Counted from the first letter of the stretch, positions 1 through 64,000 are shown. The stretch is 64,000 nucleotides of DNA from a bacterium (GCA_030648955.1 JAUSHB010000011.1:7366-71365), one strand, 5' to 3'. Numbers and translations: made by a program. The notes: generated by a model not told the origin, from the letters alone.

Positions 1-282
1 GTCAGTCATGGTTGGACCACCCCAATTCATAAATTTATGAATCCCCCCTGCTTCTCTAATGGTCTTGTCCCCCGGCTCAAGATAGAGATGGTAGGTATTC
101 GCCAGAACAACTTGCGCGCCAAGGTTTTTCACTTGTTCCGGTGAAAGTGATTTTACCGTTGCTTTGGTACCAACAGTGACAAAGGCGGGGGTTTGTATAT
201 CTCCGTGCGGGGTTGTTAAAACTCCCGCTCTGCCAAGTCCGTTTTTGAGCTTTTTCTCAATTTTGAATTTAAGTGGAGACAT
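1..282 (-). CDS. tgt: Queuine tRNA-ribosyltransferase (tRNA-guanine transglycosylase), N-terminal part; truncated by the window edge
   Basis: Minus-strand reading from ATG at 280-282 gives MSPLKFKIEKK...GVLTTPHGDIQTPAFVTVGTKATVKSL...VLANTYHLYLEPG...FMNWGGPTMTD. This matches the canonical bacterial Tgt N-terminus (compare E. coli ...TPCFMPVGT...GNTFHLWLRPG...FMQW.GPILTDSGG). Not in the ORF track because it runs off the window. Confidence 0.75.
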   Translation of the reverse strand, partial: MSPLKFKIEKKLKNGLGRAGVLTTPHGDIQTPAFVTVGTKATVKSLSPEQVKNLGAQVVLANTYHLYLEPGDKTIREAGGIHKFMNWGGPTMTD

Positions 283-395
283 ATGCGTTTCCAAAGAATA
301 CCCGAGAATCCGAGCTTTGACAAACAGTTCGGTTGTGATAGTTTTTGAGAAGCTTTAGATTTGTACCTTACAACCTTACATAAGAGGATGATTAA

Positions 396-2147
396 ATGAA
401 CAATAGCCCGCTATCTTTGGAGTTGAACCAGCATGCACGCAGCTTTATTTCTTCGGATCTTCTGTATCATTTTAGTAATACGGAAGTACATGTTTTGTCG
501 AAATTTTTCACCAACCTCTTCGGGCGCGTGTTCTTTATACACACCCTTCCGGAAAGTATGATCGCGGTGCTTCTTGCAATGTATTCGCGGATCAAAAATC
601 CGCGTGGACTCCGAGGAATTTTTATCGATAGCTTCTTACCGCAAATTCTTGGAAGCTTCACTCGTGAATGCACCGAGCAGTTTGGCGATAACGTGGAGAA
701 TTTCCTCAAGGAACGTGATATCAAGTCGCTTGATCAATTTATCACGCACTCGACAGAGACATCGGAGCTGTTTAATAGCTTCTTAAGGAGTATCCATGTC
801 GACCCGAAATTTCTTGCACTGTTTGCATCTGCCGAAAAACTCAGGAAATTTCTCTCTACATGGCTCGATAAATATGGCCATAACTCTATTGCGAGAACGG
901 CGACGCTTCACATTTGCTTTGAAGGGATATCTATCCTTGCAGCAAAATCCATCGAGTGGACTCGTCCCGGTGCCGGGTATATCGAACTCTCCACGCGATA
1001 TGTTGATATGTCTGGGAAGGATCTCTACCCGGTTGAAAACGAGCTTCGAATCCTTGGCGTACATCCTGATTTTTGCGACGAGGTTTCCGAAGAATCAAAA
1101 AGATGCTTCGAAGTTTATAAAAGTCTCGAGGGTGACGCATGGAATGGACCGCTTCCGCAGTTTTTAGCGAAGCAATACCAAAATATTATTCCAGTGGATA
1201 AACTCAAGCAGGGTGTAATCGGAGAGACCTGCGATTTGCTTGGAAATATTCTTCCCTGTTCGACCTTAACGTCACTCGGAGGAAGTTTCAGCGGTGAATC
1301 ACTGGTAACGCTCATTCAACATTTGTGGATGGACATGCTTCCTGAAACAAATGCCATTGCCGAGGCAATTATTGCTGAAGCAAATAAGGTCGGAGCAAAT
1401 CAATTCTTGCGCCACCTTGAGACGACGCCATGGCAGGAAGCCATGTGGAATTACCTTTCGCCAGTGAATGGAACACAAGCGTCTTTCTCGGTAATACCTT
1501 CTCTCGCATATACAGAGAAAGCGCTTATGAGTGTACTTACTCTCCAAGAAGAGTTGTGGAAATCGAAGTCCATCGAAGAGGTGATAAGGATCCTGTCTCT
1601 TAACCCGCGTGGTGAGTACGATAAATTGCCGCGTGAATTTGAGACGGTTTCTGTTGGTTTCTATGGTGGAATGTCGTTTCGTGGGTGGAGAGACCTGCAG
1701 CGGATGGGATTATGTGCTCACAAACGTGGCCTTGTCTCTGCATTCAATGGTTTTTACACCTACACGAAGCCTGCGCCACAAGTTCTTATTGAGGCGTTCA
1801 ATCACATCCACCTCAAAAATGGAAGCATTGAAACAAGGCTTCTTTATGCCGCAAAGACTCACCGAGAAAATGATCGGAAAACAATGCGAGCGATCATGCA
1901 ATATCCACTGGTGTTGGGTAATATGGTCCCCTTCTATATGACAGGAAATCTTCGGCAGATGGAGTTTTGCAATTGGCAACGGAGTAAGCCAAGTGTTAAC
2001 CACGAGGTACGGGAGGTGTTTCTCTCCTTCGAGTACGAGTTACGAAATGCGTACCCATGGTGGGGAAAAATCTCCCGCGCAGATACAACTCCAGCATATG
2101 TGTTCGCCCGAGGAGACAGTGATATCCCTCTTTCTAAGGTTACATAA
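396..2147 (+). CDS. Large hypothetical protein (583 aa) with divergent ThyX-like (Thy1-fold) motifs
   Basis: Long ORF with a good RBS (AGAGGA 8 nt upstream). Residues around 190 read 'EWTRPGAGYIELSTRY', resembling ThyX 'W.RHR..S.NELSGRY', but the RHR is replaced. The C-terminal 'GNLRQMEFCNWQRSKPSVNHEV' resembles the ThyX '[22 protein letters not shown]' region. The homology is inferred, not proven. Confidence 0.5.
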   Translation: MNNSPLSLELNQHARSFISSDLLYHFSNTEVHVLSKFFTNLFGRVFFIHTLPESMIAVLLAMYSRIKNPRGLRGIFIDSFLPQILGSFTRECTEQFGDNVENFLKERDIKSLDQFITHSTETSELFNSFLRSIHVDPKFLALFASAEKLRKFLSTWLDKYGHNSIARTATLHICFEGISILAAKSIEWTRPGAGYIELSTRYVDMSGKDLYPVENELRILGVHPDFCDEVSEESKRCFEVYKSLEGDAWNGPLPQFLAKQYQNIIPVDKLKQGVIGETCDLLGNILPCSTLTSLGGSFSGESLVTLIQHLWMDMLPETNAIAEAIIAEANKVGANQFLRHLETTPWQEAMWNYLSPVNGTQASFSVIPSLAYTEKALMSVLTLQEELWKSKSIEEVIRILSLNPRGEYDKLPREFETVSVGFYGGMSFRGWRDLQRMGLCAHKRGLVSAFNGFYTYTKPAPQVLIEAFNHIHLKNGSIETRLLYAAKTHRENDRKTMRAIMQYPLVLGNMVPFYMTGNLRQMEFCNWQRSKPSVNHEVREVFLSFEYELRNAYPWWGKISRADTTPAYVFARGDSDIPLSKVT

Positions 2148-2170
2148 AATATAGTGTTCTGTATTTAAAA

Positions 2171-2207
2171 GGCAGCGGATTTTTATCCCCTGCCTTTATT
2201 TTTTTAA
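2171..2207. terminator. Bidirectional rho-independent terminator between convergent genes
   Basis: Hairpin ggcagcgg...ccctgcc followed by a T-run (tttatttttttaa). It lies between the stop codons of the + gene ending at 2147 and the - gene ending at 2196. Confidence 0.5.
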
Positions 2208-3032
2208 ATTCTTGATATACGCAAGCGCGCCCCATAGCCCCCCAAAATCACCGAGAGTTGCTTTTTCAATTTTCGAAACATCAGGCATGATGCGAAAAAT
2301 TTCACGAAGATGCTTCTTGACTGCATCAATAGGGATGCCTATCTTTTTCATCATTGAACCGCCAAGGACAATGACGTGTGGAGACCAATACGCAATCGTG
2401 TTATTGAGTCCGTACGCAAGGAATCTAGCCAGCTTGTCCCAAACGAGAGGGTCGGTAATCTCATATGGTTTTACACCATACCTTTTTGTTATCGAAGTTC
2501 CCGAAATATAGCTCTCCAAATCATTGCCCTCACATTCGGGGCACATTGAATTATCAGGGTCGACAATTTGATGCCCTGGTTCAAATCCATTTGCAGACTC
2601 GTCAATTTCTCCGTTGATAATTCTTGCCCCCCCAACGCCAGTGCTTATCGTGATATATGCCACAATACCATACCCTCTTCCTGCTCCATATACCGCTTCA
2701 CCAAGCCCAACCATCGCAGAATCATTTTCTATGTACACGGGAGCGCTTAAAAGATCTTGAAGTTTTCCACGAAGTGGATTCCCAGCCCAACCAGGGAGAT
2801 TAGGACTTGCTATCATCGTTCCTCTGTCTTGTGTAAGTGTTCCCGCTATACCACCCACAACTCCGTCAATTTTATCACCTTGAGCAAGTGCGTGCGCATG
2901 ATGTGCAAACAACTCCATCCCCTCTTCAAACATTTTTGGCGTTGGAATAACAATCGGCTCGCCAAAAGACTCTTCATCGCGCGTTGCTGCGATCCTCATA
3001 TTCGTCCCGCCAATGTCGAAAAGAATGTACAT
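2196..3032 (-). CDS. ROK-family sugar kinase (glucokinase-like)
   Basis: MYILFDIGGTNMRIA... N-terminal ATPase motif. The Zn/Cys-His region (HQIVDPDNSMCPECEGNDLESY) and glycine-rich ISTGVGGA are typical of ROK glucokinases. Confidence 0.85.
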   Translation of the reverse strand: MYILFDIGGTNMRIAATRDEESFGEPIVIPTPKMFEEGMELFAHHAHALAQGDKIDGVVGGIAGTLTQDRGTMIASPNLPGWAGNPLRGKLQDLLSAPVYIENDSAMVGLGEAVYGAGRGYGIVAYITISTGVGGARIINGEIDESANGFEPGHQIVDPDNSMCPECEGNDLESYISGTSITKRYGVKPYEITDPLVWDKLARFLAYGLNNTIAYWSPHVIVLGGSMMKKIGIPIDAVKKHLREIFRIMPDVSKIEKATLGDFGGLWGALAYIKNLKK

Positions 3033-3101
3033 AACTTAGTTTATTAGTTGATACGTTGGTTAGTTTTTTATTCTTGCGATCTAATTTCTCCATTCTAGGG
3101 T

Positions 3102-5090
3102 CTACGACCTTACTACCGGATTACACTTAATGCAGATTCCCATGCTTTCGAGCTTGTCTAAATATTTAATGATGGTAATGACATATTCCGCCTGACTCCA
3201 CGTAAGTGGCGCTGCGGATATTTGCTCACCAGTAAATGTGTCTAGTTGCTCTGAAAGAACCCCTGAAGGCAAGGAATATTCAACGACCCAATTAATCCAT
3301 TTTTTTACAACATCAAAATCAGACGCATTTTTTGCTTTTGCAATATAATATTGAGCAAGCCAGAGGCTTGTTATGAACCAGGGGTTACCGGGAATTGTAT
3401 TGGAGATCCGATAATACCGATCATTTTCATATCGCGCTATTCCTCCAACAAATGTTTTGCATGCAAGTCGTTCCTCAATTTTACTTATAAATTTAACCAG
3501 TCGTTCGTCATCCGGGGGCAATACACCAAATGCAAAAAGGCCGAACGCACTGCTCATATCAATGGTTTTATCAGTTTCTAGTGCTACATTATCTGGGGTA
3601 ATCATTTTATAAAATATCTCTTCATTGGGGTTGTAGAGATATTTAAATATTGCTTCTTTGATTTCTTCCGCTGTATCACGATAAACTTTTTCGCTTTTGT
3701 GTTTACCCAAAACTGCAGAAAAATTGGCTGCCGCAATAAGACCTCCATATACTGCACACGATGTGTATGTTGAAGTTCCAAACTTCTCTTCCCATAAGTC
3801 ATAGCTTGGTTTTGGTAATTTAATATATGGATCACGATACTGAACCATAAAATCTGCTGCTTTTTTTATAAGCGAATTATAAACTTCCTCAATAAATTCT
3901 AAATCTTTTGATACTTCGTAATGTTTCCAAAGAGCGTATATCACCAATGCGGTCTGGTCTTCTTGTATAGGAAGCTCGATTTTTCCATTCCGTATCCATG
4001 GATGCCATGAACTCCCGAGGGATTTATCGGGACGATATTTATGCATAAAATATCCACTATCAGTAATAACTGAATTACAAAATTCAAAAAATCGTTTTGA
4101 TACATTTTGGTCACCCGCACTATCGAGCGCGATTGCAGAATATGATGCGTCTCTTGGCCACATGTAACTATAGGTATCTCGTCCGTTGTTAAGCATTGAG
4201 TAGTCCCCCGAGGCGAGAATTGCGCCACGATTGTCAGTATGTGCGCGAATAATAAACAACGATTTTTTGAAAAGATCCACCGCCCCTTCCTCAAGTCCGT
4301 AAAAAGAAAAATTATATCGATTGACCCATGCCGACCAAAAATCAGAAGTTGTACGCAAGAGATGTTCTGGGGATTTTAATAATGTGTAATTATTAAGCGC
4401 GACAGCATCTTTTATTGACTCCGCTGCTGCAATCCAATAATAGAGCGTACGTTCTTCTTCTGGATCTAATGTCATATAAAAACCAAGTACGGAATCTGAA
4501 GGTCCGTGCTCGATAGGATTTTTCGACAATAAACCATCTTCCGCGTCCTTAAATGAACCCTCCCTTCCCTCAATTTTAAAAATACCCGTATTGAAATCGT
4601 CGAATGGTTTTCCATCAACCCTTCCGCTGATCAAAAAAACTCGTCGGCCATTATAGTGAATGACGGCGTTATTGATTGGATCATAATAAGCAGTGTCGCC
4701 TCGATGTGACTCATAAATCTCAAATTCGTGATTAAAGTAAACCTTGATCTCTTTTCGTGATATTCCCTTGTTGGTGACCTTCACTTTGCGTAAAAATATA
4801 TCTTTTTCATTATACACGACATCTGATATGTTAAGCTCGACGCCGAGTGCTTTATTAATTGCCTTCGTCTGCCCCATCAACGCATTACGATGTGATGAAA
4901 TGGAAGTGCTCCAATGAGGATGACCCATCCAGTTGAGTTCTCCATCAATCCATACTCCCAGACGATGTTCATAGTGCCCTCCCGTATGATTTTCAAGTCC
5001 AACATAAGGAAAATAAAAGTCATTCACTTGTGCATATTTGTCAAAAGTGATGAGGAGGTTCCCGTTACCTAATACAAGAGATTTGGGCAT
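3102..5090 (-). CDS. Glycoside hydrolase family 15 (glucoamylase / glucodextranase-like)
   Basis: 662 aa. The N-terminal beta-sandwich (GNGNLLITFDKYAQVNDFYFPYVGLENH) and the C-terminal (alpha/alpha)6 region (WEEKFGTSTYTSCAVYGGLIAAANF...WFITSLWLAQYY) are typical of bacterial/archaeal GH15 enzymes. Confidence 0.85.
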   Translation of the reverse strand: MPKSLVLGNGNLLITFDKYAQVNDFYFPYVGLENHTGGHYEHRLGVWIDGELNWMGHPHWSTSISSHRNALMGQTKAINKALGVELNISDVVYNEKDIFLRKVKVTNKGISRKEIKVYFNHEFEIYESHRGDTAYYDPINNAVIHYNGRRVFLISGRVDGKPFDDFNTGIFKIEGREGSFKDAEDGLLSKNPIEHGPSDSVLGFYMTLDPEEERTLYYWIAAAESIKDAVALNNYTLLKSPEHLLRTTSDFWSAWVNRYNFSFYGLEEGAVDLFKKSLFIIRAHTDNRGAILASGDYSMLNNGRDTYSYMWPRDASYSAIALDSAGDQNVSKRFFEFCNSVITDSGYFMHKYRPDKSLGSSWHPWIRNGKIELPIQEDQTALVIYALWKHYEVSKDLEFIEEVYNSLIKKAADFMVQYRDPYIKLPKPSYDLWEEKFGTSTYTSCAVYGGLIAAANFSAVLGKHKSEKVYRDTAEEIKEAIFKYLYNPNEEIFYKMITPDNVALETDKTIDMSSAFGLFAFGVLPPDDERLVKFISKIEERLACKTFVGGIARYENDRYYRISNTIPGNPWFITSLWLAQYYIAKAKNASDFDVVKKWINWVVEYSLPSGVLSEQLDTFTGEQISAAPLTWSQAEYVITIIKYLDKLESMGICIKCNPVVRS

Positions 5091-5141
5091 GATAGATTTT
5101 TAAGAGGTGGAACGACTATTAAAATCGCCATACTCATTATT

Positions 5142-5495
5142 TCACTTATATTTTTTTAGTGCCTTAATGGTGCACGCATGTGCAGAAGCTTTATTTTTGC
5201 ATTTCTTAAGTCCTTGCGCACACTCCGGATCCATAAGTACAAATTCAACCCAGGATGCAAAGTCGTTCTTTGTTGTGTTCGCATGATAATTAAATTGATC
5301 CTTTGATAATTTTTTGAGAGCATTACTTAAGTCTTTAAGATTCGCGAGTGTCGGCCCATTGTATACCCAAAAGCATTGTGCTTCTGAAGCATTGACCATG
5401 TGCTTACTTTCTTTCCCTTTGTTTTTTCTTGACGGCATTTGTATACTCGTTTTTTTAGCTACTACTTTTTTTACTTTTTTCTTTATTATTACCAT
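5142..5495 (-). CDS. Hypothetical Lys-rich small protein embedded in the alpha-glucan operon
   Basis: 117-aa ORF co-oriented and tightly spaced between the GH15 and GH57 genes. No recognisable motif. Confidence 0.4.
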   Translation of the reverse strand: MVIIKKKVKKVVAKKTSIQMPSRKNKGKESKHMVNASEAQCFWVYNGPTLANLKDLSNALKKLSKDQFNYHANTTKNDFASWVEFVLMDPECAQGLKKCKNKASAHACTIKALKKYK

Positions 5496-5546
5496 AGTGA
5501 TTTTATAAATTCTATTAAATGCATGTCCTGATACATGATGATATAT

Positions 5547-6767
5547 TTATGGTGCCGTTGCTTTCTCTTTATTCTTATGGGGTATACGAAGCCTGAGATC
5601 CCCTAATGCATTCATGAACGATATGAATGCTTCATAGGGAGAACTGTAGGGGTTAAAATATTTATGAACATCGCCATCAGCAAACCATTTTGTGCACATA
5701 TAATAAAAATGGTCGGAGGTCTGCATCTTTCTCCAGGTATCGATTAATGCTTTATTATTTGACCCGAGAACTGTTTTTTCTAGATCATAAAGCTTGCGAA
5801 TTGCGTCGTTTTGGATTGGATTTGAAAGCCATGCAGAGAGATCTCGTTCAATGTCTGCCCAGGAAATAAAATTATGGACATCGAGTTCGGAAACGGGGTT
5901 ATATCGATCGATTGCCTCCGATGGTGTGACAAAATCATTGTCTGGATGTTTTAAAATTTCACCCGGGAGATGTCTCAAGAATTCAAAAATGCCAGTATCT
6001 TCCCATTGATGTTCTCCAAACGTTTCATAATCCATAAAAAGATTTACGAGATTGCCATTTCCATTGACTGCTGATACCCACTGCGAAAACTTTGGCGCAG
6101 TAAGAGGATAATCTTTCCAATCACGAGATGAAAATCGAAATGCGATATCATCAGACAAGCGGTAATTTTTGAGCAAGACAGAAAGATTTTTGGTACCCTT
6201 GGGACGATAGAGAAAATTAGGACTTCTCCAACCCATAATATGATCTGCTCCTTCAGCCAAAATACCCTTGTAGCCCATTTTTTCTATTTCAACCGCTAGA
6301 CTATTGTTGTAAATGAGCTCTGTATTTCGAAACACCTTAGGTTTTTGTCCAAAGTGCTCCATTATTTTATCTTTATGCATTTTTACTTGCGTACGAAACT
6401 CTTCCGGCGAGTACAAAAAAGAAAGAGAGTGGTAGTATGTTTCACTTAAAAATTCTACATTCCCCGTTTCCGCAAGATCTTGGAAAGATTCCAGAGTTTC
6501 TGGAGAAAATTTCTCTAGTTGCTCCATAAGAACACCTGAAAGAGAATAACTCACCTTGAAATTAGGATGTTTTTTAATGAGTTCAAGTATTGTACGATTT
6601 GCCGGCAAGTATGATTTGCGAGCAACTTTTTCAAGAATGCGACGATTATTGAGATCGTTCTCGGAATTGTCGTTGAAGTACGCGTCGTCATGACCAATGT
6701 CAAAAACACGAAAATGTTTTATCCGGTAAGGTTGATGAACTTGAAAATAAAAACAAACTGAGGGCAT
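5547..6767 (-). CDS. Glycoside hydrolase family 57 (alpha-amylase / 4-alpha-glucanotransferase-type)
   Basis: The N-terminus MPSVCFYFQVHQPYR is the hallmark GH57 'HQP' motif region. The 406-aa size fits a GH57 catalytic core. Confidence 0.85.
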   Translation of the reverse strand: MPSVCFYFQVHQPYRIKHFRVFDIGHDDAYFNDNSENDLNNRRILEKVARKSYLPANRTILELIKKHPNFKVSYSLSGVLMEQLEKFSPETLESFQDLAETGNVEFLSETYYHSLSFLYSPEEFRTQVKMHKDKIMEHFGQKPKVFRNTELIYNNSLAVEIEKMGYKGILAEGADHIMGWRSPNFLYRPKGTKNLSVLLKNYRLSDDIAFRFSSRDWKDYPLTAPKFSQWVSAVNGNGNLVNLFMDYETFGEHQWEDTGIFEFLRHLPGEILKHPDNDFVTPSEAIDRYNPVSELDVHNFISWADIERDLSAWLSNPIQNDAIRKLYDLEKTVLGSNNKALIDTWRKMQTSDHFYYMCTKWFADGDVHKYFNPYSSPYEAFISFMNALGDLRLRIPHKNKEKATAP

Positions 6768-6889
6768 GAAATTAAATTTAAAATTAAAAAATCAAAATTA
6801 AAAATGACAAAGCAGAAACAAAAAGATAAGACGGCTCCTTTGTTTCTTTGTTTTTAAATTTTGCACTGTAATTTTGCATTTGTTATATA

Positions 6890-8116
6890 TTATACAGCAA
6901 ATTGTTGATTCGACAGAATTTGTTTGTAAAGATTAATACACTTGCGTGCGGACTCTCTCCATGTCACCTTACTTGCTTCATGCTTACCATTATCGCGCAG
7001 GGTATCTTTCAGTGAACCATGATTGAGAACACTCACAATCTTGTCCGCCATATCTTCAGTATCCCAAAAATCACTCTTGAGAGCATGGATAAGCACTTCC
7101 GAAACACCACACTGTTTTGATATAAGCACTGGTGTGCCACTCAATATAACTTCAAGCGGAATAATGCCAAATGGTTCAGATACAGAGGGCATAACATATA
7201 AATCTGCTGCTTGATAAATAGCAGATAATTCATCCCCACGAAGGAATCCTGTAAATATTATCTTGTCAGAAATACCCAGGTAGGCGGCTTCTGTCATTAT
7301 TTGATGTTCCATATCACCAGATCCTGCCATAATAAATATGGCGCTAGGACAATATTCGAGAACTCTTTTTGCTGCACGTATAAAATATTCGGGGCCTTTT
7401 TGAATTGTAATTCTTCCCGCGTAGAGAACAATTTTTTTATTCATCTCTCTAAAGTGTGTGACTATGTGACGGAGATCTTTTTTCCAATCGTTTTCGTCAA
7501 CACCATTATGTACCACCTCTATCTTATTTGGATTAATTCCATAATGCTCTACAATTTTTTGTTTCGTCATATTACTCACCGCAATAATTTTATCCGCAAA
7601 ATTAAGTCCGCGTCGCTCTATTTCGTACACATTTTGATTTACTCTCTGTCCCCCCGTGCGATCAAACTCCGTTGCATGTACATGAACAATCAAAGGTTTT
7701 CCACTTACTTTTTTTGCTTCAATACCAGCAAGAAATGAAAGCCAGTCGTGCGCATGAATAATATCAAATTTTTCTTTTTTTGCGATTCTTCGAGCGGATC
7801 GCGCATAACGTTCAACCTCTTCAAGAAGTGTCCTGCCGTAAATATCGTTTTTAATATGCTCGCGGTCAAGCACATATTCTTCGGAAGTTACATACGGATA
7901 TAGGAGTGAGTTTACTTCCTGAATTTTTATCGCGTGTTCATCTGCAAATAAAATTTTGATATCTGATGAGTGTACGTTAAATTTTTTAGGTAATACAAAC
8001 GTAATATGTACACGACTTTGCGTAAGTGCTTTGGAAAGACCGTAACAAGCGGTCCCAAGTCCACCGCTGTTATACGGAGGAAATTCCCACCCAAACATTA
8101 ATACCTTTATGTTCAT
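6890..8116 (-). CDS. Glycosyltransferase (GT4/GT5 GT-B fold), archaeal-type glycogen / alpha-glucan synthase-like
   Basis: MNIKVLMFGWEFPPYNSGGLGTACYGLSKAL resembles the N-terminus of Pyrococcus-type glycogen synthases (EFLP.K.GGLAEAL). The C-terminal GT-B E..E region (PSVSEPFGIIPLEVILSGTPVL) is present. It heads a minus-strand operon with GH57, GH15 and ROK kinase. Confidence 0.75.
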   Translation of the reverse strand: MNIKVLMFGWEFPPYNSGGLGTACYGLSKALTQSRVHITFVLPKKFNVHSSDIKILFADEHAIKIQEVNSLLYPYVTSEEYVLDREHIKNDIYGRTLLEEVERYARSARRIAKKEKFDIIHAHDWLSFLAGIEAKKVSGKPLIVHVHATEFDRTGGQRVNQNVYEIERRGLNFADKIIAVSNMTKQKIVEHYGINPNKIEVVHNGVDENDWKKDLRHIVTHFREMNKKIVLYAGRITIQKGPEYFIRAAKRVLEYCPSAIFIMAGSGDMEHQIMTEAAYLGISDKIIFTGFLRGDELSAIYQAADLYVMPSVSEPFGIIPLEVILSGTPVLISKQCGVSEVLIHALKSDFWDTEDMADKIVSVLNHGSLKDTLRDNGKHEASKVTWRESARKCINLYKQILSNQQFAV

Positions 8117-8353
8117 TGCGCGTTATTATTGTATTCAATAAATGTACTTAGATAACTTAAAAAGAAGAGTGATGCCAATCTACATGGAATATAGTATACA
8201 CCATTCACTTCTCGGTGTAGAGATGTGAACAAGTTATTTATCCACAGATTGAATTGTTGCGGTTGAAATTATTTTTGCTTACAGCCTATTTTTTTAAAAA
8301 TTATTCCATCTAAAATCTGAAAAGGGCAATTTTGAGCCTTTTTATATAGTATT

Positions 8354-8647
8354 TTAGTGAATCTTATTTTTACGAGTGATAGTTAACGTTACGCCTTCTT
8401 GTTTTAAAAGTAAGAGTTTCATCGCACTTCCCCTATTGTAACCCCCCAGATTCCCGTTTGAGTAGATTACACGGTGACAAGGAATGCGTGGATTATAATT
8501 TTTACTTATGATGTTCCCGACAGCACGACAGGCGCGTGGAGACCCTGCTCGTGTGGCAACTTCTTTGTACGTAAGCGTACTTCCACGAGGAATAGCAGAG
8601 ACGATTTTTAATACACACTCACTGAATATCGCGCTGTTTTTTCTCAT
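8354..8647 (-). CDS. Methylated-DNA-protein-cysteine methyltransferase, stand-alone C-terminal (DNA-binding/active-site) domain
   Basis: 97 aa containing the MGMT active-site motif ...NPRIPCHRVI... with the Cys retained. The N-terminal domain of full-length Ogt is absent. Confidence 0.8.
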   Translation of the reverse strand: MRKNSAIFSECVLKIVSAIPRGSTLTYKEVATRAGSPRACRAVGNIISKNYNPRIPCHRVIYSNGNLGGYNRGSAMKLLLLKQEGVTLTITRKNKIH

Positions 8648-8711
8648 ACTATGATAGTATACAATAGTAACACCATCGGTCGAAATTAAATATTAATAAA
8701 CTTACAACGTT

Positions 8712-8903
8712 ATGCTTAATAATCACTCTTACAATATCCTTCTTCAACTCACCGAAGAAAATAAAAGCCTTTGGCGAATCAAGGATGAGTATGAAAAAGA
8801 TTCAGATAACTGCGCAGACTGTAAAGCATTCTGGAAGAAACTTGAACAAGAAAAAGAAAATCATATTCTCGAGCTTACTGAATTAGCAAAAAAGCACCTC
8901 TAA
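8712..8903 (+). CDS. Hypothetical small protein (63 aa)
   Basis: ORF followed directly by a hairpin terminator. No recognisable domain. Confidence 0.35.
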   Translation: MLNNHSYNILLQLTEENKSLWRIKDEYEKDSDNCADCKAFWKKLEQEKENHILELTELAKKHL

Positions 8904-8912
8904 GGTGCTTTT
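8887..8912. terminator. Bidirectional hairpin terminator
   Basis: aaaaagcacctctaaggtgctttttt: A-run, 7-bp stem, T-run. Lies between the convergent genes 8712-8903 (+) and 8948-9472 (-). Confidence 0.55.
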
Positions 8913-8947
8913 TTGTTTCCTTGTATTCATCAAAATAAATATATCAA

Positions 8948-9472
8948 TTACTGCTCAACTACAACCACCGTACCTCGATCACTTTTATTGTTTTCGTTGT
9001 GATATGCCCAATTGCCAGCTTCGTTAAAAACAAAATCATACGTAACTCCTCTTCCAACTGTTTTACTTTGATTGAGGGCACTGTATGTTTTGTCTTCTTG
9101 CAGATCAGCAAAAATGCGCATAGCTTTATCGGAATTATTTATAAATCTGACACCTTTTCCCTTTTTGATTTGAAGAGTTGTTGGCGAAAATCCCCCGTTC
9201 GTGTAATAAATGACATAGAGACCGTCTTTGGTCATTGTTTGAACAACTGGTTTTGGTTGAGGACTTGGTTTTGACACTGTCGGAGTTTTTGGTACGATTT
9301 TAGTTTCCGTTGAAGTATTTGTTGTCGTAACCGTTGTTGACGATGTGGTTGCTTCTGGAGTAAAAATTGCGTCATTGTTGTTCACTGATGATTTTTCAAA
9401 AACATAATATCCTATTAAGATAATTATGACGCCAACGAGAATAAGGCTGACTTTATTGTTTTGTAGATTCAT
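8948..9472 (-). CDS. Membrane-anchored secreted protein with a cupredoxin-like beta-sandwich domain
   Basis: N-terminal TM helix, then a Thr/Pro-rich linker (TTSSTTVTTTNTSTETKIVPKTPTVSKPSPQPKP), then LYVIYYTNGGFSPTTLQIKKGKGVRFINNSDKAMRIF, reminiscent of cupredoxin-like domains that lack the copper ligands. Confidence 0.5.
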   Translation of the reverse strand: MNLQNNKVSLILVGVIIILIGYYVFEKSSVNNNDAIFTPEATTSSTTVTTTNTSTETKIVPKTPTVSKPSPQPKPVVQTMTKDGLYVIYYTNGGFSPTTLQIKKGKGVRFINNSDKAMRIFADLQEDKTYSALNQSKTVGRGVTYDFVFNEAGNWAYHNENNKSDRGTVVVVEQ

Positions 9473-9528
9473 GTTAATAAAATCTGACTAGTAATATGTA
9501 TTACGCATAATAATAAGATGTATGTAAG

Positions 9529-9566
9529 CACAAAGCAAGCCCCACCTAGGTGGGGCTTGCTTTGTG
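9529..9566. terminator. Perfect 38-nt palindrome / strong hairpin terminator
   Basis: cacaaagcaagccccacc|taggtggggcttgctttgtg is a perfect inverted repeat. It lies just downstream of the minus-strand gene 9590-10273. Confidence 0.6.
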
Positions 9567-9589
9567 TGAATATTCTCTAGCGTTAAAAT

Positions 9590-10273
9590 TTAACCAAGAT
9601 CTTTCTTTTTAGACTCGTATTCACTCTTATCAATCTCCCCTTTTGCGTATCGTTCCTTCAAGGTATCAAGCACGCTTTTCTTGAAACAGCTTCCTTCTTT
9701 GCCATGTCCAAAATGTCGCACCAGAAGAACAATGCCAGCGATTATCAAAACCCACCAGAGGATCATGAACACTCCGCCAAACCAGCCCCAATGTCCAAAT
9801 CCAAAGTTCATCATATTGTTTTTTGAATTTTTACCAAAGGGAGACGACCCATCTTGATCCATCCATGCGGTAGACCATCCTCCCATCATAGGCATCATGA
9901 AATTTTCAGATCCTGTAGGAAATGCTGCGCTTGTATCACACCCAGAAAGACGCTTGCCGAGCACAACGTGCATCGCCTCTTCACCTTCTTCGCCCATCAT
10001 CTGTGTTATTCTCTGATTCATTGATACATGCGCATTTCCCGTCATTTGCCCCATAAAATATTCGCCAAGCGCTCCGAGCTGTTCATCTGAAAGCGATGTG
10101 CACACCGTGGTCCCTGCTTGAAGTTTGCCCCAGACTTCCTTCCCTTCTGCTTCTTCTTTTGCAGTATGATCATCAGCACCTGTAGCGCTTTGTTCCGCCA
10201 TCATCCCTTGAGCAGAAGCGGCGCCAAGAGGAATCATAATGAGGAATGCAAACAGTGCAATATATTTTTTCAT
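9590..10273 (-). CDS. Secreted Met-rich protein with C-terminal SHOCT domain (putative Cu/Ag-binding)
   Basis: Signal peptide (MKKYIALFAFLIMIPLGAASA). Met/His-rich segments (GMMAEQ, NFMMPMMGGW, NMMNFGFGHWGW), then a TM helix, then the C-terminus SVLDTLKERYAKGEIDKSEYESKKKDL, which matches the SHOCT 'short C-terminal' domain. Located next to the Cu efflux genes. Confidence 0.6.
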   Translation of the reverse strand: MKKYIALFAFLIMIPLGAASAQGMMAEQSATGADDHTAKEEAEGKEVWGKLQAGTTVCTSLSDEQLGALGEYFMGQMTGNAHVSMNQRITQMMGEEGEEAMHVVLGKRLSGCDTSAAFPTGSENFMMPMMGGWSTAWMDQDGSSPFGKNSKNNMMNFGFGHWGWFGGVFMILWWVLIIAGIVLLVRHFGHGKEGSCFKKSVLDTLKERYAKGEIDKSEYESKKKDLG

Positions 10274-10357
10274 ATAGTTTTAGCTGTGAGTTATATTAAT
10301 AACATATAGTATCCCACAAAGAATGGCCCGACGCCAGCATTCTTTTTACCGAGGTGG

Positions 10358-10573
10358 CTAAAGGGTACTTTTTCCCCAACGGATCTTATTCCAGACGCGT
10401 TCATGGAAAAAATAGAATACCGTATGCATAATACCAAAGAACGAAATCGCGATAAGTGTTACATCATAGCGATGCGTGATCAGAAATATAATAATTCCGT
10501 CCGACACAAGAATAATTGCACGAAATGTGAGTGCTTTGATGATTGAACGCTTGGTATGTTCAGAAAATGCCAT
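10358..10573 (-). CDS. DUF2061-family small membrane protein
   Basis: 71 aa with two TM helices. KRSIIKALTFRAIILVSDGIIIFLITH matches the DUF2061 consensus (KRSI.KAITWR...). Confidence 0.6.
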   Translation of the reverse strand: MAFSEHTKRSIIKALTFRAIILVSDGIIIFLITHRYDVTLIAISFFGIMHTVFYFFHERVWNKIRWGKSTL

Positions 10574-10818
10574 AACAAAATATTAAGTAAGATTTTTAAA
10601 GTATAACAGTTGCACTGATTTTATTACACACTTACATTATACCTCGCAATAAGCACTGCTCTGGTGATGAAAAGTATTAGTGGATCTTCTCAAGATCTTA
10701 CTATTGATAAGAAAGTAGCGATAGTCGGTTCTGGGAGTTTATCTCTTCCGGCACTGAAATATTATTAGAATATTAGAACTATAATTACCCCTCCATTCCC
10801 TCCAATTTCCCTATCCAA

Positions 10819-11157
10819 CTACATTTCCATTTGTTTCATAGAGCTATGAACTTCCGATGCGCCCATAACCTCTGCCATAGATTCATCTCCCATTATTTCC
10901 AAATCCTTTCCTTTCATAATTATCCCTTCCTCTTTATACTTTGATCCCAATTCTTGCATTATTATACCACTCGATTTCATCATTTCCGCCATCTTTTGAA
11001 TGGTGGCCGCTTGGTCGTTCATCATCACAACCGAGTCTTGCAACTCCTTTGTTTTATCTCCATTATCAGTCGGACTCTTCCCAAATGAATATCCAGCACT
11101 GGCACCAATAATGAGAGCGATTACTATTCCAAGGACCAAATTTGTATTGTTATTCAT
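10819..11157 (-). CDS. Small membrane-anchored Met-rich protein (putative metal-binding accessory protein)
   Basis: 112 aa with an N-terminal TM helix, then a Met-rich soluble part (VVMMNDQAATIQKMAEMMKSSGIIMQELG...MKQMEM). Lies immediately upstream of and co-oriented with the CusA-like pump. Confidence 0.5.
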   Translation of the reverse strand: MNNNTNLVLGIVIALIIGASAGYSFGKSPTDNGDKTKELQDSVVMMNDQAATIQKMAEMMKSSGIIMQELGSKYKEEGIIMKGKDLEIMGDESMAEVMGASEVHSSMKQMEM

Positions 11158-11193
11158 ATTATTTTTTATTAATTTGATTAATTAGTTATGACA

Positions 11194-14100
11194 TCAGAAT
11201 CCCGATGACACCATTTCCTTTTCTTGTAATACCGTTTTTTTTCCGAAACGATAGAATAATGCAGGCGTTAGGAAAAGCGAAATGATCGTGGAAGAAATCA
11301 GCCCGCCAAATATTACAACCGCTAATGGATTGAGCATCTCCTTACCTGGATCACCACCCGAAATAATAAGTGGGATAAGAGCAAGTGCTGTCACGAGTGA
11401 TGTCATCAGGACTGGGACAACGCGGTCAAGTGTTGCTTTCACAATTGTCTCTGGAATAAATGGTAAACCTTCCTTTTGCACAAGAGACAAACTGCGACCA
11501 ATGAGCATAATGCCATTTCGAGAAACAATTCCGGCAAGCGAAATAAATCCGACGAGATGCGCAAGATTCACCGATCCGCCCGTTAGCCACACGCCAATCA
11601 TTCCACCAATTAAAACTGTTGGAATATTAGTCATTACCAAAAGCACAATCGGTATCGACTTAAACGCATGATAGAGCACACCGAAAATCATCGCTATCCC
11701 CACAATAAATACTAGGGCTAATTGGCGAGAACTTTCTTTTTGACTTTTGTAATTTCCTTCAAAGGAAAGTGTCACCCCTATTGGGAGTTTTTGCGATAGA
11801 AGTGCGGCTTTTGCTCCCCCTACCGCTCCCACCACATCAGTACCTTGGTAATTGGCAGAGACTACCAGCACCCGTTTTCCTCCTTCATGATCCTGACTAT
11901 TGAGGCCGCCCTCAACCCGAATATCCCCGACACTTCCCAATGATTTCGCTCCCACAAAGGGGAGGGCGAGATCACGCAAAGATGCCATCGTTCCTTTTGA
12001 CTCCGCATCATAACGCACGACAACATCGACTGATGCGGCCCCGAGACGAACTTGTCCTAATGTATCCCCCATAAGCCCCATCTCAATATCACGGGCAACC
12101 TCACCAGAAGATAGGCCGTATTCTGCCAGGCGATTTCTATCAACATAAATACGAAATTCCGGGACAACAGTATTTTGTTGAATACGGGGATTTTCAATTC
12201 CTTTTTGTTTTTTAAGCTCGGCGAGAACTTGTTTGGCGGCATTCTCCATTTTTATCGGATCATCGCCAAAAACTTTTACCACGATAGGTGCTCGCACGCC
12301 CGAGAGAAGCATCTCCACACGATGCGTGATTGGCTGTCCCAGACTAAAGTCAGCATCACCGAATCTACCAAGCACTGCCTGAATGTCCACGAAGATTCTC
12401 GTGCGCTCGCCCTCAAATCCAGGCTTGAGCGCGATCTGCACCTCACTTGAGTTAGCACTTCCTCCGTGAGGATCAGCAGATGCTCGTCCGGCAATATTGC
12501 TCACTTGGCGCACTCCTTTTACTTGAAGCAGGGCATTTTCAAGCTTTATCACATATTCATTCGTTGTGGAAAGCGCCGTACCGGGTGGCAAAAAGAGCAT
12601 GACCACCATCGACCCTTCATTAAATGGTGGAATTCCTTCCTTACCGGCAAAGAAATACATTCCGACCGTGAGAAAGAGGGCTATTACCGTGATACTTCCA
12701 ATTATTTTCACATTGGTGATACACCAATAGATCCACGGCGTTATGCGTTCTTTGATTTTTTGTACAATCTTTGTCTCTTTCTCGTGCCCGGCAAGCGATT
12801 TGTCGTTAAGTAGGAGTGCGGAGAGTACAGGTGTCACCGTAAGCGACACTACCATAGACGCAACAATAGAAACAAGATATGCAGCCCCGAGAGCCACGAG
12901 AAGTCGTCCTTCAATACCCGGCATAAAGAATATCGGGATAAACACCACCGCAACAAGAATGGTCGCGTAGACAATTGAATTACGAACCTCTGTTGAAGCG
13001 GACAAGATGACGCCTTCATAATCTTCTTTTTTGTCGGAAGATATCCACAAGCGCAAGCGGCGAAAAACATTTTCAACGCCAACAATCGCATCATCAACGA
13101 GTTCACCCACCGCAACTGCGACACCACCCAAAGTCATTACATTTATCGAGAAGCCAAATACCTTAAATACAATCGCGGTAATCAGAATAGATAGGGGAAT
13201 TGCAGCCAATGTAATAATAGTCACTCTTCCGTTCATAAGGAAGATAACGAGAACTAAGATGACCAGTATTGTGCCATCACGAAGAGCTCCTTCAACATTC
13301 TTCAAGCCTGCACGAATAAAATTCTCCTGTCGAAAAAGATTCGGGTGAAGTTCTACTCCGGAAGGAAGGCTTGCGGAAAGTGATCTGAATGTTGTATCTA
13401 TTGCATCGGTAACCGTGAGAGTCTGCGCATCTGGCTGTCTAATGATTCGTAATATAACACCGGACTTGCCATCAATTGCTCCGCTTCCGCGAATAATACT
13501 CGGTCCCTCAATAACCGCCGCAATATCACCAAGACGAACGGGGCTTTCGTCCATCGGATTCTGACCGATAGAAATGTCCCGTAAATCAGCGGCTTCGGTT
13601 GGTGCAATAAGGATACGGATAGAATATTCTTTTCCCCCCTCCGTAAGAAGACCTCCGCTTTTATTTACGAGAGCATTTTCTACATTTTTACGGATGTCAT
13701 CAAGCATTATCCCATAACGGCGCATGCGTTCGGCATTGATATTAATCTGCCACTCGCGAACATCACCACCCATCACCAAAACATTTGCCACACCTTCCGT
13801 TTTAAGTAATGCGGGGCGAATGGTCCAATTTGCAAGAGTCCGAAGTTCCATCGGGGTTATTTTAGAATCAGATGAGCTTATCCCGATCCACATAATCTCC
13901 CCCAATAGAGATGTTGACGGACCGAGAATTGGCTTTACGCCGAAAGGCAATATTGCTTGCGCCAAGCGTTCTTGCACTACCTGTCTATTGCGCAATGTAT
14001 CACTCCCCCAAGCAAATTCCATATTAACTGTTGCTTGTGCAAATGATGCATTACTTCGTATTCTTTCGACACCAGGAGCCCCGGCAATTACTGCTTCAAT

Positions 14101-14304
14101 AGGATTAAGAATGAGTCGTTCGACTTCTTCGGCCGCCATACCTGGACTTTCCGCAAAGATCGTGACTGTTGGCTTGTTGATATCGGGAAGAATATCCACT
14201 TTCATGGTAGCAATACTCCACAACCCTGCGATGGTCGTAATTCCAGCTATGACAAGCACGGTGATTTTATTTCCAAGGGACCAAGAAATGATTTTGTTAA
14301 ACAT
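11194..14304 (-). CDS. cusA: Heavy-metal efflux RND transporter, CusA/CzcA (HME-RND) family
   Basis: About 1036 aa. The N-terminus MFNKIISWSLGNKITVLVIAGITT...PDINKPTVTIFAESPGMAAEEVERLILNPIE carries the HME-RND signature region, followed by 12 TM helices and large periplasmic loops. I chose Met24 of the ORF as the start (ATG at 14302-14304) because it avoids overlap with the upstream gene and gives a canonical N-terminus. Confidence 0.9.
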   Translation of the reverse strand: MFNKIISWSLGNKITVLVIAGITTIAGLWSIATMKVDILPDINKPTVTIFAESPGMAAEEVERLILNPIEAVIAGAPGVERIRSNASFAQATVNMEFAWGSDTLRNRQVVQERLAQAILPFGVKPILGPSTSLLGEIMWIGISSSDSKITPMELRTLANWTIRPALLKTEGVANVLVMGGDVREWQININAERMRRYGIMLDDIRKNVENALVNKSGGLLTEGGKEYSIRILIAPTEAADLRDISIGQNPMDESPVRLGDIAAVIEGPSIIRGSGAIDGKSGVILRIIRQPDAQTLTVTDAIDTTFRSLSASLPSGVELHPNLFRQENFIRAGLKNVEGALRDGTILVILVLVIFLMNGRVTIITLAAIPLSILITAIVFKVFGFSINVMTLGGVAVAVGELVDDAIVGVENVFRRLRLWISSDKKEDYEGVILSASTEVRNSIVYATILVAVVFIPIFFMPGIEGRLLVALGAAYLVSIVASMVVSLTVTPVLSALLLNDKSLAGHEKETKIVQKIKERITPWIYWCITNVKIIGSITVIALFLTVGMYFFAGKEGIPPFNEGSMVVMLFLPPGTALSTTNEYVIKLENALLQVKGVRQVSNIAGRASADPHGGSANSSEVQIALKPGFEGERTRIFVDIQAVLGRFGDADFSLGQPITHRVEMLLSGVRAPIVVKVFGDDPIKMENAAKQVLAELKKQKGIENPRIQQNTVVPEFRIYVDRNRLAEYGLSSGEVARDIEMGLMGDTLGQVRLGAASVDVVVRYDAESKGTMASLRDLALPFVGAKSLGSVGDIRVEGGLNSQDHEGGKRVLVVSANYQGTDVVGAVGGAKAALLSQKLPIGVTLSFEGNYKSQKESSRQLALVFIVGIAMIFGVLYHAFKSIPIVLLVMTNIPTVLIGGMIGVWLTGGSVNLAHLVGFISLAGIVSRNGIMLIGRSLSLVQKEGLPFIPETIVKATLDRVVPVLMTSLVTALALIPLIISGGDPGKEMLNPLAVVIFGGLISSTIISLFLTPALFYRFGKKTVLQEKEMVSSGF

Positions 14305-14314
14305 ATATTTTGGA

Positions 14315-15997
14315 TTACATCCCCGGCATATTTTCATGCCCGCCCGACTTAGCAGGGAACGTTGCGGCGCCATCTTTTGATACGGGATCTTTTATGGTGT
14401 CATCAAGTAGTACGCCCTCGTAAATATCTGCGGTAGGGCTTATGATATAGCGATCACCATTTTTAAGCCCCTCATACACTTCGATTGAGGCGCCGAGCGT
14501 ACGACCAATAATTATCTTTTTTGCAAAGATTCTCCCCCCTTCTGATACGCCCCACACATGTGGTACGCCCTCTTCACTCCACCACACTGATGAAATTTCA
14601 ATAATGGGATCACGTGAGCTTTGTGGAGCAATAACTCGCACCGATGCATTGACTGGCCAATCCACTGGCGTCAAAAATGTCGCGTCAGCCATATATGCAC
14701 CAGTAGTGTCAAGCGACGTGCCGATGCCAAATACTTTAACGTTTTGAATATCCTGCGAAAAACCTGGTCGCACAACAGATAATGTCGAGCCAATTTTTGG
14801 AAGTTTTACATTACTTGGAATACTGAAGCGTACAAACCGCTCGCCGATATTACCAGTATTAAGCGAAGCAACGGGCATACCCGGACCTACGAATTCCCCC
14901 ACCTTTTTAGTGATAGTTGAAATTACGCCCGAGCGCGGAGCAGGAATAAAGAGGCCTCCATTAATACTCCGTTCAACGGTTGCGTAAGAGGCCTCTGCAG
15001 CTTTGACCTCTGCACGTGACATTGCGCGTAATCGTTCATTGTCTGCAATTTTTTCATTAATTTCTCTCCACATAGTTTTATACTCGATCTCTGTTGTCGT
15101 GATCTCCGCGAGCATCGTGAGAAATTTTTCCTGATCTTCACGCATCATTGTTCGAATATCAGTGATCTCGGAGCTCTCCTGTGTCGTGTTCGCGAGACGA
15201 ACCGCCACCGCAAGGTATTCCCGAGCAGAATCAAACGGAAATACATCTGGATTATTCAACTCTTTGGCGAGCCTCATAAAAGCAAGTTCGTATGCATTTT
15301 GATTTGATTGATCAAGTTGTCCATATTGCCTATTGAGACTGCCAAATCGGAACGAGGAAGGAGTTGTGGCATTACTCGCAACACTCCCATGCTTGAACAA
15401 AATCTGGTCAATAAAAACACGAACGTTTTGCTTTTGCGCACTCACGGTATTTTTGATTTGCACCCCGCTTGCCTCCTTTTCAAAAGAACTCGAAAGTGTT
15501 TTGAGTTGCTCTATTGTTTTTTCAGTAAAGATTTCTGTAGTTGTTGCTTGCGCTCGGGCGCGAGCCAAGAGCTCTGCTTTGTCTGCAAGCATAGATATGA
15601 GCTCTGGTGTTGCTGGTGGCGGAGAAAGTTTACCGAGCGTCTGACCTTCGTTTACCCACTGACCGATTTTTACCCTCCATTCAACAATTGTCCCCTCGCG
15701 CTGTGGTTGTATGGGAATATTCCCAAGTGAAACAATCTCCCCGGACCACGAACTTCCTGGCGATTCAGTACCTGTTGCAATTTCAGCGCCTACGGTTGCA
15801 ACACCACGCATCTTGGATGAGTCGTCGGAATCTTCCATACTTAACGCGACCGATGCCTGCATCGCGCGCTGATTAAACACATTCTTGCTGGCAAACGCCG
15901 TACCAAAAACAGTGAGTGCGAGAACCGCGAATACCATTCCTGCCATTTTTTTATCACCCGATAGACGAGTAATAATTTTTTTAATAATATCATTCAT
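14315..15997 (-). CDS. Periplasmic adaptor (membrane fusion protein, CusB/HlyD-like) with a long coiled-coil
   Basis: 560 aa with an N-terminal TM helix, a very long coiled-coil region, and C-terminal beta-barrel/MPD-like regions (RSGVISTITKKVGEFVGPGMPVASL...). Separated from cusA by 10 nt. The C-terminus GGHENMPGM is Met/His-rich. Confidence 0.65.
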   Translation of the reverse strand: MNDIIKKIITRLSGDKKMAGMVFAVLALTVFGTAFASKNVFNQRAMQASVALSMEDSDDSSKMRGVATVGAEIATGTESPGSSWSGEIVSLGNIPIQPQREGTIVEWRVKIGQWVNEGQTLGKLSPPPATPELISMLADKAELLARARAQATTTEIFTEKTIEQLKTLSSSFEKEASGVQIKNTVSAQKQNVRVFIDQILFKHGSVASNATTPSSFRFGSLNRQYGQLDQSNQNAYELAFMRLAKELNNPDVFPFDSAREYLAVAVRLANTTQESSEITDIRTMMREDQEKFLTMLAEITTTEIEYKTMWREINEKIADNERLRAMSRAEVKAAEASYATVERSINGGLFIPAPRSGVISTITKKVGEFVGPGMPVASLNTGNIGERFVRFSIPSNVKLPKIGSTLSVVRPGFSQDIQNVKVFGIGTSLDTTGAYMADATFLTPVDWPVNASVRVIAPQSSRDPIIEISSVWWSEEGVPHVWGVSEGGRIFAKKIIIGRTLGASIEVYEGLKNGDRYIISPTADIYEGVLLDDTIKDPVSKDGAATFPAKSGGHENMPGM

Positions 15998-16105
15998 ATT
16001 TTTTCAGTAGTTAATTAATTTTCTAAAAACAACAAAAAAGCGCGCTTGAGGCGGCTTAAGAAGGCAAAAGAAAAACTGTCGGGTTGTGACCGTTATTCTT
16101 TCGCC

Positions 16106-16504
16106 TTAATTCAGAGATGGACTATTTACCAAAAGAGACAACCAGCGAGTAAGTGCCTGCGGTCGGTACAGTTTCGCGGTAAAATTGCGAGACAAGATAA
16201 ACAGTTGCGGGGTGAGGTGTATTCTTAATATATACGTCAATACAACCAGAAGAAAGACAACCGCCAATACTTGTGTGACAATCGAAGAAACAATACCATT
16301 AGTAAACGCCTGATACATTGAAAGAGAATGCGAGAGCGCAGACAAAGCGCCTGAAGAGCAAACAGAAATAGGGAGCGACGCAATTGGGCAATTACTGCTC
16401 ATTACGCCATCTGCGCTGTGTTTCATTGCAAAAAAACCGAAAATGCCTATTCCGATAATCCCTAGAATTACTATGAGTGCTATACAATATTTCATACTAT
16501 TCAC
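16106..16504 (-). CDS. Hypothetical membrane protein with Cys motifs
   Basis: 132 aa with 3-4 TM helices and Cys residues in SNCPIASLPISVCSS. Lies between cusB and the P-type ATPase. Confidence 0.45.
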   Translation of the reverse strand: MNSMKYCIALIVILGIIGIGIFGFFAMKHSADGVMSSNCPIASLPISVCSSGALSALSHSLSMYQAFTNGIVSSIVTQVLAVVFLLVVLTYILRIHLTPQLFILSRNFTAKLYRPQALTRWLSLLVNSPSLN

Positions 16505-16539
16505 GCTATTTATACTATCGTACTCCTTGGTTACCGTAA

Positions 16540-18684
16540 TTACAAGGGCTGTCTTCGTAAGAGTACTGCATTGAAAGCCACAATAACAGTACTCAAAGAC
16601 ATGAACACCGCCGCAATCGCTGGCTCTAAGAGTATACCTTTAAATGCCAAAACACCAGCCGCAAGCGGAATTGCAATCACATTATACCCTGTTGCCCAAA
16701 AAAGATTTTGAATCATTTTTGCGTATGTGATCTTTGAGAGCCGAATGATCTTTGGAATATCACGGGGGTCATTTCTCACAAGAATAATTCCCGCCGATTC
16801 GATTGCCACATTCGTCCCTGCTCCAATGGCAATACCGACATCAGCTTGAGTAAGTGCCGGTGCGTCATTCACGCCGTCACCAACCATGGCCACCTTCAAA
16901 CCACGAGACTGCAAAAGCTTCACCTTCTCCGACTTCTGCTCCGGAAGTACGCGAGCAAAATATTCGTCGATGCCAAGTTCTTCCGCAACCCATTTTGCCA
17001 CGTCTTCCGAATCACCCGTGATCATAGCAGTCTTGATTCCCATCGCGCGAAGACTGTTGATCGCTTCGCGTGACTCCTCGCGTATGACATCAGCAAGCGC
17101 AATCGCGCCGAGCGCTTTGCCATCCCGTATGACAACATTTATTGTTTTACCTTGGCTCTCTAGCACGCGAACTTTTTCTTTGATATTACCCTGAAGCGCC
17201 GCGTTGCGCTCCTCCGAAAGCGACGTACTTCCGATGATTGTTTCCACGCCATTGACTAGGGCTTGAGCACCCTTCCCTGGTATCCTTTCAAAATTCTTCA
17301 CCGACAGAAGCGCGATGTTTTTCTTTTTCGCTTCTTCCACCATCGCCCTTGCAAGCGGATGCTCGGAGAGACTATTCACCGAGGCGGCGTATTGCAGAAT
17401 TTCGGCTTCATTCCCTTCCGTCACGGGGATAAGCGCGTCAATCCCAAACTCCCCGCGAGTAAGTGTTCCTGTTTTGTCAAATAAAACGACATCGATGTTG
17501 CGCGCGGCTTCAAGTGCAAGGCGTTGTTTGACGAGAAATCCATTCCGCGCTGCTTTCGTTGTTGAAATGGATGCAACGAGCGGTATTGCGAGCCCAAGCG
17601 CGTGCGGGCAAGCAATGACAAGCACCGCGACCATACGATTAATGGCAAATGCGACGTCAGAGAGCGCAAGCCACGTTGCAAATGTGATGCCACCAGTAAC
17701 CACCGCGATGATGGTGAGATAATACGCCGCGCGGTCGGAGAGCATCTGGAGCCGTGACTTTGAACTTTGCGCCTCCGCGACAAGGCGCATCACGCCGGCC
17801 AAAAATGTTTCGGCGCCAATCTTCGTCACCGTCACTTGGAGAGAACCGTCGCTAAGCGTCGTGCCAGCGATCACCGCATCGCCTTCTTTTTTTGGCACAG
17901 GTTTTGATTCGCCGGTCGCAATGGATTCGTTCACGTCCGAGACTCCATCTTTCACGACGCCATCCGCAGGAATTCTGCCGCCCGGTTTTACCAGCATCAG
18001 ATCGCCCTTCCTCAATTCCGAGAGTGCGATCGTCTCCACCTTCCCGTCTCGCACAACCTCTGCTTGGTCCGGCAAGAGTTTTGATAGTTCTTGAAGAGCA
18101 CCCCGCGCTCCCGAAACGGCACGCATCTCAAGCCAGTGTCCCAAAAGCATGATGGTGATGAGCGTCGCGAGCTCCCAAAAAAGTGTCTCGCCTTCCCCAA
18201 TGAACACAACGGCGACGCTATACACATACGCCGTAGTAATCGCAAGCGAAATCAAGGTCATCATTCCCGGCAAGTGCGCTTTGAGTTCCCGATATGCGGA
18301 CGCGATAAATATCCATCCGCCATAAAAGAAAATGATTGAGGAGAGAATAAACGGTAGATACTCCGAACCAAAAAACTGCGGAGCTTCCCAATTAAGAAGT
18401 TTCTGCGCGATGTCGGAATAAGCGACAATTGGGATAGACAAAATAAGACTTACCCAGAACTTAACCTTAAAGATACTTGTGGAATGCCCTTCGTGTTTAT
18501 TGTGTCCATCGCCATTAACTGTTTTTATTTTTTGCATTCTTGGCACCAGATTCATCCCACACGCCGAACATATTCCTGGCTTGTCAGAAACAATTTTGGG
18601 ATGCATCGGACAGGCGTAAGAAACCCCGAGAGAATCTCTTGTGCTTGACTCCCGGTTCGTGTGGTCATGTAGTGAGTGGTCCAT
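16540..18684 (-). CDS. Copper-translocating P1B-type ATPase, CopB-like (CPH motif)
   Basis: DKTGTLT, GDGVNDAPAL and TGES are present. The TM6 motif is 'IACPHALGLAIP' (CPH rather than CPC), characteristic of the P1B-3/CopB subgroup. The N-terminus has a Cys-rich heavy-metal-binding domain, CPMHPKIVSDKPGICSACGM. SD GGGAGA lies upstream. Confidence 0.9.
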   Translation of the reverse strand: MDHSLHDHTNRESSTRDSLGVSYACPMHPKIVSDKPGICSACGMNLVPRMQKIKTVNGDGHNKHEGHSTSIFKVKFWVSLILSIPIVAYSDIAQKLLNWEAPQFFGSEYLPFILSSIIFFYGGWIFIASAYRELKAHLPGMMTLISLAITTAYVYSVAVVFIGEGETLFWELATLITIMLLGHWLEMRAVSGARGALQELSKLLPDQAEVVRDGKVETIALSELRKGDLMLVKPGGRIPADGVVKDGVSDVNESIATGESKPVPKKEGDAVIAGTTLSDGSLQVTVTKIGAETFLAGVMRLVAEAQSSKSRLQMLSDRAAYYLTIIAVVTGGITFATWLALSDVAFAINRMVAVLVIACPHALGLAIPLVASISTTKAARNGFLVKQRLALEAARNIDVVLFDKTGTLTRGEFGIDALIPVTEGNEAEILQYAASVNSLSEHPLARAMVEEAKKKNIALLSVKNFERIPGKGAQALVNGVETIIGSTSLSEERNAALQGNIKEKVRVLESQGKTINVVIRDGKALGAIALADVIREESREAINSLRAMGIKTAMITGDSEDVAKWVAEELGIDEYFARVLPEQKSEKVKLLQSRGLKVAMVGDGVNDAPALTQADVGIAIGAGTNVAIESAGIILVRNDPRDIPKIIRLSKITYAKMIQNLFWATGYNVIAIPLAAGVLAFKGILLEPAIAAVFMSLSTVIVAFNAVLLRRQPL

Positions 18685-18689
18685 GACAA

Positions 18690-18911
18690 TTAAATAATTT
18701 CTCCCTGTTTCTCAAGCATCATGTGGTGAATCGTTCCAATCGCAAGCCAAATTGCAATAAGAATAAGAATTCCAGCGCAGAGCAGTGCATCCACTTTTGT
18801 AATACCAAACACAAGATTATCAGACCCACCTAAAATTGCGCCCGCAAATGTAGTAACTCCAGTTAACCCCACAACAACGCTTATAATATGCATTGCTTTT
18901 GATAGTTTCAT
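18690..18911 (-). CDS. Small two-TM membrane protein
   Basis: 73-aa ORF ending 6 nt upstream of the ATPase start and co-oriented with it. It contains HHMM. Confidence 0.4.
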   Translation of the reverse strand: MKLSKAMHIISVVVGLTGVTTFAGAILGGSDNLVFGITKVDALLCAGILILIAIWLAIGTIHHMMLEKQGEII

Positions 18912-18973
18912 ATTTTTGAATTAAATTAATTGTTAACCAACCGTAATGTATAACTTTTTACCTCATGCATGAT

Positions 18974-19432
18974 TTATGATTTTTGCATCTGTTTCATGTG
19001 ACGATTAAACTCGACAATTTTTTGCGCGATATAAGCAATTCCGCCAACATTAAAGATGATACCAACCCAGAAAAGTTCTGTCTGGTATTGGCCAATAATG
19101 CTTACGAATCCAGTGATACCTAGCACGGGAAGAATGTTTGCAAGATAATGCGCGCAACAAGAGATCATGGCTGCAGTCGAAGTTGTTCCGGAGATAGCGA
19201 CGACTGCCTTAGGCCCGTTGCCATGTGCCACCGCTTGCTTGAGGTAACTGTAAAGACCGATCTGAATGCCGAATCCGACTGCCAAACCCAGAATGAAATA
19301 CCAATACGCGTAAAATTGGCTCAAGGTGAATTCCCAGCCGGAAATAAACGTGACCACGAGAAAGAATACGGCAAGCATTGTGATTGCCGCTGCGATTCCC
19401 TTGGTGACTGTTTGGATAATTGTTTTAGACAT
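18974..19432 (-). CDS. Membrane protein with conserved Cys-Cys motif (possible metal-handling)
   Basis: 152 aa with about 4 TM helices. The MISCCAHYL motif sits inside a TM helix. Confidence 0.5.
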   Translation of the reverse strand: MSKTIIQTVTKGIAAAITMLAVFFLVVTFISGWEFTLSQFYAYWYFILGLAVGFGIQIGLYSYLKQAVAHGNGPKAVVAISGTTSTAAMISCCAHYLANILPVLGITGFVSIIGQYQTELFWVGIIFNVGGIAYIAQKIVEFNRHMKQMQKS

Positions 19433-19454
19433 AACTTAAGGTGTAATTAATTTA

Positions 19455-19955
19455 CTAATCCGTATTTCCCTTAAACTTTAATGCGTCCTTACCGAGATCG
19501 TAGTCCACTTCGACAAAGATTTTTGCTTCAGGTGCTTTTCCGTGTGCATTTGACTTGATGGTAGCCGTCCTAAAAAATTTTCCATCGTCTTCGTAGTGAA
19601 AATTAGGATCGAATACTATCGTAAGTGTTCCCTCCTCCCCGGGTCGTAATATTTTTTTATCTACCGTTGCGGTGGTACAACTACATGAGGCAAGAACTTC
19701 ATTGATGGTAACATCTTCGCTTCCATTATTGAATACATCAAATGTTTTTGAAACCGTGCCACCACTTTGGCGGATTTTCCCGAAATCATATTCTTCCGGA
19801 GTAAGGGTGAGGTGCGGTCCATGTACGCGTGCGGGAACTGTTTCATTCCCCGCCACAGGTTCTGCTGGGGCAGTTTGATTTTTGGGGAGATTAACAGCGA
19901 GTAGCACCAAAAGCGCCACAATGCCAATTGTTATTACTATATTTTTTTGCGTCAT
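19455..19955 (-). CDS. DUF1573-family protein (membrane-anchored, ASPM/Hydin-like beta-sandwich)
   Basis: N-terminal TM helix. The ...LASCSCTTATV... motif is the DUF1573 SC.CT signature. Paralogous to the next gene. Confidence 0.7.
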   Translation of the reverse strand: MTQKNIVITIGIVALLVLLAVNLPKNQTAPAEPVAGNETVPARVHGPHLTLTPEEYDFGKIRQSGGTVSKTFDVFNNGSEDVTINEVLASCSCTTATVDKKILRPGEEGTLTIVFDPNFHYEDDGKFFRTATIKSNAHGKAPEAKIFVEVDYDLGKDALKFKGNTD

Positions 19956-19978
19956 ATGTTTAAAGGTTAAGATTAAAT

Positions 19979-20497
19979 TTAAGGTGTTACGGTTGCTTCA
20001 AAGGTAAGTTCTAGAGGATCTTTTTGGGCATCTGTTTCGATATAGATGGTCCGTCGAACTCTCCCGACCCCTTGTGGTCCATGTGCAGCAGGGTCAAATA
20101 TCGCTTCAATGCTTGCTTCTTCGTTGGGAGCGATAGTTTGGGAAATGGTTGGAATTGCTTCGTGTCCCGGCATCCCAAATGGTCCCGCCATGCCTTCCTT
20201 TGTGGTAAGAGTCGCGGTTGTACACATGCACGATGTGTATATTTTTTTGACCTGCGCAGGAGATTCCCCGCTATTTATTATTTTGAATATCTGCGAGACC
20301 TTGCCTGCCGACATAGAGATAGTGCCAAGGTCGTAAAACGGCTCGACGGCAACAAGTGCTCCTGCACCATTTGCCGAATCAATAAGAATATTTGGGCTGT
20401 TTTTTGAATTTACAGGTACTGTTCTATTCGCGAAGAGAATGATAAGAACCACTGCGACTGCAAAGATTACAAGCATAACAAGTTGATTTTTTTTCAT
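19979..20497 (-). CDS. DUF1573-family protein (paralog)
   Basis: N-terminal TM helix. The ...YTSCMCTTATL... motif and overall architecture match the upstream gene. Tandem paralogs. Confidence 0.7.
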   Translation of the reverse strand: MKKNQLVMLVIFAVAVVLIILFANRTVPVNSKNSPNILIDSANGAGALVAVEPFYDLGTISMSAGKVSQIFKIINSGESPAQVKKIYTSCMCTTATLTTKEGMAGPFGMPGHEAIPTISQTIAPNEEASIEAIFDPAAHGPQGVGRVRRTIYIETDAQKDPLELTFEATVTP

Positions 20498-20587
20498 AAT
20501 ATTTTTTTAATTAAGTAACGCAATTATATTACGCATATTACGGGCTATCGTGTCGCCCTATTGCATCCACGTCGTTTTCCTGTGTGT

Positions 20588-21070
20588 TCATTGAAGCCGT
20601 GCGGAAGAGGTGCTCGTCCCAAGGACGGCAGGATTTGCATTCGAACGGTAGCGCAATTCAACGGTATCTCCATTTTCCATGATGTAGCTTTCTCCTGCGG
20701 TTGTCTCCTTGCCGTTCACCGTCATGCGTTCTAGCGTTCCGAAGCTATCAAAGGATTTTCCCCAGATGCGCAAGAATTGTCCAAGAGCAAGATCGTTCTG
20801 CCTCACCGTTCCTTCCATTTCCATATGAACCACATTGTCAGGATCATGGGTATGCATCGGCTGGTGCGTAGCGCCAAGCCCGATACCTGGTGAAAGATTT
20901 TGTTTTGCCTCATCAATATATATGGCAAGCGTTGCGTGGCGATGAAGACCGTTTCGCGATACGATACTGTTTCCCGTTTTTTCTCCGAGACTGCGGGAAA
21001 ACCAAGAACTCCCAAAAAGTAACGCAATGACCCCAAGAATAATAAGAACTGAAATATTTAATTTTTTCAT
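20588..21070 (-). CDS. Membrane-anchored periplasmic protein with His/Met cluster (possible metallochaperone)
   Basis: 160 aa. TM anchor, then ...HQPMHTHDPDNVVHMEMEG..., then a beta-rich C-terminus. The function is inferred from context only. Confidence 0.45.
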   Translation of the reverse strand: MKKLNISVLIILGVIALLFGSSWFSRSLGEKTGNSIVSRNGLHRHATLAIYIDEAKQNLSPGIGLGATHQPMHTHDPDNVVHMEMEGTVRQNDLALGQFLRIWGKSFDSFGTLERMTVNGKETTAGESYIMENGDTVELRYRSNANPAVLGTSTSSARLQ

Positions 21071-21612
21071 GATTTTGGATTACATACCGCGGGACGCATT
21101 ATGTACCGCGCGGTAAAAAATACTGATAATGCAATCATAAGGACTCCCAAAAGGCTGAATTCCGCACCACCAAGCGGTAAAAGTGCAAGAACACCAGACA
21201 CGCCAATTGCGGGAAGAATCGCGGTGAGGATAAGCGAGCCACACGCAGAGCACCCAATACCCAAAAGCCCCATACCCACTCCCGTGGCACTTGCGACAGT
21301 GCTTTTGCCTGCCACAATAAACGACCGCTCTATCAGTAGATATGCCGTAAGCGCGATTTGTATTCCGAATAAAAGGGCGATGAGCACGGTTGAGAACGCA
21401 CCAAGAACAGTGAAGTTCGTTGTAATGGATTCGAGGAGTATAAAGAGGAATATTATTTTGTCGCTCCACGAAACATTCATATTTTCAAACACACTTGAGA
21501 TAAACGATATATTAGGAAGCCACATGACAAACGCAAATGCAGTAAATGCAACTCCAAGAGAGATGGCTATATATGCGGGATGTCGAAGAATGTTTTTAAT
21601 TATGCGAATCAT
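21067..21612 (-). CDS. Polytopic membrane protein with GCSACG motif
   Basis: 181 aa, highly hydrophobic. GLLGIGCSACGSLILTAILPAIG lies within a TM region. Its stop overlaps the start of the downstream gene by 4 nt. Confidence 0.5.
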   Translation of the reverse strand: MIRIIKNILRHPAYIAISLGVAFTAFAFVMWLPNISFISSVFENMNVSWSDKIIFLFILLESITTNFTVLGAFSTVLIALLFGIQIALTAYLLIERSFIVAGKSTVASATGVGMGLLGIGCSACGSLILTAILPAIGVSGVLALLPLGGAEFSLLGVLMIALSVFFTARYIMRPAVCNPKS

Positions 21613-21788
21613 ATACTATTTTGTTCTCAAACAAATTCATACTGAAAATGTTTGGCGATGGTAAAACAAATACGCGATTAGATACTCGCGCCTGCCTCTA
21701 CTAGATACAACGTGATAGGCAGGTCTGCCTGTACGTGCCCGCACACAGATAGGTGTTACACGCAAACAGACAGAAAGTGTAATCTTTG

Positions 21789-22196
21789 TTAGAAAATTTT
21801 CGGATGAAGAATGCCGTTTGAAAAAGCTTCTTGCAATGGGCTCCTTACGACAAACACCCGAGAGATGAACTGCCAGACACGCGTAACGAAAAGTGCTGTC
21901 TTACTGCTACGCCGGAAACTCCATGAAGTAAAAGCAAAAAGAACAATGAGCAATGTAAATGCAATTAAAGAAAAAATCTCTTTGGGAAATGAGGCAACAA
22001 ATACATTCTGCCATACGGCGATATGTTGGAATGGATTCATGGTGCACAAGGAAGCAATGTCCATGTAGAGACACCCCATATCTTGTCCAAGATTATTCAT
22101 ACTCATAGCAATATGGGATAACCCAAAAAGCCCAATAAACAGAAAGGCTGTTAATAGTAAGGGTGCGAGTATTTTTTTTATAGCAGAAAAATTCAT
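21789..22196 (-). CDS. Hypothetical membrane protein
   Basis: 135-aa ORF with TM segments and no recognisable domain. Confidence 0.4.
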   Translation of the reverse strand: MNFSAIKKILAPLLLTAFLFIGLFGLSHIAMSMNNLGQDMGCLYMDIASLCTMNPFQHIAVWQNVFVASFPKEIFSLIAFTLLIVLFAFTSWSFRRSSKTALFVTRVWQFISRVFVVRSPLQEAFSNGILHPKIF

Positions 22197-22274
22197 ACGT
22201 TCATATCTTTAGTCGAACATCAAGTTTTTGTATATATGATATACAATAAATAAGAAAAGTTTCTTTGTCAATCA

Positions 22275-22307
22275 AAAAACCACCGAAATAAATCTCGGTG
22301 GTTTTTT
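22275..22307. terminator. Rho-independent terminator
   Basis: aaaaaaccaccgaaataaatctcggtggtttttt: 8-bp stem flanked by A- and T-runs. Lies downstream of the minus gene 22325-23095. Confidence 0.55.
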
Positions 22308-22324
22308 AACTATAATAATATTTG

Positions 22325-23095
22325 TTATTGTGGTGTTGTTGTAGCTTGTCCAAACACAATCTTTAGGTCCGCTTTCAATTTCTCGATAGTCACCTTAAAG
22401 TCTGCGTGAGCTTTTTCAACAGCCGTCTTGCGTGTCATGCGAAGTGTTTCAAGAGTTGTACTCACTTTTTCCGCCGTCTTTATATCACCTTGAAGTTTGT
22501 TGCGTGCCGCCTTGAGATCTGCTGCGAGCGTATCGCGCAAAATTTTTGCAGTTACACCGGAAGCACAATTTGATGTTGCTTTTTCAAGAGCCGTCGTAAC
22601 AGAAGATTTAAATGTTGCGGTCGCAGTATCCATTCCTGATTTTCTGCTTGCAATCGCCTGATCAAGCCCGGTTTTGAAAGCGCTTACTGCGTTGTCCACC
22701 ACTGTGCGTCGGAGAGATATCGCGTTTGTAACTGCAGTTTTAAATGCTGCGACCGCCGTTTTTTGTGCATCAGTCATTGCGCGCGTATCAAGTTTTGCAA
22801 GACTTGCATCACGATTCGTGTCCCACTTCGTACGATGTTCAACAAGTTGCTGTTCTCGTTCGAGACGACGTCCCAAGAGTTTTGTCGTTCGATCAGCTAC
22901 GCGTGTTTGATACATAGTCTCTTGATTCGCAAGACGTTCCGTCATTTTTAGAGAAAACTCATCAATGCGCGCGCATACATTTGTGCCTCGTGGAGTCGTT
23001 GTTCCTTGCGCAAAAACCGCGGCGGGGAACAAGAGGGCAGAAAGAAGTGCTATTGCAACTCCTGTACGAACGTGTAATTTAAAATTCATTGTCAT
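22325..23095 (-). CDS. Secreted alpha-helical repeat protein
   Basis: Signal peptide. Internal repeats of the type AV.AFKTAVTNAI / AVSAFKTGLDQAI / ATFKSSVTTAL. Confidence 0.5.
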   Translation of the reverse strand: MTMNFKLHVRTGVAIALLSALLFPAAVFAQGTTTPRGTNVCARIDEFSLKMTERLANQETMYQTRVADRTTKLLGRRLEREQQLVEHRTKWDTNRDASLAKLDTRAMTDAQKTAVAAFKTAVTNAISLRRTVVDNAVSAFKTGLDQAIASRKSGMDTATATFKSSVTTALEKATSNCASGVTAKILRDTLAADLKAARNKLQGDIKTAEKVSTTLETLRMTRKTAVEKAHADFKVTIEKLKADLKIVFGQATTTPQ

Positions 23096-23492
23096 TGTAA
23101 AGTGTATTCATCCCGCTTACCGCATCGGCATCCGATGTGACGAGTGAAATATCATTATCTCCCGCGTTTGCAACAAGCGCTTCTGCGGCTTCTGCATTTT
23201 CAAGAGAGCTTATAATGTCGTCTATATTTCCTGTGGTTGGTGGCGTATCAGATGTTACAGGAACTTGTATTTCCACAACTGGTGCAGTTTTTTGTGGGGT
23301 TGGGGTTGGTGTTTCTTTCTGCATGAACATCCACCCAAGGATAGCTACCAGAACAACACCTACGCCGATAGCTACTATCCACTTCATGCTATTCCCTTCT
23401 TCTGGTAACTGGGGTGTTTGAGGGGGTATTTGATTTACTGGTTCCATATATGAATAAGGATAATTAATAATATAACTTGCAAGTTTCCGCAC
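23079..23492 (-). CDS. Hypothetical membrane-anchored protein
   Basis: 137 aa. Pro/Thr-rich linker after a TM helix and an acidic C-terminus. Confidence 0.4.
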   Translation of the reverse strand: MRKLASYIINYPYSYMEPVNQIPPQTPQLPEEGNSMKWIVAIGVGVVLVAILGWMFMQKETPTPTPQKTAPVVEIQVPVTSDTPPTTGNIDDIISSLENAEAAEALVANAGDNDISLVTSDADAVSGMNTLYNDNEF

Positions 23493-23562
23493 GTACTTTC
23501 AATTTTTATTATATCCTAAATTAACTACCTGTGAAAAGCGGGGGTGTGATTAACTTTTTAAT

Positions 23563-24099
23563 TTAGTTCCGTGTCTTCATAACTGCCATCAACGCCATAA
23601 TGAGAACAAATATCGTAAATGACATCAAGGGAAATGTAATATATCCGAATTCAAAAAGAAATCTTTGAGCGCAGTCGGCACCAGATGCAGGGCATGGAAC
23701 AAATGCACTCCCACCCATTTGCAAATAATGTTGATAAAGCGCAACGAGCGCACCTGTTCCCGAAAGGGCAATTAAATAATCGGCAATTTTGTTGTCTTTT
23801 TTATACCACGCCATTCCTGCAAGAATCACTTGCGGATACAGAAATATTCTTTGAAACCAGCACAACCCGCACGGAACGAAACCGAGGATTTCAGAATAAA
23901 AAAGACTGATCCCAACTGAAACGAGTGATATAAAAAAAACCGACTGAATGCCATAGGCACCGACAAGCGTCAAAACTCGAAATGTTTTTTGTCTGTAACG
24001 TTCAAGAAGTAAGAGTGCCACAAGAACGACGGTAGCGACCTGAATCGCAATTGTTCCGATGGCGAGAAGAAAATTCAATTGTTGCGCAAGCGCGGTCAT
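23563..24099 (-). CDS. Disulfide bond formation protein B (DsbB/BdbC family)
   Basis: 4-TM protein with two Cys pairs in the periplasmic loops (FVPCGLCWFQR and VPCPASGADC). Confidence 0.8.
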   Translation of the reverse strand: MTALAQQLNFLLAIGTIAIQVATVVLVALLLLERYRQKTFRVLTLVGAYGIQSVFFISLVSVGISLFYSEILGFVPCGLCWFQRIFLYPQVILAGMAWYKKDNKIADYLIALSGTGALVALYQHYLQMGGSAFVPCPASGADCAQRFLFEFGYITFPLMSFTIFVLIMALMAVMKTRN

Positions 24100-24112
24100 G
24101 TGGTGCTATGTA

Positions 24113-24502
24113 TCATTGAGGCAGAACACACCCCGTTTTTTCAGCAAGTTTTTCGAGGGGAATTTCACCATCAAGTCTACTTTCGTCAGCAAAAATCCAT
24201 GTGGGGTAACTTTTAATTTCTTTTTCATTGCAAACCTCAAGCTGGCTTTGGCCATCGGGAGTCGAACATTCCACATAGGGCAAAAATTTCACTGATTTGC
24301 CAAACATCGCTTTTTGATTTTGACAATGCGGGCACCAAAATGCACCATAAAATACCGCACCTTTCTCTTGCAAACATTGAGCAAATGTATCAAATTTTCC
24401 AGGAATACTTGGTTGCTTGGAATAATAAACCCCGATACCGACAATAAGCAGGAGTCCTGTGATAATTACAAAAATATATATTGTTTTAGTTGAAAAATTC
24501 AT
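24113..24502 (-). CDS. Membrane-anchored thioredoxin-fold oxidoreductase (DsbA/BdbD-like)
   Basis: FWCPHCQ is a CxxC thioredoxin motif, preceded by an N-terminal TM anchor. Lies adjacent to DsbB. Confidence 0.75.
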   Translation of the reverse strand: MNFSTKTIYIFVIITGLLLIVGIGVYYSKQPSIPGKFDTFAQCLQEKGAVFYGAFWCPHCQNQKAMFGKSVKFLPYVECSTPDGQSQLEVCNEKEIKSYPTWIFADESRLDGEIPLEKLAEKTGCVLPQ

Positions 24503-24512
24503 ACCATTATAT

Positions 24513-24899
24513 TTATTCAGTTGCTATTCCATCAAAATGTTCTTCTTGTTCGGATGCCTTCGTTGTGTGAATTGTTCCGTCTTTATGTTCCGGTGGTGAA
24601 TATATAGAATAAAGTTTAAGGGGAATATTTCCACTATTGACGACATTATGCACTGTTCCTTGCGGTATTACCACTGCGTAGTCCTCTTTTACTGAATGTT
24701 CTACACCATCAAGCACAACCTTTGCCTCCCCTTCTTCGAATCGAATAAACTGATCGAGATGATGAACTTCTTCGCCAATCTCATCACCTGGCATGATGCA
24801 CATCAACACGAGCTGACTATTTTTTGATGTATATAAAACACGCCGATAGTCGGTGTTGTCTTGGGTGGCTTGTTCTATATTAGTGATATAGCCTTTCAT
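24513..24899 (-). CDS. Cupin-domain protein
   Basis: 128 aa. The cupin motifs G.E...HHLDQF and ...PQGTVHNVVN are present. Confidence 0.7.
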   Translation of the reverse strand: MKGYITNIEQATQDNTDYRRVLYTSKNSQLVLMCIMPGDEIGEEVHHLDQFIRFEEGEAKVVLDGVEHSVKEDYAVVIPQGTVHNVVNSGNIPLKLYSIYSPPEHKDGTIHTTKASEQEEHFDGIATE

Positions 24900-25009
24900 T
24901 TTATTTTATTTAACTACACGTATACTCTTTGTATATAAATTGATGGCACTCGATTTCAGTTATGCACAATGTTACTCGCTTACATTATATCACGTGATAT
25001 AATTATTGC

Positions 25010-25459
25010 ATGTTTGAAATACTAAACCCCGTAGGAATATTTGTTGCGGCGATTGTTGGTTATGTGATTGGCATGGCTTGGTACTCCCCCATTCTTTTTA
25101 TGAAACCGTGGCTTGAGGGACAGGGTAAGACACCGGAAGATTTTAGTAAACCCCAAAAACATAAAACAAAAAAATACATGTTTAGTCTTATGGTGTATAC
25201 CTTTATGGTTACGACTACCATTGCATTTGTTCTAGCTGTATTCATCACACTTACTGGTGCGTTAACTCTCCTTGAGATCCTCCAGATTAGCATACTTCTT
25301 GCATTTGGTTTTATTGTTACAACCAAGTTCTCGGATATGCTTTATACTGTTGATAAACCCTTTTGGAGCATGCAGGCACAAAAACTTTTCTTCGTAAACG
25401 CAGGGTACTATATTGCAATGTTTCTTGCGATGGGTTCTACGTTGTACTACCTCGGATAA
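25010..25459 (+). CDS. DUF1761-family membrane protein
   Basis: GIFVAAIVGYVIGMAWYSPILFMKPW matches the DUF1761 N-terminal consensus (..GG.WYSP.LFG..W). 4 TM helices. Confidence 0.6.
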   Translation: MFEILNPVGIFVAAIVGYVIGMAWYSPILFMKPWLEGQGKTPEDFSKPQKHKTKKYMFSLMVYTFMVTTTIAFVLAVFITLTGALTLLEILQISILLAFGFIVTTKFSDMLYTVDKPFWSMQAQKLFFVNAGYYIAMFLAMGSTLYYLG

Positions 25460-25584
25460 GCGATTATATTTGACAAACCCTATGGTTGTGCTATCGTTAA
25501 TATCGGAATCAAGTTGTTATTTTCAATAGACTATGTAAAAAATCAATGCTGTTTTTCGACCTAACAGGTTAAGGAGAATATACC

Positions 25585-26178
25585 ATGAGCGCAGTAACAG
25601 CTGCTCGGTTCGGAATAAAGAAAAGTGATCAACTGAACAACGCACGGCAAGAACGAGATCACGCACGAAAAGAAATGGATGATGCTCGAGTGGCAGCAAG
25701 ATTCGTGGCTGAAAACCTCGCATTCATCCGTGGGACAAGAAAATTGCGCGCCAATCAAAGCGAGTTAGCGGCTAGCACCATGTTTGCTGCTAAGCAGCCT
25801 CGTGAGGCAACCAAGATCATCGAGGGTGAGATTCGTCAGCTTATAAACGATCTCGCAAAGGCTCGCGAGGAGCAAGATCGGGTTTGGATCGCCAAACGAA
25901 TACTCGGTTTTACATCGTGGAGAGGATGGGGGGTGCTTGATGACGTGCATACCGCACTCAAAAATGCTTTCCCAAAAGAACTTCCCGAGGAATTCGCTGT
26001 TAAGCTCGTGGATATTTATACTCGCCAGGCAGATTTTTTAAAAAATCTGGCGAAAAAAGAAGGCGTGATGCGACCCGGAAAAACGCAAAGAAAAAAGGAC
26101 TGCGTTCGTGCACGCCATGGGCAAAGTGACGGTATTGCGGCAATTGAACGGCAAGAGCGCGTGGAGCAGAAGAAATAA
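25585..26178 (+). CDS. Hypothetical protein (197 aa, charged, helical)
   Basis: Good RBS (AGGAGA). GC content looks higher than its neighbours. Followed by a hairpin terminator. Confidence 0.5.
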   Translation: MSAVTAARFGIKKSDQLNNARQERDHARKEMDDARVAARFVAENLAFIRGTRKLRANQSELAASTMFAAKQPREATKIIEGEIRQLINDLAKAREEQDRVWIAKRILGFTSWRGWGVLDDVHTALKNAFPKELPEEFAVKLVDIYTRQADFLKNLAKKEGVMRPGKTQRKKDCVRARHGQSDGIAAIERQERVEQKK

Positions 26179-26198
26179 CATTGGCTTATTATAAGCCA

Positions 26199-26235
26199 GG
26201 GCAGGGGAAATTTTAATCTCCTGCCCTTTTTATTT
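26199..26235. terminator. Rho-independent terminator
   Basis: gggcaggggaaattttaatctcctgccc followed by ttttt. Downstream of the + gene 25585-26178 and of the convergent pirin gene. Confidence 0.55.
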
Positions 26236-26301
26236 TGGTTATTTTTTTCTAATGAGAACTGTCCCTATGCTGTAAAGACGAAATATTGCACCTCGCGTAT
26301 T

Positions 26302-27147
26302 TTATGTTTTCACAAACGTTCCATTCTGATATTCTTCGAGTGCCAACTTAATCTCATCTTCTGTATTCATAACAATCGGGCCGTACCATGCGACTGATTC
26401 CCCGATGGGCTTTCCTGCGATAAGAAGAAATTGTGAATCAACAGTTTTTGCTGTACAGAAAATATTTTCACCGCTTTCGGTTAAAATAATATTTCCTGCG
26501 GGTACGGCCTCTGCTGATTTATCACCAATAGAAATGTCCCCCTCGATAATATATAAAAGCGCTGTATAATCTTCCGGCACATGATAAGAAAATTTTTCAC
26601 CCCTGGGAAGCGACACATCTAGATATGTCGGATTTACCATCAAGTCTGACACGGGTCCGGTCGTTCCCTGATATTCTCCCGCTATCACTTTTACTGTTAT
26701 GCCACCTCTTTCCACCAAGGGAATAGTTTTCCCTACTATTTCTTGATACCGAGGCGCCATCATTTTGTGCTCTTGCGGAAGATTCACCCACAACTGAAAC
26801 CCCTTGATTCCCCCCTTGTGTTCCCGTGGCATTTCCTGATGAATGATCCCGCTTCCCGCGGTCATCCACTGCACATCGCCTTTTTTAATACTTCCTTTGT
26901 TGCCCATACTGTCCTGATGTTCCACTTCTCCCGAGAGAATGTAGGTAACTGTTTCTATCCCACGATGTGGGTGCCAAGGAAACCCAGGCATATAATCGGT
27001 TGCGTTAGAAGAACTGAAATCATCAAATAAAAGAAAGGGGTCAAATGTCGGCACTTCATGATACCCAAATCCACGCCTCAAATGCACCCCCGCTCCTTCG
27101 AGTGCTGGCTTTGCTCTAAATATTTTCTTGATGGTTCTTGATTTCAT
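26302..27147 (-). CDS. Pirin-family protein
   Basis: PGFPWHPHRGIETVTYILSG...G.GIIHQE is the pirin cupin signature. The start is set at Met23 of the ORF (ATG at 27145-27147) to avoid overlap with the upstream gene. Confidence 0.85.
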   Translation of the reverse strand: MKSRTIKKIFRAKPALEGAGVHLRRGFGYHEVPTFDPFLLFDDFSSSNATDYMPGFPWHPHRGIETVTYILSGEVEHQDSMGNKGSIKKGDVQWMTAGSGIIHQEMPREHKGGIKGFQLWVNLPQEHKMMAPRYQEIVGKTIPLVERGGITVKVIAGEYQGTTGPVSDLMVNPTYLDVSLPRGEKFSYHVPEDYTALLYIIEGDISIGDKSAEAVPAGNIILTESGENIFCTAKTVDSQFLLIAGKPIGESVAWYGPIVMNTEDEIKLALEEYQNGTFVKT

Positions 27148-27175
27148 TGTGCGATACGCCACCGTCCCTACTTTC

Positions 27176-27658
27176 TTATTGCTTGACAACCTTAAAGACA
27201 AAACGATATTCATTTGGGAGAATAGGCACTTCTGCGCGTGCAGCGGGCAAAACTTCTATGAGTTCTATGGTTTCTGTTTTAGAAGCAACGGGCATGCCAA
27301 TGGTAAAGACTAAAATTCGTTCTCCATTTATGTTGGTGACCTTTGTTCGTACACGCACCGTTCCTGCCTGGATGCATCGGATATTCTCGCCAACAGGACA
27401 TCTACTATCCTCTAGCACCTCAATGGGCGCAATGGTAACCCCAATTCCGCTTGCAGGTTTGTTCTCCTTTGCGGTGATAGTGACTTCGGATGGTTCTGTG
27501 GGTGCGTCTGGCACTTCTGGAATCGGATTTCCAGCTGTCGAGGTGGCATGTTCTGTTGGAGTAGGCAATGACGCCGAGCGCGGGGAAAGTACATACGCAA
27601 CAAGAGTAAGTGTGGCGATAAGAACAATAAGAGCGATGAGGTTTCTACTGATGCTCAT
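27176..27658 (-). CDS. Hypothetical membrane-anchored secreted protein
   Basis: 160 aa. TM anchor and Pro/Thr linker, then a C-terminal domain containing LEDSRCPVGENIRCIQ. Confidence 0.45.
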   Translation of the reverse strand: MSISRNLIALIVLIATLTLVAYVLSPRSASLPTPTEHATSTAGNPIPEVPDAPTEPSEVTITAKENKPASGIGVTIAPIEVLEDSRCPVGENIRCIQAGTVRVRTKVTNINGERILVFTIGMPVASKTETIELIEVLPAARAEVPILPNEYRFVFKVVKQ

Positions 27659-27702
27659 ATCTTACTATTATAGTAACTATTCGTCGTGGGTCAAATTAAA
27701 CC

Positions 27703-28719
27703 TTAGTTGATGTGCCAGCATAAGTAAATGATGTAGTTGTGCCGCTGGTCGGCCAATGCGGTGATAATACTTGTGCCCAATCCATTTTGGTCGCTCGTCT
27801 TATTTTTGGGTTGCCCAATACCGTTGTCGGTAACACTAAGGGTCCACATCGATTCCAGCGCCTCGTACATAACAAGAATCTTACCCATGCGATTATTGGG
27901 GAAAGCATGTTTTATTGCATTGATGACAAGTTCTGTGGTAACAAGACCAAGGCTTATCGCTACTTCTGATGTCACCGTACCCGGTGTAGCTCTTACTTCT
28001 AGTGATATCGGTTTCCGCCCGCCGATCATAGATCGCGCAAGACTTCCACACAGAGCTTCTAAATATGCGGCGACAGGTATTTCCGCCCCAAAATCTGTTG
28101 GATCAAGCTGATGCTGAACCGTTGCAATCGACATAATACGTTCGTGGGCATCTTGTAAGTGTAGCCGTGTTTCTTCGGATTCCACGATTCCTGCCTTAAT
28201 CAGAAGGATGCTCGCAATTAACTGAAGACTGTTGGCGACACGATGGCGCATTTCTTTAAGGAGGAGATCTTTTTGGATGATAAGTTTTTCTTTCTCGGAT
28301 TCGATGATTCGCTGTCTGGTTATATCAAAAATTGAAATGAGAATCTTCTTCCGTCTGTTTTGGTAGTGTACTTCGCGGGCATTTATTGATAAGGTACGCG
28401 TGCCAAGGGTTGGAAAATTATGTTCAATCTCATATTCTTCGATTATCGCATGTTCGGGGATGATTTTTTCTAAAAGCTCTTTGAATTTAGGAATATCCCA
28501 CTGGCCATTGTTGATTTTATAAAACAATTGACAGTATGTTTTTTCATGATCTCCCCCATAGGTATCATAGAATGAGCGACTAGCGGTAATTACTTGCAAG
28601 TCTTTATCAAGGATGATCAATGGCTCATGAATCGTGTCTATGATTGCTCGACTAAGAATATGTCCATCATTAGGGTCATTAAGGGGATCAGGTATTCTTC
28701 TATCCTTTTCTGTTTTCAT
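27703..28719 (-). CDS. Sensor histidine kinase, PAS + HisKA_2/HWE-type
   Basis: PAS-like N-terminus (IIDTIHEPLIILDKDLQVITASRSF). H-box 'LLKEMRHRVANSLQLI', typical of HisKA_2. C-terminal ATPase region (LVTTELVINAIKHAF...DNGIG). No TM helix, so it is cytoplasmic. Confidence 0.8.
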   Translation of the reverse strand: MKTEKDRRIPDPLNDPNDGHILSRAIIDTIHEPLIILDKDLQVITASRSFYDTYGGDHEKTYCQLFYKINNGQWDIPKFKELLEKIIPEHAIIEEYEIEHNFPTLGTRTLSINAREVHYQNRRKKILISIFDITRQRIIESEKEKLIIQKDLLLKEMRHRVANSLQLIASILLIKAGIVESEETRLHLQDAHERIMSIATVQHQLDPTDFGAEIPVAAYLEALCGSLARSMIGGRKPISLEVRATPGTVTSEVAISLGLVTTELVINAIKHAFPNNRMGKILVMYEALESMWTLSVTDNGIGQPKNKTSDQNGLGTSIITALADQRHNYIIYLCWHIN

Positions 28720-29387
28720 AATATAGTGAATAGTATACCTAATTTGCCATGAATACTAGATGAAGATTTTGTGAAATCTAAAAAAGAGTGATTTTCACGG
28801 CTTTTAAAAGAGAAAGAAACGGCATGTTTTTTGTTTAAATCCGTGGATTATTCACCGAGATATGTATGATATTGTGCTCAATCGCGCACTAAAACAGGGT
28901 GTAGCGTCTTGAATTTCTTAATAAATATACTTATGAGGTTATATATTCAATATCTTAATAATTTTTTCACCATGGAATTGTTATCCTGGGCAAACATTGT
29001 ATAACACCAGCTGTATAAGCGTGAGCGTGTATGTCAGTGGGTCGAAAGGTCGAATATGTTATCAGTAGTAATCAATATAAAAAATAAATACATAAACACA
29101 CTGTTGGAAATCCTTTAAATTATGAGCCCTTATTTATTTAAAACTAACGATAACTATTATGCAATATAAACAACCAACACATAGTAATGGCAAAGAATAT
29201 GGAGGAAACAAAGCTCCAGTGAACCAGTCGGGGAATGAGTTTTATCCATTTGATCTATTTGAAATCACATCACGAGAGGCCGATGAAATCGAAGCACATT
29301 ATTCAAGCCGATATAAGTGGACATAGGGGGTGTTGCTAAAATATATCCATAAGAGTAGATATACGTAGCAGTCTACTCCAAACCACT

Positions 29388-29425
29388 CCGCAAAAACAAC
29401 ATCATGCATGATGTTGTTTTTGCGG
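29388..29425. terminator. Perfect 38-nt palindrome / hairpin terminator
   Basis: ccgcaaaaacaacatcatg|catgatgttgtttttgcgg. Lies 30 nt downstream of the stop codon of the minus-strand gene 29455-31209. Confidence 0.55.
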
Positions 29426-29454
29426 AACGTACATGAATCGATAGTTCCTTATCT

Positions 29455-31209
29455 TTATAGTGCCGTAACCGTGAAGTTCTTGAACTTGATATTCGCATTA
29501 TCGCCACGGATACCGACCTTGCCCGGATTCCTAATGGGGGCGCCGCCGATCGAGCCATTATCGATCGCGCGCGCAAGGAGCTTGCCATTTTCGAATAATT
29601 CAATGGTGACCGATCCGTCCGTGTTGTTTTTTACAGTCGCTTTCACATGTTGCCATGTTCCATACGACACCGGGTGCGCATTGAATGTACTCAAATTGTA
29701 ATATGTTCCGCCGTTAGATGTTCCGCCCGGTACTTTCTTCTTAATTGCAACCGTATTGTCGCGCCGATTTACCGATGCATAATACAGACTTTCCTCACTC
29801 TGGTAGCGCAAAAACACGTGTACGCCATCCCAATCAACCGCCGGCGTGTTCCCCGTTGATACGAGCCCCTGGTTCAACAGATCGAATTCAACCACAGTAT
29901 TTCCGAAATCCGCCCGCTTTGTAGTAAGTCGAAAGACCGCGGAATTATTCCCACTAGTCGAGAGAGCGTTTGGAGCGACCGTGTTAGGTACACCAGTCCA
30001 ACCAGCTCCCCCTTGGGCAAAGAGTGAACCGCTCGTCATTTCCCAAACACTTGATTTTACACTTGATGCATTTGTCGGATTCCAGTAAGCGTATTCATTC
30101 GTGAGTAGTCTGTCTGCATATTGACTGAATGCATCAGCAAAGAGTACTCGAGTATTGCTTGTAGAAATGACTGGCGAGGTAGTTGGTGTGGTTGTGGTTG
30201 CAATCGTAGGCACTGCAGGTAATTGGGCACTTATTCCCAACACAAGTGTGGTTGTTGTGAGTTTGAAATTATCAAACTCTGTATCTGCAAAATCACTTTG
30301 GATACCCACAAGCCCGGTCGCCGTGATCGGAGCTCCGTATATACTCGGGTCATCGATTGCTTCTGTTGCCAATTGCCATACGCCGGCGTTTCCTTGGTCA
30401 ACGTACAGTGAGAGCTTTGGGTTGCCCGCGGCGCTGGTTGATACATCCATGCGTAACCCAATCCATGTGCCTTTAGGAATAAGGTTAGGATTTTTAGTTG
30501 CATCATAGGTGCCGCTAAATATTTTTTTATATGCGAGCGTCTGATACACGCCATTCACTTTTTTCTTTATGACAACTCCCCCATCAGAACGAATACCGGC
30601 GTAATAATACGTGTTGTCATTAACATAGCGCGCGAGGAGCGATACACCGTTCCATGGATGGCGGTTCTGTGTGTTAGAAAGATTATCCTTATTTTCTTTT
30701 ACGTAGACCTGGACGGAGGGGTTGAGTTCCTGCTGGCGCAGAAACATTTGGAAAACATTTTGCGGGTGAATACCAAGGTCGGTTGCCACGGGATTTTTCA
30801 TCGCATAGAGCTTATTCATTGGATTACTTGCCGGAAGATTACCTGAAGTTGTTTTTCCAGTTCCGCTTGAAATAATGAGACTGCCGCCGGATGCAACCCA
30901 CCAATATGGACTAGAGCTCGATATCTGATCTGTAGTTTCATTAAGCGTTCCATCCACATGAAAATCATATGAAAATGGTAGCGTGACCGACTTACTCATC
31001 ACAGCAAAAGATATTTTTGGTATCCCACCAAGAAAAAGTGCTGTGATGCCGGCAAGAAACACTGCCCAAAGTACCATGTTACGCATTCGCGTGGTTATTT
31101 CTGTCTCCGCCGCTATAGAAGAAGTGGTGATGCTTGATGTAGTATATGGTTTGTTTTTTGTTAATCTATCCGATGCATGCGTTACGCCTGGATAATAATT
31201 ATTGTTCAT
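29455..31209 (-). CDS. Secreted protein with two ConA-like lectin/glucanase (DUF1080 / 3-keto-disaccharide-hydrolase-like) domains
   Basis: Signal anchor. Internal duplication (LLARYVNDNTYYYAGIRSDGGVVIKKKVNGVY versus VFLRYQSEESLYYASVNRRDNTVAIKKKVPGG). The C-terminus ...GKVGIRGDNANIKFKNFTVTAL matches the DUF1080 ending (G.IGLQ.H...V.FRNI.I). Confidence 0.6.
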   Translation of the reverse strand: MNNNYYPGVTHASDRLTKNKPYTTSSITTSSIAAETEITTRMRNMVLWAVFLAGITALFLGGIPKISFAVMSKSVTLPFSYDFHVDGTLNETTDQISSSSPYWWVASGGSLIISSGTGKTTSGNLPASNPMNKLYAMKNPVATDLGIHPQNVFQMFLRQQELNPSVQVYVKENKDNLSNTQNRHPWNGVSLLARYVNDNTYYYAGIRSDGGVVIKKKVNGVYQTLAYKKIFSGTYDATKNPNLIPKGTWIGLRMDVSTSAAGNPKLSLYVDQGNAGVWQLATEAIDDPSIYGAPITATGLVGIQSDFADTEFDNFKLTTTTLVLGISAQLPAVPTIATTTTPTTSPVISTSNTRVLFADAFSQYADRLLTNEYAYWNPTNASSVKSSVWEMTSGSLFAQGGAGWTGVPNTVAPNALSTSGNNSAVFRLTTKRADFGNTVVEFDLLNQGLVSTGNTPAVDWDGVHVFLRYQSEESLYYASVNRRDNTVAIKKKVPGGTSNGGTYYNLSTFNAHPVSYGTWQHVKATVKNNTDGSVTIELFENGKLLARAIDNGSIGGAPIRNPGKVGIRGDNANIKFKNFTVTAL

Positions 31210-31576
31210 TTCTTTTTTTTATGGTCTCGTCCAGGCTCAACTAATATCGTAGAAATTTCGCGTAGTTTTATTTGAGCTATACTGAGCGTTTTGATAATAT
31301 TCCCACATCGACAGTGCATGAGAACAAAAAAAGTGTATCAGTATTAATTTTTGGTCGCAAGAAAAAAATCATGCATTTTCATGCACAATACACATCTTCA
31401 TGAACATGGGCAAAATAACTTTGAAACCTTAACTACATTTTCATAAAGAAAAGATGAAGTTACTTGTAAGTTGTCCACAGATTAAAATGAGACCAACCTG
31501 CCTAATACAGAAAATTGCAAAAACATCGCGCAGTAATAAGCACTGTAGTGTTTTTAAGAGTATATAAAAATATCTA

Positions 31577-33271
31577 CTAGAGTAAATCTTTTACCCCTTG
31601 TTCTATGGTGATTACGGGTGCGTTTTTTTGGATTAAATAATCAATAATTTGATTAAACGTGTCCGGGGTTGTACTGTATTGCTCCCCACTCGTATCAATT
31701 TGATGAAATCCCAAGATAAGCCATTCTTTATTTGCAAGAGCGGTATCGATCCATGTTTTGACATCTGCTACAGTAGTATTTACTTCAACGCCCATTCGTG
31801 GAAGCGTAAAGGGATTTTCTGTTTGTTGTGCATAATATTTGCCGGTTCCCCGTGCATTAGCAAGTCCGGCATTTTTAACAATCCCAACGACTGCATCATT
31901 ATGTTCACCGTACGGATATGCAAATGAAAGTATGGGACCCACATTGAACGCAAGAAGATCCTGGCGTGAACCCTGTATCTCACTTTGTTGTTGCGCTAAT
32001 GTTAGGCTTGGCAGGTGCGCATGCGTTCGTGTATGCGCACCGATCTCATGTCCGTTGTTGTATATATCAATTACTTGAGCAATACTCATAAATCCGGGAT
32101 ATCCATAATTAGAAAGTCTTTGACTCACAATATAGAACACCCCCTTAAGTCCGGAGCTATTCAGTTTTGGAATCGCGTTCTCGTATTGAGAGAGCGTGCC
32201 GTCGTCAAATGTCAAAGACACTGCACCTGTGGTGAAAATTCCCTTCGGGGTCGACAGTAACTGAAGTGACGTATTATCAATGGTCAGTGTACCAACCTCC
32301 GCGATCAAATGAAAAACGGTAACCGTGCTCACATTTGCAGGGACACTTAATTGAGCGGATGCGGCGGTAAACACGTTGGTTGGAGGAAGTATTTTTAAAT
32401 CTACGTAGAAAAAAGTTCCATCGGTATACTGATATTGGACAGTAAGCTTACTGGTTGCCGTTGAAATATATTGATCAGAATATACATACACTCCCGGTGA
32501 AAGCGCACGCGGGGTAAAATACCACTTAGCATCTCCACTGGTGTAGTTTGTGATCGCTACCTGTGCCGCGCGACTCCCCGAAACTCCGGGAACAGGATAG
32601 GTGAAAGTGCGCGTACTGCTTCCCCACGAACCACTGTTCCAATAGGCAGGCTTATTTGGTACATCACTACTTTCAAGATCGGGATTCAATATCAAATTGG
32701 GCGGTCCTGTTGGCAGAGGAGGAGTTATTTCATTCAATGAATAATCGTCCGTCGTGAGCACCCCCACTTGATTGATGAGATGAAAGATGGTCAGCGAAAC
32801 AGCGTTTTGAGGAACAATAAATTTAATGGTTGCATTTTGATACGCCGAATTTGGACTTAATAATAAAATGTCTTTATACATATAACCGCCTCCTGAAAGT
32901 GCGTACCGAGCAGTAATAATACTGGGAACATTTGACTGGAAATAATCAGAAAATTGATATGTGTGCCCGCTTTGAACCGCCACATCACCAAAAAACCATT
33001 TAGCATCTCCCCCCGTGTAAGTGGTAATGCTTACTTTTGCCGCATACGCATCATCGTATCCGGTGACAGGATATGAAAACACGCGCGTATTGTTTCCATA
33101 TCCACCCTTACTCCATCCGGTCGGAGATATGGGAGAAGATTTAAACGATGGATTCCCAATTAAGTTTGGCCCAACAGTTTGCGCGTGGACAGGAAGTGCA
33201 AACAAGAATGCTCCACCAAGTGTGAATATAACCAAAGAGATTATCTTTCTGTATTGTTCTGTTTTTGCCAT
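31577..33271 (-). CDS. Polysaccharide deacetylase (CE4, NodB-homology) with two N-terminal carbohydrate-binding modules (CBM4/9-like)
   Basis: Signal peptide. Two repeats beginning NLIGNPSFKSSPISPTGWSKGGYG / NLILNPDLESSDVPNKPAYWNSGSWG, in CBM_4_9 style. CE4 motifs VSLTFDDGTLS and GHEIGAHTRTHAHLP. Confidence 0.8.
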   Translation of the reverse strand: MAKTEQYRKIISLVIFTLGGAFLFALPVHAQTVGPNLIGNPSFKSSPISPTGWSKGGYGNNTRVFSYPVTGYDDAYAAKVSITTYTGGDAKWFFGDVAVQSGHTYQFSDYFQSNVPSIITARYALSGGGYMYKDILLLSPNSAYQNATIKFIVPQNAVSLTIFHLINQVGVLTTDDYSLNEITPPLPTGPPNLILNPDLESSDVPNKPAYWNSGSWGSSTRTFTYPVPGVSGSRAAQVAITNYTSGDAKWYFTPRALSPGVYVYSDQYISTATSKLTVQYQYTDGTFFYVDLKILPPTNVFTAASAQLSVPANVSTVTVFHLIAEVGTLTIDNTSLQLLSTPKGIFTTGAVSLTFDDGTLSQYENAIPKLNSSGLKGVFYIVSQRLSNYGYPGFMSIAQVIDIYNNGHEIGAHTRTHAHLPSLTLAQQQSEIQGSRQDLLAFNVGPILSFAYPYGEHNDAVVGIVKNAGLANARGTGKYYAQQTENPFTLPRMGVEVNTTVADVKTWIDTALANKEWLILGFHQIDTSGEQYSTTPDTFNQIIDYLIQKNAPVITIEQGVKDLL

Positions 33272-33273
33272 AA

Positions 33274-34137
33274 TTATAGGGTGGTTATCTTGTAATTTTT
33301 AAACTCTACGTCCATAAAATCGGTGCGGATACCGATATTCCCCGCGTGTGTGAGCATCACACCGTTCGGAAGTCGACTTGGATCATCGATCACGGTAAGT
33401 ACCGTCTGCCATGTATTATGACGATAAATACCCAATTGGATCATCACCCTTGCATCAGTCTCGTTTTTAATATTCATCGAGAGACCGATCCACTCACCTA
33501 TAGGCAATACGTTTGGATTCTTTGTGCGATCGTAATCCGTCCCATTATCAAGCGTTACCGTCCCGAGCGTTTCATATAGTCCATTAAGTTTTCGTTTTAT
33601 GACCGCCGTTCCATCAACACGCACGCCCGCATAATACAAATTATCTGCATTTACATAACGCCCGAGAAATAAGACTCCATTTGATCCATTTCGCTCAGGG
33701 GATTTACTTGTCTGATATGATTTGATGTTGAAATAAAATTCTCCATAAAAGTCTTGGCGTGGAACCTTATTGATGAGCCTGAAAATGTTTTGCGGATATG
33801 ACCCATTTTCGGTATCAATAGGATCAGACAAGGCATATAACTGTCTCCACCGAGAACCGTGATAGATCGGACCCATGTGCGTTTGCCCAATTCCGTTATG
33901 TACCGAAAACGACGCGCCTGAATCAACCCACCAGCATACATCACTGCTCGCATTCATACTCTCCGCTTCTTCAAGAGAAAGTTCTAAGGGGAATGATTGG
34001 CATGTTGATGATGTACTATCGGCAAGGGTTATATTTTTATTATTAGTGATAGTTTGTACAACCACATATGTAATAAACACACTAAGGATCAAAAAACTTC
34101 CTGTAATGATTGATGTTCTATGTCTAAGGCTATTCAT
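33274..34137 (-). CDS. Secreted ConA-like (DUF1080-type) domain protein
   Basis: TM/signal anchor. VLFLGRYVNADNLYYAGVRVDGTAVIKRKLNGLY ... GNIGIRTDFMDVEFKNYKITTL. Paralogous to the domains in 29455-31209. Confidence 0.6.
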   Translation of the reverse strand: MNSLRHRTSIITGSFLILSVFITYVVVQTITNNKNITLADSTSSTCQSFPLELSLEEAESMNASSDVCWWVDSGASFSVHNGIGQTHMGPIYHGSRWRQLYALSDPIDTENGSYPQNIFRLINKVPRQDFYGEFYFNIKSYQTSKSPERNGSNGVLFLGRYVNADNLYYAGVRVDGTAVIKRKLNGLYETLGTVTLDNGTDYDRTKNPNVLPIGEWIGLSMNIKNETDARVMIQLGIYRHNTWQTVLTVIDDPSRLPNGVMLTHAGNIGIRTDFMDVEFKNYKITTL

Positions 34138-34160
34138 AACGTTTATAAAAAATATGCTTA

Positions 34161-35720
34161 TTACTTCTCGATCGCTCTCGATGTTGTTTTGACTGTACTT
34201 GTGCTAGAAAAAGCAATGGACTCAACGAGCACACGGGTAACCTCTAATGCGCTTGTTCCATTCACGTGATCCCATACTTTAATCCCAATTCCACCACGAG
34301 AAAGGTGCTCATCTAGGAATTCGGTTTTTGCAAGAACATGTCCATTAATAAGACATTCCACGGTTCTCCCATACACACGAATTGATGCAATAAAACTATT
34401 TTGCTTCAGAAGATTTTCATTAGTGACCTCATTCCCTTTTATAACATTCGTTACTCCCCCCACCGTCTCTTCAACGTGGACAAGGTCATTTCCAAAATTG
34501 CATGCAGCATAATTTTCATCGTCTTGATATCGCGCCCAAAGATACAGATTGCTACCGCCATGCCAAAGAAGATTGGTACTAAATTGATAATCCTTCCACT
34601 CGTGTGAACCGTCAAGAATAATTACACTTCCCGTACCCCCCGGATTCGCCCGCACCATGAGATGACTGTTCTCAAATGCCATTTCACCCCACAGAGTGTT
34701 AATCCACCCGTCATCATTGGTTAATTTTGGATTAAACGGGATAGGCTTTGCTTCACCTTGATGTATTGTGGAAAGAAGATTTTTACCAGACCATTCTGGT
34801 AAGACACTAATACGCTTTACGAGATAATGTCCGTTTTGAGACGGAACCGGATAGTTTTGCGTAAAACGTTTAGTGGTAAAAAACTGAAAGAACGACATGG
34901 CGTATGCTTTTTCAGCAATACTCATGACTGATCGCTGTGATATATTAGTTGATTCTTGTCCTAGTTCCCCAAAGGGAAAAGCAAAGGCGATGATTGACTT
35001 TCCTAAGAGTCCCTCAAGACCTTCCTTGGATCCGACAATCTCGTTTCCAAGTTCACTTTGTGGAACTGTTTCAAGGTTACGATGGGTACGCGTATGTGAT
35101 TCTATTTCCCACCTTCCGCTTTTCTCCATTGCTTGGAGCTCACTTTTTGTCAAATAATAATTATTGGCGTCGAGTAATGAGAATTTTTCGATAGCAAACA
35201 TGACGGCATTGAAATGAAGCGCTCGGAGAATCGGGTCAACGGGATAGTATGTGTCCTTTCGTCCATCGTCAAACGTAAGAAGAAATGACTTATTGGGAAG
35301 TTTTTTCTCTCCTTTTAAAAATGAATAAAAATCATCGATTGTGACTGTTTGATAACCAGCATTCTTAAGTGTAGTCATCTGGTCAATAAATGTGTCGAGA
35401 TCAATGTTGGAACCATCCGTCGTGTTTAAAATTCCGTGATACATAAGTACGGGTACTGATTCGGCAAAATCACTTGAACGTGTTCCCGATTCAGACATAG
35501 AGGATGCTCCGTGTGTCTCAAAAACAGAACCGACCACGGAAGCCGTGTTTTCAAGAGTTTGCGCAAACACAAACATATGTGATTTAAAATAATACGCTTT
35601 GTAGTATGGCGCTGAATATGTATAAGCCTGAAAACCAAAAACAGCAATGCCATACACCAAGCAGACCATGGCAAATATAGTAAGCTTTTTATTAAATATC
35701 TTTTTGTGTGTGAAATACAT
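34161..35720 (-). CDS. Polysaccharide deacetylase (CE4) fused to a C-terminal ConA-like (DUF1080-type) domain
   Basis: TM anchor. CE4 motifs SFLLTFDDGRKD and WEIESHTRTHRNL. C-terminal NLYLWARYQDDENYAACNFG...GGIGIKVWDHVNGTSALEVTRVLV resembles the lectin-like domains of the neighbouring genes. Confidence 0.75.
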   Translation of the reverse strand: MYFTHKKIFNKKLTIFAMVCLVYGIAVFGFQAYTYSAPYYKAYYFKSHMFVFAQTLENTASVVGSVFETHGASSMSESGTRSSDFAESVPVLMYHGILNTTDGSNIDLDTFIDQMTTLKNAGYQTVTIDDFYSFLKGEKKLPNKSFLLTFDDGRKDTYYPVDPILRALHFNAVMFAIEKFSLLDANNYYLTKSELQAMEKSGRWEIESHTRTHRNLETVPQSELGNEIVGSKEGLEGLLGKSIIAFAFPFGELGQESTNISQRSVMSIAEKAYAMSFFQFFTTKRFTQNYPVPSQNGHYLVKRISVLPEWSGKNLLSTIHQGEAKPIPFNPKLTNDDGWINTLWGEMAFENSHLMVRANPGGTGSVIILDGSHEWKDYQFSTNLLWHGGSNLYLWARYQDDENYAACNFGNDLVHVEETVGGVTNVIKGNEVTNENLLKQNSFIASIRVYGRTVECLINGHVLAKTEFLDEHLSRGGIGIKVWDHVNGTSALEVTRVLVESIAFSSTSTVKTTSRAIEK

Positions 35721-35777
35721 GGTGTTGGCAATGATGATTTAGTAAGTAAAAATACTCATGCGAAGCGCTTTGGGATC

Positions 35778-37151
35778 TTACCGTGTTCCCCATTTTGCAT
35801 CGCGAATTTTTAAAATGGCGTATGGTAACTGCCAAATCATCACGAGCGTATAGAATGTCGCAAATGCAACACCATAAATCCACTTTCGATCTTTGGTATA
35901 AACGTAGTAATAAAGCCCGTAAATAACGGCCATGAGAACAAGCCCGAGCACATAATATATAGGTAATCGATCTCTCATGATCGGATACCAAATAAAAGCC
36001 CGCGCAACAATAATAGGAGCGAGAAGTGGCAAAATAACACCGAGATAAAATGAAATACTCATAATAATATTTTTACGCCACATAAAAGTCCCCGCGACAA
36101 GGCTTTCGCGAGTCCATGATTTTTTCCAGCGTAACTGCTGTCGCATAAAGACCCCAAATGTATCAGGAACAAATGTGTGTGCGATAACATCAGGAGCAAA
36201 AATTGCATCATACCCGTAATAAAGCATATAGTTGGTGAGACTCCGATCATCGCCATAGGTGCATTTCACACCAAGAAAACGTTGGTTTTCCCATGCATTG
36301 AGAAAGGGTAAAAGATATGACCGACGATATGCCGAACAGCATCCAGAACAGCATGTTACCGCACCAAAAAGTGCTTCTGCTGCTTTGTACGCCTTAAATG
36401 CAACATAGTAGCGAACTGCCTGCATCTTGGTGAGTATATTTGTTTCTGCATTAGCAACATACGCATGTCCAGCAACAGCGCCAATCTTAGGATGACTGAA
36501 ATACTTAACTACTTTTCTGGCCGCATCGGGCTCAACAAAACTATCAGAATCGATAAAGAAAATAAGTTCTTTTGATGAACGTTTGACACACTCGGCCATT
36601 CCTTCACGTTTTCCACGATTGTCTTGCCAATCAATAACCTCTACATGAATCCCCATTGTCCGAGCCTCTTCTTTTGCCGCATACATTTCTAGGAGTGTAT
36701 TGTCGGTTGAACCGTCATTGACCGCGATGATATCGAATTTATTTTTGGGATAATCCGAAGCGGCAATACGAAGGATTGTTTCTTTGATATTCTCTCCTTC
36801 GTTTTTAGCGGGCACACCAAATGAGATAGTCGGCTCATATTCGTCAACACCTTCAAAATCAAGCGGTTTGGGGTTGTAAAAATACGCCAGAGCAAAACGC
36901 GATATGATATAGAGCGACACTGCAATACTATAGCCGGCAAATAAGATGTTGTTATCCAACTGTTTAATGGTGACAAATTTGATCAAAATAACCACATAAA
37001 TCAGGAAAAAGAATATTGCCCATATATGTATGTCGCGTTTCTTTGTTATCTTGCCGGGCGTGTGAATCTTTTGAAAGATAGCCTCGTTGGGAGGAATGCT
37101 CTGCGATTCTATGTTTTCTTGCGTGATTGATGCTACTTTCATAATGATCAA
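35778..37151 (-). CDS. Processive family-2 glycosyltransferase, hyaluronan-synthase/NodC/chitin-synthase-like
   Basis: AVNDGSTDNT (DxD), FIDSDSF, CCSGCCSAYRR, YGDDRSLTNYML (compare G(D/E)DRHLT of HasA/NodC) and QQLRW (QxxRW processivity motif). TM helices lie at both ends. Confidence 0.85.
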   Translation of the reverse strand: MIIMKVASITQENIESQSIPPNEAIFQKIHTPGKITKKRDIHIWAIFFFLIYVVILIKFVTIKQLDNNILFAGYSIAVSLYIISRFALAYFYNPKPLDFEGVDEYEPTISFGVPAKNEGENIKETILRIAASDYPKNKFDIIAVNDGSTDNTLLEMYAAKEEARTMGIHVEVIDWQDNRGKREGMAECVKRSSKELIFFIDSDSFVEPDAARKVVKYFSHPKIGAVAGHAYVANAETNILTKMQAVRYYVAFKAYKAAEALFGAVTCCSGCCSAYRRSYLLPFLNAWENQRFLGVKCTYGDDRSLTNYMLYYGYDAIFAPDVIAHTFVPDTFGVFMRQQLRWKKSWTRESLVAGTFMWRKNIIMSISFYLGVILPLLAPIIVARAFIWYPIMRDRLPIYYVLGLVLMAVIYGLYYYVYTKDRKWIYGVAFATFYTLVMIWQLPYAILKIRDAKWGTR

Positions 37152-37282
37152 AATTTATATTAATAATTAGTTTTTTATTTTGTCTTTAAATCTCAAATAA
37201 TCCAGTCAATGATCCGTTGTTATTTTTATACCCTATGTGGTATATGCAAAACGTGAACCGTGTAATTGCAAAAGAAATACAC

Positions 37283-38608
37283 TCACCTTCCAATACCGGC
37301 ATAGAGAACGTTTGACATGAGAAATTTTTCTTTACTGAGACAATTTCTGCCATCGACAATAACCGAAACACCGTGCTCCTCGAGACGGCGCGGACTAAGT
37401 TCTTGCACAAACTCTTTGTGAGCAGTTGCCACGATAACCGCCGTTGCCCCCGAAAGTGCTTCATTCAAATTTTTTACATCGGAAGATCTAATGGCATACG
37501 GATCATACGACACGGGATGAGCACCTTTTGCCTTAAGCGCTTCAATAATTTTGTGTGAGGGACTTTCTCGGACATCATCAACACCTGGTTTGTACGACAT
37601 ACCCAGTACTGCGACCTTTGAACCGCGGATCACAAATCCTTTGGCACGAAGAGCTTCTTCGGTGATTTCTACGGTAAACATCGGCATATGGTTATTGATA
37701 CGGCGCGCCATTGATAAAAACTGATGATTGAAGCCGTTTTCTTTTCCACAATTGATAAGATAGTACGGATCAACGGGAATACAGTGGCCACCAACCCCGC
37801 ATCCCGGAAAATGTGGCATAAATGAAAACGGTTTTGTTGCAGCACCATTAATGACGTTCATGACATCGATGCCCATTTTTCTAAATGACATCGCAAGTTC
37901 GTTTACAAATGCAATATTTACGTCACGAAAAGAATTTTCTACTACTTTTACCGCCTCCGCTTCTTTAAGTGAACCCATTGGTTTGACGCGAGCACTCAAA
38001 ATTGATTCATAAAATCTTACGGTCTGCGCAAGCCCACGTTCAGTGGAACTACCAACAACACGGGGAATTGACTCCACATTCCACACAGTATCTCCGGGGT
38101 TAATCCGCTCCGGACAATGTGAAATTTCAAACTCAACCCCACAAGCAAATCCAGACCCTTCTTCAAGAATAGGCATGATAATATCTTCGGAAACACCAGG
38201 ATTGACCGTTGATTCAATGATGACCAACGTCCCGCGTTTCATGTGTGGGGCGATGCTTCTTCCAGCACTCGTGAGCGGTTCAAGATTCGGCATGTAATCT
38301 TCATACACCGGCGTTGGAACACATATCACAATGATCGTTGCTTCTGCTACTCGTGCGGATTCGGTGTCAAACTTCATAGTAGTCTTTTTAAGCTCCCTGG
38401 TGATTCCTTCGTCAATAAACGGTGATGTTTTTTTATGAAGCAATTCGATTTTATGAGCATCATGATCAATGCCGATAACACGATATCCCTTTCGTGCGCA
38501 TAAAAGCGCAAGGGGTAATCCAACATATCCAAGACCTACAACAGCGACTGTTTCTTTGGAAACTTTTTTGGGGGTTCTTTTTGCTTGTGAATGGCTCTTC
38601 TTTTTCAT
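37283..38608 (-). CDS. UDP-N-acetyl-hexosamine 6-dehydrogenase (WecC/WbpA/TviB clade of the UDP-glucose/GDP-mannose dehydrogenase family)
   Basis: Rossmann motif VAVVGLGYVGLPLALL. Catalytic region GCGVGGHCIPVDPYYL: 'GGHCI.VDPYYL' is typical of UDP-ManNAc/UDP-GlcNAc dehydrogenases, whereas UDP-glucose dehydrogenases have GGSCF. Confidence 0.85.
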   Translation of the reverse strand: MKKKSHSQAKRTPKKVSKETVAVVGLGYVGLPLALLCARKGYRVIGIDHDAHKIELLHKKTSPFIDEGITRELKKTTMKFDTESARVAEATIIVICVPTPVYEDYMPNLEPLTSAGRSIAPHMKRGTLVIIESTVNPGVSEDIIMPILEEGSGFACGVEFEISHCPERINPGDTVWNVESIPRVVGSSTERGLAQTVRFYESILSARVKPMGSLKEAEAVKVVENSFRDVNIAFVNELAMSFRKMGIDVMNVINGAATKPFSFMPHFPGCGVGGHCIPVDPYYLINCGKENGFNHQFLSMARRINNHMPMFTVEITEEALRAKGFVIRGSKVAVLGMSYKPGVDDVRESPSHKIIEALKAKGAHPVSYDPYAIRSSDVKNLNEALSGATAVIVATAHKEFVQELSPRRLEEHGVSVIVDGRNCLSKEKFLMSNVLYAGIGR

Positions 38609-38955
38609 ATGGGTATTACATTCGTAAATGTATCTGTATTAAAAAATAAATATATTAAAGAGTGATAGAGACAAAAATCATCTTCAATTCATGATGTTAT
38701 ACTAATGACCATGAAGAAGTGTTGAAGTACGTTTTTGTAGAAAACGCGATCAAGGGAAAATATACGCGCTACTATCCATGAGGAAGAAGAAAATAAAACA
38801 TGAGAAAACATGACGACCCTTCATAAATACGCCTACATCTTGAATACCATGGGATTCATATAAACAGAATAATATCCTTTGTTTCTAGGCTATATTTAAA
38901 ATAATTCTCTAAATAATGAAGTGCGTATGAAAAAAAGATAACCATGGTATCATTA

Positions 38956-38982
38956 AAAAGATGAAGTTTCTTCATCTTTTTC
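38956..38982. promoter_or_regulatory. Hairpin in the 580-bp divergent intergenic region (putative regulatory / attenuator element)
   Basis: aaaaagatgaagtttcttcatcttttt is a perfect 12-bp stem. No ORF lies upstream of it that it could terminate. Confidence 0.3.
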
Positions 38983-39188
38983 TCATCACCTATTTGAGAT
39001 ACTGTGTGCTAGTAAAAATAAGCAATAAAGGAAGTAAAAAGTGCAGCACTAAAAATGCATTTAAATTTTAAAAAAAATCTTTTGCGAATGTGGTCTCAAT
39101 CGCACCTCAAAAATTCTTTAAAACTTAGATGCGTAATTTTTGATCGAAGAACGTTCTCTATTAACAACAGTCAATAAGTACCACACCT

Positions 39189-39872
39189 ATGAGAATTTTA
39201 ATTGTTGAGGATGACGAAAAATTAGCAGCCCGTCTCAAGAAAGGTCTTGAAAATAAAGGGTTCGCGGTTGACCTTGTGACCGATGGCCTTAAGGCAGTAA
39301 CACGAATTAGTTTATACCGTACGATATATGAAGTGATCGTATTAGACCTCATGCTTCCTGAAAAAGATGGTTTTGACGTGTGTATTGAAGTACGAAGGCT
39401 TGGAATTAAAATACCTATTCTGGTGCTTACCGCTCGTCAGGATACCGAAGACAAAGTACGAGCGCTTGATAGCGGCGCTGATGATTATCTCGTAAAGCCG
39501 TTTTCAATAGAAGAACTTAGCGCGAGAATTCGCGCACTCACAAGACGTCCCGAAAATCAACTTCCGGTAGTGCTTCAGGTTGGTCCGATCGTACTTCATG
39601 TTAATACCAAAAAGGTGTATTGTAACAATAAGGAGATTTCTCTTACCCTTAAAGAGTTCAGCATCCTTGAATATATGATGCGACACCCCGACCAGGTCCT
39701 TAATCGGGAACAAATCATGGACCATATTTGGGGATTTGATTTCAATTCATTTAGCAACGTGGTTGATGTTCATGTGAAAAATCTACGGAAAAAACTAACC
39801 TATGGAAAAAATAAACCTGTCATCGAAACCGTCTGGGGATTCGGCTATCGACTCAATAAAGACGTTTCCTAG
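39189..39872 (+). CDS. OmpR-family response regulator (REC + winged-helix)
   Basis: MRILIVEDDEKLA...VLDLMLPEKDGFDVC...LVLTAR...DDYLVKPFSIEEL, then a Trans_reg_C domain (VWGFGYRL). Confidence 0.9.
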   Translation: MRILIVEDDEKLAARLKKGLENKGFAVDLVTDGLKAVTRISLYRTIYEVIVLDLMLPEKDGFDVCIEVRRLGIKIPILVLTARQDTEDKVRALDSGADDYLVKPFSIEELSARIRALTRRPENQLPVVLQVGPIVLHVNTKKVYCNNKEISLTLKEFSILEYMMRHPDQVLNREQIMDHIWGFDFNSFSNVVDVHVKNLRKKLTYGKNKPVIETVWGFGYRLNKDVS

Positions 39873-40281
39873 CATCATTCTCCGGACACAGAAACAAATA
39901 AGAGCATGCGTATATGCTGGCTCTGCCCTAATTGTTGTTTTTTTAACAGAAGGAGGGATACTATTTTTCTTGTCGGTAAAATATGAGACGCTACCCTTTT
40001 TGTTTTTGCTTACGTTGCTCGGATTGATCGGTAGTGTCGCAATAATAGCATGGTCACATCAAGCAAGACGAGTAATTAACGAGTTGCTGTTCCTTGCTGA
40101 AGCACGAGGAAAGCAAGAACGCTCAACGTTGGCGCATGATATACGAAATATCCTCGCGATTATTCAAGCGGATGTAGAAATTGCCCTCATGGGTGAGACG
40201 TCCGGAGAGGAGTTGCGTAAAACACTCAAGCAAATTATGACGGAAACGGATGAAATTAATTCAAAATTAAACGAAGTTTAG
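39802..40281 (+). CDS. Truncated sensor kinase: two TM helices + HisKA dimerisation/H-box only (no ATPase domain); possible gene remnant or split kinase
   Basis: The H-box is LAHDIRNILAIIQADVEIAL. No HATPase_c domain. The ORF overlaps the response-regulator 3' end by about 70 nt. A TTG preceded by GAAGGAGGG lies at about 39925-39950 and may be the real start. Confidence 0.45.
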   Translation: MEKINLSSKPSGDSAIDSIKTFPSIILRTQKQIRACVYAGSALIVVFLTEGGILFFLSVKYETLPFLFLLTLLGLIGSVAIIAWSHQARRVINELLFLAEARGKQERSTLAHDIRNILAIIQADVEIALMGETSGEELRKTLKQIMTETDEINSKLNEV

Positions 40282-40317
40282 CCCTCGTTTAATTACCATA
40301 CAATTCATGTATCACAT

Positions 40318-42414
40318 ATGACCAATCGTATTCTCTATATAGTAAAAGTATTGGCGCTAGCGCTCATTTATTTTGTTACTGCAAAAATAGGATTGAATTT
40401 CCATCCTATTTCCAGTTTTTCCACACTTGTTTGGTTACCAAGCGGAATTGCACTTGCCGCGCTTCTTCTCTATGGATTCGAATTATGGCCCGGCATCATG
40501 ATTGGTGCTTTCATGGCAAATATTCTTATTGGCGGAACATTGCCGATAGTACTTTCCATTTCGCTGGGAAACACCCTTGAGGCATTGGCGGGAGTATACA
40601 TCCTACGTCGTTATATTAAACTTGATTACTCACTTGAGCGCTTGCGTGACAGTATCGGTTTTCTTTTGGTTGCGCTTGTTGTACCGATTATTGGTGCAAC
40701 AATAGGAGTAAGTACTTTGTGGGTTACCGAGATAGTTACTCAGCCAACAATCATATCGGTATGGATTACTTGGTGGCTTAGTGGAGTGCTGGGAACTCTC
40801 ACGATCACCCCATTTCTCATATGCTGGCTCTCTAAACCACTCCCCTGGAGAACTGCGTCTATCGAAGTGATCGTGGAGACAACTTCGCTTTTTGCGCTTC
40901 TTGTTGGCATTGATGTTATGGTCTTTTTGACCCCTTTCACACAATTGGACTCTTTCTCGACAATTTACCTCGTTATTGTGCCACTTATGTGGGCAGCAAT
41001 ACGTATGGGACCATTGGGTATTACACTTTCAATATTTATAACCTCATGCATAGGATCATTGGCTGTTTTATTAAACTACGGGACATTTTCTCAAGCAGAT
41101 ATGCTTGCAAGGCTTTTTACAACAGAAATATTTTTAGCATTCATCGCGTTAATTTTTCTACCCTTCACTTCGATTGTAGCTGAAGAAAAAAACACAGCAG
41201 CCATGTTGAGAGAAAATGTTAAGCGTCTTCGTGAGGCATTACAGAAAATCAGCTCCGAAGATAATGCTAAAAACGAGTTTTTGGCAATCCTTGCACATGA
41301 GCTTCGAAATCCCCTCTCGCCAGTGATCACCTCTCTTGAACTTATGAATATAAAAGTTGCGGAAATCAACCGTCCTGATATTTTACAAATCATTAAAACA
41401 TCTGAAACCCATGTTCGTACCATGGTTCACCTCCTTGATGACCTCTTAGATATTTCTCGCATCTCTCGTAGGAAATTTAAATTGGAAAAAGAGACCGTTG
41501 AGTTGCTGTCCATTATTAATCACGCGCAAGAAACCGTTGATGCTTTTTTTGTTTCCCGAAATCATCACTTGTCTATTTCTATGCCCAAGAAACTCATTTG
41601 GATATCCGTGGATCCGGTTCGCATCGAGCAAATATTGAACAACATCCTTCATAATTCGGCAAAATACACCCCCATGGGAGGACATATTGAACTTTTGGTT
41701 ACACATAATGATGAAAAAGAAGAAGTGATAATTCGTATACGAGATAATGGGGTTGGGATTGCTCCCGATATGATACAAAAAATTTTTGAACCCTTTGTTC
41801 AAAAAAACTACACCAGGGATTCGCGGGTAAGCACTGGGCTTGGTATCGGTCTCGTCCTTACCAAACGATTAGTAGAGCTCCATGGCGGAACCATACAAGC
41901 AATGAGCGAGGGATTGGGGAAAGGAAGTGAGTTCACTGTGACCTTGCCTGGTTCTCAAAATATCCAATTGCAAATGGGAACCCCCACAAAAGAACGTCGA
42001 GGTGTGCGAAGAAAACCTTACTTTACGTTTATACCATCAAAAAAAATAGAAGTACGGTCTCCTATTCTTATTGTTGACGATAATAAAGACGCAGCTGATG
42101 GACTCAAAATGCTCCTTGAATATGCGGGGTACAAAGCAGTGGTCGCCTATAGTGGCGAGGAAACGTTTGAGGTTGTTCGAAACGTTCACCCCAAGATTAT
42201 TATCCTCGATATCGGTCTGCCAGACATGAGCGGCTATGTTGTTGCGGAGCTTTTACGAAAAGAGTTTGGTGATTCGCTTACATTGATTGCCCTGACGGGA
42301 TACGGGCAAGACAGAGATAGATTTGAGGCAAAAAAATCAGGCTTTAACTATCACATGACAAAACCAATCAGGATCGACGATCTTAAAAGTATACTCACTG
42401 ACAATAAGGATTAA
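40318..42414 (+). CDS. Hybrid sensor histidine kinase: MASE1 membrane sensor + HisKA + HATPase_c + C-terminal receiver
   Basis: About 8 TM helices at the N-terminus in MASE1 style (WLPSGIALAALLLYG...). H-box FLAILAHELRNPLSPV. N/G boxes (NNILHNSAKYT, DNGVGI, GLGIGL). REC domain (ILIVDDNKDAADG...LDIGLPDMSG...KP). Confidence 0.85.
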   Translation: MTNRILYIVKVLALALIYFVTAKIGLNFHPISSFSTLVWLPSGIALAALLLYGFELWPGIMIGAFMANILIGGTLPIVLSISLGNTLEALAGVYILRRYIKLDYSLERLRDSIGFLLVALVVPIIGATIGVSTLWVTEIVTQPTIISVWITWWLSGVLGTLTITPFLICWLSKPLPWRTASIEVIVETTSLFALLVGIDVMVFLTPFTQLDSFSTIYLVIVPLMWAAIRMGPLGITLSIFITSCIGSLAVLLNYGTFSQADMLARLFTTEIFLAFIALIFLPFTSIVAEEKNTAAMLRENVKRLREALQKISSEDNAKNEFLAILAHELRNPLSPVITSLELMNIKVAEINRPDILQIIKTSETHVRTMVHLLDDLLDISRISRRKFKLEKETVELLSIINHAQETVDAFFVSRNHHLSISMPKKLIWISVDPVRIEQILNNILHNSAKYTPMGGHIELLVTHNDEKEEVIIRIRDNGVGIAPDMIQKIFEPFVQKNYTRDSRVSTGLGIGLVLTKRLVELHGGTIQAMSEGLGKGSEFTVTLPGSQNIQLQMGTPTKERRGVRRKPYFTFIPSKKIEVRSPILIVDDNKDAADGLKMLLEYAGYKAVVAYSGEETFEVVRNVHPKIIILDIGLPDMSGYVVAELLRKEFGDSLTLIALTGYGQDRDRFEAKKSGFNYHMTKPIRIDDLKSILTDNKD

Positions 42415-42481
42415 GATATTTTTTCAATACATCGCTAGAAAAAACAGGGAGATAAATCTCCCTGTTGCTTTAATTCCTCCG

Positions 42482-42835
42482 TTACTTTTTTCTTTCTGAT
42501 TGTATTTTTCTTACCCGCTCCTTTGCATTTTTGAAGTTTTTTGTACAATGCAGTTTTTTCTTTCCCTCAAACCCCCATATCCTTACACACGTGTTACCTT
42601 TTTGTTTTTTGTAAATTACATAGAGGAGTTTAAATTTACGCTTATTTTTCTCCAAAGTGTTGATGACTGAACGCTCCACATTAAGTAGACTATGTGGAAC
42701 TCCTGCGCAATCTTTGTGGCGTTCGAATTTATCCAAAGTAGCATCACACGTCCTTGCTAAATATTCCATCGTTATTTCATTTGTATCTCCATTAACCTCT
42801 ATGTACCACAGAGTTTTTCGTCTTTCAATACGCAT
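42482..42835 (-). CDS. Hypothetical basic protein (117 aa)
   Basis: ORF with no recognisable domain. Divergent from the next gene. Confidence 0.4.
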   Translation of the reverse strand: MRIERRKTLWYIEVNGDTNEITMEYLARTCDATLDKFERHKDCAGVPHSLLNVERSVINTLEKNKRKFKLLYVIYKKQKGNTCVRIWGFEGKKKLHCTKNFKNAKERVRKIQSERKK

Positions 42836-42971
42836 AGCAAACTCCTATTTTATGTGGCTATATACCAGTCTTACCCTACCATAAAAACCCGGGGTCGCAA
42901 GCATAGCGTAGTTAGGTATTCTATAAAAAATCTGCTATACTGCGAGTTCAAGTGAAAATTCAAATAAAAAA

Positions 42972-43361
42972 ATGGCTCAACCAAAAATAGCTGTACGGAA
43001 AGAAACTTTTGTTGCCTCTCCAAAGGTGGCTGCGAAGTCCTCCAACCTTCTTGTTGATTCATGGGGTTACCCGATGACGTTCGTTGAGTTCTATAAAATA
43101 CTGACACGCAATAAATTTACGGTGCAGATCATTAAAATAGGTTCGGAAATATTGGGTGACGCTCAAAAATTTAATGGCTTTTCGGGAAAAGTTGTTCCCA
43201 ACTTATCTGAAGAAAAGATCAAAGAAAAATTTTCTGCAGACATTCGAACCGATGAAACAGGAAAGGAATATTTTTTATTGAATATCGATGACGACACCCC
43301 TCATTTTCTTCGCGAATGGACAGGTCACGCAATGCGCTTCAATCATCTAAGTAATGACTAA
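42972..43361 (+). CDS. Hypothetical protein (129 aa)
   Basis: ORF followed by a strong terminator. Confidence 0.4.
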   Translation: MAQPKIAVRKETFVASPKVAAKSSNLLVDSWGYPMTFVEFYKILTRNKFTVQIIKIGSEILGDAQKFNGFSGKVVPNLSEEKIKEKFSADIRTDETGKEYFLLNIDDDTPHFLREWTGHAMRFNHLSND

Positions 43362-43387
43362 CACTAATGCCCACTATGCGCATTCTT

Positions 43388-43421
43388 TAAAAAAACAGTC
43401 CCTATAAGGGACTGTTTTTTT
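43388..43421. terminator. Bidirectional rho-independent terminator
   Basis: aaaaaaacagtccctataagggactgttttttt: 10-bp stem with A- and T-runs on either side. Confidence 0.6.
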
Positions 43422-43579
43422 AAACTATTTCTTTTTTCCGGAACCTTTTGGCTTTTTCTTTTCTCTGCGCTGTTTATCTCTTCCCTTTGCCATGTTTTTT
43501 AATATAAAATTTTTATCGAATATTTTTTTGCAATCGACCCATTACTTGCTTCATTTCTATTATACAGCATAAATGAACA

Positions 43580-44731
43580 TTATCCTCGAATAACTCGCGC
43601 GATTGATTTAACTAATCTTTTATCAAATATATTCGGTACTATGTTATGAGCATTGGGTCGCGATACTAACCCCGCAATGACATGAGCTACATTACGTTTC
43701 ATTTCATCGGTAATAAGAGTTACATGATTATCAAGCGCTCCGCGAAAAACCCCCGGAAACACTTGAGCATTGTTGAGTTGATTGGGAAAATCACTCCTCC
43801 CTGTCGCGACCACAAACGCCCCTCCCGAAAGCGCCACATCAGGCATGATTTCCGGCGTTGGGTTTGCAAGCGCAAAGACGATCGCCTTACTTGCCATCGT
43901 CTGCACCATTTCCTTGGTCACCAGATCGGGCGCAGAGACACCAATAAACACATCGCTCCCTTCCAATGCATCCGCCAAGCTTCCTCGTTTATCGTGTGAA
44001 TTTGTCATTTCCGCGATTATTCGTTTTTCTTTGACCAACTCCGCTTGTCCCTTGTGAATAATACCCGATCGATCGACAACAAGAATATGTTTAACTCCTT
44101 CACCAATAAGTATTTTTGTAATTGCCATACCCGCAGCACCCGCCCCACTCACCACAATCTTTACGTGACTAATATTCTTCTTCACCACCTTAAGCGCATT
44201 TAAAAGTCCGGCAAGAATAATGATCGCTGTACCGTGCTGATCGTCGTGCATAACAGGAATTGTAAGTTCTTGTTTTAAACGCTCTTCGATCTCAAAGCAT
44301 CGCGGAGCAGAAATGTCTTCAAGGTTGACGCCGCCAAATCCCGGCGCGATTGCTTTTACTATAGCAATAATTTCTTCGGTATTCTGTGTTGCGAGAACAA
44401 TTGGCACCGCATCAATATCAGCAAATGTTTTAAAGAGAACGCACTTTCCTTCCATTACCGGGAGCGCCCCCTCTGGACCAATATTGCCCAGTCCCAGAAC
44501 TGCAGAACCATCGGATATGACTGCAACACTATTTCCCTTCATGGTATAGTCGCGCACCTTCTCTTTATTTTTAGCCAAAAATAAACTTACAGCAGCAACA
44601 CCCGGAGTGTATACGATGCTTAAATCTTTCAAACTCCGAAGTGATGATTTACTTACCACGGACAATTTACCACCCATCTTGAGATGATGTGCGAGCGATT
44701 GTTCTCCAATTGTTCTCTTATTTTTTTTCAT
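43580..44731 (-). CDS. NAD(P)-dependent malic enzyme (short type)
   Basis: ...VYTPGVAAVS... and the NAD-binding region (VVSGAGAAGMAI) are typical of malic enzymes. The start is set at the internal Met (ATG 44729-44731); the ORF-track start is a TTG further upstream. Confidence 0.85.
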   Translation of the reverse strand: MKKNKRTIGEQSLAHHLKMGGKLSVVSKSSLRSLKDLSIVYTPGVAAVSLFLAKNKEKVRDYTMKGNSVAVISDGSAVLGLGNIGPEGALPVMEGKCVLFKTFADIDAVPIVLATQNTEEIIAIVKAIAPGFGGVNLEDISAPRCFEIEERLKQELTIPVMHDDQHGTAIIILAGLLNALKVVKKNISHVKIVVSGAGAAGMAITKILIGEGVKHILVVDRSGIIHKGQAELVKEKRIIAEMTNSHDKRGSLADALEGSDVFIGVSAPDLVTKEMVQTMASKAIVFALANPTPEIMPDVALSGGAFVVATGRSDFPNQLNNAQVFPGVFRGALDNHVTLITDEMKRNVAHVIAGLVSRPNAHNIVPNIFDKRLVKSIARVIRG

Positions 44732-44835
44732 GTAGCTTGAATGCAAAAACATACTATACCATGAACACCCCATGTCCAAAAAAAGAAACCGGTCAAATAA
44801 ATATTGACCGGTTTGTTAACAAAAATTTAAAATAC

Positions 44836-45453
44836 CTATTTGGGCTCCACGTTATCTATAAACTTTCTTACTGCTATAGATAGTTTGCCGAAATATATAT
44901 CCATAAGACCATCAACAGAATCATTTTTTTCTTTCGCAAGGAGTTTATACCAAGATTTTCCTACTTCTTCATAGATATCCGATTTGACGTTTGGAAATGA
45001 TTCGCCACCTTTAAATACGGCGTGCATGAAAAAGCAAACATTTGCATTTTTTCTCATGAGCTCGGTTGAACCTTGTTCCAGATCGCTTGCGATAAAATCA
45101 CCTATAGCAAGATAGTTTTTGCCTTTGATCAAAAACAGGGAAAACGATTTAGCAATATAAAAAGAGCATTTGAGGGATACGGAGCTAGGAATATTGCATG
45201 CCTTACATTGGTACTGAATTCCATCCTGAATGTAGTCAACAAGCGAATTTACATGATTTTCCCCGCAATCTTCCCCCGAGAGTACTTTTCTATATTTGTT
45301 TATTTCGGATAATCTTGCTCGAATCGTTACACCCCAATCAACAAGCCTTTTTAAATCTCTGGGACGTTCACTAACAAGTTTTTTTATTCGAGCATTAATA
45401 CCTTTTTTAAAAAGTAGTACTTGTGCATTTTTGTCCTTTAAACTCATACACAA
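44836..45453 (-). CDS. Hypothetical protein (205 aa), Cys-containing, no recognisable domain
   Basis: Isolated ORF between malic enzyme and mscL. It appears AT-richer than its neighbours. Confidence 0.45.
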   Translation of the reverse strand: MCMSLKDKNAQVLLFKKGINARIKKLVSERPRDLKRLVDWGVTIRARLSEINKYRKVLSGEDCGENHVNSLVDYIQDGIQYQCKACNIPSSVSLKCSFYIAKSFSLFLIKGKNYLAIGDFIASDLEQGSTELMRKNANVCFFMHAVFKGGESFPNVKSDIYEEVGKSWYKLLAKEKNDSVDGLMDIYFGKLSIAVRKFIDNVEPK

Positions 45454-45628
45454 CCTCCAAATAATAAATTCTTTGCAATGTGGTCTGTTTAAATACTATT
45501 TTAATCTAGAGTTACAATATCGCACTGAATGATATTGTCAAATAAAACTTCGACATCATGCAAGGTACTATTTGTTGAAATCACATATACTGTCCTCACG
45601 TAAAGCCCCGAATTGACAAACACATCCC

Positions 45629-46030
45629 TCAAGCAGCTATGTGTGTACAGTGCGAACAACGCTTGGCAGCCACAGGAATCTTGCTTAAACATTCTTTACA
45701 TTTCTTTGTCGTTGAATCGGGAGAAGGTTCTTTGTGTGACCGAGTGATGAGCAAATTCATCGGCTTAATTACAAAGAAAAAAATTGCAACTGCAACCAAT
45801 ATGAAAGAAATAAGCGCGTTAATGAAATGCCCGTACATAAACTTACTTCCATTGAGTGTGAAGATAAGCCCGCTAAAGTCTGGCACCTTTACGATTGCCG
45901 CTATAAGTGGAGTCAGGAGATCAGACACAAGTGCTGTCACAATTGTGCCAAACGCAGCACCAACTACGACACCAACAGCCAAGTCAACAACATTACCTCG
46001 TAGTAAAAATTGTTTAAACTCATTAAACAT
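45629..46030 (-). CDS. mscL: Large-conductance mechanosensitive channel MscL with C-terminal Cys4 zinc-ribbon extension
   Basis: MFNEFKQFLLRGNVVDLAVGVVVGAAFG is a conserved MscL N-terminus. The C-terminus is ...KKCKECLSKIPVAAKRCSHC. Confidence 0.85.
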   Translation of the reverse strand: MFNEFKQFLLRGNVVDLAVGVVVGAAFGTIVTALVSDLLTPLIAAIVKVPDFSGLIFTLNGSKFMYGHFINALISFILVAVAIFFFVIKPMNLLITRSHKEPSPDSTTKKCKECLSKIPVAAKRCSHCTHIAA

Positions 46031-46265
46031 GGTTGTAATAGTAATGGTTGATTATACAAAACAGTTCCTGTACATATATATTATATTATACCACATAGAA
46101 CCATGGGTATGCAGAAAACTCAATTTTATGAGAATACGGTTTGTCGTAATAAAAATATTTGACAATCTTCTTTGGGTATACTATCGTTATCCATAGCTGC
46201 CCTCACGTTTCACATTGGGCAGGATGTGTAGTAGTTCTTTACAACTCACTTTATTGGAGGTAGAT

Positions 46266-46877
46266 ATGTCAACAACTACGATGCCCAAACCGGACGGGAA
46301 TCTCGCGATGATGATAAGTCAGCATCTCGACACAATCCTGCCCAAAAAACTCGAAGAAATTGAAGCCAACAAAACACCCAGTATGGCGATCATCGCCACC
46401 AAAGGTACGCTCGACTGGGCTTACCCGCCGTTTATCCTCGCTTCTACTGGTGCCGCCCTCGACTGGGATGTTTCAATATTCTTCACGTTCTACGGTCTGT
46501 TGCTTCTGAAAAAGGATCTCGACGCCGAAGTCAGCCCGCTGGGAAATCCCGCCATGCCCATGAAGATGCCGTTTGGGCCAAAATGGTTCCAGAGCTTTGT
46601 CTGGCCGATGCCGAACTTACTGATGGCCAGTGTCCCTGGATTTGAAAAAGTGGCCACGGTGCTGATGAAGAAAACCTTCAAGAATAAGGGAGTTGCTACG
46701 ATCCCCGAGCTCCGTAACCTTTGCCTTGAAGCCGGCGTTAAAATGATCGCCTGCCAGATGACTGTCGATGTATTTGGCTTCAGCAAGGACGACTTCATCC
46801 CCGAGGTGAAGGATTATGTCGGTGCCACGTATTTCTTGCCAGTAGCGGCAAAATCCGACGTTTGTCTGTTTATCTGA
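46266..46877 (+). CDS. DsrE/DsrF-like family protein (COG2210-type)
   Basis: The start is moved to the ATG at 46266, preceded by GGAGG. MAIIATKGTLDWAYPPFILASTGAALDWDVSIFFTFYGLLLLKKD ... KMIACQMTVDVFGFSKDD resembles COG2210 DsrE-like proteins. GC content is higher than in flanking genes. Confidence 0.7.
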   Translation: MSTTTMPKPDGNLAMMISQHLDTILPKKLEEIEANKTPSMAIIATKGTLDWAYPPFILASTGAALDWDVSIFFTFYGLLLLKKDLDAEVSPLGNPAMPMKMPFGPKWFQSFVWPMPNLLMASVPGFEKVATVLMKKTFKNKGVATIPELRNLCLEAGVKMIACQMTVDVFGFSKDDFIPEVKDYVGATYFLPVAAKSDVCLFI

Positions 46878-46911
46878 AAAATCTAAAGTAGTTGAGTTCT
46901 TGTTTTATTTT

Positions 46912-46946
46912 ATGCCGTGCGGCTCCACCGCACGGCATTATTTTTT
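46912..46946. terminator. Rho-independent terminator
   Basis: atgccgtgcggctccaccgcacggcat followed by a T-run (tattttttaaaa). A second hairpin may form at gcggctccaccgc. Confidence 0.55.
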
Positions 46947-46965
46947 AAAACTATATTTCAAAATA

Positions 46966-47157
46966 TTATTCTAGTAGCCTAACTTCATCGTCATTGTTTT
47001 TAATCTCTTTCGTCTCAAGGTTGTCGTTTACAGTATACTCCCCTTTGCGCGCCACTGTTTTTATTTCAGTAAAACCGGTCCCCAATTCAAATGGAAGACC
47101 GGTGAGATACAAAACCAGCGAGACGACAATGATTATTAGGATAATGATACCAATCAT
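46966..47157 (-). CDS. Small membrane protein (63 aa)
   Basis: One TM helix (IIILIIIVVSLVLYL). Lies immediately downstream of the DUF1905 gene. Confidence 0.3.
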   Translation of the reverse strand: MIGIIILIIIVVSLVLYLTGLPFELGTGFTEIKTVARKGEYTVNDNLETKEIKNNDDEVRLLE

Positions 47158-47164
47158 CAGTTCA

Positions 47165-47515
47165 TTATAGTTTCTTTTTTCTTTTTGTCATAGATTTTCT
47201 ACTTTTGGATAATTTTACCGTGCTAGGCATCACCTTGATAGAAAATGTAATGATATCGTCGGCGAGTATTTCTTCTTTCTCCCGTATTTTTACTTTAAGC
47301 GGTAAAAGATATGTCCCGCTTATTCTATCGGGAAAGATAGATGTTTTCCAGCTTGTCTTGCCGATGGTAACCATGACCGGCAGTGAACCAAATCCTCGAT
47401 GATATTTCCCATATTTTTCTTTGATCTCTTGCGATTCTTTTTTACTCACGCTGACAAAATGCCATCCTACTACCCCGGGATAGACCCACACTTTTTCCCG
47501 CATGGTGTATTTCAT
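47165..47515 (-). CDS. DUF1905-domain protein
   Basis: VWVYPGVVGWHFVSV...YGKYHRGFGSLPVMVTIGKTSWKTSIFPDRISGTYLLPLKVKIREKEEI matches the DUF1905 consensus (W.F..VP....G.V.V...G..W.TS..P...G.Y.LPLK..IR). Confidence 0.6.
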   Translation of the reverse strand: MKYTMREKVWVYPGVVGWHFVSVSKKESQEIKEKYGKYHRGFGSLPVMVTIGKTSWKTSIFPDRISGTYLLPLKVKIREKEEILADDIITFSIKVMPSTVKLSKSRKSMTKRKKKL

Positions 47516-47538
47516 ATACTTATTAGCTTAGCGGTTGT

Positions 47539-47572
47539 AACATTCTAACATTCTGCAGAATGTTAGAATGTT
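47539..47572. promoter_or_regulatory. Perfect 34-bp palindromic operator (putative ArsR-family binding site) upstream of the DUF1905 gene
   Basis: AACATTCTAACATTCTG|CAGAATGTTAGAATGTT. Each half contains a tandem AACATTC repeat. Lies directly after the arsR stop codon and about 25 nt upstream of the DUF1905 start. Confidence 0.6.
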
Positions 47573-47829
47573 TTAATAAATTTGAGAAACAATTTACCGT
47601 GTGGTGAAAGCGCATGGGTTACCTGACGACCTTGATACGTCTTATTCAAAAGACCGGCGTGAACCAATGATCGCGTATGTTGGGAAATAGTTTTAAAATT
47701 AGCTTCAAGTTCGCCGGAAATTCCCTCAACGCTAATCCCCTCGTTTTTCTCGACAGCAATCAAAATTGCGATGCGCCAATGGTTAGCGACCCCTTTAAAA
47801 TAACGTTCAAGTTGTCTGGGTGTTTTCAT
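47563..47829 (-). CDS. ArsR/SmtB-family transcriptional repressor (no metal-sensing Cys)
   Basis: MKTPRQLERYFKGVANHWRIAILIAVEKNEGISVEGISGELEANFKTISQHTRSLVHAGLL... is a winged HTH of the ArsR family. The start is set at an internal ATG (47827-47829). A TATAAT box lies about 7 nt upstream, suggesting a leaderless transcript. The longer ORF-track N-terminus merely translates the palindrome. Confidence 0.7.
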   Translation of the reverse strand: MKTPRQLERYFKGVANHWRIAILIAVEKNEGISVEGISGELEANFKTISQHTRSLVHAGLLNKTYQGRQVTHALSPHGKLFLKFIKTF

Positions 47830-47852
47830 GGCAGATTCATTATAGCCCACAT

Positions 47853-47896
47853 GTTTCAACATTCCAACATTCTGCAGAATGTTGGAATGTTGAAAC
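47853..47896. promoter_or_regulatory. Perfect 44-bp palindromic operator in the divergent arsR promoter region
   Basis: GTTTCAACATTCCAACATTCTG|CAGAATGTTGGAATGTTGAAAC. It overlaps the arsR -10 region and abuts a TTGCCA(-35)/TATAAT promoter for the + gene at 47947. It differs from the 47539 site by a compensatory T/A to C/G pair. Confidence 0.6.
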
Positions 47897-47946
47897 CGTT
47901 GCCAAAATATTGCAAAAGATATAATTACCTTAAAAGGATACACTGC

Positions 47947-48276
47947 ATGTCCACAAAACATTCGCGGTCAGGCGGTAAATTTAGCGGAAGCCATACTACG
48001 GTGATACCCTTCGCGAGTACTGTAGCCGATATCTCCGCAAAGCAATCGGAAGTGACTAAGGTAACACCAGGGTTCATTAAAGCAGGACTTCGATCTGCAG
48101 GTGGTCATCAGCGTGTAAAAATAAGAAGAAAGAATTCTTATATTCTTCTCTCGGTGCGAGACAATGCGTCACACCAAGAACTCATTGTGTACACTGAAGA
48201 TCAACAAAAAGCGGTCGTCGCGATTGCCCGTGGATTACAAGATGCGGGACTTACTATATCGTTTATGAAAGATTGA
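47947..48276 (+). CDS. Hypothetical protein (110 aa), divergent from arsR
   Basis: ATG preceded by AAGGA. Sigma70-like promoter TTGCCA-15-TATAAT. The longer ORF-track version (47677-) is a shadow of arsR and the palindrome. Confidence 0.4.
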   Translation: MSTKHSRSGGKFSGSHTTVIPFASTVADISAKQSEVTKVTPGFIKAGLRSAGGHQRVKIRRKNSYILLSVRDNASHQELIVYTEDQQKAVVAIARGLQDAGLTISFMKD

Positions 48277-48287
48277 AGTTCTTCCAT

Positions 48288-48316
48288 CCCCCCGAGACAA
48301 AAATTGTCTCGGGGGG
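48288..48316 (+). terminator. Hairpin terminator, copy 1 of a repeated element
   Basis: ccccccgagacaaAAAttgtctcgggggg followed by attcattttcc. Confidence 0.55.
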
Positions 48317-48393
48317 ATTCATTTTCCAAAAAACTATTGACGATATACCTCATTAGGATAGTATTCATACTAGATTATAAATAGGAGAATTGT

Positions 48394-48771
48394 ATGTTCT
48401 TATTACTTGGCAAGCGGATAATAAGAGATGAGTACTCTTCCGCCCAAGAAAAACCGGTAGCGCACCATGCGGGTCCACCATGCCCCTTTTACGGTTTCAT
48501 TGGTGGTAATGGTGTTTTTGTGGAGAATTACGGCAACGCCTGCGCGCTTACGAGAGCGCATAGTCCTTGCTGTATGGAAATGGCAAAAGCAAAACCGGAC
48601 TGGGATAAGTGCTCAACGTTCAACCATCCTGCAAGCACTCCAATTCTCCAAGAGATTATGGAGAATGTTGTTGCAAATCCGAAAGCACTTTGGCCGGCTG
48701 GGAAAACAAGTTGGGAGGGCGTTAAAATTCGTGTTTGGTTCCGGTATGTGATGGGCCGCGACTATCCATAA
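48394..48771 (+). CDS. Hypothetical Cys-rich protein (125 aa)
   Basis: Six Cys (PPCPF, NACALTRAHSPCC, DKCS). Appears GC-richer than the flanks. Flanked by near-identical hairpins. Confidence 0.4.
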   Translation: MFLLLGKRIIRDEYSSAQEKPVAHHAGPPCPFYGFIGGNGVFVENYGNACALTRAHSPCCMEMAKAKPDWDKCSTFNHPASTPILQEIMENVVANPKALWPAGKTSWEGVKIRVWFRYVMGRDYP

Positions 48772-48791
48772 GTTCTTTCCGCAACCAGTAA

Positions 48792-48820
48792 CCCCTCGAG
48801 ACAAAAATTGTCTCGAGGGG
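48792..48820 (+). terminator. Hairpin terminator, copy 2 of a repeated element
   Basis: cccctcgagacaaAAAttgtctcgagggg followed by tttcattttct. Identical to copy 1 except for one compensatory base pair. Confidence 0.55.
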
Positions 48821-48840
48821 TTTCATTTTCTAATTTATTT

Positions 48841-50364
48841 TTATAACCCGAGTGATTTTATGAGTGCACGAGTTTTTGCGCCGTAGTATCCTGCGGTAGG
48901 AGTAATCTTCTTTGCTTTTTGAAAACTCACAAGCGCTGCTTGTGTTGCTCCGCCAAATTTTGTCGTCTCTTTTCCCGAAGAACCCGCACCAGTTTTTGAA
49001 ACAATAAATCCAATACTATTCAAGAATTTCTGAAGCGTGCGCACGTCTTCCCCTGTCGTGCCCAACTTGAGGTCACGCGTCGGCATCTTCCATATTTGAG
49101 AAGCCGGAGGCAATGGGGCAGTTTGGGCGTTTACATCACTTGCTGCTTTATTCGCCACACGCGTTGCGTTGTATTTGTAATTGGTGAGCACATCCCAGAG
49201 GAGCGGATCCTGACCCCCGTCAATTTTAAATATCGCAATTCCCCGCAAACCATATTTCACCGCAAGCTCTGCCTTCTGCTTAATAGACTCCGCATCGCTC
49301 CATGAAAGCACGCGAGTTGCGTTAGGAAGCGGAATAGGCGGCTCGGGCGATTGGGATGCCGGGAAGGTCAAGAAGAGCTCACCTGCGTTGTTTCGCACGG
49401 GTTGCATTCCAAGCTTTGTCGCAATGCCCGTTGCGTACCCCGGATTGAACGACCAGAGTTGTGAGTATTGCATTTTCCCGCTTCCGTTCTGCGCGGGAAA
49501 CATGTCGTGCTCGTACCCATAGGTCGCGACTCCAATCACAAGTTTTTCTTTTTTAATATCTTGGAGCGCCAGCTTCACCACTTTATCCACCCAATCCGCG
49601 TCTGCAACCGGAACATAGGGATCTCCTTTTGCATCATTCAATTTAAGATCGTACCTTCCTTGGTCGTAGGTCATAAGACGCACACTATCGCAATATTGAT
49701 TGATTGCGGTAAAGTCGTTTGCGTACTCAATATCTTTAGGAATTGATTCTGGGGACGAGTAACGCGAGTCAAGCGGCGTGCGCGCTTCGATGGTGCAGGT
49801 GATCCATTTGTTGTATCCGATCGCCTCCTTAAGGTCTTTGAGAAACAGTGAGAAGTAGGGTCGCGTGCGCGCATATTTGCCTTCGTAATCAATATCAATA
49901 CCGTCTGCACCGTTCCCAAAAACTTCTTTAATAATAGAACTAATGTGCGCCTTGCGTTTTTCCGAGTCGCGGAAAATTTCATCCATGGCATCTGCATTCG
50001 CCCACATCACTGCGGGAACAAACTTCACGCCCGCGTCCTTCGCACGGGCGCGAAGCAGTACCCATTCGTCATTACCAAGCGACGAAGCTTGGTAGAGCGT
50101 ACCGTCTTGCTTCACGGTATACATGAATGGGTTCACCTCAGTGAATAGATCAAGGTGAGGCAAAATGCTTTCCACCCCAAGTTTTGAGCGCCAATACGGA
50201 ATCCATCCGGATATCTCGAGAGAACTGCCTGCCTGCGCCAAGCCTGTCGCGGCAGGCAGGCTTGCTTCTGTTGTGGTGGTTTGCGCATACACAAAACCGC
50301 CACTCGGAAGAATAAGCGCGAGAAGGATAAAAAGAAACACGGATTTTTTAAATACAGTATGCAT
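48841..50364 (-). CDS. Secreted GH18-family glycosyl hydrolase (chitinase-like / peptidoglycan hydrolase-like) with C-terminal peptidoglycan-binding domain
   Basis: Signal peptide (the MHTVFKKSVFLFILLALILP start is ATG at 50362-50364). GH18 catalytic motif GADGIDIDYE. C-terminal PG_binding_1-like LGTTGEDVRTLQKFLNSIGF...GGATQAALVSFQ. Confidence 0.8.
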   Translation of the reverse strand: MHTVFKKSVFLFILLALILPSGGFVYAQTTTTEASLPAATGLAQAGSSLEISGWIPYWRSKLGVESILPHLDLFTEVNPFMYTVKQDGTLYQASSLGNDEWVLLRARAKDAGVKFVPAVMWANADAMDEIFRDSEKRKAHISSIIKEVFGNGADGIDIDYEGKYARTRPYFSLFLKDLKEAIGYNKWITCTIEARTPLDSRYSSPESIPKDIEYANDFTAINQYCDSVRLMTYDQGRYDLKLNDAKGDPYVPVADADWVDKVVKLALQDIKKEKLVIGVATYGYEHDMFPAQNGSGKMQYSQLWSFNPGYATGIATKLGMQPVRNNAGELFLTFPASQSPEPPIPLPNATRVLSWSDAESIKQKAELAVKYGLRGIAIFKIDGGQDPLLWDVLTNYKYNATRVANKAASDVNAQTAPLPPASQIWKMPTRDLKLGTTGEDVRTLQKFLNSIGFIVSKTGAGSSGKETTKFGGATQAALVSFQKAKKITPTAGYYGAKTRALIKSLGL

Positions 50365-50503
50365 ATATATGCTATATAAGACGCTCATTATATCATAATC
50401 ATACACCCTTGCCTGTTGTTGTGGATGAAACTCCTTGCGGTGTTTTAAGATTATGGTAGAACAATAACAGACCACATAGCGCAGACGCGCGAGGATACGA
50501 ACA

Positions 50504-50761
50504 ATGAAGCTAATTGATCGGTATATAGAGCACGTTGCATCTGAGCCGATTATGAATAAACACAGTCTATTCTGGGGAACCAGCTGCATTTTTCTGGGTG
50601 TGGTACATCTTTTTTTTGCGGGGCTTGTTGCAATCTATCCTGCTGTTTTTGATGACCCGCATTCAGTATTTGCCCTTCTGCTCGCTCTTATGGGAGCTTT
50701 TTGGATTCTTGTCGGAAAACGCCTTTTAGAAAAATGGCTAGTGTTCTTCTTTAAGAAGTAG
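50504..50761 (+). CDS. Small membrane protein (85 aa)
   Basis: Two TM helices. Followed by a hairpin terminator. Confidence 0.4.
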   Translation: MKLIDRYIEHVASEPIMNKHSLFWGTSCIFLGVVHLFFAGLVAIYPAVFDDPHSVFALLLALMGAFWILVGKRLLEKWLVFFFKK

Positions 50762-50765
50762 CATT

Positions 50766-50797
50766 CAAAAACCCCTCTCGTGTGAGGGGGTTTTTTT
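50766..50797. terminator. Bidirectional rho-independent terminator
   Basis: aaaaacccctctcgtgtgagggggttttttt. Confidence 0.6.
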
Positions 50798-50816
50798 GAC
50801 CGATCATCGGAGAATG

Positions 50817-51068
50817 TTATGCGGTATCGCTATTCCGCGGCAACCAATCCATGAGCTTTTTACGATGCTGTTCGAGAGACCAGAGGTCGCCGTTCTTGAA
50901 AAGCATTGCATGTGCTGATTGAAATTTTTTCAAGAGTGCCGTGGAAGCGCGTGGAAATCCTTCGGGCATATTTTTATTGTATGATGCCAAAAAATCTGAA
51001 ATAGGAATTTGTAATTGGCTTTCACTAAGTTCTTTACTGTATTTTTTCATTGTATGATGATACCACAA
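50817..51068 (-). CDS. Hypothetical protein (83 aa)
   Basis: ORF only. Confidence 0.35.
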   Translation of the reverse strand: MWYHHTMKKYSKELSESQLQIPISDFLASYNKNMPEGFPRASTALLKKFQSAHAMLFKNGDLWSLEQHRKKLMDWLPRNSDTA

Positions 51069-51090
51069 ACCAATGAATAAAGCAATTTAT

Positions 51091-51360
51091 TTAGAGATTT
51101 CTGGCAAACACTGGAATCCTGTGTCGATGTATTAGTTTTATTTTTTCTCCTCTAGTCAGCTTTTTTATTTGAAATTCTTGTTTCGATGCAACACTTCTGT
51201 TCTTCGCTTTTTTTATATACAGTAATTTCGACACTCCCCGCGAACTTGTATAATTGCCTCCCTTCCCACTTTTATGCTCAAGAAATCTTCGCTTAACGTC
51301 GGTGGTTATCCCTGTATACATCGTGCCGTCTTTGCATTTGATAATGTAAACAAAATACAT
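51091..51360 (-). CDS. GIY-YIG nuclease-family protein (small, UPF0213/YhbQ-like)
   Basis: MYFVYIIKCKDGTMYTGITTDVKRRFLEHKSGKG...KLLY: GIY-YIG, Arg and Glu motifs. Confidence 0.8.
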   Translation of the reverse strand: MYFVYIIKCKDGTMYTGITTDVKRRFLEHKSGKGGNYTSSRGVSKLLYIKKAKNRSVASKQEFQIKKLTRGEKIKLIHRHRIPVFARNL

Positions 51361-51367
51361 TATGTAA

Positions 51368-51835
51368 CTAGATGAGCGATTTTATAACGGGAATACGTCC
51401 AAGAAATATTCGGCGTAACATGCTTCCTAATCCAAATTGTTGGGCTTGCGGGAAGATTGCGATCAATACAAGAGCTGTGGCATAAATAATATGCTCTTCG
51501 ACAATATATCCATGGGGAACATTGGGGAAAATATTCTGTGGAAAATAATAGAGAATCATAAGCACCGCGCCTGCCCATGCAGCCGGACGCACTGCAACAC
51601 CAACCAAAAGCGCAACACCGATCAAGGTAATCCCCCACGCGTTAAGAGGGTCAACCCACCAAGTATTCATCGGTTGAGCAAACCAGGCGTAGAAATCAGG
51701 AAATGTCTTCGCGTTCAATAAAAAACCTTTTGCTGTCCAATTGGGATCAAATACTTTCTCAAGACCCGCAAAGGTCATGAACCATCCAAACAATAGACGC
51801 AATGTCGTCGCTGCGATCGTTATTTTTGAATTCAT
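51368..51835 (-). CDS. DoxX-family membrane protein
   Basis: TLRLLFGWFMTFAGLEKV and about 4 TM helices. Confidence 0.6.
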   Translation of the reverse strand: MNSKITIAATTLRLLFGWFMTFAGLEKVFDPNWTAKGFLLNAKTFPDFYAWFAQPMNTWWVDPLNAWGITLIGVALLVGVAVRPAAWAGAVLMILYYFPQNIFPNVPHGYIVEEHIIYATALVLIAIFPQAQQFGLGSMLRRIFLGRIPVIKSLI

Positions 51836-51890
51836 AAGATATATTTTTTAAAATTTAATACTGGTTAACAACGTATTTCTGGTGGTTTAA

Positions 51891-52121
51891 TTATACCGCT
51901 TCAATAATTCTAAGATATTCTTCGCGCGACACACCCAGCACTCTTAAATTATTAAGAATAATAAAAGCAGGAAGCGCAGTGTCGCGTGGAATTACTACGG
52001 GTCTTTTGATACCGCTTTTCCAATAAACACGATGGTCACCTTTCTCTCTTTTAAATTCACACCCCATCTTAATTAAAAACTTCTCAAATTCTTTCCAATG
52101 AATAGCTTGGATGCGTGGCAT
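51891..52121 (-). CDS. hicA: HicA-family toxin (mRNA interferase, YcfA-like)
   Basis: IHWKEFEKFLIKMGCEFKREKGDHRVYWK...RPVVIPRD.ALP matches the HicA consensus (k..e..k.L...Gf...r.kGSH......vP.H). The start is set at an internal ATG. Confidence 0.6.
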   Translation of the reverse strand: MPRIQAIHWKEFEKFLIKMGCEFKREKGDHRVYWKSGIKRPVVIPRDTALPAFIILNNLRVLGVSREEYLRIIEAV

Positions 52122-52129
52122 GGGGAATA

Positions 52130-52420
52130 TTAGGTAAAAATGGGAATTTGCAGGCCAATAGACTGCGAAGAAATTACTTTTGGAGGAGTCCAAACTTTTT
52201 GCACTTTTTTCCAGCCCAATTCGGACAAAACATCATCAGCTGTTTTTGCCTCTATAATTTCCTCTAAAAACAAGTTCGCCAACACAACAAATCGCTCTTT
52301 TACATCTTTTTCAGATTTCCCGGAAGTAGAGATGTCGAGTGCGGGAGTATACGCCACAAAACGCTTATTTTGCTTAGTAATGAGCACGGGTAAATTGAAA
52401 GACAATTTGTTATGTACCAT
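52130..52420 (-). CDS. hicB: HicB-family antitoxin (UPF0150-like)
   Basis: ...LPVLITKQNKRFVAYTPALDISTSGKSEKDVKERFVVLANLFLEEI. The N-terminal RNase-H-like fold of HicB lies immediately upstream of hicA. Confidence 0.55.
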   Translation of the reverse strand: MVHNKLSFNLPVLITKQNKRFVAYTPALDISTSGKSEKDVKERFVVLANLFLEEIIEAKTADDVLSELGWKKVQKVWTPPKVISSQSIGLQIPIFT

Positions 52421-52534
52421 ATGGAGATAATATCAAGATTGAGTTTCTTTTACAACTCCCTGTAATGACCTTTTGGGTGGATTTTTAAAAACTTTTCTAT
52501 GGATACGGGAGGGGTTGATCACGAATCGACTATT

Positions 52535-52816
52535 TTAACGGTGAGGACAACCGGCCCAACAACAAGGTCGGCGCATTCCGCCTTTCAGCTTCGAGAGCGC
52601 CTTCTTGATTCGGATACTCCTCGTCTCTGCTTTCTTGGCAGACTCAATCCAGCAAATCCACTCATTGCGCGCAAGTGGTGTAATATCCTCCCATGCTACT
52701 CGCGCCGTTGGGGAAGAAGTAAGAGTCTTTTGTAAATCCGCTGGCATTCTGTGTACAACACCGGCGGCGACCTGCCTGCCGGTAGGCAAGGTTTCTTTTT
52801 TTGTCATACCTTTCAT
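52535..52816 (-). CDS. YdeI/OmpD-associated family (PF13376-like) protein, start uncertain
   Basis: The C-terminus ...PTARVAWEDITPLARNEWICWIESAKKAETRSIRIKKALSKL matches the YdeI C-terminal consensus (W..LTP..R.E.I.WI..AK..ETR..RI). The N-terminal part of the ORF is probably spurious. Confidence 0.4.
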   Translation of the reverse strand: MKGMTKKETLPTGRQVAAGVVHRMPADLQKTLTSSPTARVAWEDITPLARNEWICWIESAKKAETRSIRIKKALSKLKGGMRRPCCWAGCPHR

Positions 52817-52976
52817 GTTGTGTACGTTAGCATATTTCTGTTTGTTATTCATGAAAGAATTCTGGGCGAAACCCCCGTCGCGTCGCGAGGCATAGCTCCG
52901 CATTTGGGCGAAAAAACGAATTCCGAAACTTGGCTGGGGGACTTGGAATCCCTTCGATATCCTCAGGGTAAACTTC

Positions 52977-53264
52977 TCATCCATGTACGTCAAGCACTTC
53001 AGTAAGCTCAACGCGGTTTATTCCAAATTTTCCACCTATTAATTTCTGTTTCTTTGCACGACTCCATCCCTTAAGCTGTTTTTCTCGTATGGCGGATTTA
53101 TGCCTTGTGTCGTATTTTTCACAATATACTATTTTTATATCAGAAAACTTTTTTGTAAAAAACGATTCCTTGTTCTTATGTTCCCCTAATCGTCTTACAA
53201 CATTGTTGCACATCCCAACGTAAAAAGTTTTCTGGTTGCAAAGAAGTATGTATACGTACCACAT
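52977..53264 (-). CDS. GIY-YIG nuclease-family protein (second, divergent copy)
   Basis: MWYVYILLCNQKTFYVGMCNNVVRRLGEHKNK... Its start is about 45 nt from the tRNA-Gln 3' end. Confidence 0.8.
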   Translation of the reverse strand: MWYVYILLCNQKTFYVGMCNNVVRRLGEHKNKESFFTKKFSDIKIVYCEKYDTRHKSAIREKQLKGWSRAKKQKLIGGKFGINRVELTEVLDVHG

Positions 53265-53308
53265 GTCTGATTTTTGAACTTTAAGCTCGCACTGAGCTTG
53301 CCGAAGTG

Positions 53309-53379
53309 CTGGGGGACTTGGAATCGAACCAAGATTAACGGCTTCAAAGGCCGCTGTCCTACCGTTAGACGATCCCCCA
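53309..53379 (-). tRNA. tRNA-Gln (anticodon UUG)
   Basis: Minus-strand sequence TGGGGGATCGTCTAACGGTAGGACAGCGGCCTTTGAAGCCGTTAATCTTGGTTCGATTCCAAGTCCCCCAG folds as a cloverleaf. U1-A72 acceptor, D-stem GTCT/GGAC, anticodon stem GCGGC/GCCGT with loop CTTTGAA (UUG), T-arm CTTGG-TTCGATT-CCAAG, discriminator G73. CCA is not encoded. Confidence 0.85.
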
Positions 53380-53468
53380 ATGTATTCTTATTTTCTTAAT
53401 TTAGGGGAACAGGCAATCTCCCCAATGTTTCCCTATTCTGCTATAAAAATGCGTTATCGGCAAGAAAA

Positions 53469-53497
53469 AACGACCCCCGTTATAAATTGGGGGCCGT
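53469..53497 (-). terminator. Rho-independent terminator downstream of the minus gene 53515-53826
   Basis: On the minus strand: aacggcccccaatttataacgggggtcgtttttt. Confidence 0.5.
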
Positions 53498-53514
53498 TCT
53501 ACGTTCAAATAAAT

Positions 53515-53826
53515 TCACCCATCCTCAGACAGTTCATAGATAGGATCTAGTGGAAATTCAGGGTCACCTTCACTAATCATGTACATTGAAACTTGAAGGT
53601 TTTGTTCTGCGGGATGACCTCCGAAACTTCTCACAATAGAGACTTCTGGAATTTCATTTCCATCATCATCCGTGGATAATAATTCATCCCTTATTTCCTT
53701 GGGGAGCATGCGCCCAGCAGCCGTGAGCTCGCCGAAACTACCACATGTTCTGCATATTGAATTATTCTTTTTTCCTGTCCCACGACACCGTCCACATGTC
53801 TTTCTGTTCTTTCTGTCGTTTTCCAT
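53515..53826 (-). CDS. Hypothetical zinc-ribbon protein with acidic C-terminus
   Basis: CGRCRGTGKKNNSICRTCGSFG (CxxC...CxxC), then an acidic tail. Confidence 0.45.
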   Translation of the reverse strand: MENDRKNRKTCGRCRGTGKKNNSICRTCGSFGELTAAGRMLPKEIRDELLSTDDDGNEIPEVSIVRSFGGHPAEQNLQVSMYMISEGDPEFPLDPIYELSEDG

Positions 53827-53886
53827 GAACTACTCCTTTTTCTCGTTGGTAGATACTATGTTTATTCCGTAAATACTTTACGGTTT

Positions 53887-54957
53887 TTATATTTTTTTGT
53901 CAATAGTTGCCGTATGTTCAAGGTTCATCAAAAGAATCTCCAGGGGGAGCTCCGGTATACTCGCATGACGTATCATGCTATGCGCACCAAGCATCGCTTC
54001 CAGTGTTTTTGATGTAAGTTCCACCCCCCTCTTCCCGCTCATATCCTTAAGAAACTCAAAATCCTCATCAGTAAACTCTTCTTTAATTCCTTCTTCCATG
54101 TCTTTTGCAAATCGAATTAAAAGAATCATTCGCATTTTATGAAGCACAAGTTTCAAAAATATTTGCATATCAATATTCTGTTTCGAAGTCTTCTGAATGA
54201 CATTCATGCCTTGAGAAATATTCTTCTCTGCAAGAGCGGAAATAAATTCATTTACCAATCCTCCGTTCGGCGCACCCGTGACCTCAAGCACTTCGTTGAC
54301 TGACACTTTTTTGTCCCTTGATGAGCTCAATACTTTTTGCAAAATTCCTTGCGCATCGCGAAACGAACCATCTCCCAAAAGTGCTATGAGATCTGCAGAT
54401 GCGGGTTCAATCATAAATCCTTCTTTTTTTGCGATAGCGACAATGATGTCTTTAAGAACCTCATGGCTTGGTTTTTTGAATGTGAATGTTTGGCAACGCG
54501 AAATCACAGTCTCTGGAAGTTTATTGAGTTCCGTGGTGGCTAAAATAAAAATGACGTGCTTGGGTGGCTCTTCCAAGGTTTTAAGAAGTGCATTGAATGC
54601 CTCTTTGGTGAGCATGTGCACTTCATCGATAATATAAACTTTATAGGGAGACTGGAACGGAAGCGTGCGCACGCCATCGCGAAGTTCACGAATATCATCA
54701 ATCCCGCGATTCGATGCGGCATCTATTTCGTAGAGGTCATTATCAGAACAGCCGATAGATTTTGCAAAAATACGCGCAACAGAAGTCTTCCCTGTCCCGC
54801 GTGAACCAGCAAAGAGATATGCGTGCGCAACGTTGCCCGCCGCTATCGCGCCTAAAAGCACTTTTACCACATGTTCCTGTCCCAAAACATCTTTGAATGT
54901 TTGTGGGCGATATTTTCGATATAATGCAACTGCGGATTTATTTGGTTCGTGAGTCAT
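53887..54957 (-). CDS. dnaX: DNA polymerase III subunit gamma/tau (short form)
   Basis: YRKYRPQTFKDVLGQEH...AYLFAGSRGTGKTSVARIFAK (Walker A), IIDEVHML (Walker B), and sensor motifs. Confidence 0.85.
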   Translation of the reverse strand: MTHEPNKSAVALYRKYRPQTFKDVLGQEHVVKVLLGAIAAGNVAHAYLFAGSRGTGKTSVARIFAKSIGCSDNDLYEIDAASNRGIDDIRELRDGVRTLPFQSPYKVYIIDEVHMLTKEAFNALLKTLEEPPKHVIFILATTELNKLPETVISRCQTFTFKKPSHEVLKDIIVAIAKKEGFMIEPASADLIALLGDGSFRDAQGILQKVLSSSRDKKVSVNEVLEVTGAPNGGLVNEFISALAEKNISQGMNVIQKTSKQNIDMQIFLKLVLHKMRMILLIRFAKDMEEGIKEEFTDEDFEFLKDMSGKRGVELTSKTLEAMLGAHSMIRHASIPELPLEILLMNLEHTATIDKKI

Positions 54958-54988
54958 AATAGAGTTTATTATACACGACTCTTTGTTA

Positions 54989-55020
54989 CAAAAAAGCCCC
55001 TTGTTTCGAGGGACTTTTTT
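54989..55020. terminator. Bidirectional hairpin terminator
   Basis: aaaaaagccccttgtttcgagggactttttt. Confidence 0.5.
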
Positions 55021-55094
55021 GACTCCTTACGCAGATGTTTTCATCTATACTATACTCAAATCATATATCTGCCATAAAAAATGCCGACCATATT

Positions 55095-55469
55095 TTATTT
55101 GGCATTTTTTTTATTTTGAGAAACCTTACCTACTTGTTTTTTTGCTTCACGCTCAATAGTATTCCAATGTTTTTTTAGATTTATCGCAACCTTGTTAAGT
55201 TCATTTTTATCAATAGATTTAAGCGCGTTATATTTCTTCGTTACCATATCAACAACTGCAAGATAATCCTTTTTTCCCAGACTCTTTAGTTTCTTTGCGT
55301 GTGAAACAACATCGGTATGAACTTTTACTGCGAGTGTTTTAACTTTTTTACGATTTTTTGCACCGTCTTTGCCATAAAGATAGAGCCCCGCTGCGCCTGC
55401 TAATGCAGCTGCGGTTACGAGACCTACGCCTAATCCAATCTTTTTTCCTGTTATTTTTTTTACATTCAT
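55095..55469 (-). CDS. Hypothetical Lys-rich membrane-anchored protein
   Basis: 124 aa with an N-terminal TM helix. Confidence 0.4.
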   Translation of the reverse strand: MNVKKITGKKIGLGVGLVTAAALAGAAGLYLYGKDGAKNRKKVKTLAVKVHTDVVSHAKKLKSLGKKDYLAVVDMVTKKYNALKSIDKNELNKVAINLKKHWNTIEREAKKQVGKVSQNKKNAK

Positions 55470-55548
55470 TGTTTTTGTATCTTTTTAATAATTAATTACC
55501 CTTACAATATTTCTGCTTTCACTGCATATATCCGCGTCAACTGCCAAT

Positions 55549-55812
55549 TCATTTTTTTGTTCTTTTGTTTGGTTTTCTTAAAAAATCAGTTATGTGTTTC
55601 CACCGCATTCCCTCGCGTTTGACCGTTGCCCGTAGTTCAGATATATCTTGAGAAATATTCTTGCTCTCTATTTTCACAATATCTGAAATATCCCGCACAT
55701 TGCGCATCACACCGATAAGATACACCATGAGCACGACCAAGGTGACAGTAAATGTAACTACCGCGATCGTAGTCACAAAAAAGAATATATCTTCTTTCAT
55801 GAATTCAGCCAT
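55549..55812 (-). CDS. Small membrane protein (DUF948-like)
   Basis: 87 aa. TM helix, then a coiled region (RNVRDISDIVKIESKNISQDISELRATV). Confidence 0.4.
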   Translation of the reverse strand: MAEFMKEDIFFFVTTIAVVTFTVTLVVLMVYLIGVMRNVRDISDIVKIESKNISQDISELRATVKREGMRWKHITDFLRKPNKRTKK

Positions 55813-55847
55813 AGAGCCATTATATGAAGTTTTTCCTCATTATGCAA

Positions 55848-56879
55848 TCATGTACCGCGCAATTTGCCATAGATGAAACGTAAAATGACAAAGACGAGAA
55901 TAATAAGTACTGTATAAAACAAATAGCGTTTATCAAATATCATCTCCAGCACTGCGAGTATTCCCCAATATACATAGCGTAGAGGTTTTTCGACTTTGTT
56001 TTTCCAGTTTCCTTGAGAAGCTTGCCCATTTGTCGCATCTATTGAAGTGTTCATATCACCGACTACATTCGTAGATGTGGCACTCTTGCTGTCCACTATA
56101 CCAGATAGCTTACTAAGAGATCTTTTATTTTCTGCAAATTCTTCGCGAATAACAACAAATTGTTTATTTCGAAAGTTTTCAATGAAGTTTCCTGTATTCT
56201 CAAGCGTGCCAGCAACAGAATCCGGTACGACATTTTTGACCATGTTCATTCCCCTACCAAAGACAAGTGATTCTGGGGAACCCTCTTTATCGGGAGGAGT
56301 ATCAACACCATCGGCAATACCATCACCATCAGTATCTTGCTTGAATGGATGAGTCCCGCGCGCACGTTCATCCAAATCAGAAAGTCCGTCCCCGTCATCA
56401 TCGGGATCTTCCTTGTTCCCGATTCCATCCCCATCAGTATCCACATCAACAAAAACCCCTCGCTCTGAAGTTCCATTGCTCTCAATGATGACTGAAGCAG
56501 TATTGCCATTGGAAAGTTTTATTTTTGGATCTGTGATTTTTGCCGAGATACGATAATCTCCCGCAATCGCCTTCCAAATAAAAGATATGACTTTTATTTT
56601 CTGCGCATCGGTTATCGTAAATGGAGTTCTCCCGACAAGCTTGATTCCGTCATAATACTCAACCGTACCAGAAAATGTTCCTTCATTATTATTAACTACA
56701 ATGGTATTGATAGATACCTCCTCACCTTCAAGAACCGGCTCATGTGAAAGCCAAAGATTTTGATTAGGAAATCCTGTATTTTTGATTACCTTTTCATCTG
56801 CCGCAAGCGAAATTCCGATGAATGATCCCAGAAATAAAAGTGTTGCCGCCAAGGCGATTGTTAGTGTTTTATTTTTCAT
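55848..56879 (-). CDS. Secreted protein with thrombospondin type-3-like Ca-binding repeats and C-terminal TM anchor
   Basis: Signal peptide. DTDGDGIGNKEDPDDDGDGLSDLDE and DTDGDGIADGVD repeats. C-terminal TM helix. Confidence 0.55.
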   Translation of the reverse strand: MKNKTLTIALAATLLFLGSFIGISLAADEKVIKNTGFPNQNLWLSHEPVLEGEEVSINTIVVNNNEGTFSGTVEYYDGIKLVGRTPFTITDAQKIKVISFIWKAIAGDYRISAKITDPKIKLSNGNTASVIIESNGTSERGVFVDVDTDGDGIGNKEDPDDDGDGLSDLDERARGTHPFKQDTDGDGIADGVDTPPDKEGSPESLVFGRGMNMVKNVVPDSVAGTLENTGNFIENFRNKQFVVIREEFAENKRSLSKLSGIVDSKSATSTNVVGDMNTSIDATNGQASQGNWKNKVEKPLRYVYWGILAVLEMIFDKRYLFYTVLIILVFVILRFIYGKLRGT

Positions 56880-57034
56880 TTTTATTTAAATAGACCAACT
56901 ACGCAATAATTTTTCGTAACGAGATGACGAATTTTCTGGCGAAAACAACGAAGCGCGAGGAGGTGAATACAGCGTATTCATTGACGAGAGATGAGTTGTT
57001 TGTAGTTGAAAATTTGTCATTGCAGTAGAAAAGG

Positions 57035-58048
57035 TTATTGCGTAGTGGGTCTAATGACTCCAGATTCAATAAATGTATTTGTAATACTTTCGACTTCGTT
57101 TGAATTTTTAGCACTCATGAGCTTCATGCGAAGTTCTTTAGCACCCTCAAATCCGTTTACATATGCTTTATAATGCTTCTTCATAATAGCAAAATTTTTA
57201 ACACCCCCCAAGAGCTCTTCAAAAAGATGCGTATGCTCAACCATAACACGCAATTTTTCCCCTATTGTAGGACTGGGTATATCGGCAAATAACCACGGAT
57301 TGCCGAAAATCGCCCGCCCGAGCATCACGCCATCGGCGCCTGTCTCGCGCGCTTTTTCTTTCGCATCGCTCAAATCTTTTACATCGCCATTGCCAACGAT
57401 GAGCGTGCGCTCGGTGCCGTGTTTCTCCGCAAAATCGCGCGCAATTACTACCGCATGCGCTACGTGCTCCCAACGCGCAGGCACAAGCGACATTTCTTTG
57501 CGCGTACGCGCATGTATAGTAACAACCGCAGGTTCCTCTGCTAAAATTTCAGGAAGCCATTTGTCGAGAATAACTTTGTTGTAGCCGACACGAGTTTTTA
57601 CGGAGACTGGTAATCCTCCACTACCCTCTTTTGCGGCGCGAATCAGCTCACGCGCAAGCGCCGGAGTTTTAATAAGCGCCGCACCTGCACATTGTTTTTC
57701 TACTGACTTGTCAGGACATCCCATATTGATATCGATGCCATCAAACCCAAGATCTTTAATAAGCGCGGCACACTCTCGGAAATGCTCGGGATTTGAACCA
57801 AAAATCTGTGCCACGATCGGATGTTCTTCTTCGGAATATTTGAAATCAGTAAGAAGCGCTGGGCGCCCCGCGGAACAAAGCCCATCGCAAGAAACAAATT
57901 CGGTATAAAAAACATCAGGACCCCCTTGCAGCTTCCCGTGGTTGCTATATTTCGCAATAAGACGCCGAAAAGCCGCGTCGGTGACATCCGCCATCGGTGC
58001 CATAACAAAGAACGGTCTCTTTAATTTCCCCCAAAATCCTTGTGTCAT
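57035..58048 (-). CDS. dus: tRNA-dihydrouridine synthase
   Basis: FFVMAPMADVTDAAFRR, GFDGIDINMGCP and VSVKTRVGY are Dus family motifs. The start is set at the ATG at 58046-58048. Confidence 0.85.
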   Translation of the reverse strand: MTQGFWGKLKRPFFVMAPMADVTDAAFRRLIAKYSNHGKLQGGPDVFYTEFVSCDGLCSAGRPALLTDFKYSEEEHPIVAQIFGSNPEHFRECAALIKDLGFDGIDINMGCPDKSVEKQCAGAALIKTPALARELIRAAKEGSGGLPVSVKTRVGYNKVILDKWLPEILAEEPAVVTIHARTRKEMSLVPARWEHVAHAVVIARDFAEKHGTERTLIVGNGDVKDLSDAKEKARETGADGVMLGRAIFGNPWLFADIPSPTIGEKLRVMVEHTHLFEELLGGVKNFAIMKKHYKAYVNGFEGAKELRMKLMSAKNSNEVESITNTFIESGVIRPTTQ

Positions 58049-58117
58049 TGTCGCAATACTATCATAAAAAAGATGCGCTGAAGATTTGCGCATCCCGTAC
58101 ATCTTGTATGTATTTCA

Positions 58118-58603
58118 TTAGGAACCTCCCAATGATTTCAGCTTTTTGACAACTCCTCCGAGATACTTTTTCACCTCCGAACCATCTCTATCATAATCAT
58201 CGGTAAAAATAAACACTCTTTCGGTTGGACTCTCGTTGTTTGTCATCTGTTCCGTTATGTAACCAAAGAACTCGGCGAGTCTTACGATAGTGAAAAGTAA
58301 CATCGTTGTACCCTTCGTGTTAATTGAAGTCGCCTTAATGAAGGTATCCAGGAATGATTTTCGCAGTGTAGATGACGGATACAACGCCTGAACATCAACT
58401 ACATGCTTTTTGCCACTACCATCAAACTGCGTAAGGAGAAAAGTTATTTCCTGAAGTTGTTTTGGGAGATCCTGAAAATCTTTTATGTTGAATTCGCATA
58501 CAAAACCTTGGGCAGTTTCTTTGATATGTTCATCAAGGAACAGTGCCGTAGTTTGAATGCTTTTGACAATACGGCGCTCCCCGAGACTCAATTCCATACT
58601 CAT
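58118..58603 (-). CDS. Hypothetical protein (161 aa) between clp-like ATPase and dus
   Basis: ORF only, co-oriented in the apparent operon. Confidence 0.45.
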   Translation of the reverse strand: MSMELSLGERRIVKSIQTTALFLDEHIKETAQGFVCEFNIKDFQDLPKQLQEITFLLTQFDGSGKKHVVDVQALYPSSTLRKSFLDTFIKATSINTKGTTMLLFTIVRLAEFFGYITEQMTNNESPTERVFIFTDDYDRDGSEVKKYLGGVVKKLKSLGGS

Positions 58604-58702
58604 AACAAATACCTCCTCATGATCACTGTGGGCTTACATCATGGTAGCTTCTTGAGTGGAAAGAATCAAGCGTGGTAGCATAGAAACGTAACCTAAAAAA
58701 AA

Positions 58703-61183
58703 TTAAGAGACGGACGGTGAAAGATCTTCCGAAGAGAGTAACACTCGCGAACCTTCCTTAATTTCTCCGCGTACAATTTTTTCTGCTATAATCTGCTCAA
58801 CGTGTTCCTGTATCGCGCGATTCATCGGACGCGCACCAAAAGATGGATCCGTTCCATGGCGAATCACCGCATTGACCAAATCATCATTCACCACAAGGTC
58901 GATTCCACGCTCGTGTAATCGCTTTTTCAACTTTTCTAGCATCACGCGGGCAATCTGCGAAAGATGACTCACATCAAGAGGATGAAATAGCACCACCGCA
59001 TCAAAACGATTGAGCAACTCGGGCTTAAAAATACCTCGTTCAATGATTGTATTCACAATTTCATCTTTCATATCCATAAGATTTCCACCATTCTTCCCCG
59101 CTTCCCAGATTAAATCGCTCCCCGCATTTGATGTCGCGATAATAATAACATTGCGCGCATTAACCCGTTTACCCCGCATATCGGAGAAAAATCCTTCATC
59201 AAGAACTTGAAGAAACAGATCGAGCACTTCGTGATTTGTTTTTTCAAATTCATCGAGGAGCAACACGCCATAAGGCTTACTCTTGAGTATTTTCGTTAAT
59301 GCTCCCACTTGCTCTCCTTCAAAATTACCAATGAGCCGCAGGAGCGCATCAGATGTCTGATATTCAGACATATCAAGTCGGGATATCACTGTTTCATCTC
59401 CAAAAAAAGCTTCTGCTAATGCTTTTGCAGTTTCCGTTTTTCCCACACCAGTGGGTCCAAGGAAAAGAAATGAGCCGATAGGTCGCTTCATATTACGCAC
59501 TCCTGTACGAGCTCGACGCATTGCATTTGACACGAGACTCACCGCCTCATTCTGACCAACAACACGCTCATGAAGAAAACGCTCAAGGTTCACGAGCCTA
59601 CTTCTCTCGGCATCCTTAATCTCACCTACAGGAATTTTAGTCTTTCGGGTAATGAGAGCGAGAATATCACTTCGTTTTATTAAATACCCCTTGTCCTCCA
59701 CGATCTGTGGAACAAGCTCAATAAGAAGATCTATCGCCTTGTCGGGTAAAACACCATCGGAAAGATAATTTTGGGCACTCGTGAATGCCTCTTCGATTGA
59801 TGAATATGTAAAAAATATTTTATGGTGAGCCTCAAGTCCTTCTGCAACACGTTGCAAAATTACCATCATCTCCTCCGATGACGGATCAGTGACAATCACT
59901 TTTTCAAATCGCGACATCAACGCAGTGTTCGGCTCAAGGATATTGTGAAAATTATCTACATCACTTACGGCAATAACCTGAAGTTTGTCTGTAATAAGAT
60001 AGGGATCGAGAAGTGTCACGATATCAGAACCAATACTTCGGGCACTAATCCCGAATGATGGAAAATCAGAAAATACAATAATAATATTCCCCGCACGCTT
60101 AGCCTCATCCAAGAGAGCGATAAATTCACGCTCAAACTCTTCCTTACTTTGAACAGAAGAAATGAGTGAATCCGTATTCATCATAAATACTTTTTTATGT
60201 TCGAGCTGGGGACCAATTGATCCGTTCCTGATCTTTTGAGCAAAATCGTAAATGATGTCAATAGTCCCTGCGCCTTTTTCACCCACCAAAAATGCATTAG
60301 CCTCCTGCGCGCGCGAAAGAACGCTTTCCAGCTCACGAACTTCACGCTCATCCTTGGCAGATAACGCGCTTGCGTGCTCGCTATAGTTTTCAAAAACTTC
60401 TCGCGCATAACGCAGAAGCGTATAAATCTCACCGTATGACCAGTCCTTCCCAATCCCCGGCATGGAGGCAAGGTGATCTTTTCTCCACCATGCTTCCTTA
60501 TCCTTTGCGTCTTCATGTTCTCGGATGACCCATTCGGCAGCACCAATAAAATCACCCTCGCGGGCATTTTCCTTAAAAAGAAAATCTCGAAGCTCCTCGT
60601 CCTGATAGACCAGAAACTGCGCCAATGAACGCAAACCGAAAACTTTTTGGGAATCTACGGGAAATGGCTTATCAAACAATATTGCGTTTCTACGGGAAAG
60701 AAAATCCTTGCGTGCATCATCTGAAATACCGCAACGGAGTAAGATTCTTGTGCCAACAGAAGATTGCAAGAAACTTTTAGTTACATCGCCATTATGTGCG
60801 TGGTGTAAAATTTTCAGCACATAAAAACTCAATACATCATGTTCGTGTCCTCTGCCCCGCGTTCTCCACGACATGAGCCCTTCACGAAAATATAAAAATC
60901 TAAAAAATACTTCCAAAAGATACACCGAGAGAAGGATTGCCAGCAACACGAACGCGGCTCCAATAACACGGGGAGCAAAAAGAAGGGCTTTTTGTGCAAC
61001 ATCAGGGTTTAACATATGAAAATAATTTATTGCATATAACCCGCCCGCAACCACAAGAAGGCCAATGAGAGCTGTATCTATTCCGTAATGAATGATATGT
61101 CGAGCGCGGTGGGAAAGCATGCGATCAAGCACCACGATTGGATACAGACGACTAGTTGAAATATGTAACGATTTTATATTCAT
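58703..61183 (-). CDS. Clp/Hsp100-family AAA+ ATPase (ClpA/B/C-like) with N-terminal TM helices and degenerate first nucleotide-binding domain
   Basis: The D2 domain is intact (FLFLGPTGVGKTETAKALA, LLLDEFEKTNHEV, sensor/Arg finger, ClpB_D2-small). The D1 domain is degenerate (LVGEKGAGTID in place of GEPGVGKT; IIIVFSDFPSF in place of the Walker B DE). Two TM helices lie in the first about 100 aa. Confidence 0.85.
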   Translation of the reverse strand: MNIKSLHISTSRLYPIVVLDRMLSHRARHIIHYGIDTALIGLLVVAGGLYAINYFHMLNPDVAQKALLFAPRVIGAAFVLLAILLSVYLLEVFFRFLYFREGLMSWRTRGRGHEHDVLSFYVLKILHHAHNGDVTKSFLQSSVGTRILLRCGISDDARKDFLSRRNAILFDKPFPVDSQKVFGLRSLAQFLVYQDEELRDFLFKENAREGDFIGAAEWVIREHEDAKDKEAWWRKDHLASMPGIGKDWSYGEIYTLLRYAREVFENYSEHASALSAKDEREVRELESVLSRAQEANAFLVGEKGAGTIDIIYDFAQKIRNGSIGPQLEHKKVFMMNTDSLISSVQSKEEFEREFIALLDEAKRAGNIIIVFSDFPSFGISARSIGSDIVTLLDPYLITDKLQVIAVSDVDNFHNILEPNTALMSRFEKVIVTDPSSEEMMVILQRVAEGLEAHHKIFFTYSSIEEAFTSAQNYLSDGVLPDKAIDLLIELVPQIVEDKGYLIKRSDILALITRKTKIPVGEIKDAERSRLVNLERFLHERVVGQNEAVSLVSNAMRRARTGVRNMKRPIGSFLFLGPTGVGKTETAKALAEAFFGDETVISRLDMSEYQTSDALLRLIGNFEGEQVGALTKILKSKPYGVLLLDEFEKTNHEVLDLFLQVLDEGFFSDMRGKRVNARNVIIIATSNAGSDLIWEAGKNGGNLMDMKDEIVNTIIERGIFKPELLNRFDAVVLFHPLDVSHLSQIARVMLEKLKKRLHERGIDLVVNDDLVNAVIRHGTDPSFGARPMNRAIQEHVEQIIAEKIVRGEIKEGSRVLLSSEDLSPSVS

Positions 61184-61195
61184 GAGTAAATTTAG

Positions 61196-61591
61196 TTATC
61201 GAACACCAACCATGAGGGTTATTCCTACGGCAAACAGTCCGACAATTATGATTGGGAGAAACAGCCATGTGATAAAAAGCACTATCTCAATCACAAGAGC
61301 AAGCGTTATCGACACAACCCCCGCCAAAATAACGAAGGAACGAATAAAGAAACCAATAATCCGCATAACAGAATTAACGATCAGAACCGAGAAAAAATCT
61401 GGAATATCAAATTTCTTTGTTCGCACATCCCCAATTCTCCTCCATTTCGAAAAAAGTGTTGGGATGAGAATGGGGATTGAAAAAAAGTGATAGAGAAACC
61501 AGATAAAATCCGATGAGATTTTTATGAAATTAGTTATCGCGGCAGTGTAATACCAAATCACAAATTGCCATATAAGTATGAGAATCGCCAT
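61196..61591 (-). CDS. Hypothetical polytopic membrane protein
   Basis: 131 aa with 3-4 TM helices. Ends 12 nt upstream of the clp-like gene. Confidence 0.45.
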   Translation of the reverse strand: MAILILIWQFVIWYYTAAITNFIKISSDFIWFLYHFFSIPILIPTLFSKWRRIGDVRTKKFDIPDFFSVLIVNSVMRIIGFFIRSFVILAGVVSITLALVIEIVLFITWLFLPIIIVGLFAVGITLMVGVR

Positions 61592-61633
61592 CTTGTTTTA
61601 TAGTATATAACGTCTTTTAAAATACGCGAAAGT

Positions 61634-62509
61634 TCACTTCTTCTTTTTAAAAAAGATCTTGTTCGCAAAACGTGCATCAATATATTCAATTTGTTTACGA
61701 ATTAGCGGGTCGCCAGGATCTCCCAATTCAGTGCGAAACGCGGCTTCTAAATCAGATAGTATCTTCATGGGGTCTTGTTTTTTATTTAATAATATTTTTC
61801 CCCCTTCACGTATTATAAATGCAACATCCCCTGCATCCAGAGAAGCTATTTTAGTCGTATGAAGCCCTGTGCGACTCAAGAGGTCGCGAAACAAATCGAT
61901 TGTCTTAAATTCCAGAGCAGAGAGATATACGGACCCCACGGGTTCCACCGAAAGACTCGACGTAGCCATATGTTCCGCAAAAAGCGGACCATAAAATTCT
62001 ATATACACATTATCTCCAAAATGCGGAGCTTCAGCAAAAATAAATCCTGTTTCATCTGTAAAATAGCACTGCGGATTTTCTTGTGCGCGTGTTTCTGGCA
62101 ATGTACTTCCACACCAGAGTGAATAGGGTTTTCGTTCGTTAATTGTTATCGATAGCGCCGTAAGACCTTCGGCATTTACCGATAAAGAAAGAATTCTTTT
62201 ATAAAAATTGAGGAGATCACTCTTAATGCGTTCCCGTGGATAAAGTATGATACTGTCCTTTGGGAACAGATAAAAATATTTCCCGCTAATTTCTTTACGC
62301 ACCAAAGAGACAATTTCATCAGTGTCTAATACATTATTTCCAGTAACTTCGATCGCGGTAATGCGTAAACTTGGACGAGAAAGTCCCCATATAAATCCAC
62401 TTAGAGACAAGGCGATTACCAGGAATATAATAAAAAACTTCCATAAAGCAATTTTACGTTTCTGCTTGATGCGTTTTTTTGAATGTGGAATATCTCTACG
62501 ACGCGACAT
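61634..62509 (-). CDS. ftsQ: Cell division protein FtsQ/DivIB-like (POTRA domain)
   Basis: Basic N-terminus, single TM helix, POTRA-like ITAIEVTGNNVLDTDEIVSLV, then a beta domain. Confidence 0.6.
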   Translation of the reverse strand: MSRRRDIPHSKKRIKQKRKIALWKFFIIFLVIALSLSGFIWGLSRPSLRITAIEVTGNNVLDTDEIVSLVRKEISGKYFYLFPKDSIILYPRERIKSDLLNFYKRILSLSVNAEGLTALSITINERKPYSLWCGSTLPETRAQENPQCYFTDETGFIFAEAPHFGDNVYIEFYGPLFAEHMATSSLSVEPVGSVYLSALEFKTIDLFRDLLSRTGLHTTKIASLDAGDVAFIIREGGKILLNKKQDPMKILSDLEAAFRTELGDPGDPLIRKQIEYIDARFANKIFFKKKK

Positions 62510-62546
62510 AGGTTGTAGGAGGAAAAATATGCATGCGGTCTCACAC

Positions 62547-63830
62547 CTATTTAATAATACTTTTTTTTATATACGGTTCGAGTACTTTGGGAATCGCAAT
62601 GCTTCCATCTGCTTGTTGATAATTCTCAACAAGAGCAGCTAGCATGCGTGGTGTTGGCATTAACGTTGCATTAAGTGAATGTGCGAATCGTAATTTCCCA
62701 TCGTCATCGCGGTATCGAATATTCAAGCGTCGTGTCTGAAAATCATGAAAATATGATGCTGAATGGGTCTCGCGATATTTTTTCTCCGATGGCATCCACG
62801 CCTCGATATCATACTTTTTCACCTGCCCCAACCCAAGATCACCACCGCAATTCGCCACCACGTGATATGGAATGCCGAGTTTTTGCATAATATGCTCCGC
62901 GTTTTGATTGAGCGCTTCATGGTATTTAACACTCTCCTCGTGACTTGCTTCACAGAGCACCACTTGTTCTACTTTATAAAATTCGTGGACACGGATAAGA
63001 CCCTTAGTGTCTTTCCCATGACTTCCCGCTTCACGGCGAAAGCATGGAGAAAATGAAACGATCTTTTTTGGAAGGTCTGTTTTAAGAAGCACATCATCCA
63101 TAAAGTGCCCCATGGTCGCGACTTCCGCAGTGCCGGAAAGATAATCGCCATCTTGAGTTTTATAGAGATCTTCTTCGCCTTGCGGAAGATAACCGGTACC
63201 CATAAGCGTCTCGCGGCGCACTAAGGACGGCGCAATCATGGGACTGAAGCCTTCTTTTACCAATTCATCCACGGCAAACTGCCACAACGCAAAGGAAAGA
63301 AGCGCTCCGTCATTCTTAAGGAAATATCCGCGGAAACCGGCAACCTTTGTTCCGCGTTCAAGATCAACCATATTGAGTTTCTGCATGAGTTCATAGTGGG
63401 TTTTAGGTTCGAATGAAAGTTTGGGAATTTCTCCTCCTTCGACTCCGCTCAGGACAGGCCATCTCCGTATCTCTTTATTATCAGCATCACTCACACCGTC
63501 AGGAACCGACATGTCGGGAATGTTGGGAACTTGCACCATAAGAAGTTGCCACTCTTTCATAGCCTCTTTTAATTCCTCTTCTTTCTTTTGAAGCTCGTCT
63601 TTGAGCTCTTTCATGGTCGAAATAAGCCGGACGCGCTCTTCGGTCGGCGCAGAGCTGATGATGTCGCTTACCTCGTTTTGTTTTGTACGCATCTGCTCAA
63701 CCTCCGCCAAAATCAACCTCCGTTTATCATCAACGGCGATGAGTTTGTCTGCATCAAAATCGATGTGCTTTTTCTTGGCACCTGCTTGTATGAGCTCTTT
63801 GTTGTCGCGAATGAATTTAATGTCTAACAT
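62547..63830 (-). CDS. serS: Seryl-tRNA synthetase
   Basis: MLDIKFIRDN... N-terminal coiled-coil. Class II motifs (FRREAGSHGKDTKGLIRVHEF, GLGQ..KKYDIE). Confidence 0.9.
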   Translation of the reverse strand: MLDIKFIRDNKELIQAGAKKKHIDFDADKLIAVDDKRRLILAEVEQMRTKQNEVSDIISSAPTEERVRLISTMKELKDELQKKEEELKEAMKEWQLLMVQVPNIPDMSVPDGVSDADNKEIRRWPVLSGVEGGEIPKLSFEPKTHYELMQKLNMVDLERGTKVAGFRGYFLKNDGALLSFALWQFAVDELVKEGFSPMIAPSLVRRETLMGTGYLPQGEEDLYKTQDGDYLSGTAEVATMGHFMDDVLLKTDLPKKIVSFSPCFRREAGSHGKDTKGLIRVHEFYKVEQVVLCEASHEESVKYHEALNQNAEHIMQKLGIPYHVVANCGGDLGLGQVKKYDIEAWMPSEKKYRETHSASYFHDFQTRRLNIRYRDDDGKLRFAHSLNATLMPTPRMLAALVENYQQADGSIAIPKVLEPYIKKSIIK

Positions 63831-64000
63831 GATTGGTTTTTAACGAGTGATAACGAGTATATTTCCATGTAATTGGTTTGTTCTATCTGAATACAAAAAC
63901 AAGTTTTCGTTCATCCCTATCTATATTCATATCATACAACAAATGATAGAATTTATAAAATGGATAAGATAAAGAATCTAGAGCCAAACAAATTCCCCAA

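Follow-up and report, generated by a model that had tools for sequence, protein, structure and literature searches.

A conserved synthase–deacetylase operon of CPR bacteria predicted to produce a partly de-N-acetylated, chitin-like exopolysaccharide

The six genes described here, located in a 64,000-nucleotide stretch of bacterial DNA (the window), form an operon which is widespread and conserved among CPR bacteria. Its likely product is a GlcNAc-based, chitin-like exopolysaccharide that would be made by a synthase-dependent route, would be partly de-N-acetylated and, where a dehydrogenase gene exists, would also contain GlcNAc-uronic acid. Judged from family assignments, structure models and gene order, we give this reading a probability of roughly 55%. 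A reading of the DNA made without database searches (the sequence-only reading) had regarded the gene combination as undescribed and unusual for a CPR genome. The synteny search contradicted the second point, because the order synthase–CE4::ConA–ConA protein, with or without a preceding dehydrogenase, was found across 80 species-level genomes. As the same order was seen again in dozens of genomes, the arrangement is not due to chance.

The sequence-only reading had placed six co-oriented genes on the minus strand between positions 29455 and 38608. All six were found there as open reading frames (Table 1), and the translations contained each of the four motifs it had quoted, GGHCIPVDPYYL, GDDRSLT, QQLRW and CCSGCCSAYRR. 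Homologues of the synthase begin three codons later than the listed start, and the ATG at 37142 is the more probable initiation codon. Each of the four proteins encoded downstream of the synthase has one N-terminal hydrophobic segment, which is consistent with an extracytoplasmic location.

Table 1. Genes of the exopolysaccharide operon and of the divergent two-component region (window coordinates)
Feature	Position	Strand	Remarks
Dehydrogenase	37283-38608	-	441 aa
GT2 synthase	35778-37151	-	457 aa; TTG start
CE4::ConA-like fusion	34161-35720	-	519 aa; membrane-anchored; PgaB/IcaB-type CE4 de-N-acetylase at about residues 85-330, ConA-like beta-sandwich at about 335-505
ConA-like protein	33274-34137	-	287 aa; N-terminally anchored; compact family without Pfam match
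CBM4/9-like + CE4 protein	31577-33271	-	564 aa; two tandem CBM4/9-like modules followed by HfsH-like CE4; secreted, accessory component
Two-ConA-like-domain protein	29455-31209	-	584 aa; anchored; Thr/Pro-rich linker
OmpR-type response regulator	39189-39872	+	from Pfam families of 99%-identical contig L001
HisKA fragment	39802-40281	+	from Pfam families of L001
MASE1 hybrid histidine kinase	40318-42414	+	from Pfam families of L001

Among CPR loci with enough flanking sequence, the CE4 fusion lies immediately 3' of the synthase in 35 of 43, and the ConA protein is present in 35 of 40. Unbiased clustering of open reading frames recovered the CE4-fusion family in 63 loci; homologues of the 564-aa protein occur in only 12-15 of 84. 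Synthases of different CPR candidate phyla are 60-76% identical. Double-membrane (diderm) relatives show the order synthase–CE4–TPR/CE4 giant protein–GH18, and in eight of them GH18 is in the same operon as the giant protein. A relative from Paenibacillus combines a PilZ-synthase fusion with CE4 and GH18. Linkage of GH18 to the synthase is confined to the non-CPR relatives, most of which have no linked dehydrogenase; the window does encode a GH18, but at a distance of 10 kb and with only 21-25% identity to theirs. The conserved synthase–CE4 pair, together with the TPR+CE4 protein, GH18 or PilZ-synthase of the relatives, matches the pattern of synthase-dependent exopolysaccharide secretion.

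The divergent two-component arrangement was also found in contig L002. In 13 of 47 CPR loci a response-regulator family recurs no more than 10 kb from the synthase, and a kinase family recurs in 9 loci. Tentatively, the genes from 39189 to 42414 can be regarded as part of the system and as candidate regulators of the polymer.

The synthase matched the Pfam families Glycos_transf_2, Chitin_synth_2 and Glyco_tranf_2_3 with about 90 bits each. Its closest solved structures are hyaluronan synthases (HAS), with Xenopus HAS1 and Chlorovirus HAS at the top (E about 5e-30 for the single sequence, 1.7e-43 for a profile). The best NCBIfam model is NodC (TIGR04242), with 200.7 bits against an equivalog cut-off of 550 that is not reached; the PgaC/IcaA model TIGR03937 likewise stays below its cut-off (125 versus 422 bits), and the catalytic region is 18.9% identical to that of E. 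coli PgaC. The earlier assignment to processive HAS/NodC enzymes rather than polyprenol-phosphate glycosyltransferases is borne out by the HAS and NodC matches. All four catalytic motifs are present, D-x-D (DSDS), GDDR (GDDRSLTN), QxxRW (QQLRWKKSW) and a C-terminal WGTR; the first three were aligned with NodC, HasA, CvHAS and XlHAS1. Hydrophobic segments (residues 43-61, 69-87, 362-380 and 396-414) flank the GT domain at either end.

In a phylogenetic tree (neighbour-joining with a small reference set, as for the dehydrogenase below) the synthase family formed a separate clade with 100% bootstrap support, outside the group of HAS and NodC (93%); rhizobial NodC sequences fell into the other clade. 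Identity to NodC, bacterial HasA, CvHAS and XlHAS1 is about 30% (29-31%) in every case. An assignment as class I HAS by phylogeny was rejected on these grounds, which also suggest that the automated annotation 'hyaluronan synthase' (JGI) is a wrong name. By these comparisons the enzyme is classified as a membrane-embedded, processive-type GT2 of the HAS/NodC/chitin-synthase superfamily, in a clade without a characterised member. Because it is equidistant from NodC, which makes chitin oligomers, and from HAS, which joins GlcA and GlcNAc, its product cannot be deduced from phylogeny or homology. K177 and R341, with which CvHAS binds the carboxylate of GlcA (PMC12987647), do not discriminate either: their equivalents are kept in the synthase, yet NodC has both as well.

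The dehydrogenase matched the N-terminal, central and C-terminal UDPG_MGDP_dh domains with 143, 102 and 81 bits, and TIGR03026 with 404 bits. Among solved structures 4r16, Cap5O and 3g79 ranked highest (214-252 bits), and UDP-glucose dehydrogenases did not exceed 166 bits. The catalytic motif GGHCIPVDPYYL compares with GGHCIGVDPYYL in TviB-like enzymes; Ugd, HasB and AglM have GG(S/Y)C(F/L)PKD instead. The protein grouped with the TviB-like WbgT (94% bootstrap) to the exclusion of WecC (98%), and Ugd, HasB and AglM fell outside (100%). Motif and clustering thus place it among the UDP-HexNAc 6-dehydrogenases (TviB/WbpA/WbpO/WecC/Cap5O). Of the proposed WecC/WbpA/TviB type, the position beside TviB and outside Ugd was upheld, but the WecC affiliation was not. 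We classify the protein from its sequence as a GGHC-class, TviB/WbpA-like nucleotide-sugar 6-dehydrogenase that is predicted to yield a UDP-HexNAc uronic acid, with UDP-GlcNAcA as the most likely product. This substrate specificity is one that we infer, since the scores with the TviB/WecC equivalogs NF011729, NF008286 and NF040825 (223, 223 and 289 bits) reach none of the cut-offs (592, 459 and 750).

Both CE4 proteins passed the gathering threshold of Polysacc_deac_1 (PF01522; 23.1 bits), with 74 bits for the 519-aa and 82 bits for the 564-aa protein, and both contain the TFDDG and HTRTH motifs. The 519-aa protein additionally has the N-terminal YH motif of the PgaB/IcaB type; the match of the NodB model reached an E value of only 6e-4. 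The 564-aa protein gave 87 bits with the HfsH model NF050820 (cut-off 400), and its two N-terminal modules are tandem copies with 43% identity. The CBM4/9 label of these modules corresponds to a sub-threshold match (PF02018; 14-16 bits, E 0.015-0.066, threshold 25.9).

High-confidence models of the C-terminus of the 519-aa protein and of the 287-aa protein both showed a ConA-like fold of the lectin/glucanase kind, superposable on lectins, CBM66 or GH16; the carbohydrate-binding module CBM66 ranked first or second among the structural matches. This agrees with the predicted lectin-like fold and with the predicted fusion of a CE4 deacetylase to a ConA-like domain. With the placements of the synthase and the dehydrogenase given above, none of the three refuting outcomes named by the sequence-only reading was observed. 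The designation as DUF1080-type did not hold at the sequence level. PF06439 (DUF1080, 3-keto-disaccharide hydrolase) failed to match the 287-aa protein and 29 of its relatives even when hits with E<=1 were admitted, which sets this family apart from CBM66/DUF1080 modules; nor did it match the CE4-fused domain, and only the C-terminal 584-aa domain came close (24.7-25.8 bits, gathering threshold 26.8). The supposed paralogy of the lectin-like domains was partly upheld. The N-terminal and C-terminal domains of the 584-aa protein are 38% (E 1e-53) and 28% (E 3e-14) identical to the 287-aa protein, but the CE4-fused domain has no detectable sequence paralogy to the other three.

By sequence, then, the N-terminal 584-aa domain is assigned as a paralogue of the 287-aa protein, and the C-terminal one to a DUF1080-related type common to Actinobacteria. 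Products of synthase-adjacent genes in Rhodococcus, Mycobacterium and Pseudonocardiaceae, and a CE4-fused domain in an Acidimicrobiia locus, share 42-46% identity (E 1e-45 to 1e-60) with the latter type. CE4 fusions with extra ConA-like domains were seen in P0270 and L068. The 287-aa profile recovered only 800 clusters from 1.84 billion representatives, and its members constitute a separate compact family tied to the synthase operon.

The 287-aa protein is predicted to bind or process the polymer. Its family has invariant polar residues, including E57, Q116, N117, R120, R149, R173, D175, K183, Y188, R271, D273 and D276, and the many charged ones among them might be a sign of enzymatic activity instead of mere binding. 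A weak match to PF14099 (Polysacc_lyase) on the C-terminal 584-aa domain and the fact that CPR loci are without the GH18 of their relatives point the same way. The ConA-like proteins might accordingly be glycoside hydrolases, lyases or transglycosylases that replace GH18 and trim the polymer or cross-link it to the wall, a suggestion which we consider possible though somewhat unlikely.

What kind of polymer is made may be judged from the company the synthase keeps. In known synthase-dependent systems the hydrolase of the operon fits the polymer, and GH18 cleaves beta-1,4-GlcNAc linkages. The GH18 in the operons of non-CPR relatives therefore points to a chitin-like beta-1,4-GlcNAc backbone, and of the HexNAc polymers proposed by the sequence-only reading (chitosan/PNAG-like or Vi-antigen-like) the Vi-antigen-like kind lost support. 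The locus has in common with the Vi antigen and other HexNAc-uronic polymers (TviB/TviC, WbpA/WbpO, Cap5O) a GGHC dehydrogenase with a near-identical catalytic motif and a predicted HexNAc-uronic donor. Those polymers, however, are assembled by non-processive transferases with ABC or Wzy export, whereas the synthase here is of the HAS/NodC type, and neither a TviC-type epimerase nor a TviE-type transferase was found in the locus. Likeness to the PNAG systems (PgaABCD, IcaADBC) lies in a processive GT2 accompanied by an extracellular PgaB/IcaB-type CE4 with a second carbohydrate-handling domain, and in the giant protein of diderm relatives, which joins TPR (as in PgaA) to CE4 (as in PgaB). The locus differs from PNAG systems in the low identity between its synthase and PgaC (about 19% in the catalytic region), in the lack of PgaD and IcaD, in a ConA-like domain that takes the place of the GH153 domain, and in the relatives' GH18, which suggests beta-1,4 rather than beta-1,6 linkage.

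In the proposed mechanism the TviB-type dehydrogenase would convert UDP-GlcNAc into UDP-HexNAc uronic acid in the cytoplasm. The membrane GT2 would link UDP-GlcNAc into a beta-linked chain, probably using the uronic-acid donor as well where the dehydrogenase exists, and would extrude it, as its relatives do, through a transmembrane channel formed by the enzyme itself. Outside the cell the anchored PgaB/IcaB-type CE4 would remove some of the N-acetyl groups, the ConA-like module fused to it would keep hold of the chain, and the secreted CBM-CE4 protein would be an accessory second deacetylase. At the surface, binding, retention or trimming of the polymer may fall to the anchored 287-aa and 584-aa proteins. 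A chitin-like surface polymer would result, partly de-N-acetylated and possibly acidic or zwitterionic.

It might be argued that the product is a plain beta-1,4-GlcNAc homopolymer of the chitin/chitosan type, partly deacetylated, and that the dehydrogenase feeds another glycan or is only loosely associated. A dehydrogenase homologue lies directly 5' of the synthase in 20 of the 41 CPR loci whose flanks are long enough, so in about half of the loci it is absent from a neighbourhood that retains synthase, CE4 and ConA protein; the non-CPR relatives with linked GH18 but mostly without a linked dehydrogenase also fit this view. The dehydrogenase gene, when there, nevertheless always directly precedes that of the synthase in the same orientation (the gap in the window is 131 bp). 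Linkage of GGHC-class dehydrogenases to the synthase extends over three phyla and was seen in Actinobacteria and Holophaga too. Unless the two enzymes share a pathway, such close and recurrent linkage would be difficult to account for, and we regard the homopolymer as unlikely. The absence from about half of the loci may mean that the dehydrogenase serves another pathway or that uronic acid is an optional, non-obligatory component of the polymer.

A pathway like that of rhizobial NodC/NodB, producing short deacetylated chitooligosaccharide signals and no polymer, is very unlikely. The NodC model is indeed the best NCBIfam match, both enzymes belong to a UDP-GlcNAc-using superfamily with similar size and architecture, the synthase likewise ends at its last motif, and the synthase–deacetylase pair is reminiscent of nodBC. 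Yet the score is far below the cut-off, NodC has GEDR and WLSR where the synthase family has GDDR and WGTR, and the CE4 is of the PgaB/IcaB type, anchored outside the cell, with only a marginal NodB match. Moreover, the TPR/CE4 giant protein of diderm relatives is typical of polymer-secretion systems, and no NodA homologue and no nodIJ exporter genes turned up among the immediate neighbours of the synthase, whether in the window or in annotated related contigs.

The least likely alternative is a genuine hyaluronan (GlcA-GlcNAc) operon equivalent to hasA-hasB: the structure matches, the membrane GT2 with N- and C-terminal TM helices and the motifs of class I HAS (CvHAS, vertebrate HAS, streptococcal and pXO1 HasA, the last also ending at WGTR) and the adjoining nucleotide-sugar dehydrogenase, like hasB, would fit, but the synthase lies in its own clade, the dehydrogenase carries GGHCIPVDPYYL and is of the UDP-HexNAc and not the UDP-glucose type, the obligatory extracellular CE4 has no role in hyaluronan synthesis and stands here beside lectin-fold proteins, and the relatives' GH18 does not cleave hyaluronan.

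The chitin-like, partly de-N-acetylated polymer thus remains our preferred reading. A bolder version, which we put forward only as a speculation and consider rather improbable, is that in Patescibacteria, some Actinobacteria and a few others this third HAS/NodC branch makes a zwitterionic 'chitouronan' from UDP-GlcNAc and UDP-GlcNAcA, serving CPR cells as host-attachment glue or coat and handled by new ConA-fold proteins. If true, 'chitouronan' would represent a class of surface polymer not recognised before, made zwitterionic by extracellular de-N-acetylation, and the ConA-fold proteins would be its enzymes or its specific receptors.

CPR bacteria account for a large part of bacterial diversity and live attached to other cells, but to our knowledge almost nothing of their surface chemistry has been defined experimentally. 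The operon is one of few multi-gene envelope modules kept across many CPR lineages, and it has a concrete predicted product, a chitinase-sensitive, partly deacetylated and possibly uronic-acid-containing polymer. A third clade beside HAS and NodC may help to explain substrate choice in the superfamily and lead to new glycosaminoglycan-like polymers, and a lectin-fold family without a Pfam model gains its first functional context. Partly deacetylated amino-sugar polymers such as PNAG, Pel, the Caulobacter holdfast and fungal galactosaminogalactan are classic adhesins. This makes the locus a direct candidate for the source of host-attachment material, and its polymer would plausibly form an adhesive or protective coat on the episymbiotic CPR cell.

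The six genes of the locus (29455-38608, minus strand) were recovered as six non-overlapping, co-oriented open reading frames, exactly as in the sequence-only reading, with intergenic gaps of 131, 57, 23, 2 and 367 bp. The motifs named there (GGHCIPVDPYYL, GDDRSLT, QQLRW and CCSGCCSAYRR) were all legible in the translations. Pfam and NCBIfam searches identified a three-domain UDPG_MGDP dehydrogenase (TIGR03026, 404 bits) and bore out the two CE4 deacetylases (74 and 82 bits); in Pfam the synthase was a GT2 protein matching Glycos_transf_2, Chitin_synth_2 and Glyco_tranf_2_3. A contig from a public run (L001) was 99% identical and carried the same genes. An exact-sequence record of the synthase was not found and the 99% identical protein P0001 was used in its place. 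Shuffled sequence gave more promoter-like sites than the locus and slightly fewer terminator-like ones; no site was informative.

Coordinates of the locus, its neighbours and selected genes of related loci
Feature	Location	Strand	Size and remarks
Dehydrogenase	37283-38608	-	441 aa
GT2 synthase	35778-37151	-	457 aa
CE4::ConA fusion	34161-35720	-	519 aa
ConA-like protein	33274-34137	-	287 aa
CBM-CE4 protein	31577-33271	-	564 aa
Two-ConA-domain protein	29455-31209	-	584 aa
OmpR-type regulator, overlapping truncated HisKA ORF, MASE1 hybrid kinase	39189-42414	+	
HisKA_2 kinase	27703-28719	-	
AcrB-type RND transporter, HlyD-like adaptor protein	11194-15997	-	transporter full-length, 1059 aa, 748 bits
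GH15, GH57, GT4/GT5 starch-synthase-like transferase	3102-8116	-	662, 406 and 408 aa
GH18 protein	48841-50589	-	582 aa; GH18 75.7 bits, DGIDIDYE; C-terminal PG_binding_1
Protein without Pfam match	L017 (CPR locus), 8809-10281		
PilZ-synthase fusion	L085 (Paenibacillus cellulositrophicus plasmid), 7380-9257		N-terminal PilZ, 27 bits

More than 4000 relatives of the synthase were present in the databases, and identities across the candidate phyla of the CPR (Patescibacteria) were 60-76%; the closest named genome was a Candidatus Taylorbacteria MAG (76%), so that the source of the window is probably a CPR organism of Paceibacteria type. For a synteny search one genome per species was scanned, giving 322 relatives; the 80 best, each with flanks of 10 kb, were analysed by domain-level tblastn and by unbiased clustering of all open reading frames. 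In the loci of these best 80 of 322 exactly four families were recurrent: the synthase, the CE4 fusion (63 loci), the 287-aa type (43) and the dehydrogenase (36). The synthase-CE4-ConA block recurred across CPR loci. Where enough flank was available, the CE4 fusion lay directly downstream of the synthase in 35 of 43 CPR loci, a ConA protein of the 287-aa type was found in 35 of 40, and the dehydrogenase lay directly upstream of the synthase in 20 of 41. The CBM-CE4 protein is accessory (12-15 of 84 loci).

Four contigs binned as DPANN (L007, L010, L026 and L050, labelled Nanoarchaeota or Woesearchaeota) carried synthases 52-68% identical to that of the window, reflecting either CPR-DPANN gene transfer or mis-binning. 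In the first three the CE4::ConA fusion was replaced downstream by a DUF2334/CE4-like gene of about 330 aa, with a gene of the 287-aa type nearby; L050 had the synthase only. Four CPR loci encoded an additional uncharacterised partner, a protein of about 420-530 aa without a Pfam match that was absent from the window. Its gene separates synthase and CE4 gene in L017, L024 and L025; in L049 it is encoded downstream of CE4, on the other strand.

In the window the locus is flanked by the OmpR-type regulator, the truncated HisKA ORF and the MASE1 hybrid kinase on one side and by a HisKA_2 kinase on the other. Regulator and MASE1 kinase were also adjacent in the related locus L002, and the regulator family occurred within 10 kb in 13 of 47 CPR loci with enough flank. 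The AcrB-type RND transporter, adjoining a HlyD-like adaptor, was unexpected in an apparent CPR genome, presumed to be single-membrane. The alpha-glucan-type run of GH15, GH57 and GT4/GT5 genes suggests that storage glucan or trehalose is metabolised, independently of the exopolysaccharide locus.

The best solved-structure matches of the synthase were Xenopus HAS1 and Chlorovirus HAS (E about 5e-30 when the sequence was searched alone, 1.7e-43 when a family profile was used), while its top NCBIfam model was NodC, at 200 bits against a cut-off of 550. A neighbour-joining tree of 276 columns was built with NodC, pXO1 HasA and PgaC from annotated plasmids, the two HAS segments being drawn from the structure alignments. 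In it the synthase and its relatives formed a clade of their own (100% bootstrap), sister to the HAS+NodC group (93%), with 29-31% identity to each characterised enzyme. The family shares with HAS the motif GDDR and a terminal WGTR, which ends the protein as it does in pXO1 HasA, whereas NodC has GEDR and WLSR; hydrophobic segments flank the GT domain on both sides. Tree, motifs, structure matches and flanking segments uphold the superfamily placement proposed earlier, and by its sequence the enzyme can be classed as a processive-type member that falls within neither HAS nor NodC. In Chlorovirus HAS, K177 and R341 hold the GlcA carboxylate (PMC12987647). Their equivalents are conserved in the window synthase but, since NodC has them too, they are uninformative on the donor, and reading the donor from active-site residues was rejected. 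A Frankia match (L054) was likewise discarded as a canonical nodC because it clustered with Rhodococcus and Mycobacterium members of the synthase family.

The dehydrogenase fell below every NCBIfam equivalog cut-off. Among solved structures it matched 4r16 (Pyrococcus; a hypothetical UDP-ManNAcA dehydrogenase according to its deposition) at 252 bits, Cap5O at 221 and a Methanosarcina GalNAcA dehydrogenase at 214; UDP-glucose dehydrogenases reached at most 166 bits and streptococcal HasB 52. The references of a 401-column tree, all annotated, were a TviB-like protein from a Shigella sonnei plasmid (which we take to be WbgT), E. coli WecC and Ugd, AglM, a HasB-like enzyme of pXO1 and a Ralstonia enzyme annotated as UDP-ManNAc dehydrogenase. 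The CPR dehydrogenases formed one clade (100%), sister to the TviB-like enzyme (94%); WecC was excluded at 98% and the Ugd/HasB/AglM type lay outside at 100%. The catalytic motif agreed with the TviB type (GGHCIGVDPYYL), WecC having GGHCIAVDPWFI and UDP-glucose dehydrogenases GG(S/Y)C(F/L)PKD. Tree, motif and structure ranking thus sustain the assignment to the HexNAc-uronic group, and the substrate would most likely be UDP-GlcNAc.

Each of the four proteins downstream of the synthase has one N-terminal hydrophobic segment. Three lectin-like domains among them, one fused to a deacetylase, had been read as paralogous DUF1080 domains. Only the C-terminal domain of the 584-aa protein came near PF06439, and it missed the threshold (24.7-25.8 bits against 26.8). 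The 287-aa protein had no Pfam or NCBIfam match, and PF06439 was absent from all 30 family members tested, even at E<=1, so that the DUF1080 identity must be dropped for this family. Thirty positions are invariant in the family, and charged residues occupy many of these. Its profile, run against 1.84 billion representatives, found only 800 clusters, some with two or three copies or fusions to other domains; the 287-aa proteins are a compact family of their own. The paralogy itself stood in part. Within the 584-aa protein, the N-terminal domain is clearly paralogous to the 287-aa protein (identity 38%, E 1e-53) and the C-terminal domain more distantly so (28%, E 3e-14), but for the CE4-fused domain no relation to the other ConA-like domains was detectable by sequence or profile comparison. 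A profile-profile probability of only 5% between the CE4-fusion and 287-aa families means that sequence homology is not established. The two CBM4/9-like modules proposed for the 564-aa protein are present as a 43% identical tandem, with CBM_4_9 itself below threshold (E 0.015-0.066), beside an HfsH-like CE4 domain (87 bits, well under the cut-off). CE4 proteins that are longer and bear additional ConA-like domains also occur.

Both ConA types also occur outside the CPR. The 584-aa C-terminal type is 42-46% identical to genes adjoining the synthase in Rhodococcus, Mycobacterium and Pseudonocardiaceae, and is fused to CE4 in one Acidimicrobiia locus. The 287-aa family was seen in Methylocaldum (P0234), Methylococcales (L077) and Acidobacteriota (L071), and in the last two a related synthase lies no more than about 6 kb away, which ties the family to the synthase and not to the CPR as such. 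That the ConA-fold proteins are enzymes, not binding modules, is a separate question; we consider it doubtful, though a real prospect.

The chemistry of the polymer we infer mainly from operons outside the CPR. In Holophaga, Acidobacteria, Nitrospirae, Desulfobacterales and some Proteobacteria the synthase is followed by a CE4 protein, a giant protein of 1270-1980 aa with many TPR repeats and a CE4 domain, and then a GH18 enzyme (catalytic motif DGLDVDYE). On a Paenibacillus plasmid the order is CE4, PilZ-synthase fusion, CE4, GH18; this PilZ domain suggests that the synthase family may be under c-di-GMP control in Firmicutes, as is cellulose synthase BcsA. Such operons are built like the Pga, Bcs, Alg and Pel systems of synthase-dependent exopolysaccharide production, where the co-encoded hydrolase fits the polymer. 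Because GH18 enzymes use substrate-assisted catalysis to cut beta-1,4-GlcNAc linkages, the product of the family is, by analogy, most likely a chitin-like GlcNAc polymer. The window has a GH18 protein of its own, some 10 kb away from the locus, which could act on the polymer as a chitinase-type enzyme or hydrolyse the cell wall. It was rejected as the cognate enzyme: identity to the GH18s linked to the operon in diderm relatives is just 21-25%, and the other CPR loci have no GH18 close to the synthase.

Linkage of GGHC-class dehydrogenases (the UDP-HexNAc 6-dehydrogenase group) to the synthase is seen in CPR, Actinobacteria and Holophaga and suggests that, where the gene is present, the polymer also contains HexNAc-uronic acid. 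This is uncertain because the dehydrogenase is absent from half of the CPR loci, and a chitin or chitosan homopolymer, with the dehydrogenase unrelated, is the strongest competing product, if an unlikely one. Nod-like oligomers are very improbable: NodC is the nearest NCBIfam model, far below its cut-off, and the synthase lies outside NodC. True hyaluronan, to which the structure matches point, is marginally less probable still, the dehydrogenase falling outside the UDP-glucose type. The only trace of the system in the accessible literature was an automated 'hyaluronan synthase' label in Amazon soil Parcubacteria MAGs (PMC6064768); no study of it was found. A 'bacterial chitin synthase' paper (PMC5122149) concerned unrelated fungal-type genes, and an Actinoplanes EPS paper was also unrelated.

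Family placements, folds and conserved linkage are the established parts of the system, and a putative pathway for a GlcNAc-based polymer can be drawn through them. The dehydrogenase would supply UDP-GlcNAcA; the synthase would polymerise GlcNAc, with or without GlcNAcA, and extrude the chain; the anchored CE4::ConA protein would partly de-N-acetylate it; the CBM-CE4 protein may add a second deacetylase activity; and the remaining ConA-fold proteins may bind, retain or process the polymer. PNAG, Pel and holdfast systems follow the same logic of a synthase with an extracellular deacetylase. The system differs from them in that a TviB-type dehydrogenase is coupled to the processive synthase and that ConA-fold partners without a Pfam family take the place of a GH153 or GH18 hydrolase; the synthase, although of the HAS/NodC superfamily, belongs to a clade without a characterised member. 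The locus is conserved and testable, and it bears on the making and use of the cell surface in CPR bacteria.
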